Of a stretch of 64,000 bases of DNA, positions 1-64,000 are shown piece after piece. Made by a program: the position numbers and the translations under genes. A model generated the notes under the pieces. That model was not told where the DNA came from and made no database searches. It saw only the letters and a list, made by a program, of their open reading frames with translations. The stretch's first letter is position 1. Every line of letters begins with the position of its first letter. Origin of the DNA: Candidatus Hydrothermarchaeota archaeon (GTDB taxonomy: Archaea; CAYFZR01); contig JBHIEG010000001.1 in the NCBI GenBank assembly GCA_046760505.1, forward strand, positions 52,023 through 116,022. Direction: 5' to 3'.

Positions 1-1068
1 AAAGTTCCCCCTCTTTTCATGATTCATGGAAATCACGATGGAACAAGAGATCCAGATAGCCCGGCAAAATACTCAAGTATTCTCGAACTATTTGAGATTT
101 TTCAAATTGCTAACTACACAGATCTTTATGTAACAGAAGAAATTACCGAACCCAAGATTTTTTTGATGGAAGATAAGGATGTAAAATTAGGCATTCAGGG
201 ATTTGGATACAGACATCCCAATGTGGCCAGGAATCTGTTGAAAGAATTTACTCCAATGGATGATGTGGACTATAATTTACTTCTGATGCATCAAACCATA
301 GAGGGATTGCAAACACCTACAACGCCTATTCAAGGACTACTTCAAGAAGAAATCGTCGAACTAGGATTTGACGTAATAATAGATGGACACATCCATAGGC
401 CACTAGATCCTGTTCCTAAGATTCGAGATACCTTAATAATCCTCCCAGGTAGCACGGAAAGAATTGATTCAGGAGAAATAGGTGAGAAGAAGGGTTATTT
501 CATTTTAGAATTTGGTAAAAATGGAATAAACACGATATTCAAAGAAATAGATCTAGACTCTGAAGTTCGAAGACTACATAGGATAAGGGTGAATATAGCA
601 GATTTTGTTGGTAGAGAGATACTTGATGAAGCCATAAAAGAGGTCAAATCAAAGTTAAAAGATCCATTAAATGCGTATGTAGTGATAGATTTACTGGGAA
701 AAGTGAGAGAATCTGTTTCTCCAGAAATAAGATCCAGCATTGCTAATGCAGTAGAAAAGATGGGTGTTGCTCATGTGGTAATACGGGATAAGACTAAGGC
801 GAAAACTTTGCCTTTGCTTAGTGTTGGGGAGTCTAAAACAATAGAGATAGGGGAAGACTTATTCAAAAAACTATTAGAAGAAAAACCACTTAAAACCAAG
901 GATAAAAAGCCAATAAGAGATGAAGAAATCATAAAAAAACTAGCAGGCTTAACTTACAAAGTCTTTGAAGCCTCCAAAAGCGATAATGAGGAAGAAACGA
1001 AGAAACTCTTTACTGAAGATCTCAGAAAAATCGTGAAGGACCTAAAAGAAAGGGAGGAGCATTCATGA
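1..1068 (+). CDS. mre11: Mre11/SbcD-family DNA repair nuclease (5' partial; frame open to window start)
   Basis: Phosphoesterase motifs GNHD, LMHQ, DGHIH, PGSTER. Frame is open from base 1 (KVPPLF-MIHGNHD), so motifs I-II lie upstream. ATGA overlap with the Rad50 gene. Confidence 0.88.
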   Translation, partial: KVPPLFMIHGNHDGTRDPDSPAKYSSILELFEIFQIANYTDLYVTEEITEPKIFLMEDKDVKLGIQGFGYRHPNVARNLLKEFTPMDDVDYNLLLMHQTIEGLQTPTTPIQGLLQEEIVELGFDVIIDGHIHRPLDPVPKIRDTLIILPGSTERIDSGEIGEKKGYFILEFGKNGINTIFKEIDLDSEVRRLHRIRVNIADFVGREILDEAIKEVKSKLKDPLNAYVVIDLLGKVRESVSPEIRSSIANAVEKMGVAHVVIRDKTKAKTLPLLSVGESKTIEIGEDLFKKLLEEKPLKTKDKKPIRDEEIIKKLAGLTYKVFEASKSDNEEETKKLFTEDLRKIVKDLKEREEHS

Positions 1069-3299
1069 TCATCAAGGAGGTAAACGCAATAAATATAAAG
1101 ACTCATACTGCAAACACTCCTCCTATAAAATTTCAAAGAGGGTTAAACGTTCTTTTAGGAAGAGTTGGCTCTGGGAAGAGTACCATCCTCGATTCCATCA
1201 TGTTTGGATTGTACGGATGGAGGGGGATTAAATTTAAGAATCTAATTACGAAGGGTAAGTCTGATTTTAGAATAGAAATAATATTTGAGCATGAGGGAAA
1301 AGATTACAGGGTTGTTAGAGGGGAAGAAGACTATCTCGAGCTTTTGGATAACGGTTATCGGATTGCAAGCGGACACAGGAAAGTTACCGAGGAAATAGAG
1401 AGAATCGTTGGTATTTCCAGAGATCAGTTCCAAAATCTTTTTTACGCGACTCAGGGGGAGATAGCAAGACTGATAACAGGCTCTCCTGAAGAGAGACAGA
1501 AGATAATAGACCGTTTGTTGGGATTGGAGTCTTTGAGAGAAGCATATGATTGGTTAAAAGAGCCAGCGAAAGCCAATCAGGATGATTTAAATAAATTAAA
1601 GGAGGAAATTGCCAGACTTGATGGAAGGCTCCAAGGTAGATCGCTTGAACAACTAGAAGAGGAGAAAAGAGAAAAAGAGAAATTGGTAGAAGATTTTGCC
1701 TCCCAAATCGAGGAACTGGAGGATAAAATAAAGAAAATAGAAGAATCTTTATCGAGTATCAAAGAGAAGGTAAAAGAATGCGAAGAGTTTAAAGAGGAAA
1801 TAGAAAAACTAAACAAGAAAATAGAGCAAATAAACATAGAAATTAACGTTTTAAGAGAAGAACTATCAAGATTGGATCCTGCTAGCATTAAGAAAGAAAT
1901 TGAACACCTAAAAAATGATTTGGAAAAACTAGAAGGTAAGATAGAAAGGTTAAGCGATGAGGAAAAATTTTTGATCCGTGAGAGAGATCACAGTATAGTG
2001 GTTCTTGAGGGTTCTTTTTCCCAAATAAAAGAAGAACTAGATACCGAAATTAAAAATATTCGGGAAGAATATGAATATATGAAGGGTCAAATGGATGAAA
2101 AGAGAGGTGAGGCAAAAAAAATAGTAAAGCAGAAAAAAGAGCTAGAAAAATTAGAGGCTGGTCCAGATGCTCTTTGTCCTTTGTGCAGAAGGCCCCTCAC
2201 CGAAGAACACAAGAAAAAAGTCATAGAAGAACTAGAACTAGAATTGGACAAACTAAAAGCAAAGATCAATGTTTTTGAGGAAGAAGTTAAGGAAAAAAGC
2301 AATATTTTAAAAGAAAAAGAGAATACAAAGAAAGAAAGGGAAGAATCGATTAGGAAAGAGATTAAGGAGAAATACGATGAATATGAAGCTAAACTAAATT
2401 CTGTGAGAGAGGATTTGAGAAAACTCAGAGATCTGTATTCCAGCAAAAAGACGAGAAAAGATGAGCTAGAAAAAAAGTTAGAAGAGACTACAGCACGCAA
2501 ACAAGAATATGTTAGTAAAATAAAGGAATATGAACTTGAAAAAAATCATATCTCACTAGAACTTAATGGAGTGATAAGAGATTCAATAAGTAGACTTGGA
2601 ATTGAAGGACTCAGTCCCATCGAAGAGTTGACTCAACTAAAACAGAATTTTGAAGAGGAAAGATCTAAACTAACCTCCGATAAAGAAAACTTGAGTGTAC
2701 TCAAAACAAAAATAGAAAGCGATCTCAAGGTATTGAACAGGGAGATCGAAGAACTAAAGAGTTTAATCGAGGATGCAAAGGCAAAAGAAGAGAAGAAAAA
2801 AGATTTAGATGTAGTTGAAGAAGCCAACCATTTAGCAGGGGATATAAGAGAAAAATTTAAGGAAGCAAGAGAACTCATCCGTGTAGAAAGCCTTAAAGTC
2901 CTTCAAGCACAACTTGAAGACCTTTTCTTGGGAGACAACAGACTATACGTTCATGGAGATTTTCATAAGGTAAATCTCAAAGAAAACTATGAAATAACTG
3001 TAGAGAATCCCTACGGGGAGATTTCCATAGATACTTTATCAGGAGGTCAAAAAGCCATTGTCAGTCTAGCATTTAGATTTGCGGTCGCGAAAGCTCTTGC
3101 AAAAAACTTCGAGACTTGGCTGGTGGACGAGCCTACAGAAAGTCTGGGAGACGAAGACGTAGACCAATTGGCTAACGTTTTGGCTTATATACAAGAGATT
3201 CCTCAGATCATAGTGGCTACACATCATCCTGAACTGGCAAGAAACGCTCACGCAATAAGAGTTTATATCGAAAATGGCGAGACTAAGATCGAGTATTGA
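1065..3299 (+). CDS. rad50: Rad50/SbcC-family SMC-like ATPase
   Basis: Walker A GRVGSGKS, Q-loop YATQGEI, long coiled coil with central zinc hook CPLC, signature LSGGQ, Walker B LVDEPT, H-loop ATHH. Confidence 0.9.
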   Translation: MIIKEVNAINIKTHTANTPPIKFQRGLNVLLGRVGSGKSTILDSIMFGLYGWRGIKFKNLITKGKSDFRIEIIFEHEGKDYRVVRGEEDYLELLDNGYRIASGHRKVTEEIERIVGISRDQFQNLFYATQGEIARLITGSPEERQKIIDRLLGLESLREAYDWLKEPAKANQDDLNKLKEEIARLDGRLQGRSLEQLEEEKREKEKLVEDFASQIEELEDKIKKIEESLSSIKEKVKECEEFKEEIEKLNKKIEQINIEINVLREELSRLDPASIKKEIEHLKNDLEKLEGKIERLSDEEKFLIRERDHSIVVLEGSFSQIKEELDTEIKNIREEYEYMKGQMDEKRGEAKKIVKQKKELEKLEAGPDALCPLCRRPLTEEHKKKVIEELELELDKLKAKINVFEEEVKEKSNILKEKENTKKEREESIRKEIKEKYDEYEAKLNSVREDLRKLRDLYSSKKTRKDELEKKLEETTARKQEYVSKIKEYELEKNHISLELNGVIRDSISRLGIEGLSPIEELTQLKQNFEEERSKLTSDKENLSVLKTKIESDLKVLNREIEELKSLIEDAKAKEEKKKDLDVVEEANHLAGDIREKFKEARELIRVESLKVLQAQLEDLFLGDNRLYVHGDFHKVNLKENYEITVENPYGEISIDTLSGGQKAIVSLAFRFAVAKALAKNFETWLVDEPTESLGDEDVDQLANVLAYIQEIPQIIVATHHPELARNAHAIRVYIENGETKIEY

Positions 3300-6200
3300 A
3301 TTTGATTTTTTTAGATACGTCTCTAGGTTTAATAACTTCCCCCCTTTGCTTCGATACTGTTTTCACACTTATGTAGGTCCCCAGTCTCTTAGCCTCATTT
3401 ATGTATCCCAAAAGCGCGTTTTTGGCGCCTATTTGATCTCCTACTTTTTCCAGGGTAGTGGAGTCCCCTATAACAATTAATTTCTTCTTGCACCTAGACA
3501 TTGCCACATTCAATCTTCTTAAATCTCCTAAGAAACCTATTTCACCCTCGTCGTTACTACGAACAAGAGAGAGAAGCACTATATCGTGTTCTCTTCCTTG
3601 GTAAGAATCTATGGTTCCTGATCTTATTTCCCTCTTTAAGTAGGTTTTTATCCAGTTATTCTGCCTTTGATACGGTGTTAAGAGCAATATATCATCGGTT
3701 GCATGTCTTAATAAATCTATGATAGAGGCTGCGATTACAGCCTCTAGAGGGTTGGATTTGCTATAATCACCTGATTCTCGACAAGAACCTAAAGTATCGA
3801 TGAAAATTAAGGTATTTTTAGGATCAGAACATAATTTCAAGATTTTTGGTGTTATTTCAGCCTTTAAATCCATTTCTTTCAGGATTTCGTTGTACTTGCT
3901 TGCTATTCCTTCAAGATCTATGTTCAAAATCTCTTTGTGATGGTGGTTTTCTTTTGGTCCTGGATCGTTTTTTAACTTCGAATCGTAAAAATATTTTGAG
4001 AGATATTCTCCAACTTCATGGGGACATCTGTACTGAACGTCTAACATTCTGTAGGGGTGGTATGATTTTTTCTTTTCCAAGTGTTCAATTACCTGATCAA
4101 ACCAAGATCTCATAAGCCTCTTAGCATCTTTATCCTCCAAAACAGGCTCCAATTGTTTATGATCTCCAATTAAAATCCACTTTTTAGCAAAAATTCCAGG
4201 TATTATGGCTGTTGGTAAAATACATTGGGTGGCTTCATCTAAGAAGAGAACATCAAAAGGTTGTTGAGAGAAGTGAGGATAATCTTTTTCATGAGGGAAC
4301 TCTGCAAAGGCAGAGTAAAATGCGTCGCTGAAGGCTGATACAATTGTGACTCCCACAAGATCTGCTTCTTTCAGTTTTTTTATTTCTTCCAGATTTTCTT
4401 CTAAGGTGTCTATTATTTCTACTCCTTTTAGGTGTCTTACTGCTTCCGGTTTTCCAACCCTGACTATTCTAGCACTGATTTTTTTCTCATTCATCAGTTC
4501 AACTATCTTCTCTAGCGCATTATCAACCGCATTGTTGGTAAAAGAGGCAATTAAGACTTTTTTACCTTTTTTTAAAAGTTCTAGTGAGGCATAGGCGATT
4601 ACAGTTGTTTTTCCTGAGCCAAAAGGACCATGAACGACTCCGTACTCTGATTCCATCATAAATCCCACTGCCTGCTCTTGACTTGGATTTAAACCAATTT
4701 TTGTATCTTTTTTTATGGAAATAGCCTTTGAAGGGTTTTTCAATAACTCTTTAAACCTCAAAAAGTGATTTCTTGTTTCTTCGTTGATCGAAAACAATTC
4801 TGGTGCCTCGAGGATGGAGAGCGCAAACTTAGATCTCCTTGAAAGATCTATGAATGAGCCATCGATTCTAAGATTTTTCCTGTTGGTAATAACAGGAGAT
4901 GGCTTTTCTAGGAAGCGAACTCTAATCGAATAGGGTTTTATATCCTCGATTAGAGCACTGCACCAACCATGACGTGGATTGAATCCTGAAATACGAATGT
5001 AAGCTCCATTGAAGAAATAAGGTGTTCTTTTCGTGGGTTTGTCTGATTTTAAAATACCTAGATCATGATGTACTGACTCTAAATATAAATTCGAGAGGGT
5101 AGTACCCTGAAATTCTAGCTCAGCTAAGGGTAATTCGCCCAGATTAATCAACCTTTTGAGCTGAGTCTCTTGTTCGAAATCGATTCCGTTGCGCATTTTA
5201 GAAAATTCTTTTTCAAGAGTAAGACGGTTCATGTTGGAGCAAATAACCTCTTTCTGACATTCTTCGCATTTTTTGCTCTCTGGTTCATAAACGTTTATCG
5301 GAGGATTGTTAGCGGTTGACCAGTAAATGTATTCATCCCTGTTCCACAATAATTTCTTTAAGAAAATCTCTTTTTCTTCTTCTTTTACGGTATATTTCTC
5401 TATAAGGCTTCCATCTCTCAAATCAAATGCAAACAAATGAGCTTGGGACTCAGTTAAACCTATAGCATCTTCCATCAAAACTCTGTAGGCGTTCGCCTGT
5501 GTACTTCCCCTGAATACAGCTGGGCTTAGAAAATCCTTGTAATTTTCAACATTTTCCGTAAACTTCTGTTCTACGACTCTCCCTGTTTTTTTCTTACCTT
5601 TGTACTTTACGGCTATTGCATCCGCCCTTCCTATGAACCCAAATCTTGGGCTCATCAACGAATACTCTGACCAGGTATAGGATTCCGGATCTCCTTCTGA
5701 TATCCAGCAAAAAAGATCGTATGCTGTATCTGCATAACTATTTAATCGTGTTAGTGCATTTTTTATTAATTCTTTCGTTTTGATCCTTTGAGAATGCCTT
5801 TCTATCTCTGCATTGGCTTTCTTTAATCCTACATCTATGGCTTCTTCGATATTTTTTCCAGATTTAAATTCTTCCCATGTAGCATTCCAGAATTCTTGAA
5901 AAATCATGTGGTTAATTCTACCAAGAATCTGCTTTTCTGTAGGCTTAAATTGGATTCCAAATCTTTGGGTTAAAAATATTTCCATTGGACAAAAAAACAG
6001 AGCAGAATCAACGTTAACCAATCTGTCTAGGGCAATGGTAATCGGAGGACCGTTTCTCCAGAATCCATATCTGTCTTTGCGAGGTATTTGCCATTTGAAC
6101 CATTCGTTAGGCTCTGGGGTCCTATGAAACAATAATCTCGTTCCGATGCGTAGTATCTTTCGATCATAGAATTCAATGAGACTCGGATAGGTTCCATCAT

Positions 6201-6336
6201 AATCATCTGGTTGTGAAAAAAATACGGGAATTTTATCCTTGTTCTCAAGTTCAAGAAGAACTCTGATGTAAGGGTTTCCGTTTCTATCTACTTCTCTAAC
6301 GGCTTGTAGGATAGTTCCTATGATGCCAAAAACCAT
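3283..6336 (-). CDS. Dna2-like Fe-S PD-(D/E)XK nuclease fused to SF1B (UPF1-like) helicase
   Basis: Nuclease: FFCPME, GRINH, SEYSLMSPRFGFIGRADA, VEQK, QANAY, CEECQKEVIC. Helicase: HGPFGSGKTT, SFTNNAVDN, DEATQ, GDHKQLEP, QYR, TPYQRQ, TIDSYQGRE, NVAMSRCK. Confidence 0.85.
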   Translation of the reverse strand: MVFGIIGTILQAVREVDRNGNPYIRVLLELENKDKIPVFFSQPDDYDGTYPSLIEFYDRKILRIGTRLLFHRTPEPNEWFKWQIPRKDRYGFWRNGPPITIALDRLVNVDSALFFCPMEIFLTQRFGIQFKPTEKQILGRINHMIFQEFWNATWEEFKSGKNIEEAIDVGLKKANAEIERHSQRIKTKELIKNALTRLNSYADTAYDLFCWISEGDPESYTWSEYSLMSPRFGFIGRADAIAVKYKGKKKTGRVVEQKFTENVENYKDFLSPAVFRGSTQANAYRVLMEDAIGLTESQAHLFAFDLRDGSLIEKYTVKEEEKEIFLKKLLWNRDEYIYWSTANNPPINVYEPESKKCEECQKEVICSNMNRLTLEKEFSKMRNGIDFEQETQLKRLINLGELPLAELEFQGTTLSNLYLESVHHDLGILKSDKPTKRTPYFFNGAYIRISGFNPRHGWCSALIEDIKPYSIRVRFLEKPSPVITNRKNLRIDGSFIDLSRRSKFALSILEAPELFSINEETRNHFLRFKELLKNPSKAISIKKDTKIGLNPSQEQAVGFMMESEYGVVHGPFGSGKTTVIAYASLELLKKGKKVLIASFTNNAVDNALEKIVELMNEKKISARIVRVGKPEAVRHLKGVEIIDTLEENLEEIKKLKEADLVGVTIVSAFSDAFYSAFAEFPHEKDYPHFSQQPFDVLFLDEATQCILPTAIIPGIFAKKWILIGDHKQLEPVLEDKDAKRLMRSWFDQVIEHLEKKKSYHPYRMLDVQYRCPHEVGEYLSKYFYDSKLKNDPGPKENHHHKEILNIDLEGIASKYNEILKEMDLKAEITPKILKLCSDPKNTLIFIDTLGSCRESGDYSKSNPLEAVIAASIIDLLRHATDDILLLTPYQRQNNWIKTYLKREIRSGTIDSYQGREHDIVLLSLVRSNDEGEIGFLGDLRRLNVAMSRCKKKLIVIGDSTTLEKVGDQIGAKNALLGYINEAKRLGTYISVKTVSKQRGEVIKPRDVSKKIKFNTRS

Positions 6337-6453
6337 GAAAAGCCCCTAACCTTTTTTAGAAAAATGCCTTATTAATGTTGGGATCGTATCTTTCAATACC
6401 TACCTTATACCAATATTATACAATATTTGTGCTATAAAATGCCCATCTTGACT

Positions 6454-6714
6454 TTATTTTATAATTTTTCCGGTTCTCGGATCGATCCAGAAATAATGAT
6501 ATTTAATTGGTTCTCTTGGCGGTGGTAGGTCGGAATTCCATTTATCAGATTTTGCCTTGAAAACGCGATCTAGGGTGAAAAATTCGTGTTCCCATATTCT
6601 TAACTTACTTCGCTCCTCCTCGCTTAAACAAAAGACCCTTATTTTCTTACCCTTGGGTAACCTTGATAAGTCGATATCGTGTTTATACCCGCACTCAGGG
6701 CATTCTATAATCAT
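6454..6714 (-). CDS. small hypothetical protein with N-terminal CxxCG zinc-ribbon knuckle
   Basis: IIECPECGYKH; good SD (GAAGGTGA) upstream. Confidence 0.65.
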   Translation of the reverse strand: MIIECPECGYKHDIDLSRLPKGKKIRVFCLSEEERSKLRIWEHEFFTLDRVFKAKSDKWNSDLPPPREPIKYHYFWIDPRTGKIIK

Positions 6715-6746
6715 GGTATCACCTTCTCTTAGATTTTAAAAACGCT

Positions 6747-7019
6747 TTAGTAAATCAGAGCGTATTTGTGAGTTAAAAACGTCGAAATTATCGTTATCAT
6801 GGTGGTTAGGGCAAAGGATACATGAATCCTTCTGATTATCCTTTCATTTGATATCAGGAGAGAAAAACCTGAAATCGAAAGCACGGAAAATCCAACCAGA
6901 CTAAGATAGGCAAAGAGATGATGCCAGTCTACTGGCCTAGGCTTTTGATAGTAGAGTGCCCAGATGAAGAGAATACTTATTAAATAAGTTAGAACAGTAA
7001 TTGCAAGGGTTTTCTTCAT
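6747..7019 (-). CDS. small membrane protein (about 3 TM)
   Basis: Three hydrophobic segments; 4 nt downstream of the nitroreductase gene. Confidence 0.6.
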   Translation of the reverse strand: MKKTLAITVLTYLISILFIWALYYQKPRPVDWHHLFAYLSLVGFSVLSISGFSLLISNERIIRRIHVSFALTTMITIISTFLTHKYALIY

Positions 7020-7023
7020 ATCA

Positions 7024-7701
7024 TCACCTCTTATGCCCTACAGGCATTATATAGATGGGTTTATGATCTGATGGAAGTTTGAGGACTTCTTGGACTTCAT
7101 CATCGTAAAAAGCTCCAACTACCGTTGTTCCTAAGTTTAAAGAAACGCATTGAAGGTATATATTCTGGGCAACATGTCCTGCTTCCATGTAAACATATCT
7201 TTCTCCTCTCTCACCATATTTCCTCTTCGTCCTTTCGAATACAGCTGTGATTATAATGTCGACGGGGGCCTCTCTAACCCATTCCTGATCTAAAGCTGCT
7301 TTTGAAAGGTTTTTTCTAACATCTCCAGCGTATTTTTGCTCCAACGAATGAGTCCAAGGATCGTAGTGATATATTCCTTCTTTCGTTACTACGTATATTT
7401 CCATAGGGTAAAGAGCTCCAGCCGAGGGTGCAGTTCTGAATCCTTTTGGTCTGTACGTTATTCCTTGAGCCGCCCAGAGAATCTGTGAAATTTCCTCTAA
7501 ACTGAGATTCTTCTCACTGTATTCTCTTATGGATCTTCTCTCAAGGATTGCTTCCTCTACAGATTTATTGCTTGTATAACGAGGCTCAGGAAGCATGATT
7601 ATCTTGTCTACTTCTTTTAATTCTCTCTTTTCAGTTATGCAGAGGCTTGTGGGCAGAATTAAGATGATTGAAAGGCATATTGCATTTATATTTCGATACA
7701 T
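7024..7701 (-). CDS. SagB/ThcOx-family nitroreductase-fold protein with hydrophobic N-terminal leader
   Basis: RRSIREYS, RTAPSAGALYP, EAGHVAQN, GAFYDDEV motifs. Confidence 0.85.
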   Translation of the reverse strand: MYRNINAICLSIILILPTSLCITEKRELKEVDKIIMLPEPRYTSNKSVEEAILERRSIREYSEKNLSLEEISQILWAAQGITYRPKGFRTAPSAGALYPMEIYVVTKEGIYHYDPWTHSLEQKYAGDVRKNLSKAALDQEWVREAPVDIIITAVFERTKRKYGERGERYVYMEAGHVAQNIYLQCVSLNLGTTVVGAFYDDEVQEVLKLPSDHKPIYIMPVGHKR

Positions 7702-7773
7702 TTTCCAATCTAATGAAGTTATTCGGTTTATCGATAAAAGTGTTTCTTTGTTAGGAAATTTGAATCTTTAAGA

Positions 7774-7958
7774 TCACTCCTTGGAAAAGATCTCTACTGC
7801 TTTTTCAACGGAAGACACTCTCTCAGTACATTCGTATCATGAACCCTCTCGAAGTATTCTTTCAGCCCTTCAGGCGTCTTCAGGTTCAGGCCAGTAAGTT
7901 GCCTACAGTTCACGTAACCAAACCTATCCTTGAATGCAGTTAAAAATTCATCGACCAT
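7774..7958 (-). pseudogene. frameshifted C-terminal remnant of a C-GCAxxG-C-C family redox protein
   Basis: Manual translation MVDEFLTAFKDRFGYVNCRQLTGLNLKTPEGLKEYFERVHD, then a frameshift to ECTERVSSVEKAVEIFSKE-stop. N-terminal CGA motif region is absent. Confidence 0.6.
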
Positions 7959-8091
7959 ATCGGTTGAGGATCTTCTTCTATGCTTGTTCTCCCACTCCTA
8001 CTTTTGCACTAAACACACAACCAGAAATCTAAACGGTCTTTGCTTTAATTTGTTCACAGGACCGATCTAGAGAAAAAGTATATTGAGAGAT

Positions 8092-8325
8092 CTATTTTAC
8101 TTTCTTGGAGAATATTGTTCTCGTCTCAACGATTCCTTTGATTTGTAAGATCTTATCTGTTACTAGGTCTATAACCTTCTCGGGATCATCGATACCTATC
8201 TTCGCAAGAACGTCATATTGGCCTGTGATAAGATAAACTTCCAAAATCTGATCAATTTCTGCCATTTCTTCGGCAATGGTCTTTTCTTTTCCGGCCTCGG
8301 CTCTAACAACTATAAAAGCACTCAT
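8092..8325 (-). CDS. stand-alone Lrp/AsnC ligand-binding (RAM) domain protein
   Basis: EVYLITGQYDVLAKI...IKGIVETRT; no HTH. Confidence 0.85.
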   Translation of the reverse strand: MSAFIVVRAEAGKEKTIAEEMAEIDQILEVYLITGQYDVLAKIGIDDPEKVIDLVTDKILQIKGIVETRTIFSKKVK

Positions 8326-8467
8326 CCTTTCACCCTATTATAATTGGAGAAGAAATTACTTAAGATTTATTCATGTATCCCATCAATCGTGTATATTATC
8401 TCGTAGGTGTGTATCAAATAATGAGTAACCCAAAGTTAGAAATGGTAGTATTACTTAAGATAAAACC

Positions 8468-9190
8468 ATGTCCGAAAAAATGGAAACTTCTCGGAAGAAT
8501 AAGTTTGCCAGATTTGACAAGGATTTTCTCAGGCAAATAGGGATGTTTAGCAAGCCGAGAAAATATAAGGCTCCAATCTCCAATGAAGAGTTAATGGAAG
8601 ATTTAGAGAGATACAGAGAATTTGCTTTTAAGCTTGGATGTGAGGATGCGAAAATAATTCCAGGCTCGATGGTTAATGTGGATGAGAGGCTGAGATTAAA
8701 GTGCAGAATTTCCGCATGCCATCACTACAATAACTGCATAAACTGTCCGCCCTATTCCCCAACAGCCGAGGAGATGGCGAGAATCATTCCAAAATACAAG
8801 TATGCTTTGTTCATAAAAAGGGACGTTGATCCCAAAGAAGATTTCATAGATCCAAAGGAAGAAGATGACATAGCAAGACATTACAGAAAAAATATGGAGA
8901 TAGTAGGTCTCCTAGAGGCTCAAGCATTTAGTGATGGTTACTACTTCGCAATGGGCTTTGCAGGAGGTTCCTGCCAGCATGCACTCTGCATGATGCAGCC
9001 CTGCAATGTTTTAAAGGGGGAAAGATGCAGGTTTATATTAAAAGCCCGACCTGCAATGGAGGCAGTGGGAATAGATGTCATAGACATTGCAATAAAGGTT
9101 GGATGGGAACTCTATCCGGTTCGAGCCAGACCAATTCCACCAGAAGAATTTCCATGTGCTAAAACTTTCGGTATTATCTTCGTTCACTGA
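8468..9190 (+). CDS. DUF2284-like Cys-rich predicted metal-binding protein
   Basis: RLKC...C..Y..C..CPP, GGSC..LC...C......CRF...ARPAMEAVGIDV pattern. Confidence 0.75.
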   Translation: MSEKMETSRKNKFARFDKDFLRQIGMFSKPRKYKAPISNEELMEDLERYREFAFKLGCEDAKIIPGSMVNVDERLRLKCRISACHHYNNCINCPPYSPTAEEMARIIPKYKYALFIKRDVDPKEDFIDPKEEDDIARHYRKNMEIVGLLEAQAFSDGYYFAMGFAGGSCQHALCMMQPCNVLKGERCRFILKARPAMEAVGIDVIDIAIKVGWELYPVRARPIPPEEFPCAKTFGIIFVH

Positions 9191-9273
9191 GACTTCTAAG
9201 CATTCCTTTTTATTTTTTTATACCTGATAGATGCCGCTAAGGTTTAAATCATTTGATAACTTTTATAGCTCCT

Positions 9274-10518
9274 ATGAGAGTGTACGTTGAGAGCTACGGC
9301 TGTACCATGAACAAGGGAGATGCGGATTTAATCAGAGGTATTCTATCAATGAATGGTTTCTCCTTGGTAGATTCCCTGAGCGAGGCAGATCTTGTTGTAA
9401 TAAATACATGTACGGTAAAAGGACCCACAGAAAGAAAGATGATAAAAAGAATTAAAGAAATCAAAGAAACGAACAAAAAACTTGTTGTAAGCGGTTGCAT
9501 GAGCATGGCTCAGCCCGAACTTGTAAAGAGGATTCATCCCAAGGCTATTCTTTTAGGACCTAAAAGCGTGGACAAGATCATACCTGCAATAGAAAGGGAT
9601 TCCGACTTTTTGGATGAAAAAACTCCAAACAAAACCGATTTACCAACAGCAGAGAATTCCAAAATAATACAGATCTCAGAGGGTTGCTTGGGGAACTGCT
9701 CATATTGTATAGTCAAAATGGCGAGAGGTCAATTAAAAAGCTTTCCTTTGAGGAACATAATTAAGAGGCTAAGAGAATTCGTTGAAAAGGGAAGAAAGGA
9801 GATACTTCTAACCGCTTTGGACACCGCTGCCTACGGTCAGGACTTGGGTCTGAATTTGGCAGATCTTTTGTACGAGATAGATAAAATTGATGGTGAATTT
9901 TGGGTTAGAGTAGGAATGATGAATCCATCTCATGCCTTAGATTTTACAGACGAATTAGTAAACGCTTTTAAATCAGAAAAAATTTATAAATTCCTGCATT
10001 TACCGGTTCAGAGCGGGGACGATGATATCTTGGAGAAGATGAACAGGAATTATACCGTCGATGATTTTAAGTATATCGTAAATAGATTTAGGAAGGAGAT
10101 ACCCTATTTAACTCTTTCAACAGATGTGATTGTGGGATTTCCTACTGAAACAGAAGAGCAATTTCAAAATACATATAAACTAATTGAGAAAATAGAGCCG
10201 GACGTGCTTAACATAACAAGATTTTCCCCTAGACCTTTTACTGAGGCAAGCAGGATGAAACAAATACCTGACTGGATAAAAAAGAACAGATCTAGGAAAA
10301 TAAATGAGTTGAGATCCCGAATCTCATTAGAGAAGAATAAAAGATGGATAGGAAAAAGATTAAAGGTTCTTATATCCGAAAAAGGTAAAAAAGATGATTT
10401 TATCGCTAGAACCTTCTCATACAAGCCTGTTATTGTCTCGAAGGATGGGAAGATGCTCAACGAGTTCATAGAGGTAGATATCACCGGTGCCAAGGAAAAT
10501 TACCTGTTAGGCTCTTAA
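9274..10518 (+). CDS. mtaB: tRNA t6A37 methylthiotransferase (archaeal MtaB/MiaB-like radical SAM)
   Basis: ESYGCTMN, INTCTVK, VSGCM, GCLGNCSYC, HLPVQSG, C-terminal TRAM-like domain. ATG 9274 preferred over TTG 9253. Confidence 0.88.
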   Translation: MRVYVESYGCTMNKGDADLIRGILSMNGFSLVDSLSEADLVVINTCTVKGPTERKMIKRIKEIKETNKKLVVSGCMSMAQPELVKRIHPKAILLGPKSVDKIIPAIERDSDFLDEKTPNKTDLPTAENSKIIQISEGCLGNCSYCIVKMARGQLKSFPLRNIIKRLREFVEKGRKEILLTALDTAAYGQDLGLNLADLLYEIDKIDGEFWVRVGMMNPSHALDFTDELVNAFKSEKIYKFLHLPVQSGDDDILEKMNRNYTVDDFKYIVNRFRKEIPYLTLSTDVIVGFPTETEEQFQNTYKLIEKIEPDVLNITRFSPRPFTEASRMKQIPDWIKKNRSRKINELRSRISLEKNKRWIGKRLKVLISEKGKKDDFIARTFSYKPVIVSKDGKMLNEFIEVDITGAKENYLLGS

Positions 10519-10533
10519 ATAAATCAAATTAAA

Positions 10534-10851
10534 TCAACATCCCGTGGGCTCTATAGCCTGCTCTTCAGACCAGAGCATTATCAGATTTTTGTTTTCTAGC
10601 CTCTTCAGCACTCCATATAACAACTCGGGATCTAAATCTGTTCTTATCGAAAGTTCCAGAAGGGATATCGCTTCTTCGTTAGAACTGGGGATATGGGTGA
10701 ATACCATACCTTCAAGCCCATCTAATTTAACCTTCTTCTTAATAAATGAAGCAATCTTTAACTTTCTGGGTATTAATACGACTTTAACAGGATCGCCTTC
10801 CCTTTCTGTCCCTTCAAACTTTTCAACACAGTATATTTTTCCTATGTCCAT
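10534..10851 (-). CDS. hypothetical protein, possible C-terminal winged helix
   Basis: ISLLELS...LYGVLKRLENKNLI resembles a wHTH; overlaps the upstream gene end. Confidence 0.5.
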   Translation of the reverse strand: MDIGKIYCVEKFEGTEREGDPVKVVLIPRKLKIASFIKKKVKLDGLEGMVFTHIPSSNEEAISLLELSIRTDLDPELLYGVLKRLENKNLIMLWSEEQAIEPTGC

Positions 10852-11384
10852 TCAATATCACTTGAATCTAAAATTTTTCCGTTCAAGACTTCTTCTATTT
10901 GTTTAAGAGCCCACTCATGGTCTTCTTCGTTCAACCCTGCTACGCAATCTCTCGGTACTGTTATCCTGTAACCTAGATTGACTGCATCACTCGAAGTATA
11001 GAGCACGCATATATTCGTAACGATTCCGGTGATTATTAATTCCTCCACCTTAAATTCTCTGAGAATTGAATCTAAATCAGTGCCAAAAAATCCACTATAC
11101 TTCCTTTTACGAACGATATAATCATTTTTTTCAGGTTTTAGTTCATCTATAACTTCTGATCCTTCTGTGCCGCTCACACAGTGTCTGGGCCATATATCGA
11201 ATTCAGGATCATCTTCTCTATGACTATCACATATATATATTACCATAGTTTTTGTTTTTCTAGCCTTTTCAATCAAATTTTTTATTGGATTAATGATATT
11301 TCTAGATTCTGGAACTTCCAGTGGTGCATTTTCTTTAACAAAATCTTTTAACATGTCTATGATTAGCAATGCCTTCATAACCAT
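10842..11384 (-). CDS. isochorismatase-family cysteine hydrolase (nicotinamidase-like)
   Basis: LLIIDMLKDF, DSH, WPRHC, KRKYSGF, TNICV. Confidence 0.9.
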   Translation of the reverse strand: MVMKALLIIDMLKDFVKENAPLEVPESRNIINPIKNLIEKARKTKTMVIYICDSHREDDPEFDIWPRHCVSGTEGSEVIDELKPEKNDYIVRKRKYSGFFGTDLDSILREFKVEELIITGIVTNICVLYTSSDAVNLGYRITVPRDCVAGLNEEDHEWALKQIEEVLNGKILDSSDIEWT

Positions 11385-11432
11385 CCCAAATTTAATTAAA
11401 CAAATGTGCTTAAGTATTTGTCGCGCCCAGAA

Positions 11433-11732
11433 TTAGGTGAATTTAAAGAGCAAAAATTCTAGTAGTAGAGCAGAGAGTAAAATGATCCAGAATACAGGGT
11501 GGGTGAATATGAGGTTAAATCTCATCTTCCATGTAACGTGAGGAGTTAGATACTTGTTTAGTTCGAGTTCAACCTCTCTTATGAGATCGAGATTATCGAA
11601 TTGAGGGTTGTTCTTGATGAGTTCTAGGTTTCTGCTAATTTCCATTCTTCTTCGAACTGGAATATTTCTCTGAACTTTCCTGAACTTATTCTCCAGATCC
11701 GTCACTACGTCAATACCAGCTTCCATAGCCAT
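11433..11732 (-). CDS. hypothetical protein with C-terminal TM anchor
   Basis: Helical soluble part plus HPVFWIILLSALLLEFLLF. Confidence 0.55.
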   Translation of the reverse strand: MAMEAGIDVVTDLENKFRKVQRNIPVRRRMEISRNLELIKNNPQFDNLDLIREVELELNKYLTPHVTWKMRFNLIFTHPVFWIILLSALLLEFLLFKFT

Positions 11733-11862
11733 CTTCTCTAATCTAAATCGTTGTGATTTAGATGATAAACAACTTTTTAATTTGTAAAACCTATTTAATA
11801 TACTTTTTCGTTTTGAAATTTTGGATATGATTTTTGTATAAGTTTTTAGTAACTAAAAAATA

Positions 11863-12420
11863 ATGGAAGTTCATTTGTTGCGGATCGGTGAAGTTGAGGA
11901 TAAAATATTGAGCGAGATAAAGAATGATGTAGAAGAGGCTTTCAAGGGAATTGTTACGATAAAACTATCGGATACTTTCCTATCAATTCCTGAAGAATCA
12001 TGGAACAAAAGTAGGAGACAATACAAGTCAGATATCATCTTAGAAAAAATAGACAAAATGGGAAGAAATATGGGGCTCATTTTGGTGGGAATCACTCCAG
12101 AAGACCTTTACGTTTCAGGACTGAACTTTGTTTTCGGTCAGGCAAAGATACACGGAAATGCCTGTATAGTTTCCTTACACAGACTGAGACCTGAATTCTA
12201 TGGATCTATTGTGAGCGGAGAAGTGTTAAAAAAGAGATTGAAAAAAGAGATAATCCATGAGTTAGGACACGTCCTTGGATTGACTCACTGCTTTGATAAA
12301 AGTTGTGTAATGTCGTTTTCTAATAGCATAAAGGATGTGGATTACAAAAGAGAGGAATTGTGTCATAATTGCTGGAGGAAGTTGAATGAAGATAAGATCC
12401 ATGTCCCATTCAGACTTTGA
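11863..12420 (+). CDS. amzA: archaemetzincin Zn metalloprotease
   Basis: NFVFGQA, HELGHVLGLTHC...CVMSFS...C..C. Confidence 0.92.
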   Translation: MEVHLLRIGEVEDKILSEIKNDVEEAFKGIVTIKLSDTFLSIPEESWNKSRRQYKSDIILEKIDKMGRNMGLILVGITPEDLYVSGLNFVFGQAKIHGNACIVSLHRLRPEFYGSIVSGEVLKKRLKKEIIHELGHVLGLTHCFDKSCVMSFSNSIKDVDYKREELCHNCWRKLNEDKIHVPFRL

Positions 12421-12829
12421 CAGAGTGATAGAAATTGAAAGGGCATCATTTAAAGATCCGTGGTCACATATCAGTTTTCTGGATTTATTTCACTTCAGCC
12501 CAAAGGGATTCATTGTAGTAGAGGTCCAAGGCGAAATTGTTGGATACGCAATATATGTTCTAGAAACCAATGAAATAGGACACCTCCTGTCAATCGCAGT
12601 AGATCCTAACTGGAGAAGGAAAAAAATAGGTACCTCTCTAATGAACTATATTATAGAGGACCTAAGAAACAAGGGAGTAAAATATCTTAAGCTAGAGGTC
12701 AGGGAAGGAAATCTTCCTGCAATAAAGTTGTACAAATCACTCGGGTTTTTGGAAATTGAAATCATACGCTATTATTATAGTGATGGTGAAAATGCGATAC
12801 TGATGGTTAAGGATATAAGCAGAGAGTAA
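12386..12829 (+). CDS. rimI: RimI/Ard1-like N-terminal GNAT acetyltransferase
   Basis: IERASFKDPW, HLLSIAVDP.WRRKKIG, LEVREGN..AIKLY, YYSDGENA. Confidence 0.85.
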   Translation: MKIRSMSHSDFDRVIEIERASFKDPWSHISFLDLFHFSPKGFIVVEVQGEIVGYAIYVLETNEIGHLLSIAVDPNWRRKKIGTSLMNYIIEDLRNKGVKYLKLEVREGNLPAIKLYKSLGFLEIEIIRYYYSDGENAILMVKDISRE

Positions 12830-12905
12830 GTGCAATCAAAGGTTAAAAAACCAACTTTTAAGGTACTTTTTAATCACCATTCTGAACATCCTCTTAATCG
12901 TAAGA

Positions 12906-12961
12906 TTTATATATGACATCTAACGCAAGATTATTTAGTGGGTCTAACACTCATGAGGTGA
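12906..12961 (+). promoter_or_regulatory. hsp20-cdc48 promoter: TATA box, CTAAC/TTAG half-sites, SD
   Basis: TTTATATA near 12906-12913; CTAAC 12920-12924, TTAG 12935-12938, CTAAC 12944-12948; SD GAGGTGA 12955-12961. Confidence 0.45.
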
Positions 12962-12966
12962 TGAAA

Positions 12967-15704
<2,738 letters not shown>

Positions 15705-15742
15705 TAAGGGTGTATCCTTCCACCCCAATTTTTCAGAAATTA

Positions 15743-16174
15743 TCAGATCGCTATACCGTGTTCCTCTTTCATTATATTCAAAACCACCATGGTGTACGTT
15801 CTTTTAACGTGCTCCATTGCCAAAACTTTTTTTACGAAATCGTTCAAACTGGAACGATCTTTGAATTTAGCCACGATTATGGCATCGTACTCTCCAGTAA
15901 CGTCATAAACTGCAGAAACATTCGGTTCATCTGCGATCTTTTTTTCTATCTCTAATAAATGTCCACCCTCCACAATAATACCGATTATCGCAGCTAAGTC
16001 ATAACCCAACTTTGAGTAATCTATGTTTGGAATGAATCCTTTTATTATTTTAAGTTCTCGAAGCTTGTTAAATCTATTGTACACCGTTCCCTTGGCAACA
16101 TCCAATTTATTGGCTAACGCCCTGAAGCTCTGGCGTGCATCTTTCTTTAATTCTCTGAGTATGTTTAAATCCAA
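15743..16174 (-). CDS. Lrp/AsnC transcriptional regulator (N-terminus apparently clipped)
   Basis: DLNILRELKKDARQSFRALA HTH, VYDVTGEYD. Only a TTG start at LDLNIL and no upstream promoter space. Confidence 0.8.
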   Translation of the reverse strand: MDLNILRELKKDARQSFRALANKLDVAKGTVYNRFNKLRELKIIKGFIPNIDYSKLGYDLAAIIGIIVEGGHLLEIEKKIADEPNVSAVYDVTGEYDAIIVAKFKDRSSLNDFVKKVLAMEHVKRTYTMVVLNIMKEEHGIAI

Positions 16175-16177
16175 GTC

Positions 16178-16504
16178 ATGGGGATTATCAGGGATGAAAA
16201 ATTGGAGGATGTTAAGATAGCGCTTGAGAAAGTCGGAATCATAGGACTAAATGTAACAGAGGTCAAGGGCAGGGGTCGCCAGAAGGGAATTCCACTTCAA
16301 TGGCGAGCCACTACGTACATTGTAGATATGCTTCCGAAAATAAAACTGGACATTGTGGTAAAGGATGAGGACTTGGAAAAAGTTGTTAATACAATCCTAG
16401 AATCGGCATGGACAGGTAACTTTGGCGATGGAATGATTTTCGTTATTCCGGTGGAGGAGGTGATAAGGGTCAGAACCGGAGAGAGGGGAGAGGATGCATT
16501 ATGA
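16178..16504 (+). CDS. glnK: P-II nitrogen regulatory protein (first residues missing)
   Basis: IIR.EKL..VK.AL, EVKGRGRQKG, T-loop Tyr, TGNFGDGMIFV.PVEEVIRVRTGE. Lacks the usual MKKIEA start. Confidence 0.88.
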   Translation: MGIIRDEKLEDVKIALEKVGIIGLNVTEVKGRGRQKGIPLQWRATTYIVDMLPKIKLDIVVKDEDLEKVVNTILESAWTGNFGDGMIFVIPVEEVIRVRTGERGEDAL

Positions 16505-16755
16505 GTAGTTAGAGGTCCAAGATCAACCGAGTCTTGCCTCTATCTATTTCTCTCGTTTTCTGGATATGCATCACAGAAAAAGTAAGAATTCATCAAGAAT
16601 TTATCCATGGACATGATAGGGAGAAACTAAGATTCTTAAGTTAAATCCAGAAAACACCCCCATCACAAAAGTGTAACAAAAAGCATACAATAGAAATTCC
16701 GTTTAGAGGGATAAGTGCGTGGAAGATGCGGAACATCGTAGGTTACTCTCAGATT

Positions 16756-17733
16756 CTAAAGTTTTCTGAACTTTTTTATATCAATTATGGATTCCATGGC
16801 CATTGTCTCCGTTTCAAATCCCTTTTCTTCTACTGCTGCCATAGAATTGACTCCACCTATCAGAGATATACCAATCTTGTCTTTTCCAACAGGTATTCCA
16901 AGCAAAGGCTGATTTGGCTCTCCAAATTCTAATAGACCTGTGAAACCTCTCCTTTCCATTAACTCTAATATCTCTCTCGCCTGTTCTTTGGCAACCATCG
17001 GTATCTCCCTAAAGTTTGCTAAAATCTTGCCTTTTCCTGTTTCTATTGTTTCATTGATGGATGTTATCCTCTTTGTCATGAAAACCTCGAGTGGATCCAA
17101 GGAGGATCCATGGTATGATATTGCATCCGAAAATCTATAGGGCCTATGATCCAGCATTTGAACTACTCCACCGAACCTTGGCTCTACGGGGATTCCAGAC
17201 TTTAAGAGTACTCCGTCAAATGTTATGCTACATATGGTTGAGATACCACTTTTATCTCTCGGAACCTCATATTCGCCTATTATCTCGCCCTCATCTACCA
17301 CTAGCACATGAGAGCTTATTGACAAGCCCGCATCATGGACCTTTCGCATTATTTCAAGTATTTCCTCTACATATTTTTTGTCAACAAAGCTTATATTGCT
17401 CGCTACTGCTCCTTTGTCAGTTTTGGGATCGTAGGTCACGTAGTACGCTATTGTTTCAATTTTTGTTATGATGAATCCCAATCTATCATGAACCAGTGCA
17501 TTTTCCAACTCTTCTATACCTTTTTTTGTAATAATTCGACCTGCTTGCCCATGTTTTTTCGTTAATCCTCTTTCATCCATGATCCTTAGATAATATCTGA
17601 CCGCCCTTTCTCCTATTGTATAACCCGCATCTGCCAGTTCTCTTGCTATTATTCTTGCTCCAACTGGACCTTTTCTGTTTTTGAGGCATCTCAATATTTC
17701 AATTATCTTTCTTTGTATATCTACATCTTCCAT
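16756..17733 (-). CDS. nrpR: NrpR-family nitrogen repressor (wHTH plus a single DUF128/NRD domain)
   Basis: GARIIARELA..GY.IGERAVRYYL, TICSITFDGVL, Y.GSSLDPLEVF, GKILANFRE, GGVN; located between glnA and glnK. Confidence 0.85.
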   Translation of the reverse strand: MEDVDIQRKIIEILRCLKNRKGPVGARIIARELADAGYTIGERAVRYYLRIMDERGLTKKHGQAGRIITKKGIEELENALVHDRLGFIITKIETIAYYVTYDPKTDKGAVASNISFVDKKYVEEILEIMRKVHDAGLSISSHVLVVDEGEIIGEYEVPRDKSGISTICSITFDGVLLKSGIPVEPRFGGVVQMLDHRPYRFSDAISYHGSSLDPLEVFMTKRITSINETIETGKGKILANFREIPMVAKEQAREILELMERRGFTGLLEFGEPNQPLLGIPVGKDKIGISLIGGVNSMAAVEEKGFETETMAMESIIDIKKFRKL

Positions 17734-17749
17734 AGCGATTACTCCATGC

Positions 17750-17763
17750 GGGATCTGTTTTCC
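17750..17763. promoter_or_regulatory. possible NrpR operator upstream of nrpR (1 mismatch)
   Basis: GGGA-TCTGTT-TTCC, 16 nt upstream of the nrpR start. Confidence 0.4.
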
Positions 17764-17833
17764 AGTATAGAAAGACTCAAGATTATTTAAGTTCTACGCA
17801 TCTTCAATAAAAGGAAAAAACCTTTGGTTAGGC

Positions 17834-19171
17834 TCAAAGCAGGTGGAGATATTTCTTTATCTCATATGGATGCACTTGGATGCTGTACTCCTCCCATTCC
17901 TTTTTCTTTAGATCTAGGAAGTTTTCATAGACATGATCTCCCAATGCTTTTCTAACTAGTTCACTATTCTCCATTTCCTCGATAGCCTCCTTTAATGAAG
18001 AAGGTAGGGACTCTATACCCAGTTCTTTCTTCTCTTCCTCGCTTAGAGCATAGATATCTCTTTCTATTGGCTCAGGAAGTTCGTATTTCTTTTTGATACC
18101 CTCCATGCCCGCTGCAAGCATTACCGAGAACGCAAGGTATGGATTGCAAGCGGGGTCTGGAGATCTGAGCTCCGCTCTCATCGCCAGTTCTTTTCCTGGT
18201 TTGTACATCGGTACTCTTATTAAGGCAGAGCGGTTTCTCCTTGCCCATGAGATATACACAGGCGCCTCGTATCCAGGCACCAAACGCTTGTAGGAATTTA
18301 CCCACTGGGCCAGTACTGCACAAATTTCCCTTGCATGGACGAGTTGACCTGCTATAAATCTTTTTCCAATATCAGAAAGCTTATACTCGTCATCAGGGTC
18401 GAAGAATGCATTTTTGTTCCCTTTAAACAAAGACTGATGGGTATGCATGCCGCTCGCATTCTCTCCAAATATAGGCTTCGGCATAAATGTGGCGTATACC
18501 CCATGGATCTGAGCAATTGCCTTTACCGCAAGCTTATACGATTGGGTATAATCAGCCATCCTCAGGGCATCTGTGAATCTAAGATCTATCTCATGCTGAC
18601 TTGGAGCCACTTCATGATGGCTGTATTCTACGCGTATGCCCATTTCTTCCAATGCAAAAATTGTCTCTCTCCTAAGATCCGTTGCTAGGTCGAGCGGAAT
18701 TAAGTCGAAGTAACCTCCCCTATCAAGCACTTCCGGCTCCTGTGAGGATTTAAAGTAGAAGTACTCTAGTTCAGGGCCAAGGTTATAGATGTACCCTTCT
18801 TTTTCGAGTTCTTTGAGATTTCTCTTCAATACATAACGGGGACAACCCTCAAAATTCTTTCCGCCAGGCTCTAATACATCGCAGATTAATCTCGCAACAC
18901 CTTTCTCCTTCGGCCTCCATGGAAGTATGGCAAATGTATCTGGGTCAGGCAACGCTACCATGTCGCTTTCTTCTATATGCACGTACCCTGTTATAGATGA
19001 GCCATCAAAGCCCATGCCATCGTCGAGAGCATTTTCCAATTCCTCGAATGGAATTGCAAAACTTTTCAAAATACCCAATATATCCGTAAATTGAAGTCTT
19101 ATGAACTTTATATCTTTATTTTTACAGGTTTCTATAATCTCCTTTTTTTTCTCTTCTATTGTCTTTTCCAT
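17834..19171 (-). CDS. glnA: glutamine synthetase type I
   Basis: FDGSSI.G, GPELEY, HHEVAPSQHEI, FMPKP, GMHTHQSL, NSYKRLVPGYEAP, RNRSALIRVP, ELRSPDP. Confidence 0.97.
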   Translation of the reverse strand: MEKTIEEKKKEIIETCKNKDIKFIRLQFTDILGILKSFAIPFEELENALDDGMGFDGSSITGYVHIEESDMVALPDPDTFAILPWRPKEKGVARLICDVLEPGGKNFEGCPRYVLKRNLKELEKEGYIYNLGPELEYFYFKSSQEPEVLDRGGYFDLIPLDLATDLRRETIFALEEMGIRVEYSHHEVAPSQHEIDLRFTDALRMADYTQSYKLAVKAIAQIHGVYATFMPKPIFGENASGMHTHQSLFKGNKNAFFDPDDEYKLSDIGKRFIAGQLVHAREICAVLAQWVNSYKRLVPGYEAPVYISWARRNRSALIRVPMYKPGKELAMRAELRSPDPACNPYLAFSVMLAAGMEGIKKKYELPEPIERDIYALSEEEKKELGIESLPSSLKEAIEEMENSELVRKALGDHVYENFLDLKKKEWEEYSIQVHPYEIKKYLHLL

Positions 19172-19207
19172 GATCTCACCACCTCCCTATCCATGAACTT
19201 CATCGAC

Positions 19208-19240
19208 TAGGAAGGAGGTTTCCTATGTTGTATATATATT
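19208..19240 (-). promoter_or_regulatory. glnA promoter: TATA box followed by NrpR operator
   Basis: Palindrome TAGGAA-GGAGGT-TTCCTA at 19208-19225 (core GGAA-N6-TTCC 19210-19223); minus-strand AATATATATA at 19231-19240. Confidence 0.85.
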
Positions 19241-19277
19241 CTTCGCCAAGGTAACTTCAGCCAGAAAAGGATTCGCA

Positions 19278-19934
19278 TTATTTTTTGACTATTTTTACTC
19301 CTTCTTTGGACCCTACCAGAACTCTTTCAACGGGACAGGTAAATATTCCGTTTTCTACCACGCCAGGTATTGAATTCAACTCAATTTCTAATTCTTTTGG
19401 CTTATCTAAATCTTTTACCTCTAAATCACAAATAAAATTACCAAAATCAGTTATAAAAGGTCTATTTTCTTTCCATCTCAGGGAAGGATTGCCTATTTTC
19501 TTCAATTCCTCTTCTACAACTCTCAATGCCTTTGGTATCACCTCTACAGGAATCGGGTGAGAAAATTTCTCGACCATTTTTCTCTCTTCAACAATGACTA
19601 TGAACCTCCTAGCGCTATAATCAACAATTTTTTCTAAAGTATGGGCTCCTCCTCCACCTTTTATAAGAATAAGATCGCTGTTGACTTGATCGGCACCATC
19701 TATCGCTATATCACATTCGTATTCATTTAATGAGGCTACTTTTATGTTGTTTTCTATGGCTAAAAGCATTGACTGGTAAGAAGTAGGAATTCCTATCACG
19801 TCTAAGCCATTCCTAACCTCTTTTCCCAAGGCAACTATGAACTCCGCTACCGTGGATCCTGTTCCAATGCCCACAACATCGCCATCTTTAATGTATTTTA
19901 ATGCCTCTTTGGCTAGTAATTTTTTTGCGTGCAT
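19278..19934 (-). CDS. rpiA: ribose-5-phosphate isomerase A
   Basis: GIGTGSTV, IDGADQV, IKGGGGAH..EK, GVVENGIF. Confidence 0.95.
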   Translation of the reverse strand: MHAKKLLAKEALKYIKDGDVVGIGTGSTVAEFIVALGKEVRNGLDVIGIPTSYQSMLLAIENNIKVASLNEYECDIAIDGADQVNSDLILIKGGGGAHTLEKIVDYSARRFIVIVEERKMVEKFSHPIPVEVIPKALRVVEEELKKIGNPSLRWKENRPFITDFGNFICDLEVKDLDKPKELEIELNSIPGVVENGIFTCPVERVLVGSKEGVKIVKK

Positions 19935-20000
19935 TAAAAACCCTCTAACCCATTGTTTATCTCTCCTAAATATTTATATTATTGCACTTACCGTTAAACC

Positions 20001-20609
20001 ATGGGTCGTAAAATAAAAATCCTACTCATTTTGTTATTCTTATTAGGTATGTTATCCTTGATCATTTTCCCAAAAAGATCAAAGCAATATGAGGCGGAGT
20101 TGATAAGAGGAGGGGGTGAAAATGCTGAAGTAATTACCATTGGAGTTATATCTGATACTCATATACCTAAGAGAGCTCAAAAACTCCCGCGAGAGATCTA
20201 CGAAATATTTGAAAACACTAGCATGATAATTCATGCGGGAGATATGGTAGATACGAGGGTAATAAATGAGTTGGAGAAAATTTCTCGGGTTATAGCGGTT
20301 TATGGGAACATGGATCCTCCTCAAATAAGAGAAAAATTCCCAAAAATTAACTCAATCGAGATTTATGGCTGGAAAATTGGTGTAACACATAATTCAATAA
20401 TAAGGAGTGGTGAAATGAAAGAGATAGCGATGAAAAACGACTTCGATGTCCTGATTTTCGGACACACTCACAGGGCATCTATCGTGAAAGAAAACGGGAG
20501 GATTTACCTAAATCCGGGCAGTCCAACAAACCCCTTACTGGCTAAACCTAGTGTTGCGGTATTAAAAGTGAGTAGAAATAAAATAACTGCTAGAATAGTT
20601 GAGATTTAA
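20001..20609 (+). CDS. YfcE/MJ0936-like metallophosphoesterase with N-terminal membrane anchor
   Basis: ISDTH, HAGD, GNMD, FGHTH, NPGSPT; hydrophobic N-terminus. Confidence 0.85.
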   Translation: MGRKIKILLILLFLLGMLSLIIFPKRSKQYEAELIRGGGENAEVITIGVISDTHIPKRAQKLPREIYEIFENTSMIIHAGDMVDTRVINELEKISRVIAVYGNMDPPQIREKFPKINSIEIYGWKIGVTHNSIIRSGEMKEIAMKNDFDVLIFGHTHRASIVKENGRIYLNPGSPTNPLLAKPSVAVLKVSRNKITARIVEI

Positions 20610-21590
20610 ATGTTTGCTTTCAAAGCGCTTGCAAATATTATAAAAAGCAGGTATTCTCCTGTTCCTTTGGTTATATGTCACAACATAACTTATAAATGTA
20701 ATTTAAGATGCAAATTCTGTCGTTTTTGGAGAATAAAACCTCAACAAAAAGAACTAACCTTTGAAGAAATTCAACGAATCATCGATGAATCCAGGGAATT
20801 AGGCGCAATAATGTATAATGTATGGGGTACAGAGCCTCTTATGAGAGAAGATCTGCTAAATTGTTTAAGCTATGCAAAAGAAAAGGGCTTAAGAACTTGT
20901 CTCATAACAAACGGCATACTCCTCGAAAATAGGGTTAAAGAACTCTCTAAGTTGATAGATTATTTGATCGTATCTGTAGACGGACTGGATGATACATACG
21001 AGAAGATAAGAGGTATTAACTTTAGAACAATACTAAGGGCTCTTGAAAAGGTAAAAGAGTATAAAATTAAAACTACGTTGAACTACGTTATATGCGGTCT
21101 AAATCTAGGAGGAATACGAAAAACCATATCTTTCGCAAACGATATGGGCTTTTACATAAGTTTTGAACCAGTTCATTATTTTCCCGAAATAGAGGAAGAC
21201 TGGGAAGAAATAAAAATAAAGGACCAAGACTCTTATATTAAGGCGATAGAGACAATCATCGAGATGAAGAAGGAAGGATACAAGATTGCAAATTCTTTTA
21301 AGTACTTGTCCCTGTTGAAAGAAAATAGAAGAGACTTCAGATGTAGTGTGGGAAACTTTCTCTTGCATATAGAGCCAGATGGCTCTGTTTACATTCCATG
21401 CGGTAAATGGGGCAAGATTGGCTCTGCAAGAGAGAACTCGCTAAGGAATATATGGTTCTCTAGTGAGGCGAAAAAAAGGAGAAATCATGCCAAAGATTGT
21501 AGAGATTGTCTTTTCTCGGGTTATATTGAGTCTTCCCTCCTATATTCTTTTAATTTAAGTGCACTGAAAAATTTTTTCATGAATATATAG
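20610..21590 (+). CDS. radical SAM protein with C-terminal SPASM/twitch-like Cys motif
   Basis: CNLRCKFC; C...PDG.V..PC; C..C. Confidence 0.85.
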   Translation: MFAFKALANIIKSRYSPVPLVICHNITYKCNLRCKFCRFWRIKPQQKELTFEEIQRIIDESRELGAIMYNVWGTEPLMREDLLNCLSYAKEKGLRTCLITNGILLENRVKELSKLIDYLIVSVDGLDDTYEKIRGINFRTILRALEKVKEYKIKTTLNYVICGLNLGGIRKTISFANDMGFYISFEPVHYFPEIEEDWEEIKIKDQDSYIKAIETIIEMKKEGYKIANSFKYLSLLKENRRDFRCSVGNFLLHIEPDGSVYIPCGKWGKIGSARENSLRNIWFSSEAKKRRNHAKDCRDCLFSGYIESSLLYSFNLSALKNFFMNI

Positions 21591-21610
21591 AAGAGCAAAA
21601 AGGGATATTT

Positions 21611-22333
21611 TTAAATTAATCTCGAAATCTCTATTCCGTAGTCCGTAATTTCAAAAAGAAACCAGTATGTGAGTGGTTTTTTCCCAATCATTGACTTTAT
21701 CCTCAGTTGTCTTTCAAGCCTTTCTTTTTCCACATATCTTACCTCGACCAAGGAGTCCATTATAGATTCTATTTGTGCGACTGTTTGTGGATCTAGAGCT
21801 TTTTCATGCAGGATATAGAAATTTATTCCATTGAGCCTTTTTAATTTTGCTTTAAATTTCATAATGTGTCTCAGGAGTTCTTTTGTTTCTACATAATACA
21901 AAAGAGTGGTTAAATCATCCACCAGAACCAAGAAGTGGTGACCCTTTACTCTATCGAGTACCTCATCCATTACCTTTGAAACTCTGATCAAATTCGTTGG
22001 ATCGTCTATTACGTATTCAGCATCGCTTTTTTGGATTTCTTCTCTTCCTATGAGTCCTGAATAACCATCCACTATTATAAAAGATCCTTCCTCCTCAAAT
22101 TTTGTGGTATCCCATCCAAAATATCCCATCTTACTCCTTACATCACCGGGAGAATTCCTCAGGGTAAAATATATACCATACTCTCCTCTTATCAAGGCGT
22201 TGTACAAAATCTGCCTGCACAATATACCTTTTCCAACTCCAACATCTCCAAAAACTAGGACGTATTGGCTTCTCGGAAACCCGCCGAAAATTCGATCGTC
22301 AATCTCCTTTATCCCTGTAACCAATAAATCCAT
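21611..22333 (-). CDS. RAD55/KaiC-like single-domain ATPase
   Basis: TGIKEIDD..FGGFP, GDVGVGKG, MGYFGWD, RQLRIKSM. Start MDLLVTG chosen. Confidence 0.8.
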   Translation of the reverse strand: MDLLVTGIKEIDDRIFGGFPRSQYVLVFGDVGVGKGILCRQILYNALIRGEYGIYFTLRNSPGDVRSKMGYFGWDTTKFEEEGSFIIVDGYSGLIGREEIQKSDAEYVIDDPTNLIRVSKVMDEVLDRVKGHHFLVLVDDLTTLLYYVETKELLRHIMKFKAKLKRLNGINFYILHEKALDPQTVAQIESIMDSLVEVRYVEKERLERQLRIKSMIGKKPLTYWFLFEITDYGIEISRLI

Positions 22334-22389
22334 ATATATTAATGAATCGAAACATGATAAAAACATTTTGTAATCAATATTGTAGTAAA

Positions 22390-24234
22390 CTAAAGAAGAG
22401 TTCTAAGTCTCCTCTGGCTATTTATGATGTCTAGGAAAGCTCCTATGTCACCGATCTTTAATGCATAACTGGCTTTCTTAAGAGCACTTGAAATCTCTCG
22501 TAATCTCTTTTGATCTGCATGCATTACCTCTTTACTCAAAATTTCTAGGGAATATGCAGTATCCCCAATTATTTTTCTTATCTTTGGATCCTTTGCTTGC
22601 ATAGAAATTCTTTCAAGTTGTTTTGAAATATGAAATAGCGACTCAGAAGCTTTCTCCCTATCTTTGAGTAAAAGATCAGAGATTTCTTCGAATTGATCAG
22701 ACAATTTCGCTAAAACAAAGAAGAACTGTGGAGGCTTTTGGATGAGGTTCTTTAAATCTTCGGTTCGAACCACAATGTATTCTCCAAATCTGGCAAGGAC
22801 GTACTCTCTTGGTACGTTTTTTCTCTCCAGTATTGCGTATCTAATGTTAGCGTTTTTAGATTGGGTTATTATCCATGGCTGTAGTACTTCACGCCACGCT
22901 CCGTTGTCGGTTCTTCTATCCGTGAAGAGAGATATTGCACATGCTGTAAATCCATTTTCTACGTGGAGTATTTCATTTTGGTATGTGTTTTCCATGATCC
23001 AATTGTATAATTCCAATGAATCTCTGGAAATAGCCCTGTCTTGACGTAAAATCTGCTTATCAGATAGAGCAAGAATTTCCAAGTGTAAGGGCGTGGGCAC
23101 CTTTCTTATTTTCATAAGATAATTCTTTCCTTCAAAAAATTCCCTCCCCCTAGGTATTCCTCCTACTTCTTGTATAAGTTGTCTTGGCAAGTTTTCCTTC
23201 ATTTGTTTAAACTCTTTTGCAGAAAGCGTTTCCTCAGGAAAAGGTCTTATAGTAATGCTCGGAGAAAATGTGAGTGAAAGTATTATCAATAAACATAAGA
23301 CCAAATGAAAGCCGTATTTTCCAAAATCATTTGCCAAGTTTCTCGCGCCTACAGCACATGGTATAGTTATTGCCGAAGGAAAATGGATCCAGAATCTCCA
23401 TGAATAAGTATACGCAGTTGGAATCAACCCGATTACACTTGCTATCAACAAAACATCCACATCTCTTCTTGACTTAAATAGAGAGTAAATTCCGATTATA
23501 CCAAACAAAGCTATGATCAGATCCAAATTTATGTCTCTAAGAGCATGGATCCTTCCATGTATCCAGTTGAAATTTGAAATTACATGAAGTCCCCAAGGCA
23601 AAAATAGGAAGAGAGATATTGAGAGTACCTTGAAAAACCTCTTTAAATATTCTCTTTTTATCAAACTGAATATCAACAAGCCAAGTATGGCTGTCCAAGG
23701 AGCGGCCAAATGCGTCCATAAGGAAATCGTCAGCAACAATATTGCGATCCTTTCACTTTTTATAAATGACCAAAATATCAGGGGATATATCCCAAAGATC
23801 AGAGATGTCGGTGCTATGGATAGTTGCCACCAAAAATAGTTTTCAGGCATACTTAAAAATAAAACACTTAGTAAGGCTATTTTATCATCAAAAAAATCCT
23901 TGGAAACAAACCATATAATAAAAAAAGAAGTGATATACATAATGATTCCATAAAGTCTTTGTATCGTCAGAAATTCTAAACCAAGTAAATGTGAGGATGC
24001 AAATATGGTGTGTAAAAGAGGAGGATATAAATGGGGTCTTCCAACCGGTGCAAACTCATAGTAGTCCCACAGAAGGGATTGGTGATCTGTAAACATTCTT
24101 GCAACCATCTGGTGATAAGTCCAGTCTTTTTGATCGTTTGGTAGTGCATCAAAATTTAATACAAGCAAAATAAGATGGATGAGTATAATAGAAAAAGCAA
24201 TCACCTCGTACTTAGAGAGATTTCTTGAGCCCAT
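22390..24234 (-). CDS. polytopic membrane protein, GT-C glycosyltransferase-like
   Basis: N-terminal TM then D..YH loop, WDYYEFAPVGRPHLYPPL.H, about 10 further TM segments and a soluble C-terminus. Confidence 0.6.
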   Translation of the reverse strand: MGSRNLSKYEVIAFSIILIHLILLVLNFDALPNDQKDWTYHQMVARMFTDHQSLLWDYYEFAPVGRPHLYPPLLHTIFASSHLLGLEFLTIQRLYGIIMYITSFFIIWFVSKDFFDDKIALLSVLFLSMPENYFWWQLSIAPTSLIFGIYPLIFWSFIKSERIAILLLTISLWTHLAAPWTAILGLLIFSLIKREYLKRFFKVLSISLFLFLPWGLHVISNFNWIHGRIHALRDINLDLIIALFGIIGIYSLFKSRRDVDVLLIASVIGLIPTAYTYSWRFWIHFPSAITIPCAVGARNLANDFGKYGFHLVLCLLIILSLTFSPSITIRPFPEETLSAKEFKQMKENLPRQLIQEVGGIPRGREFFEGKNYLMKIRKVPTPLHLEILALSDKQILRQDRAISRDSLELYNWIMENTYQNEILHVENGFTACAISLFTDRRTDNGAWREVLQPWIITQSKNANIRYAILERKNVPREYVLARFGEYIVVRTEDLKNLIQKPPQFFFVLAKLSDQFEEISDLLLKDREKASESLFHISKQLERISMQAKDPKIRKIIGDTAYSLEILSKEVMHADQKRLREISSALKKASYALKIGDIGAFLDIINSQRRLRTLL

Positions 24235-24322
24235 GATGAAGAAGTATATCTCGCAAAATTATAGTTTTTGTTGAATAAAGGAAGCATAAAAAAACTTATA
24301 TTTTGGACAGAATACTGAGGTT

Positions 24323-25660
24323 ATGCGAATTATAATTGGCGGGGCCGGGGAAACAGGGAGAAATCTTGCAATAGCATTTGTAGAAGAAGGCAACGATGTA
24401 ATTATCATCGAAAAAGATAGAGAAGTCTGCGATAAAATAAAAGAAGAAATTGATGCACTTGTTATTGAGGGAAACTGCGCCAGTTATAAGATCTTTGAGT
24501 CAGGAAACCTTGAAGGATCTGATCTTTTTATTGCCACGACCGACAATGATGAGGTAAACATACTTGCATGTATGGTCTCAAAACATTTCGATGTAAAAAA
24601 GACGATTTGCAGAATCAGTAACTTTGAGTACCTTGATAAGCCTATGAGTTCTGCTCCAAAATTCAAGCGATTAGGCATAGATTTAGCGATGTCTCCTGAG
24701 TTGATAGCTTCAGAGAAGATTGCAAGAATTTTAGAGCACAGATACGCAATAGACTGTGAGTATTTTTCTGAGGAAGATATAAAGATGATTGAATTTCCTA
24801 TTTTAAATCCAGATATCCATGATCACTCTTTAGAAGAGAGAATTTTCCCAAAAGAGAGCATTATAGTTGGAATAAGCAGAGGGGATCAGTTAATAATCCC
24901 CAGAGGAAAAGACAAACTTTTCCTAAATGATAAGATAGTTATCTTGGCGAAATCTGAAGTGGGTCCTCTCCTAGAATCTATATGCTGTGGAACTACTGGT
25001 TTAAAGCCGATAAGCAAGGTGATGGTAGTCGGAGCTGGGACAATAGGATTTTATCTGGCGAAATTGCTGAGTGAAAGGGGAATAAAAACCATACTGGTCG
25101 AAAAAAATAAAAAAACAGCCGAAAAAATGGCTAAAGAGTTGCCAAAGGTGCTGGTGCTTTTTGCAGACGGTAAGAACATAGAAGTGCTGAAATCCGAGAA
25201 AGGAATTGATGCCTACGTGGCATGCACAGGAAGCGACGAGACAAACCTCTTAGGATGCATATTGGCCAAAAGATTAGGAATTCCAAAGAGCATTGCCTTG
25301 GTACACAATCCAAGTCACCAACTTCACTTTGAAATGGGCGGAATTGATTCAGTAATATGTCCTAGGCTAGAAATTGTAAGTGAAGTTTTAAGGTTTACCA
25401 GAGAGACAGAAATACTGTCTTTAAGCTTTCTCACCGGTAAGAGAGCAGAAATAGTTGAATACATGGTCTCCGAGAATAAGAAAATTGTTGGTAAAAGATT
25501 AAAAGATATAAAAATGCCAAAAGACTCCATTGTGGGAATGATCATTAGGGGAAATAAAACCATTATACCCAGCGGGAATGAAGTAATTCAGGCTAGAGAT
25601 AAGGTGATCGTTTTCACCCTTACTAAGTGCATCGATGATGTTGAGAATATATTTAAGTGA
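24323..25660 (+). CDS. trkA: Trk potassium uptake system NAD-binding subunit
   Basis: Two RCK_N (GAGETG, GAGTIG) and RCK_C repeats. Confidence 0.93.
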   Translation: MRIIIGGAGETGRNLAIAFVEEGNDVIIIEKDREVCDKIKEEIDALVIEGNCASYKIFESGNLEGSDLFIATTDNDEVNILACMVSKHFDVKKTICRISNFEYLDKPMSSAPKFKRLGIDLAMSPELIASEKIARILEHRYAIDCEYFSEEDIKMIEFPILNPDIHDHSLEERIFPKESIIVGISRGDQLIIPRGKDKLFLNDKIVILAKSEVGPLLESICCGTTGLKPISKVMVVGAGTIGFYLAKLLSERGIKTILVEKNKKTAEKMAKELPKVLVLFADGKNIEVLKSEKGIDAYVACTGSDETNLLGCILAKRLGIPKSIALVHNPSHQLHFEMGGIDSVICPRLEIVSEVLRFTRETEILSLSFLTGKRAEIVEYMVSENKKIVGKRLKDIKMPKDSIVGMIIRGNKTIIPSGNEVIQARDKVIVFTLTKCIDDVENIFK

Positions 25661-25666
25661 TTTTTC

Positions 25667-27112
25667 ATGTCTTTCAGGGAAGTCATCAGATCCTTAGGTA
25701 CAATTACAAAGTTTTATGGGGCTTTATTTGTTCTTCCAACCCTTGTTGCATTAATATACGGAGAGTATAATCCTGCTATCGTATTCGTTTCCGTTGGAAT
25801 TTTTGCATTTTTGATGGGGAAAATTCTTGAGACGGTAGGTCCCGAGCTTGAAGAGATTCATATAAGAGAGGGTTTCATGATCGTTGCCTTAAGCTGGCTT
25901 GTTGCAGCATTACTTGGTTCATTTCCCTTCTACTTTACCCATGTAATGCCTAATTTTTACGATGCTTTTTTTGAGGCGATGTCAGGCATCACGACTACTG
26001 GTGCCACGGTTGTTACCGACATGGATGGAATACCGAGAAGCATACTTTTCTGGAGAGGATTAATCCAGTGGATCGGCGGTATGGGGATTATTGTCCTATC
26101 AATCGCTGTTTTGCCTGAATTAACGATAGTAGGGAGGCATCTCTTTAGAGCAGAAGTGCCTGGAGTGGCTACAGAGAAAATAGTGCCCAGAATTAGAAAT
26201 ACCGCCATAATTTTATGGTCCGTGTATGCATTCTTCTCCATTGGGGAAGTACTTCTCTTAAAAATTGCAGGGATGTCGATTTACGATGCTATTTGCCATA
26301 CATTTACCACAATGGCTACTGGCGGCTTTTCCACAAAACTGCAGAGCATAGGGTACTACAATTCTCCAACGATCGAGTTTATAATATGTACCTTTATGTT
26401 TATTGCAGGCACGAACTTTGCATTACACTACCACGGAATTAGAGGCAACTTTAGAGCGTACCTGAGGGATTCAGAATTTAGATTCTACTTGGCGATTATT
26501 ATCATATCAGTGTCTTTAGTCTCGCTGAATTTATATCTCAACCATATATACAATCCCTCTACAGCGTTTAGGTACTCCCTCTTCCAAGTGATGTCTATTC
26601 TCACGACAACAGGATACACCACCGCGGACTTCAACAACTGGACGGATTTTTCCAAAATGATCCTCCTTCTTCTTATGTTCATTGGAGGTTGCGCTGGCTC
26701 TACCGGAGGATCAATCAAAAACATAAGGATATTTTTATTGTTAAAACTCATTCATCGGGAAGTACGAAAACTAGTGCATCCAAGCGCGGTTCTTCCATTA
26801 AGAATAGGTGATGATGTCATTTCAGATGAAGTTATCATAAACGTAGGAGCCTTCTTCTTTCTCTATATGATAATATTCATCATCTCAACTCTTTTTGTTG
26901 CCTCTCACGGATACGACATTGTTACATCTATATCTGCTGTAGCAGCCACACAAGGGAATGTTGGTCCTGGGTTGGGGCTTGTTGGCCCCTCATTTAATTA
27001 CGCTTTTTTCTCTCCCCAAGTAAAACTTCTATTGGCAACTTGTATGTGGATTGGTCGTTTAGAACTTTTTACGGTTATATTGCTTCTTTTCCCTAGCACA
27101 TGGAGAGCCTGA
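25667..27112 (+). CDS. trkH: Trk potassium uptake permease
   Basis: FEAMSGITTTGAT, QWIGGMG, ATGGFS, TTTGY, GGCAGSTGG, GNVGPG, GRLE. Confidence 0.95.
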   Translation: MSFREVIRSLGTITKFYGALFVLPTLVALIYGEYNPAIVFVSVGIFAFLMGKILETVGPELEEIHIREGFMIVALSWLVAALLGSFPFYFTHVMPNFYDAFFEAMSGITTTGATVVTDMDGIPRSILFWRGLIQWIGGMGIIVLSIAVLPELTIVGRHLFRAEVPGVATEKIVPRIRNTAIILWSVYAFFSIGEVLLLKIAGMSIYDAICHTFTTMATGGFSTKLQSIGYYNSPTIEFIICTFMFIAGTNFALHYHGIRGNFRAYLRDSEFRFYLAIIIISVSLVSLNLYLNHIYNPSTAFRYSLFQVMSILTTTGYTTADFNNWTDFSKMILLLLMFIGGCAGSTGGSIKNIRIFLLLKLIHREVRKLVHPSAVLPLRIGDDVISDEVIINVGAFFFLYMIIFIISTLFVASHGYDIVTSISAVAATQGNVGPGLGLVGPSFNYAFFSPQVKLLLATCMWIGRLELFTVILLLFPSTWRA

Positions 27113-27122
27113 AGCTTAAAAA

Positions 27123-28289
27123 TTACCTTAACTTGTGAAGAAACGATTCCATCCTAGATATTGCTTCATTTATTGCTTCTCTTGAAGCAGCATAAGCACA
27201 TCTCACGAATCCTTCGCCTGCACTCCCAAATGCATCTCCCGGTACCACTGCAACCTTTTTCTCCTTGAGCAGTCTTTCTGCAAATTCTTTAGATGTGAGT
27301 CCTGATATGTCAATTGATGGAAAAGCGTAGAATGCCCCTTTTGGCTCAAATGTGTATAGCCCTATTTTGTTCAACCCTTTTACTATTAATCTTCTTCTTC
27401 TGTTGTATTCCTTTACCATTGCCTTCATCTCTTTCTCACCGTTCTGAATTGCCTCTATTGCCGCGAATTGACCAGTTATGGGGGCACATAGCATGCTATA
27501 CTGATGAATTTTCATCATAGCCTCTATAATCTCAGGAGTAGATGCTGCATATCCTATTCGAAGACCAGTCATAGCATATGCCTTAGAGAATCCGTTTAAC
27601 AATATTGTATTCTCTTCCATACCATTTAAAGAAGAAAAGCAGGTGTGTTTTCCTTCGTATGTGAGTTTATCATAAACTTCGTCTGATATTACGATCAAAT
27701 TGTGTTCGTTTACAACATCCGCGATTTCTTCTAGGTCTTTTTTACCCATCGTGGCTCCTGTAGGATTATTGGGATAGCCAATTACTATTGCCTTTGTTTT
27801 GTCTGTTATTTTTTCTTCAATCTGTTCAGCAGTTACCTTGAACTCATTTGAAAGAAATGTAGGCACTTCTACAGGTTTTCCACCAGCAAAGATTATGCAA
27901 GGTTTGTACATTACATAGCAAGGCTCAGGTACGATTACCTCATCTCCAACATCAACTATCGCCCTCACTGCTAAATCGTATCCCTCGCTCACCCCAGTGG
28001 TGATCAGCAGCTGATCTGAGGGGTCGTAGTAAACAGAATAGTCAGAATAAAGTTGCTGAGAAATCGCCTCCCTCAATTCAAGCAACCCATAGTTAGATGT
28101 ATAGGTTGTATATCCCTTCTCTAGAGAGTAGATAGCTGCTTCCCTTATGTGCCAAGGAGTAACAAAGTCAGGCTCCCCTACACCTAGGGAAACAACATCT
28201 TCCATGCCGATGACCATCTCAAAAAATTCACGAATACCAGAGGGTGGTACTTTTTTTATTCTATCAGCTATCTTGGATTTATCCCTCAT
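27123..28289 (-). CDS. PLP-dependent class I/II aminotransferase
   Basis: LGVGEPDF, PNNPTG, SDEVY, GFSKAYAMTGLRIGY. Confidence 0.93.
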   Translation of the reverse strand: MRDKSKIADRIKKVPPSGIREFFEMVIGMEDVVSLGVGEPDFVTPWHIREAAIYSLEKGYTTYTSNYGLLELREAISQQLYSDYSVYYDPSDQLLITTGVSEGYDLAVRAIVDVGDEVIVPEPCYVMYKPCIIFAGGKPVEVPTFLSNEFKVTAEQIEEKITDKTKAIVIGYPNNPTGATMGKKDLEEIADVVNEHNLIVISDEVYDKLTYEGKHTCFSSLNGMEENTILLNGFSKAYAMTGLRIGYAASTPEIIEAMMKIHQYSMLCAPITGQFAAIEAIQNGEKEMKAMVKEYNRRRRLIVKGLNKIGLYTFEPKGAFYAFPSIDISGLTSKEFAERLLKEKKVAVVPGDAFGSAGEGFVRCAYAASREAINEAISRMESFLHKLR

Positions 28290-28777
28290 GGAGTTATCGC
28301 CAACCTCTTGTTATCCTCTTTTACGTAAATGATGTCTCCATCTTCCTTGTATTTTTTCAAGAGGAAGTGCGTGAATGTGCCTCCCACTTGTTCTAAGGGG
28401 GCTAATTTTTCAGCCACAAAAAAAGCCACATCTTTCATGCTCTTTCCTTCCACAAGTACCGTGAGGTCGTATTCACCTGAAACCAAATATATCGTTCTCA
28501 CTTCTGGAAAGTTTGCTATTCTCTCCGCAGGATGATCATACCCGGTTCCTCTCGCAGGGGTAATCTTAACGTCTATTAAGGCGTAAACTTTTTCTTCTCC
28601 AACCTTTTCCCAATCAACTACAGCCTTATATCTCCTTATTATGCCCTCTTTTTCCAGTCTGTATATCCTCTTTTCGACTTCTTCTTCCGATAAGTTTAGC
28701 ATTGTGGCAATCTCACTTCTGCTCGTCTTTGCATCGCGCTCTAATATATACAGAATCTCTTTTGTTTTCTCATCCAT
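28286..28777 (-). CDS. Lrp/AsnC transcriptional regulator coupled to the aminotransferase
   Basis: HTH plus YLVSGEYDL, THFLLKKYKEDG; SD GAGGTGA before ATG 28777; ATGA overlap with the aminotransferase. Confidence 0.9.
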   Translation of the reverse strand: MDEKTKEILYILERDAKTSRSEIATMLNLSEEEVEKRIYRLEKEGIIRRYKAVVDWEKVGEEKVYALIDVKITPARGTGYDHPAERIANFPEVRTIYLVSGEYDLTVLVEGKSMKDVAFFVAEKLAPLEQVGGTFTHFLLKKYKEDGDIIYVKEDNKRLAITP

Positions 28778-29014
28778 CGAGATCACCTCTGGTTACCCTT
28801 GTAATACATGCCCAACATAATTAAAGTTTACGACATAAACATGATCATCAATGATTTTTAAGTTAGAGTGCTTTACCATAATCCCCCATATTGAATAATG
28901 GTTTTACACCGATGTGTATACTTTCTAACTAACTTAACCAGATATTAATACACTTTATCATTGCATAAATGTTAAGCAATTTGTCACCTAATCCATATCA
29001 ACCTCTCATTTTTC

Positions 29015-29103
29015 CATAAAACTTATATACTAAGAGATTGAGAAAGAGTTATTGTGCTCTGTCGTATGAGCTAGTAAATATAGGAAAGGTTAGCTGGAGG
29101 TGA
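29015..29103 (+). promoter_or_regulatory. putative histone promoter (BRE/TATA) and SD
   Basis: CATAAAA-C-TTATATA at 29015-29029; GGAGGTGA at 29096-29103. Confidence 0.5.
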
Positions 29104-29109
29104 AAACAT

Positions 29110-29316
29110 ATGGCGGAGTTGCCTATAGCACCAGTCGATAGGATTGTGAGGAAGGCAGGTGCAGAGCGAGTAAGTGAGGATGCAAAAGAGGCATTGGCTG
29201 AACTCCTAGAAGAATATGGAGTTGGAATTGCCCAAGAAGCTGTCAAACTCGCTAAACACGCTGGAAGAAAGACTGTAAAGGCCATAGATATAAAACTCGC
29301 TGTGAAACGCGCTTAA
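29110..29316 (+). CDS. archaeal histone (HMf/HMt family)
   Basis: [25 protein letters not shown]...[14 protein letters not shown]. Confidence 0.97.
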
Positions 29317-29329
29317 TCCTTCCATTTTC

Positions 29330-30361
29330 TTATTTTTTTATATAACTGCCGATTATTGGAATCTCCTCACCACACTTACATTTTTTATCGATGAGATTGT
29401 ATTCCAAAACCCTGTATCCATATCTTTTTATCAATAGAGAATTACATCTCGGGCAATAAGTATTCTCAAATTTATGTCCTAAAACATTTCCCAAATAGGG
29501 AAAAAGTATCCCTTCTTTTTTTGCAGTTTCATACGCATGGATCAAAGTATCAAGGGATGTGGGAGGGTTTTCAAATTTATAGGCCGGAAAATACCTTGTA
29601 AAGTGAATGGGGGTATCTGGGCCCAAGTTCTTAAGGTGCTCATCAATAATCCACCTGATACATTCTTCATCATCGTTAACGTTAGATATTAGAAGATTAA
29701 TCATTTCGACATGGATATTCAACTCTTTAGCCCTTCTAGCATTTCTCCAGATTATATTAACATCAACACCTTTGCAATATTTCTTGTATACCTCATCGTT
29801 TCCCTTTATGTCTATGTTTATAGCGTTCAATCCGCTATCTTTAAGCATTTTAAGTGCATCTAACGTGAAGTATCCGTTTGAAACATAAGTATTGTACAAT
29901 CCAATCTCTTTGGAAAGTTTAAAACACTCTAGATTGAATTCATGTAGTAAGGTTGGCTCGTTTAAACTCACACACAAACCATTGTCATTTCTCTTAAAAG
30001 CCAGATCAACCACATCTTTGGGGGAGAAATATCTCAAATGGACTTTATCAGGTCTTGTTTTGCTTAGGTGCCAGTTTTGACACCATGGACAATCGAAGTT
30101 ACATGATACGGTAGAATAAGTAAGAGAAGTAGAACCCGGCCAAAAATGAAAGAATGGTTTTATCTCTATAGGTCTGCTTTCCAATGCACTTAATTTTCCG
30201 TAAACAGTTGTGTATAATCTTCCTTCAATATTTTTTCTGGTCTTACAGTAGCCTGTCTCTCCAGATGAAATCTTGCATCTTCGCTCGCAAAGATTGCAGA
30301 GGACTTTTTCTCCCAATTTTTTATACAGCATGGCTTCTCGAACTGGACTCTCCTTCAACAT
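29330..30361 (-). CDS. amrS: AmmeMemoRadiSam-system radical SAM enzyme
   Basis: CNLCERRC, G.C..R.N, PIEIKPFFHF.PG, CNFDCPWCQNW, HFTRYFP, NTYCPRC. Confidence 0.85.
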   Translation of the reverse strand: MLKESPVREAMLYKKLGEKVLCNLCERRCKISSGETGYCKTRKNIEGRLYTTVYGKLSALESRPIEIKPFFHFWPGSTSLTYSTVSCNFDCPWCQNWHLSKTRPDKVHLRYFSPKDVVDLAFKRNDNGLCVSLNEPTLLHEFNLECFKLSKEIGLYNTYVSNGYFTLDALKMLKDSGLNAINIDIKGNDEVYKKYCKGVDVNIIWRNARRAKELNIHVEMINLLISNVNDDEECIRWIIDEHLKNLGPDTPIHFTRYFPAYKFENPPTSLDTLIHAYETAKKEGILFPYLGNVLGHKFENTYCPRCNSLLIKRYGYRVLEYNLIDKKCKCGEEIPIIGSYIKK

Positions 30362-30461
30362 ATAACCAAGGTACTCAGTTTACATATTAAAATTTAGATC
30401 AAAGTTAAGATAGTTTAGACAGTAATAATAAAATAAAAAAAATTAGAACAGAAGGGTATTC

Positions 30462-31157
30462 ATGTCTATCTGTAAAAACAAAAAGAGAAGATACTACAGG
30501 TTTAGAGCAGACAGATTTTATGGTGGTATAGCCACTGCTGATTGCATGGGATGCAACCTTGATTGTGCCTTCTGCTGGAGCTATTATACGAAAGAGAATC
30601 CTATGATGGGAAATTTTTATTCTTCAAAAGATGTCGCATTAAGATTAATTAAAATAGCAAAGAATAATGGATTTAGGTATGTAAGAATAAGCGGAAACGA
30701 GCCTACCTTATGCAGAGATCATCTATTGAATGTGATAAAAACAGTGGAAAGAAAAACAAATCTTACATTTATACTCGAAACCAATGGAATAGAATTGGGT
30801 AAAAACGAAGACTACATAGAAGATCTGAAGGAATTTAAAAATCTGCACGTAAGAGTCTCTTTCAAAGTAGGAAATCCAAATCACTTTGAAATTATAACAA
30901 ATAGACCAAAATCATGGTTCAATTACCAATTAAAAGCGATTGAATATTTATATAAGCACAAAGTTTCTTTTCATCCTGCTATAGTGAAAGAGTACCATGA
31001 TGAATATCTCATTAAAAGATTGGTTGATGTAGATTCTAATATAGCTAGAAATCTTGAGTTTGAGAGTTTAAAAATAACTGCACCAATTAAAAGAAGATTG
31101 TTAAGGAGGGGTTTGCTCAAAAACGGATCGATTCCTCTGAACTTGGAGGATTTTTAA
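30462..31157 (+). CDS. radical SAM protein (PFL-activase-like archaeal family)
   Basis: YYRFR..RFYGGIATADCMGCNLDCAFCW, ISGNEPT, LETNG. Confidence 0.82.
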   Translation: MSICKNKKRRYYRFRADRFYGGIATADCMGCNLDCAFCWSYYTKENPMMGNFYSSKDVALRLIKIAKNNGFRYVRISGNEPTLCRDHLLNVIKTVERKTNLTFILETNGIELGKNEDYIEDLKEFKNLHVRVSFKVGNPNHFEIITNRPKSWFNYQLKAIEYLYKHKVSFHPAIVKEYHDEYLIKRLVDVDSNIARNLEFESLKITAPIKRRLLRRGLLKNGSIPLNLEDF

Positions 31158-31236
31158 TGTTCTTATCATCATAATAAAGAGAGTAAATCTAAAAAAATAA
31201 TTGAAAGATAAAAAGATTAACAGATTTCTGAGACCG

Positions 31237-31524
31237 TTACTCCTTCAGGACTTTAATTAGGTCGTCTACAGACATTGCAGGCATGGTTAGTGTTTGTATT
31301 GTCCCTCGGGCACCGAGTTCAACCGCGACCTTGATAGCAGTTTCGTTGTCAGGAGCTTCCAGTATGTTTACAAAGTCATATGGGCCGAAAACGGTGTATT
31401 GACTTAGTATTTTGACTCCCATTGCCTCAACTTCTTTGTTGACCTCTTTTATTCTTTCTGGATTCTTTTTTATGGTCTTTCTGCCCTCGTCCGTAAGCGT
31501 GGTCAGCATAACATATACCGGCAT
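31237..31524 (-). CDS. GYD-domain protein
   Basis: YVMLTTLTDEG, GPYDFV...EAPD, G...T.TM.A; strong SD GGAGGTGA. Confidence 0.85.
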   Translation of the reverse strand: MPVYVMLTTLTDEGRKTIKKNPERIKEVNKEVEAMGVKILSQYTVFGPYDFVNILEAPDNETAIKVAVELGARGTIQTLTMPAMSVDDLIKVLKE

Positions 31525-31762
31525 ATCCTCACCTCCCTCTCGATCAACTTACACGAGCGATGTACACATTAAGCTACCTTATAAATGAGATAAAGTTTGC
31601 GGAGTATGAAGGTTATTTTCACATGAAACATAGCGGATCTCACTGGAATCTTCAACGATCTTCTCTTTATCCAAAAGTAGTAGACAGAAGTATCCAATAT
31701 GTTTTTGGAGATCAAACTCCTTTATATACTACTTATCTATCTCTGAAGTGGTCAGCGACCTT

Positions 31763-32965
31763 TTATTTATCGCCTCTCGATTTTCTTCTAATTTTGTTGA
31801 ATAGATTCGCCTGAAATCCATGAAATTTGAGCATGCCACTTATTTCTCTCTGATCGAATGCCTTTTCATCGAACGATACAGCCTCTTTTTCGTATAGGGC
31901 AAATGGAGATTCTTTTGAAACCACCCTTGCATTGCCTTTATGCAGTTTTATCTTTACCGTACCAGAACACCTTTTCTGAGTAAAGTCTATATATTCGTCC
32001 AGCCCCAACCTCAAAGGATCGTGCCACAGTCCATGGTATATCAACTCTCCATACAAGGAGTCCACATATTCTTTAAATCTGATTTCGTTCCTTGTTAAAA
32101 CCAAACTTTCTAGGCTTTTATGAGAGTTTAAAAGAGTCATAGCTGCGGGAGCTTCATAAATTTCCCTAGACTTTAGACCGAGAATTCTGTCCTCGATTAT
32201 GTCAATTCTTCCCACCCCGTGTGATCCTGCTATTTTATTTAGGTTCATTATCAACTCAAGAGGGGGCATCTTATTGTTATCTAGAGAAACAGGTTCTCCT
32301 TCTTCAAAATCGATTTCAATAACTTCGCCATCTTCAGGTGCATCTTTTACAGAAACCGTCATTTCAAATATATCCTCAGGAGGATCCAAAGAAGGATCTT
32401 CTAAAACTCCACCCTCAATCGATCGGCCCCAGAGATTTTCATCTATGCTGTAGGGTTTCTCATGCGTTACAGGAATTGGAATCCTCTTTTCTTTTGCATA
32501 TTCGATTTCTTCTTTTCTTGACATGTTTAGTTCTCTGATCGGCGCTATAACCTCAAAATCACTAGTTCCCCTTATTAAGGTCTCGAATCTGAATTGATCG
32601 TTGCCTTTGCCGGTACATCCATGGGCTATTGCTTTAGCGTTTAATTCTCTGGCTTTTTCTACCGCTTTTGTGGCGATTAACGGTCTTGCCAAGGCTGTAC
32701 TTAAAGGATAGCCTTCATAGATGGCATTCGCTTTGATAGCCCTAAATATGTAGTCCTCTGCGAATTCATCCTTTGCATCTATGGTGTAATGATCCGAAAC
32801 ACCAATTTTTTCAGCTCTTTCTTCAGCCTCTTTTATATCGTTTGCTGGCTGTCCAACGTCTACTGTAACAGTTACTACATCCATATTGTATTTTTCTTGG
32901 ATCAACCTAATGCAAACCGAGGTATCCAAGCCTCCGCTGTAGGTTAACACGCAGATATCCTTCAT
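31763..32965 (-). CDS. argG: argininosuccinate synthase
   Basis: [42 protein letters not shown]; ATGA overlap with carB. Confidence 0.96.
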
Positions 32966-35900
32966 GCCTCCACCTTCCATTTCCCCCTATAATACTCGGA
33001 TAACGACCTTACACAGAGTTTGCCTTTTCTTACCTTCTTTATTGCCTCAACCGCTGCTCTTGCGCCTGCAAGAGTTGTTATGTAGGGTATACTTAGTTCT
33101 ACGCATGCCCTCCTTATCATAAATCCGTCTCGAGAGGGTTCCCTTCCAACGCTTGGGATGTTTATGACGAAATCTATCATATTTGACCTCATGTAATCGA
33201 GTATATTTGGAGTTCCCTCGCTTACCTTCTTCACGATTTCGGCTTTAACTCCATTTTCATTAAGAACTCTTGCTGTACCTCTGGTTGCCAATATTTTAAA
33301 TCCTAGATTGGACAATTCTTTTACTATGGGTACCATATTTAGTTGTTCTTCATCTTTTACGCTGATAAAGATAGTTTTGTTGAAAGAAGTGCTTACAGGT
33401 AGTTCCATAAAGGCGCCTAACTGAGCCTTAAAGAAGGCGTTTCCGAAAGCATAGTCGATTCCCATTACCTCGCCGGTAGACTTCATTTCTGGTCCCAGTA
33501 CGGGATCTACGCCAGAGAGTTTTGCAAACGAAAACACCGCTTCCTTAACTGCTACATGAGTTAGGTCGTGCTCGCTAGTATAACCGAGTTCTTTTAGGCT
33601 GCGTCCAATCATTACCTTTGTTGCCAATTTAGCCAAAGGAATACCGATAGCCTTGCTAACATAGGGAACTGTTCTGCTTGCCCTTGGGTTTGCCTCTAAA
33701 ACATAGACAACTCCATCCTTCACCGCATACTGTATGTTTATCAACCCTACTACTCCAAGTTCTAAGGCTATTCTCTTTGTGTAATCCTTAATTTTTTCAA
33801 CAATATCTTTTCCAAGCGTCTGTGGAGGTATAACGCATGCACTATCTCCAGAATGTACTCCAGCTTGCTCTATATGTTCCATTATGCCTCCAATGAAAAC
33901 GTCTTTTGAATCACAAACCGCATCAACGTCTACTTCTACAGCGTCTTGCAAAAATTTATCTACAAGGACCGGGTGCTCTGGGGAGACTTTTATCGCGTCT
34001 CTCATATATTTCTCAAGTTCGGTTTCATCTTGCACTATCTCCATGGCCCTTCCGCCCAATACGTATGAGGGTCTCACGAGCAAAGGATAGCCAATCTTCC
34101 TTGCAATATTCTTTGCTTCTTCTATTGAATGTGCGGTTCCGTAAGGAGCCTGAGGTATGCCCAACTTGTCTAGCAATTCTGTAAAGCGTTTTCTATCTTC
34201 TGCTCGATCTATGCTTTCAGGAGACGTTCCCAATATTTTAACACCGCATTTTGACAGAGGAACCGCTAGGTTTATGGATGTTTGACCGCCAAACTGAACC
34301 ATAACTCCTTCGGGCTTTTCTAACTCAATTACGTTCAAAACGTCTTCTAGCGTAAGAGGCTCAAAATATAACTTGTCAGATATGTCGAAATCAGTACTAA
34401 CTGTCTCAGGATTGTTGTTTATTATTATGGCCTCTATTCCCTCTTCTCTTAATGCTAAAACGGCATGTACGGTACAATAATCGAACTCTATTCCCTGACC
34501 TATTCTAATTGGTCCTGCACCGATTATGATTACCTTCCTATTTTTGGAGGGATTAACTTCGCATTCGCTCTCATATGAAGAATAGTAATAAGGTGTTTGC
34601 GCTCGAAATTCTGCTGCGCACGTATCCACCATCTTGTAGGTTGGGATAATGTTCAATTCTCTACGTAGATTTCGTATTTTAAACTCATTTGTCTTTAAGA
34701 GATGTGCTAACTGTCTATCAGAGAAACCCAACTTCTTTGCCTCAGTTAAAATCTTCTTATTTATGTTTTTTATCCCCTTCTCTTTGATTATTTTTTCCAT
34801 TCTCACTATGTTTGAGATTTTATGTATAAAGAATGGATCTATATTTGTTAATCTCGAAATTTCTTCTACCTCGAGTCCCTTCATCAATGCCTCCCTGATA
34901 TGAAAGAGAGTTGTATCAGTGGGAGAGGAAAGAATTTTTTTAAGAGATTCTTTATCACCAAAGGACTCCTCTGTTCCGTTTGCTTCCAAGCCAAATTTTC
35001 CGATATCTAGTGATCTAACTGCTTTCTGTAACGCCTCCTCAAAAGTTCTTCCAATCGCCATTACCTCTCCAGTTGACTTCATTTGTGTTTTTAGAGTCCT
35101 ATCTGCGTACGGAAACTTGTCGAAAGGCCATCGGGGTATCTTGATAACAACGTAGTCTAGTGTAGGTTCAAAACTAGCAAGAGTTTCGCCTGTAACCGCA
35201 TTTGGAATCTCATCTAAAGTCATGCCGATTGCAATCTTTGCTGCCACTCTTGCTATTGGATATCCCGTCGCTTTAGATGCTAGAGCACTGCTCCTGCTAA
35301 CCCTAGGATTAACTTCTATTACTCTGTATTCTCCTGTTTCTGGATGGACGGCAAATTGTATGTTGCAGCCTCCCTCCACGCCCAATGTTCTTATAATTCT
35401 CAGTGAGGCGCTTCTTAAGATTTGATGATCCTCATCTGATAAAGTCTGAGCAGGTGCTACCACTATGCTCTCTCCGGTATGGATTCCCATTGGATCTATG
35501 TTCTCCATGTTACATACGGTAATGCAGTTATTCGCTGAGTCGCGCATAACTTCGTACTCAAATTCTTTCCAGCCTAGAACCGCTTCTTCAATAAGAACTT
35601 GATTTATTCTGCTATACTCAATTCCGATTTTCACTATTTCTTCTAGTTCTTTCTGGTTATGGGCTATCCCCCCTCCGGTCCCTCCCAGTGTGTAAGAAGG
35701 GCGTATGATCAGGGGAAATCCGATTTCCTCTGCGATAATTTTGGCGTCTTCTAGATTATTTACGGCTTTACTTTTGGGAACAGGCTCACCAATGCGCTCC
35801 ATCGTCTTCTTGAACAAATCACGATTTTCACATGCTTTTATCGCCTCTATTGGTGTTCCAAGAGTTTCTACTCCGTACTTTTTTAATATTCCTCTCTCTG

Positions 35901-36207
35901 CAAGTTCTGATGCAATATTTAACCCGGTTTGTCCGCCAACAGTAGGTAAAATTCCATCTGGTCTTTCCTTTTCAATTATTTTCTCTAGAAACTCGGGTGT
36001 AAGAGGTTCAATGTACACTACATCTGCTATTTCAAGATCGGTCATGATTGTAGCAGGATTGCTGTTGACAAGTATCACCCTGACTCCTTCTTCTCTCAAT
36101 GATTTACATGCTTGTGAACCTGAATAATCAAATTCAGCCGCTTGTCCTATTATTATAGGACCTGATCCTATTACTAGCACGTTTTTTACTTCCTCTCTTT
36201 TTGGCAC
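32962..36207 (-). CDS. carB: carbamoyl-phosphate synthase large subunit
   Basis: [18 protein letters not shown], two ATP-grasp halves, [11 protein letters not shown]-terminal MGS domain. Confidence 0.97.
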
Positions 36208-36231
36208 CTCATTTCCCCCAAGATATAAAGG

Positions 36232-37275
36232 TTAAAAGTTGTTTTTTCCGAGTATTTCTCTTAGCCTTTTGTCATTAAATCTTACGCTCATAGTTGGAGT
36301 GCTCAATTTTAACCCTGATACAACGATTGTAACCCTAACCTTGTCCCCGAATTCTGGATCCAATTGAGCCCCCCAGATAATATGTGCACCCTTAGAGAGT
36401 TTCTTCGAAACTTCATTGACAATTCTCCCTGTTTCCTCCATTTTTAGGTCATATCCTCCTACTATGTTTATTAATGCTCCTTTGGCGCCGTTAATATCTA
36501 TTTCCAACAGAGGACTATTTAAAGCTTCAGAGGCTGCGATGATTGCTCTGTTTGGACCTTCCCCCTCGCCTATTCCTATCATTCCGATATTTTTTCCTCC
36601 AATAATCGTTTTGAAATCCGCGAAGTCAAGATTAACGAGGCCTGGCTTGGTTATTGATTCAACGATGCCCTTCAATGTGGTTACGAGAATTTCATCAGCG
36701 AGTTTATAGGCAGAAGCAGATGTAGAACTTGAGGTTAACTCAAGCAATTTCTGGTTGGGTATAACTATTACAGAATCAACGATATTTTTCAATCTATTTA
36801 ATCCTATATGCGCGTTTCTCATCCTCGAAGGACCTTCAGATTTAAGTGGTAGCGTTATCATTAATATAGTTAGTGCACCGGAATTTTTGGTTATTTCCGC
36901 TATTACTGGCGTAGATCCCGTTCCTGTCCCTCCCCCCAACCCGCATGTTATGAATGCCAAATCAACTCCCTTTACCGTATCTCTTATGATTGGTGCATCT
37001 TCTCTTGCTGCAGAGTCTCCGAGTTCGAGAATACTGCCTGTTCCTAAACCCCTAGTAATGGACTTACCGATCAGTATTTTATGGTGGGCTTTAGCATTTA
37101 AGAGAGCCTGCGCATCGGTGTTTATGACAATGGTCTCCGCTCCCTCTATCCCGGCCTCCATTAATCTCGAAACAACCTTACAGCCCGCTCCTCCTATGCC
37201 AATGATTTTTATATTCGGTCTTGATTCAATGATTATTCTCTTCAATTCGTCATCAGTCTTATCCTCTTTGGACAT
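36232..37275 (-). CDS. ftsZ: FtsZ-family tubulin-like GTPase
   Basis: INTDAQAL, GLGGGTGTG, T7 loop VNLDFAD, IIWGA. Confidence 0.9.
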   Translation of the reverse strand: MSKEDKTDDELKRIIIESRPNIKIIGIGGAGCKVVSRLMEAGIEGAETIVINTDAQALLNAKAHHKILIGKSITRGLGTGSILELGDSAAREDAPIIRDTVKGVDLAFITCGLGGGTGTGSTPVIAEITKNSGALTILMITLPLKSEGPSRMRNAHIGLNRLKNIVDSVIVIPNQKLLELTSSSTSASAYKLADEILVTTLKGIVESITKPGLVNLDFADFKTIIGGKNIGMIGIGEGEGPNRAIIAASEALNSPLLEIDINGAKGALINIVGGYDLKMEETGRIVNEVSKKLSKGAHIIWGAQLDPEFGDKVRVTIVVSGLKLSTPTMSVRFNDKRLREILGKNNF

Positions 37276-37367
37276 AGAAGACCCTCTGGCAATCTATTAA
37301 AAATTAGAATTAATCTTATTTTAGTTTAGTGATCAAAAAGAAAAACTGAGGAGTTGAGAAAGTTAAC

Positions 37368-37805
37368 TCAGTATCGTCTTCTCTCTCCTCTACTAAAATC
37401 TTTCCTAAAATAGCCTCTTCTACGATAACCCGTCTCGTACGTCTTGTTAGAAATATTTTTTTCGGTATTTATTTCTCCTAACTCTATATCCTCTCTTTTT
37501 TCCATCGAACCATACTTGCCTATGTTGAGTCTCATGTTCCCCCTGATTAAAGATACGTACCCATTATCTATGGCTATTATGTCTCCTTCGTTTACCTCGT
37601 CAATCTGGTTTCCCCATAGGGTCATGACGACAGTAGCGGTTTCATCGCCAACGAGAACCTCTGCAAGAGTCTTTGTTTCACCAGATCTTGTTGTTATGGT
37701 CCTCTTTTCTGGTTCTTCTAAGACCTTCACTATCAAATTAGCTCTCCTACTGGTAGGAGAGAGGTCTTCAACCTTAATCATCTCTTGGTCTCTCACCATC
37801 ACCAC
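37368..37805 (-). CDS. ssb: single OB-fold ssDNA-binding protein
   Basis: AEVLVGDETA.V.MTLW, NGYVSL.RG.MRLNIGKYG; Arg/Gly-rich tail. Confidence 0.85.
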   Translation of the reverse strand: MVMVRDQEMIKVEDLSPTSRRANLIVKVLEEPEKRTITTRSGETKTLAEVLVGDETATVVMTLWGNQIDEVNEGDIIAIDNGYVSLIRGNMRLNIGKYGSMEKREDIELGEINTEKNISNKTYETGYRRRGYFRKDFSRGERRRY

Positions 37806-37808
37806 ATC

Positions 37809-38222
37809 TCATATTTGATCTGTTTCGGAACAGTCTTCTGAAGTATAAGTATCCCATCTATTTAAATCTTTGCAGGGTTTCACCGAGGCACGCTGTAAAT
37901 CTTCTATTACGCTTCGAATCGGAAGTTTTTGTGGACAAACAATTTGGCAAAGGCCCTTACAATTACCACACATCAATGCAACTTCCTTAGCAGGCATTCT
38001 TTCGGATCCTATCCTAACAGGATAATTTGGATCATTAATGCGAGCAGCAATCATAAAATGAGTTGGTTCTATGCGGAGTGGGCATTTTTGCATACATATC
38101 CTACATTGCCAGCAGATCATAGTTTCAGGGTGCGGGCCTTGGTATGCCCTAACGAAGTAGTATGCAAACAATGCAATGATAATTGAAAAGGAGATCAACT
38201 GGAGTATGATAATAAGGTTCAT
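37809..38222 (-). CDS. membrane-anchored 2x[4Fe-4S] (HdrC-like dicluster) protein
   Basis: N-terminal TM; CWQCRICMQKCP and CGNCKGLCQIVCP. Confidence 0.7.
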   Translation of the reverse strand: MNLIIILQLISFSIIIALFAYYFVRAYQGPHPETMICWQCRICMQKCPLRIEPTHFMIAARINDPNYPVRIGSERMPAKEVALMCGNCKGLCQIVCPQKLPIRSVIEDLQRASVKPCKDLNRWDTYTSEDCSETDQI

Positions 38223-38308
38223 ATTCTAGTTCCATCGATACTTCTTCTTAAAAATTCCGTGTGAACATATATATTCCTTCATCCTCTAATAATATAGGAG
38301 GCTCTTCA

Positions 38309-38935
38309 ATGATATGTAAGACATGTGGTACCAGTTTAAAAGAGAAATGGCGATACTGTCCAAACTGTGGAAAAGCCGTGAAAGACGTCGAAGAATTCCT
38401 ATCCCTCGAGGAGTTAATTGATAGGATAAAAAGAGAGATAGGAGATATAACCAAAGATTTTGCAAAGGAGATTCAAATCCTTGATTTTAAGGACCTTACC
38501 GAGTCAATTATAAAGGGCGGAGGCTTCAGTATCAGAATTTCAAAAGAAGGAGATAAATCCCCTGAAATAGACATAAAGACTTTTGGTGATCTCGAGGAAG
38601 AGATAAAAGAGATGATAACAAATATCCTGAACATTGACACGAAAAGTAAAATAGAAATCAGAAACCCAGACAAAAAAAAGTTCAGAACCACACCAGAAAA
38701 GGTAGAAGAGCCTGAGATAACCTTTAATAGTGATGGGGTTTACGATATCGTGACACTTGATTTACCTGATGTGAAAGATATTAGCCAAATCGACATTGAA
38801 AAGTTTGAGGAGTCCATTGAAGTGAGGGCGTTTACCGATAATAAATGTTACATCAAGATAATACGCATTCCTAAAGGTACTTCCATCGTAAAAACAGAAT
38901 TTAGCATGGGAAAACTAAAGTTAACCCTCAAATAG
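38309..38935 (+). CDS. zinc-ribbon plus divergent Hsp20-like domain protein
   Basis: CKTCG...WRYCPNCG; GFSIRI, EEPE, LDLPDVK, ESIEVRA, GKLKLTL; SD GGAGG before ATG 38309. Confidence 0.72.
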   Translation: MICKTCGTSLKEKWRYCPNCGKAVKDVEEFLSLEELIDRIKREIGDITKDFAKEIQILDFKDLTESIIKGGGFSIRISKEGDKSPEIDIKTFGDLEEEIKEMITNILNIDTKSKIEIRNPDKKKFRTTPEKVEEPEITFNSDGVYDIVTLDLPDVKDISQIDIEKFEESIEVRAFTDNKCYIKIIRIPKGTSIVKTEFSMGKLKLTLK

Positions 38936-38944
38936 GTGGGTTGA

Positions 38945-41131
38945 ATGAAGCAGATAGAGTTAAGAGTCGCAGAGTCAATGCCCCAAGATGTTGGTAAAGG
39001 TATAGTTAGGATAGATGGAAAAAGTCTAGCGGAATTAGGACTTGTTGCAGGAGATATCGTCGAGATAAGAGGAGAAAAAATAGGAGTGGCAATAGTAAAC
39101 CAAGGGTATCCTATGGATGAAGGTCTGGGCATTGTGAGGATGGATGGAGTGGTAAGATACAATGCAGGAGCCAACATAGGAGGGAAGGTGAAGGTAAGGA
39201 AAGCACAAGTAAAAAACGCCCGAAGAATAAGGTTAAGCCCCATTCAACCCGTTAGATTTAGATCAGATTTCCAAGAATACGTCAGAAGAAGAATTATAAA
39301 AAAACCGCTGATCAGAGGAAATAGGATAGATGTTCCTGTTTTTAATACCGCTTTATCTCTAATAGTAACGAGTACAGACCCGAGCGGTTCGGTATTAGTA
39401 ACCGAGGAAACCCAGATTAATATCAGCGATCGTCCGATAAAGGACATACTAGATATTCCAGCCGTAACATATGAGGACATAGGTGGGCTGAAAGAGGAAA
39501 TCCAGAAAGTTAGAGAGATGATCGAGCTTCCACTAAGGCACCCTCAGGTATTCGAGAAACTGGGTATCAAACCCCCAAAGGGCGTTCTTCTCCATGGACC
39601 GCCGGGAACCGGAAAAACATTACTTGCAAGAGCAGTAGCCCACGAAAGTAACGCCCATATTATAATGTTAAATGCTCCTGAAATTATGGGAAAATATTAT
39701 GGAGAAAGCGAAGAAAGGCTCAGAGAAATATTCAAACAAGGGCATGAGAATGCTCCAAGTATAATATTCATAGATGAAATAGATGCAATAGCGCCCAAAA
39801 GGGAAGAGGTTACTGGAGAAGTGGAGAAGAGAGTAGTAGCACAATTACTTTCTTTAATGGACGGTTTAAAAGAGAGAGAGAAAGTAATAGTTGTTGCCGC
39901 TACAAATAGGCCAAACGCTCTCGATCCTGCGCTCAGAAGGCCTGGAAGATTTGATAGAGAGATAGAGATAGGTATTCCAGATAGAGATGCAAGATTTGAG
40001 ATACTGCAGATCCATACAAGGAACATGCCTTTAGAAGACGTGGATCTGGAAGAGTTAGCAAATTCAACCCATGGTTTTGTGGGTGCAGACATAGCCGCTT
40101 TATGCAGAGAGGCTGCAATGAGTGCCTTGAGAAAAGTTTTGCCAGAAATAGATCTTGAAGCCCATGAAATCTCACCAGATACATTGGAAAAATTGGTAGT
40201 GCGTAGAGAAGACTTCAAAGCAGCCTTAAAAGACGTTGGCCCCTCTGCACTCAGAGAAGTCTACGTTGAAATTCCGAATGTAAGGTGGTCAGATATTGGG
40301 GGGTTGGAAGAAGTCAAGAAGGAGTTAAAAAAGGCGATAGAATGGCCTCTCAAGTATCCAGATGAGTTTGAAGAACTAGGTATCAAACCGCCTCATGGTA
40401 TATTACTCTACGGTCCTCCAGGAACCGGCAAGACCATGCTTGCAAAGGCTATAGCCACTGAGGCTCAGGCCAACTTCATAAGTATAAAAGGGCCCGAACT
40501 ACTAAGTAAATGGGTTGGAGAAAGTGAAAAGGCAGTTAGAGAGGTATTCAAAAAAGCCAGACAAACTGCCCCCTGTATAATCTTCTTTGACGAGGTAGAC
40601 TCGATAGTTCCTAGAAGAGGGACTGGTATAGGAGATTCAAGAGTTACTGAAAGAATAATAAGCCAGATACTAACGGAGTTAGATGGTATTGAAGAACTAA
40701 CAGATGTAGTGGTAATTGCCGCGACGAATAGACCTGACATAATCGATCCTGCCCTGTTCAGACCAGGAAGATTTGATAAAATAATTTACGTACCAGAACC
40801 TGATCAGAGAGCAAGATTAGAAATATTCAGGGTGCATACAAAGAATATGCCTCTGGGAGATGACGTGGATATTGAGTGGTTAGCAGGCGTTACCGAAGGA
40901 TACACCGGAGCAGACATAGCTGCTCTTTGTCAAGAGGCAGCTATGATAGCGCTTGAAGAAATCATGGGAAAAGACGTTAAAAGGATTGAGATGAGGCACT
41001 TTGATGAGGCACTGAAATCAGTAAAACCATCTTTGTCAAAAGAAGTCATATTTCAATACGAGAAATTTACAAAGGAAAGAGAGAAGAGAGGCACGATATT
41101 GGACGAAGATTTCAGGGTTTCTTACTTGTAA
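38945..41131 (+). CDS. cdc48: CDC48/VAT AAA+ ATPase, second paralogue
   Basis: Two AAA modules (GPPGTGKT twice, RPGRFD twice). Confidence 0.96.
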
Positions 41132-41235
41132 AATTTTTTATTAAAACATCAGATATTTTTTTGTTTCACCAAATTATCCCGTTTAAGCAGAGAAAAATTT
41201 TTATTCTCACTCATCGAAAGAGTTCTGGGGATTAT

Positions 41236-42144
41236 ATGCTCTCTGTTGATAAGGTAGTTATACAAACGATAGTAGATAACTATATAGACGTATTTGAGCC
41301 AAGTACCGATAAGATAAAAAGAATCTCTCCTGGAGAATTGAAAGAACCCTTGGTTGCGGGTCATGGACTCTCTTTCCTCATAGAAATTGAAAGAGGCAAT
41401 CAGACTAGAAAGATCCTCATGGACACCTCTCACTCATCCCACGCTCTGCTTCACAATCTCAAAAACTTAGGAAATGAAGTTGACGATATCGATACCATCT
41501 TTCTCAGTCATGGGCACCCGGACCACTACGGTGGTCTCTTGGGATTTTTGAACTCAAGAAATAAAGAAACGCCCATATTGATGCACCCCGAGGGGCAATT
41601 TCCCCGCTACATAGTAACTCCAGCTGGAGTAAGAGGGCCATTTTTATTTGATAGAGAAAAGGTAAAGGAGGCTGGAGGATTAATCGTAGAGGCAAAAAAT
41701 CCAGTTTCTTTAGATATCGGGGTCTTGAGTACAGGAGAAATAGAAAGAACCACAGATTTTGAGAAACCATGGATAGGCCCTAAGATAGTAAAAAATCATG
41801 TATTTCAGGATGACTATTTCATGGACGAGCAAGCCTTAGTTTTGAATGTTAAGAATAAAGGTTTGGTCATACTCGTGGGATGCGCTCATCCAGGAGTGGT
41901 GAACATAATCAATCATGCACAAAAACTAACTGGAATCAATGAAATTTATGGAATCATCGGAGGTTTCCATCTTACCGTAGCAGAGGATGAAATCATAGAA
42001 AAGACAGTCGATGCTTTTAAGGAAAAAAATCCATCTATCATAATACCAGCTCACTGTACTGGCTTCAGGGCAATGAAAAAAATTTCAGAGAAAATGCCTG
42101 AACAATTCTTTGTGAACTGTGTGGGAACAAAAGTTTTTTTATAG
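41236..42144 (+). CDS. MBL-fold metallo-hydrolase
   Basis: HGLSFLIE, SHGHPDHYGG, DEQAL, GCAHPG, GGFHL, HCTG. ATG 41236 chosen. Confidence 0.88.
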   Translation: MLSVDKVVIQTIVDNYIDVFEPSTDKIKRISPGELKEPLVAGHGLSFLIEIERGNQTRKILMDTSHSSHALLHNLKNLGNEVDDIDTIFLSHGHPDHYGGLLGFLNSRNKETPILMHPEGQFPRYIVTPAGVRGPFLFDREKVKEAGGLIVEAKNPVSLDIGVLSTGEIERTTDFEKPWIGPKIVKNHVFQDDYFMDEQALVLNVKNKGLVILVGCAHPGVVNIINHAQKLTGINEIYGIIGGFHLTVAEDEIIEKTVDAFKEKNPSIIIPAHCTGFRAMKKISEKMPEQFFVNCVGTKVFL

Positions 42145-42152
42145 TTTCAAAG

Positions 42153-42938
42153 TTGATTAGAAACATGATAAAACCCTCAGATCTGGTAACTCTGAAGAAA
42201 TTCGAAGCAGGATTCGGCTGGTACAACAAAATAAGAGGAGATATCAAAGGTAAGTACTTTAGAGATATCGTTGATCTTGACAGAGAAACTGCTGTTGAAT
42301 TATCCAATTATATAAATGGAAAATTCCATGATTTCAAGCCTTATCCAACTGTAGAGTGGATAATATCTACATCTCCCTTAAAAGATCTGGAAATATTTTT
42401 TATGTTCGACAATAATCCTGAATTCGGTAAAGATCTCTTCGTTTTCTTTGATAAAAGAGGGGTTGACAAGATTCCTTCAGAAGATGTATACGTTTTTACC
42501 CAGAGCTACCTTTCATTGATTTCCAGATATCGCAAAGACTTGTGTAAAAGATTAGAGTGCTCCAGTAAAATGCTAACAATGGAAGAGGTTGAGAGAGAAA
42601 AGAAAGAAAATTTTTCTGAATATACCATGGGAAAGAGAGAAGATCTCTTAAAAAAAATAAAGTATGAGACTGCAAAAGAAATATCTCCACGAATAAAGGC
42701 TAAATTTATTGAATCTGAACAAGAAATATGGGGATTTAGATTTTCACCCCTCTATGATTTAGATATTACATACAAACTTGATTCGGACAACAATTTGAAA
42801 ATATTATACAACGAGATTGGAGTAAAGAAATATATACTGGGAATTTTGATAGCCTTTACCTGGCTTTATGCAAACGAAATTATAAGGGAAGCCCAAAAAA
42901 TAGATAATAGTATTCCACGGATATCCAGATACATATAG
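42153..42938 (+). CDS. hypothetical protein with tandem DUF3786-like halves
   Basis: W...SPL.DL.I repeated in both halves; PEF...VFFD...IPSEDV resembles DUF3786. Confidence 0.5.
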   Translation: MIRNMIKPSDLVTLKKFEAGFGWYNKIRGDIKGKYFRDIVDLDRETAVELSNYINGKFHDFKPYPTVEWIISTSPLKDLEIFFMFDNNPEFGKDLFVFFDKRGVDKIPSEDVYVFTQSYLSLISRYRKDLCKRLECSSKMLTMEEVEREKKENFSEYTMGKREDLLKKIKYETAKEISPRIKAKFIESEQEIWGFRFSPLYDLDITYKLDSDNNLKILYNEIGVKKYILGILIAFTWLYANEIIREAQKIDNSIPRISRYI

Positions 42939-42947
42939 GGGGTTTAG

Positions 42948-43358
42948 ATGAAGGAAAGCAAAACAGAGATCAAGGTGAGAATCTCTGATACAGACCTATG
43001 GGGCGTCGTTTATTTTGCAAATTACTTCCGCTATTTTGGCGTTGGTATAGAGGAGTTCTTCATGTCTCTAGGAATTCCTAGGGAAGAGTTGATAAAATTT
43101 TTCGAAGAAAAAAAGGTAGCAATGCCAATAGTAGAGGCTTCCTGCCAATATAAGGCTCCAGCCAGATTTGGAGATACATTGGAGTTGGATACAACGCTTA
43201 AAGGAATTGGTAACAAGAAGATAACCTTCGAATTTAATTTACTTAGAAAATACGATGGTGAACTCATAGCAAAAGGTCGCGTAACTCACGTATTAGTGGA
43301 CGAAAACTGGAAACCCATAGAAATCCCTAAAGAACTGAAGAAATTATTAGAAAATTGA
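42948..43358 (+). CDS. YbgC/FadM-family acyl-CoA thioesterase
   Basis: VRISDTDLWGVVYFANY, CQYKAPARFGD. Confidence 0.88.
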   Translation: MKESKTEIKVRISDTDLWGVVYFANYFRYFGVGIEEFFMSLGIPREELIKFFEEKKVAMPIVEASCQYKAPARFGDTLELDTTLKGIGNKKITFEFNLLRKYDGELIAKGRVTHVLVDENWKPIEIPKELKKLLEN

Positions 43359-43505
43359 GATAAAATAAAACCATTATATAACTCTGTTATAATGAAAAAC
43401 CTTTAAAACAGCTAGAAGTAACAATACATCGTCAATTGATTTGTTGATGAACTTCTCAAAACTGTATAGAGAAAATATATATTAAATACCCGCTCATTTT
43501 TAAGC

Positions 43506-45125
43506 ATGCGTGAAAAGCCTATACCTGAAGAAATTTTAGATGCGTTTAACAGGTACAGAGGTTATGTATTACTGATAAAGGGAGATCCAGGAACCGGGAA
43601 AACAATATTTTCTCTTGAATTATTAAACGAATTGAGTAAAAATGGCAACGGAATTTACCTCTCTACTAGAGTATCTGGAAAGTATTTATACGATCATTTT
43701 CCATGGCTAAAAGGTGTTTTGTTTGAGGAAAATATATTAGATACGACCAAAGGCTACCTAATCGAGGCAAAAGATCCTAAGAAAGCGGTATTCTACAGTT
43801 CAAAGCCAGATTTTATCAAAACCATATATGAGAGAATACATCATTTAGAAAAACCAGTTACTTTAGTTATAGATAGTTGGGACGTTATATTTAACGATAT
43901 AAAGGAAGCAAAGGATTTGGAAGATAATTTTATAGAGATATCTCGCGATACTGAAACGAATGTAGTTATGATAACGGAAAAGCAAGGTAAGTCTCTTGAT
44001 TATTTAGTAGATGGCATATTAAGATTTGAGAAGAAGAATATAGAAGGGAGAAGAATTAGGTTACTCCACATAGATAAAATGAGAGGAATAAAGATAAGAA
44101 AGCCAAGCTATGTTTTTACTCTGGAGAGTGGTAGAATAAAATGCTTTAAGCCATTCAAGCCATTGGTCTACAGTTTGTGTGGAAAACTATGCTCTGTCTG
44201 CGATCTTTTCATCGATAAAAAATGCAAGGGATGTGTACTAGAAAACGAAAGCAGAGAAGAAAAATGCCCTATATATAAATGCTTGGTGGTTAAAAAAGCC
44301 AAATCTTGCGACAGATGTGCTGAATTAAACTCATGTAGCATATATGAAAAATCCGTGGAGAAATGCATAATATCGGGATACAGTCCTAAGAAATTAATAA
44401 TTAAGGAGTGGGTGTCTACAAAAGATGGCATGACTCATTTTTCATCGGGAAGCGAGGAGTTAGATGCAATTTTAGGGGGAGGATATAGGAGAGGTAGCCT
44501 AGTGCTCATAGACGTTGGAGAAGGAGTTCAAGATCCAGCATATAGACTCTTTAATTATTTGCCTGTAATGAACTTCATTCAGCAGGGAAGAGGCGCAATA
44601 ATATCAACTGTGGGTGGAGCAGACTCTCAAGAAGTAAGGAACAGGATGTGCCGTTTTGTAAGCGAGAAAACATTTGACGAATACGTTAGGGTACTGGAAA
44701 TAAACAATCCTGAAAAAGATCAGGAGAAGCCCTACATCGTTATATTAGAGGACGATACAATAGAGGCTTTCAACGATGCCTGGGTTAAAACTCAGAAGGA
44801 GCTCAGAAAAAAGACAGGCAAGCCGATATATCATCATTTTGGTTTTGACATACTGGAATACAGATACGGAGAGCAATCCCTGATAGAGGAAACCAGCAAG
44901 ATAACAACAATGATAAAGAGCAACGGAGATCTTGGAATCGCAGTAACAAAACCCGGTCTAAAATCCAAACAGGAACTAGCAAACATAGCAAGTGTCCATC
45001 TAAAAATAATGAATATTCATGGTTTCACTGTCTTTTATGGAATACAACCAATTACAGAACTTTATTTAACAAATGTAGATATATCCAAAGGTTATCCTAA
45101 GATAAAACTCTGCCCAATTGTTTAG
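43506..45125 (+). CDS. GvpD/KaiC-like double RecA-fold ATPase with inserted Cys-rich domain
   Basis: KGDPGTGKT, VIDSWD, LDYLVDG, KMRG...YVFTL; Cys cluster; second domain SSGSEELDAILGGGY, YGIQP.T. Confidence 0.75.
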   Translation: MREKPIPEEILDAFNRYRGYVLLIKGDPGTGKTIFSLELLNELSKNGNGIYLSTRVSGKYLYDHFPWLKGVLFEENILDTTKGYLIEAKDPKKAVFYSSKPDFIKTIYERIHHLEKPVTLVIDSWDVIFNDIKEAKDLEDNFIEISRDTETNVVMITEKQGKSLDYLVDGILRFEKKNIEGRRIRLLHIDKMRGIKIRKPSYVFTLESGRIKCFKPFKPLVYSLCGKLCSVCDLFIDKKCKGCVLENESREEKCPIYKCLVVKKAKSCDRCAELNSCSIYEKSVEKCIISGYSPKKLIIKEWVSTKDGMTHFSSGSEELDAILGGGYRRGSLVLIDVGEGVQDPAYRLFNYLPVMNFIQQGRGAIISTVGGADSQEVRNRMCRFVSEKTFDEYVRVLEINNPEKDQEKPYIVILEDDTIEAFNDAWVKTQKELRKKTGKPIYHHFGFDILEYRYGEQSLIEETSKITTMIKSNGDLGIAVTKPGLKSKQELANIASVHLKIMNIHGFTVFYGIQPITELYLTNVDISKGYPKIKLCPIV

Positions 45126-45194
45126 AGTTTCCTAATTGCTCTCAAATAAAAATATATAAAATATTTTTGTAAAAAGAGAGTTTTGGCGTATCAA

Positions 45195-45602
45195 ATGAAA
45201 GTTCATAAAACTGAGATCAGGGTTAGATTTGGAGACACAGATCCCTTTGGAGTTGTTTATTATGTAAGCTACTTTAGATACATCAAAGACGCCCTTGATG
45301 AGTACATCAGGTCCAGCGGTTTTGAGCCAGAGAAATTTTATAGGGATGTTAAGAGGAAGATAGGTTTTCCCATCGTAGAGGCATTTTGCCAATACAGGGC
45401 TCCAGCCAGATATGATGATCTATTGGAAATACATACGAGCATAAAGGAAATAAAAGAAAAATCCATAAAATTCAACTTCGACGTCTATAAAAAAGAAGAA
45501 AAAAAGTTTTTGGCAAACGGATATCTCACGATCCTAGCAATTGATGAAAATTGGAGACCTATAAAGATTCCGGATGATATACGAAATTTACTGACTAAAT
45601 GA
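45195..45602 (+). CDS. YbgC/FadM-family acyl-CoA thioesterase, second paralogue
   Basis: VRFGDTDPFGVVYY, CQYRAPARYDD. Confidence 0.88.
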   Translation: MKVHKTEIRVRFGDTDPFGVVYYVSYFRYIKDALDEYIRSSGFEPEKFYRDVKRKIGFPIVEAFCQYRAPARYDDLLEIHTSIKEIKEKSIKFNFDVYKKEEKKFLANGYLTILAIDENWRPIKIPDDIRNLLTK

Positions 45603-45604
45603 TC

Positions 45605-46579
45605 TTAAATTCCAATATCTCTCGCATTTTTCCCAAGGATGTTTTCTTTAGATTCTAAGTCGATTTCCAGAGATAGTACCCACCTTATGCAGTTCTTCAT
45701 TCCTGTAAATCTATCGCAAAAGCCTGTTATCGCGGGGTAATCTGATCCATAGAGTATTCTATCGGATCCGACTTCATTCAAGACTTTTTTTAATAGATCT
45801 TCGTTGAAAGATGCTGAAATATCCATATAAATATTATCGTTCCTTTTCAACAGATTCAATGTATTTTCAAAATGATTCGGAGGCAAATATGGAAAGTAGC
45901 CTCCCATGTGTGCAAGCACTATCTTCAGATCCGGATGTTGTGCTGCGATATCTCCTAGATGAGAAGGAGAACAGTCTTTAGAAAGGCTTGGAAGTTCCCA
46001 AGGACCCATACCTAAGCCCATGTGGATTAGAATGATTAATTCTTCTTTTTCAGCACATTCATATATTAAACTCATTTTTTCATCCTTAGGATTGAAGAAT
46101 TGATAGTTAGGGAGGAGTTTTATTCCCTTGAACCCATAATCTTTTATCTTTTTGAACTTATTTCTTATGTATTCTTCATCTTTATTTGGATTTATTGAGC
46201 CGAAACCAACTATTCTGTTAGGATATCTGTCCAAAAAATCTTTCACTTCTTCTTCTGGCGTATTTACCAGTGAATGAATTTGTTTTCCAAGATGAAAGAG
46301 ATACCTCTTTGCGATGTCCTTTTCTTCAATGGGAACAACACGCCAGAAGTACCAGAAGTATGATTTTGCCTCCTCAGGGTCAATATCTCTCATGTACTTA
46401 TTAAAATCCTCTTTGTTGGTCTCTATAGAAAGTAAAACTGCTCTATCAACTCCTGCTTCGTCTAAAATCCTGACAAAGTCATCTATCATATTTTCTCTTG
46501 TTTTACCAGGACTAGGGACTCTTGGGGGATGTACATGAGCATCTATTACTTCTATTTCTCTGGAATCGATCTTAATCAT
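45605..46579 (-). CDS. amidohydrolase_2-family metal-dependent hydrolase
   Basis: IDAHVH, GFKGIKL, IHMG, LAHMG, YGSDYP. Confidence 0.88.
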   Translation of the reverse strand: MIKIDSREIEVIDAHVHPPRVPSPGKTRENMIDDFVRILDEAGVDRAVLLSIETNKEDFNKYMRDIDPEEAKSYFWYFWRVVPIEEKDIAKRYLFHLGKQIHSLVNTPEEEVKDFLDRYPNRIVGFGSINPNKDEEYIRNKFKKIKDYGFKGIKLLPNYQFFNPKDEKMSLIYECAEKEELIILIHMGLGMGPWELPSLSKDCSPSHLGDIAAQHPDLKIVLAHMGGYFPYLPPNHFENTLNLLKRNDNIYMDISASFNEDLLKKVLNEVGSDRILYGSDYPAITGFCDRFTGMKNCIRWVLSLEIDLESKENILGKNARDIGI

Positions 46580-46596
46580 GATTTTGATAAAATATT

Positions 46597-47856
46597 TCAA
46601 AATTTATAAGTTTTTTTATCTTCTGTTTCCCACAACATCTCCATGATATTTTGATCTAAGATTCTTATAGATTCTTCCACGTCATTTCTTTCAATGATTT
46701 CATGGTTGTTCTTCAGCGAGCAGATTATAGATATAATGTACAGCGTGTGCAAAATTCTCCCTGTGTTGAACAAACCCACGATGCATGGAATAGGGAGACT
46801 CTGAATCAGATGGTATTGAAATATTGGGTGGTCTATCAGGTAATTAACGTAAAATTCCATCGTAGACTTTGCTTCATCTGAAATTTTTTTAGCCAATATA
46901 TTTTTATTTATTGAAACTTTTTTATCCTTCTTCTTCCCAAAATAATTTACAATCAGTTTGTTATCAGAGTATTTAATTCTATATGGATATAAACCCTCAG
47001 TTCCACTTAAATAACTTGTCTTTTCCAGAAAAGAGTAAAAATCCTTCTCAACGTGGAATTCGTCTTTAAATAACTGAAACAAATCTTCAGAAGCATCTAT
47101 TATAAAAGTAGAATCTTCCCTGCTTGTAATAGGTCCTAGATATTGATTGTAGTAAACTTCGTAAGCCCAAATTCTTTTTCTGAAAGAGAATAGGAAGTCT
47201 TCCTCTTCAAAAGCTCTTCTTTTTATCTCTTTTATGGTAAAAAATATCTCATCAGGAGTTACAAAAGTAATGTACTCGCTGAAATTTTCTATCCACCGCT
47301 CTATTGGAAAAGGCTCCCTTATAATTTTAAATTTTTTCGAGAGTGTCTCGTACGCTCTTTTTGCAAAATCTTCCAGAAATTCTCTCTCTATCGAATTGGA
47401 TTTTGGGTGATTTATGGCAGGACAAGATAAGTTTAGTATTATCTTAAGTTTTCCAGAAAATAAATCCCTCCTTATGCTGAATGGAAATCTCCTACAGATA
47501 GATGGTCTATTTTCATAGATCTTGCATACGTTATAGTTTATCAGGAATGAACATTTTTCGGCTCTTTGTTTTATAAAATAACGCTTCTTGCCATCTCTTT
47601 CTTCTGTTTCTTCCAGAAAATTGTACTTTGATACTATCTCTTTTTCCTCCTCAAAAACCTCAATTTTCTTAAAACGGCAGCAGAAACCACATCTAAGACA
47701 GGTCCATTTCCAGTTTTTAGGAAAATAAGTTTCAAATTCTATTTCTTTCCCATGAACTTCTATCACACCGGTAAAAATTTCTTTTTCATCAAACATCAAA
47801 TGAACAACTAATCTTTTCAATAAGTATCTTTGGCTCTCAGGTAATTCGTTGTGCAA
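46597..47856 (-). CDS. YkgJ/UPF0153 (CxxCxxCC) cysteine-cluster protein, extended C-terminus
   Basis: CLRCGFCC, CSFL, CKIYENRPSICRRFPF, CPA; start may be ATG 47796. Confidence 0.78.
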   Translation of the reverse strand: MHNELPESQRYLLKRLVVHLMFDEKEIFTGVIEVHGKEIEFETYFPKNWKWTCLRCGFCCRFKKIEVFEEEKEIVSKYNFLEETEERDGKKRYFIKQRAEKCSFLINYNVCKIYENRPSICRRFPFSIRRDLFSGKLKIILNLSCPAINHPKSNSIEREFLEDFAKRAYETLSKKFKIIREPFPIERWIENFSEYITFVTPDEIFFTIKEIKRRAFEEEDFLFSFRKRIWAYEVYYNQYLGPITSREDSTFIIDASEDLFQLFKDEFHVEKDFYSFLEKTSYLSGTEGLYPYRIKYSDNKLIVNYFGKKKDKKVSINKNILAKKISDEAKSTMEFYVNYLIDHPIFQYHLIQSLPIPCIVGLFNTGRILHTLYIISIICSLKNNHEIIERNDVEESIRILDQNIMEMLWETEDKKTYKF

Positions 47857-47911
47857 ATACTTTTATGTCATAACCTCAGTTTTATGTTATAAACTCTATT
47901 TGTAACATAAG

Positions 47912-48652
47912 TTGGTGTGTAACTTGATTGTGGAGTACGGAGATGTTGTTAAGGTCAACTTCTCCATCCTACTGGAAGATGGAGAGGTATTCGAAACAAC
48001 TTATGAAGATGTTGCAAAGAAAAAAGGAATCTACGCAAGCTGGAGGAAATATGTACCACTTGTATTCAAAGCAGGAATAGGACAGGTGATAGAGGGATTA
48101 GATAAAGCAGTCATAGGTATGAGAAAAGGAGAAGAAAAATCAGTAAGAATCCCTCCCGAAGAGGGTTATGGGCATATAAGACCGGAATTGATTCAGACCG
48201 TGCCCATGGATATGTTCAGAAAAATTGGAGTAGAACCAATGGAAGGAATGATCATAGATACAAGTGAAGGCTATGCGAAGGTAATAGCAGTAACCGAAGA
48301 AGAAGTCGAATTGGACTTAAATCACCCTTTGGCAGGTAAAACAGTCATTTTTGAAATCGTTTTAGAAGACATAGTGAAAGAAAAAGCAAAAGAACAAGGT
48401 TTAGTCGAGAGAGGGACTTACTTACTTAGAATGAGGAGATTTGAGGAAGCATTAGAATTTTTTGATAAAGCCTTGAATATAAATCCAGAACATGGAGATG
48501 CTTGGAACAAAAAAGGTGTTGCCCTAGGAATGATGGAAAAATTTGAGGAAGCTTTAGCATGCTTTGACAGAGCACTAGAAATAAATCCACAAGACAGAGA
48601 AGCATTGTCCAACAGAAAACTTGCCCTGAGCAGGATAAGAGAAGGAAAATAA
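47912..48652 (+). CDS. FKBP-type (SlyD-like) peptidyl-prolyl isomerase with C-terminal TPRs
   Basis: GEVFETT, GQVIEGLD, IPPEEGYG, DLNHPLAGK, then TPR repeats. Confidence 0.88.
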   Translation: MVCNLIVEYGDVVKVNFSILLEDGEVFETTYEDVAKKKGIYASWRKYVPLVFKAGIGQVIEGLDKAVIGMRKGEEKSVRIPPEEGYGHIRPELIQTVPMDMFRKIGVEPMEGMIIDTSEGYAKVIAVTEEEVELDLNHPLAGKTVIFEIVLEDIVKEKAKEQGLVERGTYLLRMRRFEEALEFFDKALNINPEHGDAWNKKGVALGMMEKFEEALACFDRALEINPQDREALSNRKLALSRIREGK

Positions 48653-48655
48653 AGG

Positions 48656-49057
48656 TTAAACTCTGTAAACAGTCTTGGGATCGAATATTCTTTCCTCTAC
48701 TACTTCCCATACCCCATCTCTTAGTTTTCTGAAGAAACATGACCTGTAGCCTTCATGACAGGCTCCGGTGACCTGTTCGACCTTTATTAAAATAGCATCG
48801 CCATCGCAATCTAACCTTATCTCTTTCGGTACTTGGATGTGTCCTGAGGTTTCTCCCTTTTTCCAGATTTTCTTTCTACTTGTACTGTAAAGATAAACCT
48901 CATTCTTCTTTAATGTCTTCTCCAAGGCTTCTTTGTTCATGAATCCCACCATCAAAACCTCTTTGTCACTTATGTCCTGAATTACCGCTATTATCAAGCC
49001 GTTTCTCTTGAAATCCACTTCATTTAATATATTATTTATCATATTATCATTTCTCAT
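48656..49057 (-). CDS. hisI: phosphoribosyl-AMP cyclohydrolase
   Basis: STSRKKIWKKGETSGH, DCDGD, ACHEGYRSCF. Confidence 0.95.
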   Translation of the reverse strand: MRNDNMINNILNEVDFKRNGLIIAVIQDISDKEVLMVGFMNKEALEKTLKKNEVYLYSTSRKKIWKKGETSGHIQVPKEIRLDCDGDAILIKVEQVTGACHEGYRSCFFRKLRDGVWEVVEERIFDPKTVYRV

Positions 49058-49761
49058 TCAAGAATCTCCCACTCATCCCATGAGATACCTCTGGGAGGAT
49101 ACAAGTTATCGAAAATCTCGCCAATCTTATTGTTAGCGGTTAGAATATCTTCAGAGTCCTTTATATCGGTTAAGGCTTCTGCTATTTTCCCAACAAAGGT
49201 GGATTCGCTGGTTTTTAGAAAACTAAAATCTTCTTTGGAAACTGCATCAAACGCAAGGAATGTAGCCAGAGAACAATAGTAGTACCCATCTCTAAGTTCA
49301 TAAGGCGTTGGGATCAATTTTCTGATTAAAGTAGAGCACCTAGCATTAGCAATGCAAACTATCCAGTATTTTTGAGGGATTAGGTACTTATTTATGTAGT
49401 AGTCCTCTACATTAACCACAACATAAGGTCTGAAAGGCACAGGAGGCGGATAAAGTTCCCTACAAGTTATATGACCCTTCTCATGAAGAATTTGCCACTC
49501 AACAACATGCTTCCAAGGTACATCGTAGTGCTCGCTTGCAAATGCAATTGAGAGTTCTGCATTATCAATGCTAAAGTAGATAATATTCTCCTTAAGATTG
49601 ATACATGTAGTGTAAGCTGTTTTGACTTCTATGGGGTATGCTATTTTCTTTGCATGCTCAAATATTTCTTTTTGGGTTACCCCCAAGGGTTCTACGTGTT
49701 CGAATCTTATGTGCTCCGTGTTTCCCCTTTCAGTGATTTTTCCGCAAACCACGCAACGCAT
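49054..49761 (-). CDS. hypothetical: C2H2-type zinc finger plus HExxH zincin-like domain
   Basis: CVVC...EHIRFEH; ILHEKGH...VEDYYIN. Confidence 0.55.
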   Translation of the reverse strand: MRCVVCGKITERGNTEHIRFEHVEPLGVTQKEIFEHAKKIAYPIEVKTAYTTCINLKENIIYFSIDNAELSIAFASEHYDVPWKHVVEWQILHEKGHITCRELYPPPVPFRPYVVVNVEDYYINKYLIPQKYWIVCIANARCSTLIRKLIPTPYELRDGYYYCSLATFLAFDAVSKEDFSFLKTSESTFVGKIAEALTDIKDSEDILTANNKIGEIFDNLYPPRGISWDEWEILE

Positions 49762-49785
49762 CTAATTCCCCGAATTGTTTTTGAT

Positions 49786-50025
49786 TTAACCTCTACTCTG
49801 GAGATTCCTTAATTTTTCTACACAATTATCACACACAATTATTCTCTCGCCTTCAAAGTAAATTGGGTAGAGCTTCGTTACCTCCTCCTTACATAGTTCG
49901 CATTCCATAGATATCTTCAATTCCTCAACACATTTAATACATACCAGTAAATTTTTAGATTCCTTTTTTACAAGATGTAATACATTTGCAGGGCCCTTAC
50001 ACCAATCACATTTATAGTGTCTCAT
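49786..50025 (-). CDS. small protein with two tandem C4 zinc fingers
   Basis: CDWC..CIKC and CELC..CDNC; SD GGAGG. Confidence 0.7.
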   Translation of the reverse strand: MRHYKCDWCKGPANVLHLVKKESKNLLVCIKCVEELKISMECELCKEEVTKLYPIYFEGERIIVCDNCVEKLRNLQSRG

Positions 50026-50049
50026 TTTTGCCTCCGTTTGTTAACTTGA

Positions 50050-51252
50050 TTAAGGTCCTATGTGTCCTAGTGGGGTTTGAGCGATTACTACCTTTAAACC
50101 TACACCGTTTAATATATTTTTTATCTCCACCATTTCTTTGAAACTCGGTCTTTTTAGCCATGTTCTTCTGAACTCTGGTCTGTAATCCAAAACACATACC
50201 TGAATATCCTCTTTGATCTTAAAAATTTTCTCTCCCATATTCGCTATTTCTTCTTTTGAAATCAGTTCTCTATTATAAGGTACTCCGATTCCCGTAAAGA
50301 CTTCGTCAGAATAATTATCTACCAAATACTTTACCGAATCCCACGCATTTTTCATGTATTCTCTAGCAAGTTTCTTGTCTTTTACATTGGTGATGTGCAT
50401 GAACGTCTCGAGTTCTAAAGCCTTTAGGTCTACTCCTATGTCTGTCATTCCCGATTGTACCAGTTCATCGATATAGCCTCTTTCGAGCAAGGATCCATTT
50501 GTATCTACGTGAAGTCTTACATCTTTATCAAAATCTCTCATCCGAGAAAGAGTCGATAGGAGCCAATTCCGATTTAAAGTACATTCCCCTCCCGAAAGAG
50601 CAATTCTATTCACTCCATATAAACTTTTTAGCATTATTAAGGTGCTAGCGTTTCTTTCTGGATCTACGGCTTTGCCATAGGTAAAGGCAATGTTATGGTT
50701 TTGGCACTGACCGCAGTGAAAATTACATCCGTGACAAAAGCCTGCGACTTCAATAATGCCTTTACCTTTTAGATCATGAGGAGTTCCAACTCCTCCTACT
50801 TCGTGAGGAAAATATCCGGATACCACTCTTAGCATAGGTTCTTCAATTATTTCTATTTCCATATTTTCATCTACCCTTGTGATACAAGAAGGCATCACAC
50901 TATTGTTTATTTTCACCGCACAGCAAAAACATCCCCCCACATCGCATGGAGAAAAGATTCCCTTCCCAGGATATCTTGAAAACGAATATCCAAGAGTTTT
51001 TAAGGCTTCTCTCACTGGTATTCTCTCTGGAACTTCCTTTTCTATTCCATTTATTCTGATCTTTATTTTTTTTCTTTCTCTTTCATCCTTGACGAAGTAC
51101 CTAGCCTCTTTAGGGCATGCTTTTATGCATGCTCCACAGGCATAACAATCAAGTTTACACAAAAATCTCGAACATATGTTGCAGTTGATGCATTTATCCT
51201 TGTCTCTCTCCGCTCTATATGAATCTTTGTATTCGGTCATATGAGTCTTCAT
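50050..51252 (-). CDS. radical SAM protein with N-terminal 4Fe-4S and 2Fe-2S-like domains
   Basis: CINCNIC, CYACGACIKACP, CDVGGCFCC...SC, GCNFHCGQCQN, SGGECT, DTNG. Confidence 0.85.
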   Translation of the reverse strand: MKTHMTEYKDSYRAERDKDKCINCNICSRFLCKLDCYACGACIKACPKEARYFVKDERERKKIKIRINGIEKEVPERIPVREALKTLGYSFSRYPGKGIFSPCDVGGCFCCAVKINNSVMPSCITRVDENMEIEIIEEPMLRVVSGYFPHEVGGVGTPHDLKGKGIIEVAGFCHGCNFHCGQCQNHNIAFTYGKAVDPERNASTLIMLKSLYGVNRIALSGGECTLNRNWLLSTLSRMRDFDKDVRLHVDTNGSLLERGYIDELVQSGMTDIGVDLKALELETFMHITNVKDKKLAREYMKNAWDSVKYLVDNYSDEVFTGIGVPYNRELISKEEIANMGEKIFKIKEDIQVCVLDYRPEFRRTWLKRPSFKEMVEIKNILNGVGLKVVIAQTPLGHIGP

Positions 51253-51261
51253 CTTACATTC

Positions 51262-52122
51262 CTAATCAACAACGTTGAAGAGCTTTTTCTCCCCCAAATA
51301 TTTTTCTATAATCTCCTTTTGATCCGCTGTTACCTTTGTATTTCCGTATAAAGCGTATCCTAGGTTTAATGCATCTTTTAGGTTCTTTGCGCCCACAAGA
51401 TTTGCTTTCATAAGGTTTGCTCCCATAAGATTTACTTTCCTAAGATTGGCATTGCTTAAATCGGATTCCATGAGATTGGCCTCTCTTAAAAAAACATTAC
51501 TGAGATCTGCCTCGCTGAGGATGCTGCCAGCCAGATTTGCTTTCCACAGATTGGACTCACTAAGATTTGCTCTAGTAAGATTTGCTCTCCATAGATTGGC
51601 TCCAGATAGGTATGCTTTAGTGAGATTGGCCTCCCATAGGTTGGCTCTCCATAAGTTTGCTTCCATTAGATTGGCCTTCATAAGGTTTGCTCTGGTTAGA
51701 TCTGCCTTATTGAGGTCTGCTTCGTTGAGATCTGCCTCGCTAAGATCTGCTTCCCAGAGGTTTGCCTCCATAAGGTTTGCCCGGTAAAGATAAGCTTTGC
51801 TTAATTTTGCTTCCATGAGCCTTGACCCGGCAAAACGTGCTTTTGCAAGGTTTGCCCCGCTAAAGTCTGCTTCACCAAGAAAAGATTCAGATGCTTTAAG
51901 AAATGGCAGTTGTATATTGCTCGCCTTTACACCCTTCAAGACTGAGCCTTCGATGTTTATTCCTGCTTCCACAGAAGATATTGTCCTCAAGTATGCATTG
52001 AGCATATCGAAATCCTTGTGACCAGATATATCGCAATCACTTAAATCAATGCCACAAAAATCCTTTTCTCCACTGAGAACCCTCTTGTAAAACTCATCGA
52101 GCGTTATCTTTTTAATTCTCAT
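51262..52122 (-). CDS. pentapeptide-repeat protein
   Basis: Long A(N/D)Lxx array (ANLME ANLWE ADLSE ADLNE...). Confidence 0.92.
   Translation of the reverse strand: MRIKKITLDEFYKRVLSGEKDFCGIDLSDCDISGHKDFDMLNAYLRTISSVEAGINIEGSVLKGVKASNIQLPFLKASESFLGEADFSGANLAKARFAGSRLMEAKLSKAYLYRANLMEANLWEADLSEADLNEADLNKADLTRANLMKANLMEANLWRANLWEANLTKAYLSGANLWRANLTRANLSESNLWKANLAGSILSEADLSNVFLREANLMESDLSNANLRKVNLMGANLMKANLVGAKNLKDALNLGYALYGNTKVTADQKEIIEKYLGEKKLFNVVD
51395..51870. repeat. 15-nt-period degenerate coding tandem repeat (pentapeptide array)
   Basis: Recurrent AGATTTGC/AGGTTTGC/AGATCTGC/AGATTGGC units every 15 nt. Confidence 0.8.
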
Positions 52123-52174
52123 TAATCACACACTCAAATACATTATGAGTGAAACTCCATTACGTGAAACTGCA

Positions 52175-52408
52175 TCATAGATAAATGTTCTCCTTCTGGG
52201 AGAAGGTTTCTATGTATGTGCTGTACATTTCCCTGAGACAGAGTTCTCTGTACCTTTTGGCTTCCTCGCAACTTCCGTCGATTTCAATTGCTTTGTTGAA
52301 GCAAATTAAAGCCTCTCTGTATTTTTTTGAATCTAGCAGATTCTTTCCTTTTTTAATCCATTCGGAAGGTAGATTATTCTTTTTGAGACCTTTTATCTTA
52401 TCTTCCAT
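52175..52408 (-). CDS. small single-TPR protein
   Basis: WIKKGKNLLDSKKYREALICFNKAIEID. Confidence 0.7.
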   Translation of the reverse strand: MEDKIKGLKKNNLPSEWIKKGKNLLDSKKYREALICFNKAIEIDGSCEEAKRYRELCLREMYSTYIETFSQKENIYL

Positions 52409-52493
52409 TCCTTTATGAAGATGTTAAAGAACTAACTTAAATACTTATAAGATAAGGTCCTAGAAATTTCATACTAAAAGACTCGGGATAAAG

Positions 52494-53486
52494 ATGCACG
52501 CTATCGTTGTTGAGGAAATAACAAAAGAATTTAATGGCTTGGTGGCCGTAAACAAGGTTAATTTGAAGGTTAAAAGGGGAGAGTTGCTCGGCTTACTGGG
52601 TCCAAATGGTGCTGGAAAAACCACGCTGATTCACATGTTATGTACTCTCATCCCCCCTACCCACGGTAGAGGAGAAGTATGGGGCTATGACATAGTAGAA
52701 GAGCCAGACGAAGTCAGAAAATCCATAGGTATAGTCTTTCAGGATCCTACTCTGGACGAGAAATTAACTGCAAGAGAGAACCTTGACTTCCACGGAAGGA
52801 TGTATGGAATGCAAAAGGCTGTGAGGGAGAAGAGGCTTAGAGAAGTTTTAGAACTTGTAGAACTTACCGATAGAGAAAATTCTTTGGTTGAGACTTTTTC
52901 AGGAGGAATGATGCGAAGATTAGAAATAGCAAGGGGATTGATGCACAAACCAAAGGTTCTATTTTTAGATGAACCCACTCTGGGTTTAGATCCTCAGACT
53001 AGAAGACATATCTGGAATTACATCAAAGAGTTAAACAAAAGGGAAGATATAACCATAGTTTTGACAACTCATTATATGGAAGAAGCCGACTTTTTATGCG
53101 ACAGGGTAGCAATAATTGATCAGGGAAAAATAATATCTCTAGACTCTCCAGAATCTCTTAAAAAGAATCTAGGCGGAGATATAATTTACCTCAAGGTTTC
53201 AAACGCCCAGAAGATGGCTGAGATATTTTCAAGATTAGATTTTGTACAGGGTGTAAAGATTGTGGATGAAACTATACAGCTAAAAGTTAGTGACGGGGAG
53301 AAGACTATACCCAAGGTACTAGATATCGCTAGGGAGAACGGTACCACTGTTGAGGCAGTAAGTGCAACCAGACCCACATTGGAAGATGTTTTCATCCAAT
53401 ATACCGGTAGAAGAATAAGAGAGCAGGAAGTCTCTTCTAGGGAGAAAACAAGAGCAATGATAAGAGCAATAAGGAGAAGAAGGTAA
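52494..53486 (+). CDS. ABC-2 exporter ATP-binding subunit (DrrA-like)
   Basis: GPNGAGKT, FSGGM, FLDEPT.GLDP, TTHYMEEA, PTLEDVF. Confidence 0.93.
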   Translation: MHAIVVEEITKEFNGLVAVNKVNLKVKRGELLGLLGPNGAGKTTLIHMLCTLIPPTHGRGEVWGYDIVEEPDEVRKSIGIVFQDPTLDEKLTARENLDFHGRMYGMQKAVREKRLREVLELVELTDRENSLVETFSGGMMRRLEIARGLMHKPKVLFLDEPTLGLDPQTRRHIWNYIKELNKREDITIVLTTHYMEEADFLCDRVAIIDQGKIISLDSPESLKKNLGGDIIYLKVSNAQKMAEIFSRLDFVQGVKIVDETIQLKVSDGEKTIPKVLDIARENGTTVEAVSATRPTLEDVFIQYTGRRIREQEVSSREKTRAMIRAIRRRR

Positions 53487-53513
53487 AATATAGGATTAAG
53501 AGGGGAAAAGCAG

Positions 53514-54263
53514 TTGATGGCAATTTACACTCTATGGCTAAGAGAAATGAAGAGATTCATAAGATTCAGGAGCAGAGTAGTTTCTTCTCTGGCAACCCCT
53601 ATCTTCTGGCTTCTATTATTTGGTGTGGGACTTACCACCGCATTCAGGTTTCCGGGTCTTGGGAGGCTCTCGTACTTAGAGTTCATGGCTCCTGGAATCG
53701 TTGGCATGACCCTACTCTTTGCCTCCACGTTTGCTGGAGTCTCTGTTCTTTGGGACAGACAGTTTGGTTTCTTAAAAGAAATAATGGTAGCACCGGTTTC
53801 TAGAACGCATATTGTGCTGGGAAAGACGATTGGGGGGGCAACGACTTCTCTCATTCAGGGAGGTATAATGCTCATAGTAACTTTGCTCGTTGGCATAAAA
53901 TTCTCTCTTTCCGGATTTTTCATAGCCTTTCTCTTCATGATCTTGATTTCGATAGGCTACGTTGCCTTTGGACTCATATTCGCTGCCAAAATGGAGGATC
54001 CCCACGGCTTTCAGATGATAATGAGCTTTCTCATCATGCCAATGTTTTTCCTTTCCGGTGCTCTTTTCCCACTCGATAGGGTTCCTCACTGGCTAAGATC
54101 ATTGTCCTGCATAAATCCTCTAACATACGGAGTAGACGGGATGAGGGGGGCTTTAATTGGAAATTCTGTCTTCCCCCTGTGGACCGACTTCATCATCTTA
54201 GTGACTTTTTGCCTGATAACAATATCCTTGGCAAGCTACTTCTTTGAGAAAACAACGGTATAA
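53514..54263 (+). CDS. ABC-2 exporter permease
   Basis: DRQFGFLKEIMVAPVSR, FLSGALFP, NPLTYGVD; about 6 TM. Confidence 0.92.
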   Translation: MMAIYTLWLREMKRFIRFRSRVVSSLATPIFWLLLFGVGLTTAFRFPGLGRLSYLEFMAPGIVGMTLLFASTFAGVSVLWDRQFGFLKEIMVAPVSRTHIVLGKTIGGATTSLIQGGIMLIVTLLVGIKFSLSGFFIAFLFMILISIGYVAFGLIFAAKMEDPHGFQMIMSFLIMPMFFLSGALFPLDRVPHWLRSLSCINPLTYGVDGMRGALIGNSVFPLWTDFIILVTFCLITISLASYFFEKTTV

Positions 54264-54360
54264 GAGAAACCCTAAAGACGTTTTACGCCCTTGGTGAGCA
54301 CGAGGAGGTAAAAACTCGGAACCCACAAAAAGGCATGCGCACGTCTTTAGGGTATTTCTC
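54264..54360 (-). ncRNA. candidate structured RNA / long stem-loop of unknown class
   Basis: GAGAAA-CCCTAAAGACGT (54264-54281) pairs with ACGTCTTTAGGG-ta-TTTCTC (54341-54360); inner stems pair better via G-U on the minus strand. Confidence 0.4.
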
Positions 54361-54600
54361 GCTAATCATTCAGCACGTTTTAGTTTTTATTTGTAATCTA
54401 ATTTTTCTGGAACTCAATTATATATGTTTTATTCCTTTAGTTGTACACTTTCGTCCATGGCATACATTTTGTTTTTAATATACAATTTCTATCGAAAGTA
54501 TCCTCTCATACAACTTTTTATTATATTTATTCCACTGGCATTAATACTTAAGAATATGTTACTGATGATGTATGTGTAAAGATAATAAGACGGTGATTCA

Positions 54601-55107
54601 ATGCCAAGTAGATCATATCCAAGCTTTGCGGACGAAGTAATAGAGGCAGGAGGAGAAACCCTTAACCTTTGCTATCAGTGCGGAACCTGTACAGGAACTT
54701 GTCCTTCCGGGAGATTAACTGCATTTAGGGTCAGAAACATTATCAAAAAGGCTCAATTTGGATTTAAAGATGATATTTTACCTAATGATGATCTCTGGAT
54801 GTGCGTTACTTGCTACATGTGCTACGAAAGATGTCCAAGAAGGGTAGACATCCCCGGCATAATCCTGATCTTAAGGAACATGTCTGTTTCTGCCGGTTTC
54901 ATGGCGGACAATCATAAAAAAGCTGCTGAAAACCTTATAAAAACAGGTCATAGCGTTCTTCTGACCGATAAATATAAAGAAATGAGAAAAGCACTCGGAT
55001 TACCTGAAGAACCACCTACTACACTAACAGATCAAGAGGCACTCAAAGAAATCAAAGTTATTGTTGGACGAACAGGGTTTGAAAATCTTTTGAGGAGGAA
55101 AAAATGA
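54601..55107 (+). CDS. hdrC: heterodisulfide reductase subunit C
   Basis: CYQCGTCTGTCPSG, WMCVTCYMCYERCPR. Confidence 0.92.
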   Translation: MPSRSYPSFADEVIEAGGETLNLCYQCGTCTGTCPSGRLTAFRVRNIIKKAQFGFKDDILPNDDLWMCVTCYMCYERCPRRVDIPGIILILRNMSVSAGFMADNHKKAAENLIKTGHSVLLTDKYKEMRKALGLPEEPPTTLTDQEALKEIKVIVGRTGFENLLRRKK

Positions 55108-55967
55108 CTTACGCTCTTTTTCTCGGATGTATCGCTCCACTGAGGTATCCTGGAATAGAGAGTTCTACGAGGGAGATCTTGGATAGGCTGGGTATAAAAT
55201 ACACAGATCTAAGAGGTGCTTCCTGTTGTCCAGCACCAGGAGTTTTCAGATCTTTCGATCAGAGGACGTGGCTCTCTGTGGGGGCAAGAAACCTTGTCTT
55301 GGCTGAGAAAAATAATTCAGATGTGTTGGTGATTTGTAACGGATGCTATGCCTCTTTAAAAGAAGTTGCACACGAACTGAATAAGGAGAAGAACTTGACA
55401 GAGATAAATGACGTTCTGAACGAAATCGGTATGAAATACAGCGGTTCTGCAAAGGTTAAACATATTGTAGAAGTCCTATACGAAGAAGTCGGGACAGGAA
55501 GAATAAAAGAAAAGGTTGTTAATGAATTAGAATTGGATATAGCGGTTCATTATGGATGTCACCTCTTAAGACCCAGCGAGATAATGGTGAGCGATGATCC
55601 TGAGAAACCCCATATACTGGATGAACTAGTTGAGGCAACCGGAGCCAAAAGCCTTTCATACACGGATAGGATGCTTTGTTGCGGCTCTGGAGGCGGAGTT
55701 CGTGCGAGGTCTCCAGATGTAGCGCTGAGAATGACTAAAATAAAACTTGACATATTCAAAGAAGCGGGTGCTCAAGCAATAGTTACCCCATGTCCTTTTT
55801 GCCATCTCCAATACGACTCAGGACAAAAAGAGTTGAGGAAAAAAGGAAACGGTTACAATATTCCTGTTCTCCACGTATCACAACTACTTGCATTATCCTT
55901 TGGGGTCGATAGGGATAAACTTGGATTGAAGTTTCATTCAACGCCTGTGAATCTGGAGTTTGATTGA
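55104..55967 (+). CDS. hdrB: heterodisulfide reductase subunit B
   Basis: FLGC, SCCPAPG, CNGC, HYGCH.LRP, CCGSGGG, CPFCHLQYD (two CCG domains). Confidence 0.93.
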   Translation: MTYALFLGCIAPLRYPGIESSTREILDRLGIKYTDLRGASCCPAPGVFRSFDQRTWLSVGARNLVLAEKNNSDVLVICNGCYASLKEVAHELNKEKNLTEINDVLNEIGMKYSGSAKVKHIVEVLYEEVGTGRIKEKVVNELELDIAVHYGCHLLRPSEIMVSDDPEKPHILDELVEATGAKSLSYTDRMLCCGSGGGVRARSPDVALRMTKIKLDIFKEAGAQAIVTPCPFCHLQYDSGQKELRKKGNGYNIPVLHVSQLLALSFGVDRDKLGLKFHSTPVNLEFD

Positions 55968-55971
55968 TACC

Positions 55972-56553
55972 ATGAAGAAACTAGTGGTTATTCTTTCTAT
56001 TCTTATAGGGATCTCTGGATGCTATGAAGTTGAAGGAAAAGCAAAAGATCTTCTCGCAGATAAATGGAATAGAGAAGGAGTCTATCTTCTCAATCAAGGA
56101 AATTATGTAGATTCCATTGAATGCTTTGATAGGGCGCTGAAAATAGATCCAAAATACTATAAGGCATTGAACAACAAGGGACTCGCCCTGATATTTTTGA
56201 AAAGATACAATGAGTCTATTGAATTCTTTGATAAAGCGCTGAAAATAAATCCAGAATGCGTTTCTGCATTGAACAACAAAGGAACAGCTTTACTTAATTT
56301 GAAAAGATACAACGAGTCTATTGAATTCTTTGATAAAGCGCTGAAAATAAATCCAGAATACGCCTTGGCATGGAACAACAAGGGGTATACACTGGCAAAG
56401 TTAGGAAGATACGAAGAAGCGCTTGCATGCTATGATGAGGCATTAAGGATCAAACCTAACTACGCAATTGCCTTGGATAACAAGAAGAATGCTTTGAAAG
56501 AGATTGAGAAAATTGAAAAATCACCTCAAGTATCTGAGAGTATTAAAGACTAA
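55972..56553 (+). CDS. TPR-repeat lipoprotein
   Basis: MKK-hydrophobic-ISGC lipobox; four TPR units. Confidence 0.85.
   Translation: MKKLVVILSILIGISGCYEVEGKAKDLLADKWNREGVYLLNQGNYVDSIECFDRALKIDPKYYKALNNKGLALIFLKRYNESIEFFDKALKINPECVSALNNKGTALLNLKRYNESIEFFDKALKINPEYALAWNNKGYTLAKLGRYEEALACYDEALRIKPNYAIALDNKKNALKEIEKIEKSPQVSESIKD
56196..56359 (+). repeat. 102-bp-period tandem duplication inside the TPR gene
   Basis: 56196-56257 and 56298-56359 are identical over 62 nt except one T/C. Confidence 0.9.
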
Positions 56554-57438
56554 AACAGCCAATACCACCTGAAAGACGGTATCCACTGCTGCAGGAAGAG
56601 ATGTAACAGTTTTGAAGTTTAAAATCGCTATTGTCATCGCCAATCCCATGTTTTTTATGCTTCCAGATGTGTACAATAGAATATCTCTCTTAATGGGACC
56701 GTATCTTCTTGAGAGAGAAATAAGTAGTCCAATCAGGAATCCAAAAAATACATGAATAAAACTAACCAGCGAAAGTTTAAAAGAGAGAAATGCATCAAAT
56801 TTCTGAATATTGGGTACATTGACTGCTATTATGGTGAAAACTATTATTAATAAAGCTAATCCAGATAAAAATGAGGAATAGGGTTTTATAGATTCTTTCT
56901 GTATTTTTGAAAATTTTTTTATAAATATAGATAATGAAACCGGAATAACTATCAGAAAAACAAGATCTTTGAAAACATAAAGAGCATTAACCTTTACGAA
57001 AGTCCCTGCAAGCAATAACATCAGTATTGGTAATAGAATCGGAGTTAAAAACGTGGTTACTCCGACTAATGTTATAACTAAGGGTACATCTCCATCTAGC
57101 AATCCTATCCATAGAGTTGTTCCAACCGCGATAGGGGCACATCCAACGAGTATTAATCCGGTTGCAAGGTCCGGATGATCAAAAAGAAAAACTTTTGCAA
57201 GAATCCAGCAGAGAATGGGCATGAGTAAGAAGTTTAAAATCAAGACGATTAGTATTACATCTTTGTTTTTTGTGATTTCATCTATTCTCTCTATATCCGA
57301 GGAGAGACTCATTAGAAAAATTATGAGAGCAAGAAGAAATGGAACTGAAGGTCTAAAAAACTCTCCATATTCGGGTCCTAGCATCAAGCCAATCAGCATG
57401 GAGACTATTATGAGGAATGAAAAAATTCGTTGGTACAT
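56521..57438 (-). CDS. bile acid:sodium symporter (BASS/Acr3 superfamily) protein
   Basis: NFLLMP, GLILVGCAP, GDV, KNMGLA; about 10 TM. Confidence 0.85.
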   Translation of the reverse strand: MYQRIFSFLIIVSMLIGLMLGPEYGEFFRPSVPFLLALIIFLMSLSSDIERIDEITKNKDVILIVLILNFLLMPILCWILAKVFLFDHPDLATGLILVGCAPIAVGTTLWIGLLDGDVPLVITLVGVTTFLTPILLPILMLLLAGTFVKVNALYVFKDLVFLIVIPVSLSIFIKKFSKIQKESIKPYSSFLSGLALLIIVFTIIAVNVPNIQKFDAFLSFKLSLVSFIHVFFGFLIGLLISLSRRYGPIKRDILLYTSGSIKNMGLAMTIAILNFKTVTSLPAAVDTVFQVVLAVLVFNTLRYLR

Positions 57439-57520
57439 GGTCTCATCTAATGAATGATAAGTAAATGAAATTTTTGAATTCAGGAAAAAATATTAAAATC
57501 TATATCTGAAAGAATGATCT

Positions 57521-58012
57521 ATGAATCCAATAAAAAGGCTAAACCTATGGATATATAAAAATACAAGCCTAATTTCCAGATTAGTAGATGTATGGGTCGT
57601 GATATTCCTTATTTTACTTGTATCCCTCATATTTGGCAAACCGTTTCGAAAAATAATAACAATATGGAGTTTTTTAGGTATCCTATTCTTGTACACTCAT
57701 TACCTTTGTAACTGGTATTATAAAGGTAAAAGGAAACCCAAAGGAAATGAATTGGAACAAATAAGTACAAGACTTCCAACCAAATTAGATTTATGGATAG
57801 TTGAGCGGAGAAATAAGATCATAAAAATTTTTTTACTCTACATAGTTTTTTTATCATTCTTCTGCATCCTTTATCTCTATGGGTTACCATCTAAATTCGT
57901 TTTAGTATGGTATTTCTTATCATTGATTTTTGTTTATCCTTTATTTGTTATATACTGGTATAGAACTGGAGAAATTAAATTTCAAGATGAAACGAAAAGA
58001 AACTCACCATAG
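57521..58012 (+). CDS. hypothetical 4-TM membrane protein, AT-rich
   Basis: Two pairs of hydrophobic helices; visibly AT-rich sequence. Confidence 0.55.
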   Translation: MNPIKRLNLWIYKNTSLISRLVDVWVVIFLILLVSLIFGKPFRKIITIWSFLGILFLYTHYLCNWYYKGKRKPKGNELEQISTRLPTKLDLWIVERRNKIIKIFLLYIVFLSFFCILYLYGLPSKFVLVWYFLSLIFVYPLFVIYWYRTGEIKFQDETKRNSP

Positions 58013-58052
58013 GAACATAAAAATAAAGAAATGTAAAATAAGGAAACTGAAA

Positions 58053-58643
58053 TCACCACCTCTTGTGGCGTTCTTCTTTTATTATCTTTCCTTTAATTTC
58101 TCTTCCATAAAGGTCAAAAAGATACTTTATCATGCATGAGTGCTCTATTAAACTTATAACCTGATATGCTTCCTCAAGTAACCTTCCTATTGCAAATGTT
58201 CCATGTCCTCTTGCTATTACCCCTTTGTTTTCCTTTAATGTACTAGAAACTTTTTTCGCAAGTATTTCTCCACCTATGGGTCCCTCTACAATGGGTATCT
58301 TATGTAGGAAGTAATCACCCTCCATGTCTATGGGGATTATCTCGTCGTAAGAAAGAGATAGTACAACTGCATATGGAGAATGACAGTGAATAACGGCTAG
58401 AGCAGATGTTTCTTTGTATATTTCCCTGTGAATTCTTATGTCTGTCGATGCAAGCAAGGTCTTGCTATCGGTTCCTTCCAAATCGGTCTCTATCAAATCA
58501 TCTTTCCTTATTTCATCCAGCATACATCCTCTTCTTGTAATCAGTATTTTGTCTCCCTGTCTAACACTTATGTTGCCTCCATGGGAGGTTACATACCCTC
58601 TCTCAACAAGTTTTTTCCCAAACTTGCTTATTTCTTCAAGCAT
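58053..58643 (-). CDS. class II aldolase/adducin family protein (FucA-like)
   Basis: GGNISVR, AS....HREIY, HCHSPYA, RGHG. Confidence 0.88.
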   Translation of the reverse strand: MLEEISKFGKKLVERGYVTSHGGNISVRQGDKILITRRGCMLDEIRKDDLIETDLEGTDSKTLLASTDIRIHREIYKETSALAVIHCHSPYAVVLSLSYDEIIPIDMEGDYFLHKIPIVEGPIGGEILAKKVSSTLKENKGVIARGHGTFAIGRLLEEAYQVISLIEHSCMIKYLFDLYGREIKGKIIKEERHKRW

Positions 58644-60384
58644 AAAGATCTCCCAGGCCTAATGCTTCCAGTTTCTCTTTTTTGGGTATTCCCTCCTCAT
58701 TCCAGCCTCTGTATTTGTAGTACTCCTTTAACATTTCGTCCAACTTCACTACATTACCGTTTACTTCTTCTTTTAATAATCTTCGAGGTAGAGAATCATC
58801 TTTCCTTGTGAAACCTTCTCTTATGTTAAATAGTCTTTCAAGATTCCAGATTCTCTCCCCTATGCGGAGGACATCTTCACCTGAGAATTCAATTCCTAGA
58901 GCGCTTGTCAGCAATCTTGAAAAGAATTCCTCATCTACCGCGAAGGATACAAACTTGCATAAAACCAAAGAATCTATTGCACTGCAGAGGTTTTGATAAA
59001 CTATTATTAACCCTGCCTTTCCTCTCGGAGAGAACCTGTTTATCAGTTTAGGTATTCCCAATATCTCAGGACCAATCATGTATGCCCTAAGATGACAGGC
59101 ACCTCTATTGGATGTAGCGTATCCTAAACCCTGACCCTGTGCCCCTCTAGGGTCATAGCCAGGTAATTCAAGTTTTTTGCTTGTCATAGAATATTCAGGC
59201 TTTTTTAAACTGCTAGCAAGTTTATACGAACCCTCTGCAAGAAGATCTCCTATTCCTTTCCTTAGCGCGATATCTTTGATCACGTTCAGCAGTTCATGGT
59301 CTCCAAACCTAATAAAATCTAAAAATCCACGCTCTGAGAGTTCCATGGCGCATGAAATTGTAACTCCCGTAGAAATAGTATCCAGACCAAATCTGTTACA
59401 CAAATAATTTGCTCTTGTTATTATATTTAGATCATCTATTCCGCAATTTGCTCCAAATGACCATATCGTTTCGTACTCTGGTCCCTCTCCTTCCTCGTTG
59501 TTTAAAGATGTCTTTCTTCCACACGCTATGGGACAGGCAAAACAGGCTCTTCTTCCTTTAAAAAAGCTTATTTTCAGCGTTTCTCCCGATATATTATCTG
59601 CATATTCAAATCTGTTGGTTTGGAAATTTCTTGTTGGCAGTATTCCCATTTCATTTACTATATTCACCAAAGAAGACGTCCCAAACTCTTTTAAAGCAAT
59701 AGAGGTGACTGGATTCATTTCTAGAAGTTTTCTTAACTCTTTGCAGTAATACTTAAATTTATGGTGGTCTTTTAGGGGTACTTTTTCTTTTCCATGGGCA
59801 ACTATAGCTTTGAGGTTTTTAGAACCCATTACTGCCCCTAAGCCGCCTCTTCCTATGGCTCGATGCCTGTCGTTTATTATGCAGGCATATCTAACAAGGT
59901 TCTCTCCTGCCTGTCCTATGCATGCAACCGAGCCTTTATGCCTCTTTTCTAGTATATCTGTTGTCTCATGGGTATCTTTTCCCCATAAATCGCTTGCATC
60001 AAGAATCTCGATTTTTCTGGATATATTCAGATAAACAGGAGATTTAGATCTTCCCTTTATTAAAATAACATCATGACCGGATTTCTTTAGCATTGCACCA
60101 AATTTTCCGCCCGAATTTGAATCAAATATCGTGTTGGTAAGAGGAGACTTAGATGTAACTGAAAATCTGCCGCTTGTCGGAGCCATAGTCCCAGTTAATG
60201 GTCCGCATGCAAATATCAGGATATTTTCTTTTGATAGGGGTTCTGTTTTCTCTTTTAGAAGATCATAAAGCAACTTCACTCCTAAGCCTCTTCCACCCAG
60301 GTAAAATTTTATTAGATCTTCATCCATTTCTCTTTCCTCGATTTTATCCTTTGATAAATCTACCGAAAGTAAGTTCATCATCAA
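58636..60384 (-). CDS. aor: aldehyde:ferredoxin oxidoreductase family (W-pterin) protein
   Basis: YLGGRGL, KSPLT, GRGGLGAVMGSKNLKAI, CFACPIAC, GPEYET, GLDTIS, NRGACH. Confidence 0.92.
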   Translation of the reverse strand: MMMNLLSVDLSKDKIEEREMDEDLIKFYLGGRGLGVKLLYDLLKEKTEPLSKENILIFACGPLTGTMAPTSGRFSVTSKSPLTNTIFDSNSGGKFGAMLKKSGHDVILIKGRSKSPVYLNISRKIEILDASDLWGKDTHETTDILEKRHKGSVACIGQAGENLVRYACIINDRHRAIGRGGLGAVMGSKNLKAIVAHGKEKVPLKDHHKFKYYCKELRKLLEMNPVTSIALKEFGTSSLVNIVNEMGILPTRNFQTNRFEYADNISGETLKISFFKGRRACFACPIACGRKTSLNNEEGEGPEYETIWSFGANCGIDDLNIITRANYLCNRFGLDTISTGVTISCAMELSERGFLDFIRFGDHELLNVIKDIALRKGIGDLLAEGSYKLASSLKKPEYSMTSKKLELPGYDPRGAQGQGLGYATSNRGACHLRAYMIGPEILGIPKLINRFSPRGKAGLIIVYQNLCSAIDSLVLCKFVSFAVDEEFFSRLLTSALGIEFSGEDVLRIGERIWNLERLFNIREGFTRKDDSLPRRLLKEEVNGNVVKLDEMLKEYYKYRGWNEEGIPKKEKLEALGLGDLYA

Positions 60385-61073
60385 AGGTGTCTCCTCAGGT
60401 CATAAATACGAGGAAAAACGATGTAATCCTCTTCTATCTCAACTATAGGCTGTAGATTGCTAATATCCACCTTTCTAAGAATAGGCGATAGAAAATCACT
60501 TTCTTCGATGTTGTTTATTAAGACGCCCTGACACAATGGGCTAAAAGCAGGCAGGACTACTATATGCGTACCGTTTAAGTTTTTTCCATATAAAAAGCAA
60601 GGCAACCTTACCATCTCGATTTCAATGGTAGGGTGCTCGTGTCCAATTATTAGGCATTTTCCATTCTTAAAAGGCATATGACCATGAACAAATGTTATAT
60701 CTCCAATATCATATTTGTCAAAGACTTTTTTTGCTAAATAAGGAAGCATGGTATCATGGGAGCCCCTAACAAATATTATATCTTCTACATTTTCCTCTAA
60801 AAGTTCTAAAATCGATAAAAACTTCTCTTTTACTTTCCATTCTATTTTTTCAAAGGAATGGAATATATCACCATTTAAAACAAATTTTTTTGGCTTAAAT
60901 CTATCGATTATTTTCTCTAATCTTTCTATCAATATTTCTTTCTCTTTTAACGGAAAAATCAAACCTTGAGAAAATGATTCATCTTCCAGCCCAATATGAA
61001 GGTCTGATACCGCGCATATGTTTAAATCTTTAACGAAGAGAGAATTATTGTAGAAATCAAATCTATCTATCAA
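60381..61073 (-). CDS. Lhr-associated metallophosphoesterase
   Basis: SDLHIG, NGDIFH, GSHD, HGH, GHEHP, LPAFSP. Confidence 0.87.
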   Translation of the reverse strand: MIDRFDFYNNSLFVKDLNICAVSDLHIGLEDESFSQGLIFPLKEKEILIERLEKIIDRFKPKKFVLNGDIFHSFEKIEWKVKEKFLSILELLEENVEDIIFVRGSHDTMLPYLAKKVFDKYDIGDITFVHGHMPFKNGKCLIIGHEHPTIEIEMVRLPCFLYGKNLNGTHIVVLPAFSPLCQGVLINNIEESDFLSPILRKVDISNLQPIVEIEEDYIVFPRIYDLRRHL

Positions 61074-63700
61074 ACTTCTCCCTCTATGGTCTCCATGACT
61101 CTTTTATGGAAGTCTCTTAAGAGTGCTAACTTATCTTTAACAAAAACAACATCGCTTGCCCCCATGGTAGCTATTCCAAATGCCATGGGGCTTGGCGATC
61201 TAGAAAATTTCTCTGTTATCTGGATCTTGCCCGACTTTATACCTCCTAATATTTCTTTTATATTCTCAACCTCGAATTTATCTTCTATAATCTCTCTGTA
61301 ACTCTCTCTCAACACAGCGAAGTCATCCAACTTCTTTGCAAAATATATGAGCATATCGGCGCTGATTTGCTGTCTTCTTGCACTTTTTTTCCTTCCTTTG
61401 TAGTTCCTTAGTATCATAAAAGATCTTGCAGCATTTATTCTAAATATTCTCTTTAATAGATGTGTATTCTCGACAGATCTTTCTAAAATATCTTCGCAGT
61501 TCATTTTGCTTATCTCGATAAGGTAATTCTTTAAATTTACCTTTCTGTTAATAGGAAGAGAAAGTAAAAAACCCGTGTCGCATATAGCAATGGATATGTT
61601 ACTCGTTTCTCTTTCAGAAATCAAATAGGCGAGCATTCTGCTAAAACCATCGTTAAATCTCATGCCATAGTTTGTTAGGACATAAAAATTGCGTCTGTAA
61701 TTCTCTCTATCAAGATTTTCTTCTATAACTATTCTTTCTACTGTAGAAATAGAATCATGTCCCAAATATCTTATCTGATGGTCGAAGATTTCATATATGC
61801 TTCTGGCTGAATTCTCGTCAATTGGATACTCTTCCATTATCTTTTTTAAGACGTCTTCTTTTTTGTTGTTTTTCATGAGCTCAATCATCTCTGCTTTGAA
61901 CATCAACACGTGCTTTCCAAGATCAAAAGACAAGGGCAAGCGTTCCGAGAACCAATTAGGAATGGTAGGTCTCTCATTCGTAACATCGACGTATATATTT
62001 CCTCCTCTTCTATACCTAAATTTGTATTTCTTCCCTCCAAGGACAAATACGTCTCCCCTGTTTAGTCTTTCCAAATACTTCTCGTCCAACTTTCCTACCC
62101 ATCTGTCGTCTCTCGTGTAAACGTCGCATGAAAATTCATCAGGAATCGTTCCTAGGTTTAAGAAGTATATCATCCGAGAATATTTACCCCTTCTCCCTAT
62201 CATATTGGTCTCTTCGTCATACCAGATCTTTGCATAAACGTTTCTCTCTTCTAGTCCAGCATATCTTCCGGAAAGGTAATTTATAACGCTCATGAAGTCC
62301 TCGTCTCTGATATTCTCATAACAATAGGATCTCTTTATTATCCTCTTCACATCCTCTATGTTCCATCTCTTCTCCAGAGACATGCCATACAGATGCTGAC
62401 ACAGAACGTCTAAACAATTCTTTGGAATATGTATTTTATCAACAAAGCCCTCCTTTCCTTTTTTTAGCATTACAGCACACTCAATAAGCTCATCTCTATC
62501 TAATGCTATTATTCTACCCTTTACTATCTGATCAAGACTATGACCTGCCCTTCCTATTCTTTGAAGCAAAGCAGCAACTGACTTTGGAGAGCCTATCTGT
62601 ATAACCAAATCGAGGTGGGGCATGTCTATACCAAGTTCTAAGGAGGTGGATGAAGTTACAACCTTTATATCACCGTTCTTCAATTTGTCTTCTATCTCTA
62701 CTCTTCCATGCTTGCCCATTGAACCGTGATGACATCCTGAATTTTCCTCATTATAAAACTCTGGATAACGTGTTCTAAGATTGTAGAGAACTCTTTCTGC
62801 TCCATTTCTTGTATTAGTGAAAATTAAGGTATTTTTATGCTCATTTACTAAATTATGGATCATTTCATAAAGTTTATTGCTTAATTCCTCTGATGTCGTA
62901 TATATAAGATCTGGAACAGGACATAAAAGTCTTATATCGAATTTTCTTGCAAATCTGGTATCAACAATCTTTACTTGTCTATCCTTTCCAACCAAAAACC
63001 TTCCTACCTCTTCCAAAGGTTCTATCGTGGCTGAACATCCAATTCTAACAAAACCGCTTGCAATCTCTTCTAAACGTTCTAAACTTAAAGAAAGATGTAC
63101 TCCTCTCTTTGAGCCTGCGAGAGAGTGGATTTCGTCTACGATTACCCATCTGACCGTTTTAAGTTTTTCTTTGAATCTGGGAGAATTTAAAAGTATGCCT
63201 AAGGTCTCAGGAGTAGTATTAAGAATGTGAGGTGTCTTCTTCAGCATCTTAGATCTCTCTGCAGTAGAAATATCCCCGTGACGGATGGCATGCCTTATTT
63301 CCTCTACTTCCAAGCCTCTTTCAGATGCTATTTTCTTTATCTCCGACAGTGGTTGTTCCAGGTTCTTATTGATGTCGTTTGCAAGCGATCTTAAAGGAGA
63401 AATATAAAGGCAATAAACGCTATTTGACAAACCCTCATTCTTTGAGAGAACGAATAATTTATTTATAATTGATATAAATGCCGATAGAGTTTTTCCGGAA
63501 CCTGTGGGGGCGCATATCAAAACGTTTTCGTCTCCATAAATTAATGGAACCGCTATTTTTTGTGGAGGGGTGAAAATTTCTTTGCCAGATGAAAAGGTCC
63601 TTATCCACCATTCTCTAATCGTATCATCAAATAAATTCAGTATTTCCTCATCACTCAACTTTGGCTCGGTGATGATTTCTTCCTTCATGTTCTTCTCCAT
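61070..63700 (-). CDS. lhr: Lhr-family SF2 ATP-dependent helicase
   Basis: APTGSGKT, SPLRSLAND, TTPETL, DEIH, SAT, HHGS, SLELGID, QRIGRAGH. Confidence 0.93.
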   Translation of the reverse strand: MEKNMKEEIITEPKLSDEEILNLFDDTIREWWIRTFSSGKEIFTPPQKIAVPLIYGDENVLICAPTGSGKTLSAFISIINKLFVLSKNEGLSNSVYCLYISPLRSLANDINKNLEQPLSEIKKIASERGLEVEEIRHAIRHGDISTAERSKMLKKTPHILNTTPETLGILLNSPRFKEKLKTVRWVIVDEIHSLAGSKRGVHLSLSLERLEEIASGFVRIGCSATIEPLEEVGRFLVGKDRQVKIVDTRFARKFDIRLLCPVPDLIYTTSEELSNKLYEMIHNLVNEHKNTLIFTNTRNGAERVLYNLRTRYPEFYNEENSGCHHGSMGKHGRVEIEDKLKNGDIKVVTSSTSLELGIDMPHLDLVIQIGSPKSVAALLQRIGRAGHSLDQIVKGRIIALDRDELIECAVMLKKGKEGFVDKIHIPKNCLDVLCQHLYGMSLEKRWNIEDVKRIIKRSYCYENIRDEDFMSVINYLSGRYAGLEERNVYAKIWYDEETNMIGRRGKYSRMIYFLNLGTIPDEFSCDVYTRDDRWVGKLDEKYLERLNRGDVFVLGGKKYKFRYRRGGNIYVDVTNERPTIPNWFSERLPLSFDLGKHVLMFKAEMIELMKNNKKEDVLKKIMEEYPIDENSARSIYEIFDHQIRYLGHDSISTVERIVIEENLDRENYRRNFYVLTNYGMRFNDGFSRMLAYLISERETSNISIAICDTGFLLSLPINRKVNLKNYLIEISKMNCEDILERSVENTHLLKRIFRINAARSFMILRNYKGRKKSARRQQISADMLIYFAKKLDDFAVLRESYREIIEDKFEVENIKEILGGIKSGKIQITEKFSRSPSPMAFGIATMGASDVVFVKDKLALLRDFHKRVMETIEGEV

Positions 63701-63791
63701 TTACTATTTCTAGAAAATTTTTATGCTGAACTTATCGTTTTGCAAGATAGTTGAGATCATTTAAATATTTTCCAACCTCCACTTATTAAGT

Positions 63792-63926
63792 ATGAGGGAT
63801 GATAGGGTTACGGTAAGGATGCCAAAAAAACACATAGAAGAGATAGATTCTTTGGTAAGAAAGGGCAAGTTTTCTTCAAGGAGTGAGGTAATTAGAGAGG
63901 CAGTAAAGAGTTTTGTTACTCACTGA
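63792..63926 (+). CDS. 44-aa ribbon-helix-helix (CopG/MetJ-type) protein, not in ORF track
   Basis: Manual translation MRDDRVTVRMPKKHIEEIDSLVRKGKFSSRSEVIREAVKSFVTH. Confidence 0.85.
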   Translation: MRDDRVTVRMPKKHIEEIDSLVRKGKFSSRSEVIREAVKSFVTH

Positions 63927-64000
63927 GAGATAACGCGGCTCATTGCATGGAGTGTGGCTCGCTCCACCCGCAAATCTATCTAAAATTATTTTATGCAACG

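Follow-up and report, generated by a model that had tools for sequence, protein, structure and literature searches.

The window, by which we mean the whole 64,000-nucleotide stretch of DNA analysed here, begins with an mre11-rad50 pair followed, on the opposite strand, by the gene for a 1017-aa Dna2-like nuclease-helicase. In the explanation that we favour, with somewhat better than even confidence, these are two chromosomal DNA-end-processing units lying side by side, neighbours only in the window's genus-level lineage, and they form neither a replacement for HerA-NurA nor a defence island. On this reading the genome combines the usual archaeal repair genes with an extra, unproven Mre11-Rad50/Dna2-like partnership.

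An mre11-rad50 pair meets a nuclease-helicase gene tail to tail

The features of the locus are as follows.

1..1068, + strand: mre11 ("type B"), last 355 of 445 codons, ORF open at the 5' end
1065..3299, + strand: rad50, 744 aa, short coiled coil; Pfam SMC_N, AAA_23 and Rad50_zn_hook
2175..2186, + strand: zinc-hook CPLC, a CxxC motif, Rad50 residues 371-374
3283..3299: rad50 and the Dna2-like gene converge, their 3' ends sharing 17 bp
3283..6336, - strand: Dna2-like nuclease-helicase gene, 1017 aa; best full-length Foldseek match mouse Dna2
3442..4701, - strand: SF1B (Upf1/Dna2-type) helicase core, residues ~546-965; Pfam AAA_11 and AAA_12
4702..5109, - strand: beta-barrel and stalk between nuclease and helicase, residues ~410-545, boundaries estimated
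5227..6024, - strand: iron-staple PD-(D/E)XK (Cas4/Dna2-type) nuclease domain, residues ~105-370, with invariant motifs
6037..6336, - strand: N-terminal beta-rich domain, residues 1-100, possibly OB-like

The assignments of mre11, rad50 and the nuclease-helicase come from domains matched strongly in long ORFs and are not a product of chance. The whole mre11 encodes 445 aa and starts ~270 bp upstream of the window, at G000:C1:51753; beyond the window start, the N-terminus of the full ORF reads MIKLAVFSDSHLG. Mre11 contains a Metallophos domain (Pfam), its phosphoesterase motifs DxH, GDLFH, GNHD, H187 and GHIH are all invariant in alignment A5, and a sequence search of the PDB matched it to Rad32/Mre11 (E 4.8e-10). 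Rad50 carries the ATPase motifs Walker A GRVGSGKS, signature SGGQ and Walker B DEPTE; the Pfam zinc-hook model matches residues 357-401 (32.5 bits, cut-off 24.3, E 7.8e-8), and the NCBIfam Rad50 model PRK03918 gives 227 bits, under its cut-off of 700. Judged by sequence, the pair appears intact but divergent, and we refer to it by our own label, type B. The ATGA at 1065-1068 is common to the mre11 stop and the rad50 start, which confirms the translational coupling proposed in a preliminary description of this DNA; the same description had rad50 overlapping the 1017-aa gene of the other strand at its 3' end, and the 17 bp at 3283-3299 bear this out.

The 1017-aa protein resembles Dna2 in motifs and predicted fold

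The Dna2-like identity given to the 1017-aa protein at the outset is supported by its motifs, a PDB profile search and its predicted fold. The helicase motifs Walker A GPFGSGKTT, DEA(T/S)Q, GDHKQL, QYRCPH and YQGR are invariant (alignments A1 and A2), as are the nuclease residues C116, D239, E256-x-K258, Q280-xxx-Y284 and C357-xx-C360-x5-C366 in 10/10 sequences (alignment A4). Pfam Dna2 itself matches weakly (20.2 bits, under the cut-off of 22.4). Dna2 ranks first in the PDB profile search (E 9.3e-58; query residues 524-958 against chain residues 590-1022), and the best match in the ESM Atlas is an archaeal cluster with Pfam Dna2 in all its members (score 0.95).

Two structure models of middling confidence were obtained (pLDDT 63.5/pTM 0.39 and pLDDT 69.4/pTM 0.71). 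With the full-length model, Foldseek placed the mouse Dna2 structures 5EAW, 5EAN and 5EAX on top (E 6e-38), with ~1130-1147 aligned columns versus ~680 for IGHMBP2 and Upf1. The N-terminal 545 aa alone again retrieved Dna2 first, both by Foldseek (E 5.6e-15) and by VIA-align (Z 16.0, 402 residues aligned; model residues 1-545 against chain residues 27-608); behind it came the nucleases Cas4 (Z 13.4), MGME1 (12.8), AdnAB (11.8) and RecE (11.3), and the barrel region of SETX, Upf1 and IGHMBP2 was matched at Z 7-8.6 (VIA). The barrel/stalk region is predicted to form strands at 412-493, then helices. In both models the N-terminal domain has strands at residues 5-41, while residues 43-104 have a pLDDT <50; its alignment to Dna2 from residue 27 onward suggests that this domain is possibly OB-like. 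The predicted protein shares with mouse Dna2 the single-chain order of N-terminal beta domain, nuclease, barrel/stalk and SF1B helicase, and a PD-(D/E)XK nuclease with a four-Cys staple (C...CxxCx5C). Unlike mouse Dna2, of which it is at most a putative orthologue, it is archaeal, 1017 aa long and a member of a rare subfamily, and the structural alignments show no more than 14-19% identity.

The protein could also be read as an RNA-acting helicase of the Upf1/IGHMBP2/Sen1 type fused to a nuclease, with no role at DNA ends. Its best NCBIfam model is indeed an IGHMBP2-family helicase (248 bits, under the cut-off of 348.9), and Upf1, Sen1 and IGHMBP2 follow close behind Dna2 in the PDB searches. 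However, Dna2 tops all the structure-based and PDB searches and is the sole target that spans nuclease, barrel and helicase together, and the closest matches of the nuclease domain (Cas4, MGME1, AdnAB, RecE, Exo5 and AddB) are all DNA-processing according to their PDB entry titles. We therefore regard an RNA-acting enzyme as very unlikely.

Related architectures have been described in other prokaryotes. Pab0067 of Pyrococcus abyssi, a Thermococcales "Dna2-like" helicase, is reported to join a RecB-family nuclease domain (1-600) to an SF1 helicase (601-1308), and is described as a distant Dna2 homologue and as an associate of RPA (PMC3820547). By that description it has nuclease and SF1 helicase in one protein, as here, but is set apart by its 1308 aa versus 1017 aa; when the N-terminal 545 aa of the window's protein were used in a phmmer search, only three related clusters turned up among 1.84 billion representatives, none of them 1308 aa long. 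The DNA2-like Bad of Geobacillus stearothermophilus is reported to share the layout of iron-staple Fe-S nuclease and SF1 helicase, to translocate 5'-3' and to recognize ss-dsDNA junctions, and the same account mentions that a few archaeal proteins with DNA2-like architecture exist (PMC7430649). Bad differs from the window's protein in being bacterial and in its described neighbour, which in Geobacilli is a DNA methyltransferase gene instead of mre11-rad50 (PMC7430649).

The locus is an extra set in a genome with HerA-NurA

The preliminary description found no nurA or herA in the window and built on this absence. Pfam searches agree as far as the locus is concerned: neither NurA nor DUF87/HerA was found among the 54 ORFs of at least 90 aa beyond base 9250 (E <= 1e-6), the 4 ORFs at 6454-9190 or the 10 ORFs of the 11.7 kb that precede mre11. 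As a premise for the whole genome, however, the absence fails. The assembly holds two NurA matches and three DUF87/HerA matches above cut-off, two of which adjoin the nurA genes, giving nurA-herA pairs on contigs C2 and C15. The search for a second mre11-rad50 pair, which had been proposed as a check, yielded one on contig C31, with a more conventional mre11 (397 aa) and rad50 (1087 aa, CPVC hook). Because two nurA-herA pairs and a conventional Mre11-Rad50 are present elsewhere in the genome, the window locus is an extra set and no replacement for HerA-NurA.

A four-gene herA-mre11-rad50-nurA cluster is described for the thermophiles Sulfolobus, Pyrococcus and Thermococcus (PMC13748450, PMC3326311). 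As in that operon, mre11 and rad50 lie side by side here and are coupled, and the genome also has NurA and HerA; unlike in the operon, herA and nurA lie outside the cluster, as two separate pairs on other contigs. As for reverse gyrase, it was not identified among the seven ORFs of at least 1000 aa in the assembly: five are other proteins, one is without a family match, and one is a putative SMC assigned solely by matches to NCBIfam SMC models.

Adjacency is confined to one lineage, whereas both families occur in two

The Dna2-like gene lies beside mre11-rad50 at 3/3 loci of the window's genus-level lineage (including G001 and L107), which are close kin at 74-83% identity, and an identical 17-bp overlap is present at each of them, in the congener G001 at L020 3236-3252. 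The check, suggested in the preliminary description, whether homologues of the 1017-aa protein repeatedly neighbour mre11/rad50 gave no further cases. In the only other lineage found with the Dna2-like subfamily, adjacency was seen at none of three genome loci (L046-L048) and none of seven metagenome loci (L108-L114), nor was it seen at nine other archaeal loci with long PF08696 (Dna2-type) ORFs. The second lineage has mre11-rad50 on other contigs than the Dna2-like gene, which at all three annotated loci is flanked by an AP_endonuc_2 TIM-barrel gene on one side and aminotransferase-trm1 on the other. The preliminary description had set two observations against its proposal, herA-nurA directly upstream of mre11 with a vertically inherited Rad50, and a lack of conserved linkage; linkage is indeed not conserved at the loci outside the lineage, but no herA-nurA lies in the 11.7 kb upstream of mre11.

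We next consider the distribution of the two families. The profile of the Dna2-like N-terminus matches 6/401 sampled archaeal genomes, and the type-B Mre11 profile scores at least 632 bits in exactly those six, the next best being 103 bits. In cluster searches the Mre11 profile retrieved 12 clusters at 580-773 bits and then fell to 84 bits; Rad50 is less distinctive, as many archaeal Rad50s of 750-810 aa can be aligned with it over the whole length at 25-32% identity. The six carrier genomes belong to two families, and an RpoA' tree does not place these as sisters: f1 clusters with G026 and G002 (SH-aLRT 96) and f33 with f18 (SH-aLRT 95). It is a single-gene tree from a quick search, and both families fall inside one weakly resolved 16-row clade. 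Closer relatives of the carrier families lack both genes at the thresholds used in the 401-genome sample. This matching distribution would fit joint gain or loss, and its recurrence in non-sister families speaks for a functional link.

One could accordingly imagine a dedicated module, in which type-B Mre11-Rad50 and the Dna2-like enzyme would be inherited together, possibly also passed on horizontally, and would resect ends in two steps as one machine: Mre11-Rad50 would open or clip the end and the Dna2-like enzyme would carry out long-range 5' degradation, a division of labour resembling eukaryotic MRX/MRN with Dna2, in parallel to the cell's conventional Mre11-Rad50 and HerA-NurA. The identical distributions, the rarity of both families (three N-terminal and 12 Mre11 clusters), their presence in non-sister families with nearer kin lacking both, the adjacency within the window's lineage, and the separate conventional pair, which makes the type-B pair an extra set in this genome, all favour such a module. 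Nevertheless, two independent lineages give the co-distribution no statistical weight, and the RpoA' tree has the limits stated above. Moreover, the genes are never adjacent in the second lineage (0/10 loci), where no Mre11 other than that of the type-B pair was found and the pair thus looks like an ordinary housekeeping one, the convergent genes are not co-transcribed, and Rad50 is the less distinctive partner. We consider the module possible but doubtful. The Mre11-Rad50-Dna2 resection module of the preliminary description is thus supported in part: the protein is Dna2-like, no herA or nurA flanks the pair, and the shared distribution found here speaks for a module, but the genome has HerA-NurA elsewhere and the adjacency is lineage-restricted.

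Proposed working of the two units

In our preferred explanation of two side-by-side units, the structures of the genes, their motifs, the likeness in fold, the gene content of the genome and the distributions of adjacency and of the two families are observed, whereas the biochemical activities, and any cooperation of the Dna2-like enzyme with type-B Mre11-Rad50, are inferred. Type-B Mre11-Rad50 would work in the customary ATP-driven manner, binding DNA ends and clipping them. The single-chain Dna2-family enzyme encoded on the opposite strand, by homology, would have a 5' single-stranded end thread through its Fe-S-stapled PD-(D/E)XK nuclease, with the SF1B motor behind moving 5'->3' and feeding DNA to the nuclease, so that it would cut back 5' tails or flaps. 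Such trimming may serve broken ends, stalled forks or the processing of the lagging strand.

The gene neighbourhood is of housekeeping character

The preliminary description had alternatively suggested an accessory module against viruses or plasmids, in which an SMC-like ATPase-nuclease pair and an SF1 helicase-nuclease would sense and destroy invading DNA ends. PADLOC does return LmuB (113 bits), mad3 (90 bits) and the SMC PbeC for Rad50, and MkoA (251 bits, residues 691-981, in the helicase half only) for the Dna2-like protein, which also matches the NCBIfam PLuB system helicase-like model (163.7 bits, cut-off 999). These matches are limited to generic ATPase and helicase cores and stay far under curated cut-offs, and the surroundings, both in the window and upstream of mre11, contain no further defence genes. 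In addition, the second lineage keeps the Dna2-like gene in its stable housekeeping neighbourhood at 3/3 annotated loci. A defence function is, in our estimation, most improbable. Also against it, the Dna2-like gene was found as a single copy in the window's genome with the query used, the GC content of the region (0.364-0.372) is in line with that of the genome (0.38), and the neighbours are housekeeping genes such as cofD, nitroreductase, radical-SAM enzymes, Cdc48, glnA, carB and ftsZ.

A coupled mre11-rad50 pair ends tail-to-tail against a nuclease-helicase gene

The window covers C1:52023-116022 of a genome (G000) that is assembled into 142 contigs with a total of 2.17 Mb and 38% GC. At the start of the window, the ORF listing gives three genes.

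1-1068, + strand: mre11 ORF, open at its 5' end in the window
1065-3299, + strand: rad50 ORF, 744 aa
3283-6336, - strand: Dna2-like ORF, 1017 aa

The mre11 and rad50 ORFs have the ATGA at 1065-1068 in common, and rad50 and the 1017-aa ORF overlap tail-to-tail by 17 bp. Reading the upstream sequence placed the start of mre11 about 270 bp before the window; the gene is oriented divergently from cofD and encodes 445 aa at full length. No NurA or DUF87/HerA family gene was found in the 11.7 kb upstream of mre11 or elsewhere in the 64-kb window, and the locus does not have the herA-mre11-rad50-nurA four-gene arrangement. These results confirm the preliminary description of the window as regards the coupled pair, the overlap and the absence of both families.

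Judged by its sequence, the window Mre11 is a divergent member of the Mre11 family. Its calcineurin-like phosphoesterase motifs I-V (D9-x-H11, G49-D50-L51-F52, G100-N101-H102-D103, H187 and G219-H220-x-H222) are invariant in the family alignment, Pfam Metallophos matches at 1.3e-11, and a search of PDB sequences returned Rad32/Mre11 (E 4.8e-10). Its scores remain below the NCBIfam equivalog cut-offs, with 52.2 bits for Mre11_Halo (cut-off 550) and 51.9 bits for Mre11_Sulfo (cut-off 500). Rad50 shows a split ABC ATPase head, a coiled coil, a CxxC zinc hook (CPLC) and adjacency to mre11, and has a Walker A motif, an SGGQ signature and a DEPTE Walker B motif. It matches Pfam SMC_N, AAA_23 and Rad50_zn_hook (32.5 bits, above the cut-off of 24.3) and reaches 227 bits against the NCBIfam Rad50 equivalog cut-off of 700.

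The 1017-aa protein has the architecture of Dna2

PD-(D/E)XK nuclease motifs of the RecB/Cas4 type (D239, E256-x-K258 and Q280-xxx-Y284) and four cysteines (C116 and C357-xx-C360-x5-C366) are invariant in 10 of 10 sequences; the same residues, together with all SF1 helicase motifs, are invariant in family alignments of 4, 7 and 10 members. The protein thereby carries a predicted Fe-S signature that matches the four-cysteine iron staple, which a passage of PMC7430649 describes for AddB, Cas4 and DNA2 as one Cys before the nuclease core and CxxCx5C after it. The C-terminal part of the same chain is an SF1B helicase core (Pfam AAA_11, 1.3e-29; AAA_12, 3.7e-41). When the family profile was run against all PDB sequences, mouse Dna2 came first (E 9.3e-58; query 524-958 versus chain 590-1022), followed by IGHMBP2 (8.9e-52) and then Upf1.

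Structure comparison gave the same ranking. For the full-length AlphaFold model (pLDDT 63.5), the three best Foldseek matches were Dna2 entries (E 6e-38); the alignments span about 1130-1147 columns for Dna2 and about 680 for helicase-only proteins. With a model of the N-terminal half (pLDDT 69.4, pTM 0.71), Foldseek again put Dna2 first (E 5.6e-15), and a scan independent of Foldseek aligned 402 residues to Dna2 at Z 16.0 (model 1-545 versus chain 27-608), ahead of the nuclease folds of Cas4 (Z 13.4), MGME1 (12.8) and AdnAB (11.8), then RecE and Exo5. The likeness to solved Dna2 extends over the whole chain, including the region that links nuclease and helicase, at TM-scores of only 0.35-0.49 and with middling model confidence. 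The nearest ESM Atlas cluster is archaeal, and all of its members carry Pfam Dna2.

Based on the motifs, the PDB profile search, Foldseek, the fold scan and the ESM Atlas, we filed the protein as a Dna2-architecture enzyme, an assignment by layout and predicted fold. The initial designation as a Dna2-like nuclease-helicase is thus upheld by the nuclease motifs, the iron staple, the helicase core and the fold, while the Pfam Dna2 profile PF08696 is borderline: 20.2 bits by hmmscan versus a cut-off of 22.4, 21.4 bits in the genome search (24.4 with neighbouring stretches in frame) and 27.8 bits in the congener G001.

Few sequences resemble the N-terminal 545 residues. Searched in full with HMMER, 1.84 billion representatives yielded four matches: two relatives of full length, P0027 (E 2.4e-80) and P0028 (E 5.1e-17), one fragment from a congener and one repeat protein, the last of which is probably spurious. 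Word-index searches returned, besides the query, helicase-half relatives only (22 matches) for the whole 1017-aa protein, and itself and the congener only for Mre11 alone; alignment-based searches were needed.

An archaeal Dna2-like protein, Pab0067, is already in print (PMC3820547), and archaeal DNA2-like proteins are mentioned in PMC7430649. The proteins mentioned in passages of both papers are distantly Dna2-like, and according to a passage of PMC3326311 an archaeal Dna2 orthologue had not been identified. In our 401-genome archaeal sample, 36 genomes had a PF08696 match, which exceeded the cut-off in 23; nine further genomes contain frames of at least 900 aa, four of which are similar to the 1017-aa protein in the helicase. 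The mre11, rad50 and Dna2-like genes of the window belong to known families, of which they are new and divergent members, and our search of open-access papers and preprints found no description of an archaeal mre11-rad50 pair beside a Dna2-like gene.

As an alternative, the three genes had been proposed to form a defence module. The hits in PADLOC and NCBIfam that could point in this direction are all partial and lie in generic SMC or helicase cores: LmuB reached 113 bits, MkoA matched over residues 691-981 only, and PLuB scored 163.7 bits versus a cut-off of 999. For none of the known systems (Lamassu, Mokosh, PLuB and the others in PADLOC/NCBIfam) did we find a full-length signature match with its companions. 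Moreover, the window and its upstream flank hold housekeeping genes, with no other defence component recognisable in the Pfam annotation of the neighbouring ORFs, and GC is even across the region. Given the generic nature of the matches and the housekeeping neighbours, we consider a defence function very improbable.

The genome encodes two HerA-NurA pairs and a second Mre11-Rad50

End resection in archaea is usually described in terms of Mre11-Rad50 together with HerA-NurA. A genome-wide check for herA, nurA and another mre11-rad50 pair found two NurA matches, each adjoining a DUF87/HerA gene, and one more conventional mre11-rad50 pair, all on other contigs (C2, C15 and C31; locus coordinates in brackets).

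G000:C2 about 64125-66696 (L019 6126-8697), + strand: nurA-herA pair, by Pfam/NCBIfam
G000:C15 about 43326-45888 (L018 5327-7889), - strand: nurA-herA pair, by Pfam/NCBIfam
G000:C31 about 9816-14266 (L017 5814-10267), - strand: second mre11 (397 aa) and rad50 (1087 aa), by domains and motifs

The lack of NurA and HerA therefore holds for the window and its upstream flank and not for the organism, and the two nurA-herA pairs led us to reject the idea that Dna2 replaces HerA-NurA. The C2 HerA scored best on the double-strand-break-repair HerA model (179.8 bits, below its cut-off), and the C15 HerA scored best, weakly, on anti-phage-associated HerA models, also below the cut-offs. A lone third DUF87 ATPase (496-aa frame) is encoded at C2:93438-94073.

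In the C31 Rad50, the hook is CPVC and the ATPase motifs are intact; the pair adjoins a CBS-domain gene and is kept in the congener (G001:C78). Like the window protein, the C31 Mre11 stays below the NCBIfam equivalog cut-off (72.3 bits versus 500). Among the seven ORFs of at least 1000 aa in the genome, five were assigned (C31 Rad50, the PolD large subunit, CarB, IleRS and the Dna2-like protein), one matches no family, and one on C22 was taken to be an SMC only from the matches of two Rad50 proteins to NCBIfam SMC models. No reverse gyrase, looked for as a check on thermophily, was identified among these seven; its gene may be split or unassembled. At 1466 aa, the longest ORF in the genome (G000:C2:21936-26333) had no NCBIfam match at E <= 1e-20.

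Adjacency to mre11-rad50 is lineage-specific

The congener keeps the arrangement at 82% and 77% identity, with an identical 17-bp overlap. It is also kept on a metagenome contig from a close relative (L107) at 74-83% identity, with genes that are apparently broken: at 138-3193 and 3183-5545, the Dna2-like gene and rad50 each fall into several frames, and an ambiguous base is present; assembly error or decay may lie behind this.

The only other genomes with this Dna2-like subfamily are labelled 'Candidatus Hadarchaeota' or 'uncultured Thermococci'. In the three full-length loci of this second lineage (family f33; L046-L048), the Dna2-like gene is preceded on the same strand by a gene for an AP_endonuc_2 (xylose-isomerase-like) TIM barrel (L046 9158-9919, L047 9086-9910, L048 1026-1778) and followed by an aminotransferase gene and then a convergent trm1, while the mre11-rad50 genes of the divergent kind found at the window lie on other contigs. 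No Mre11 or Rad50 was seen in the available flanks of seven further metagenome contigs of this type (L108-L114), where between 0.5 and 8.6 kb lies downstream and one gene runs off the contig; P0028 sits on a contig of only 3.5 kb (L115), which is uninformative on linkage. Likewise, neither protein was found (tblastn E <= 1e-3) within about 10 kb of nine other archaeal long Dna2-type ORFs, one of which sits on a contig of 5.3 kb. Thus, linkage holds in the window's lineage, in the congener and L107, and fails both in the second lineage and at the nine other loci; the adjacency is lineage-specific.

A divergent Mre11 and the Dna2-like N-terminus occur in the same genomes

Compared with the Mre11 proteins of 17 sampled archaeal loci, the C31 Mre11 scored 184-310 bits for 9 of the 17, whereas the window Mre11 reached only 24.5-58.7 bits with these loci and 212-224 bits with one other genome group. 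The C31 protein is also somewhat closer to solved Mre11s. A profile of the window kind, termed type B, matched 12 clusters at 580-773 bits in a collection of 5.8 billion proteins, the next match being at 84 bits. A discrete type B is less clear-cut for Rad50: the best matches come from the second lineage, as two stretches of about 150 bits, but 236 of 401 genomes matched at E <= 1e-15 in a search with a stricter first look, several Rad50s of 750-810 aa among them scoring 130-146 bits.

In the 401-genome archaeal sample, the Dna2-like N-terminal profile matched six genomes, G000, the congener and four of family f33, and the type-B Mre11 profile reached at least 632 bits in exactly those six, with a next best score of 103 bits. 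Both profiles were built from the carrier lineages, so that the point of this result is the absence of intermediates elsewhere. Tallied by phylum, there are two genomes in that of the window and five in that of the other group; the handle equivalences G046=G042, G068=G045, G090=G041, G112=G043 and G018=G044 were deduced from coordinates and scores that coincide.

A quick single-gene RpoA' tree (39 rows, LG+G4) grouped the window's family f1 with G026 and G002 (SH-aLRT 96) and f33 with f18 (95), both groups falling inside one weakly resolved 16-row clade. At the thresholds used, both protein families were absent from G026, G002 and G018 (f18). The rpoA' match of the congener (G001:C51:13853-16483) contains one in-frame TAA, which may reflect a sequencing error or else a genuine break. 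The co-distribution fits joint gain or loss and, with two independent lineages and one gene tree, is suggestive only. The pairing is lineage-specific as adjacency but striking as co-distribution.

A C31-type query found no second Mre11 in the second-lineage genomes. Among them, G042 and G045 have unusually long frames (652 and 634 aa) that give weak NurA matches (19.6 and 26.4 bits) and adjoin frames of 645 and 642 aa with a weak likeness to HerA (G042:C36 about 47806-51163; G045:C162 about 1233-4578); these may represent a divergent long form of the pair. PF09376 found no NurA in G041, G043 and G044, genomes of unstated completeness.

A tentative resection module

The preliminary description suggested a Mre11-Rad50-Dna2 module. 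In this model, type-B Mre11-Rad50 and the Dna2-architecture enzyme would have been gained, kept and lost together as a eukaryote-like two-step resection module, now adjacent in the window's lineage, and would work beside the conventional Mre11-Rad50 and HerA-NurA. The shared distribution and the adjacency in its own lineage speak for the proposal and the lack of adjacency elsewhere against it, and on balance we regard it as rather unlikely, if worth considering. Mre11-Rad50 would bind ends and open or clip them before the nuclease-helicase step; by analogy with Dna2 and the bacterial enzyme Bad, the nuclease would then take in a free 5' ssDNA end and cut the 5' strand, with 5'->3' movement powered by the SF1B motor. 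A complex prediction of Mre11 with the Dna2-like N-terminal half scored 0.01 versus a mark of 0.32 and, having been run without controls, argues neither for nor against binding. No RNA data set was listed for the stretch, and the four DNA runs that contain it, all of one study, may be its source.

At this locus, a compact archaeal protein of 1017 aa has the predicted whole Dna2 layout and a distribution that mirrors one Mre11-Rad50 type. If the module exists, one archaeal cell would have both 'archaeal' and 'eukaryotic-style' long-range resection routes, and a functional pairing would provide a simple prokaryotic model for the hand-over from MR to Dna2, besides showing two resection routes side by side. 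Without such a functional pairing, these are ordinary repair genes and chance neighbours in one genus.

Other genes in the window

Two Cdc48-type AAA ATPases are encoded in the window (13491-15701 and 38945-41128), and a small Ssb-like OB-fold protein (145 aa) lies just upstream of ftsZ (36235-37805, - strand). An Lhr-type large helicase (876 aa; DEAD, WH_Lhr, DEAD_assoc) at 60384-63700 on the - strand is directly followed by a calcineurin-like phosphoesterase of 230 aa, and the two look like another helicase-plus-nuclease repair pair.
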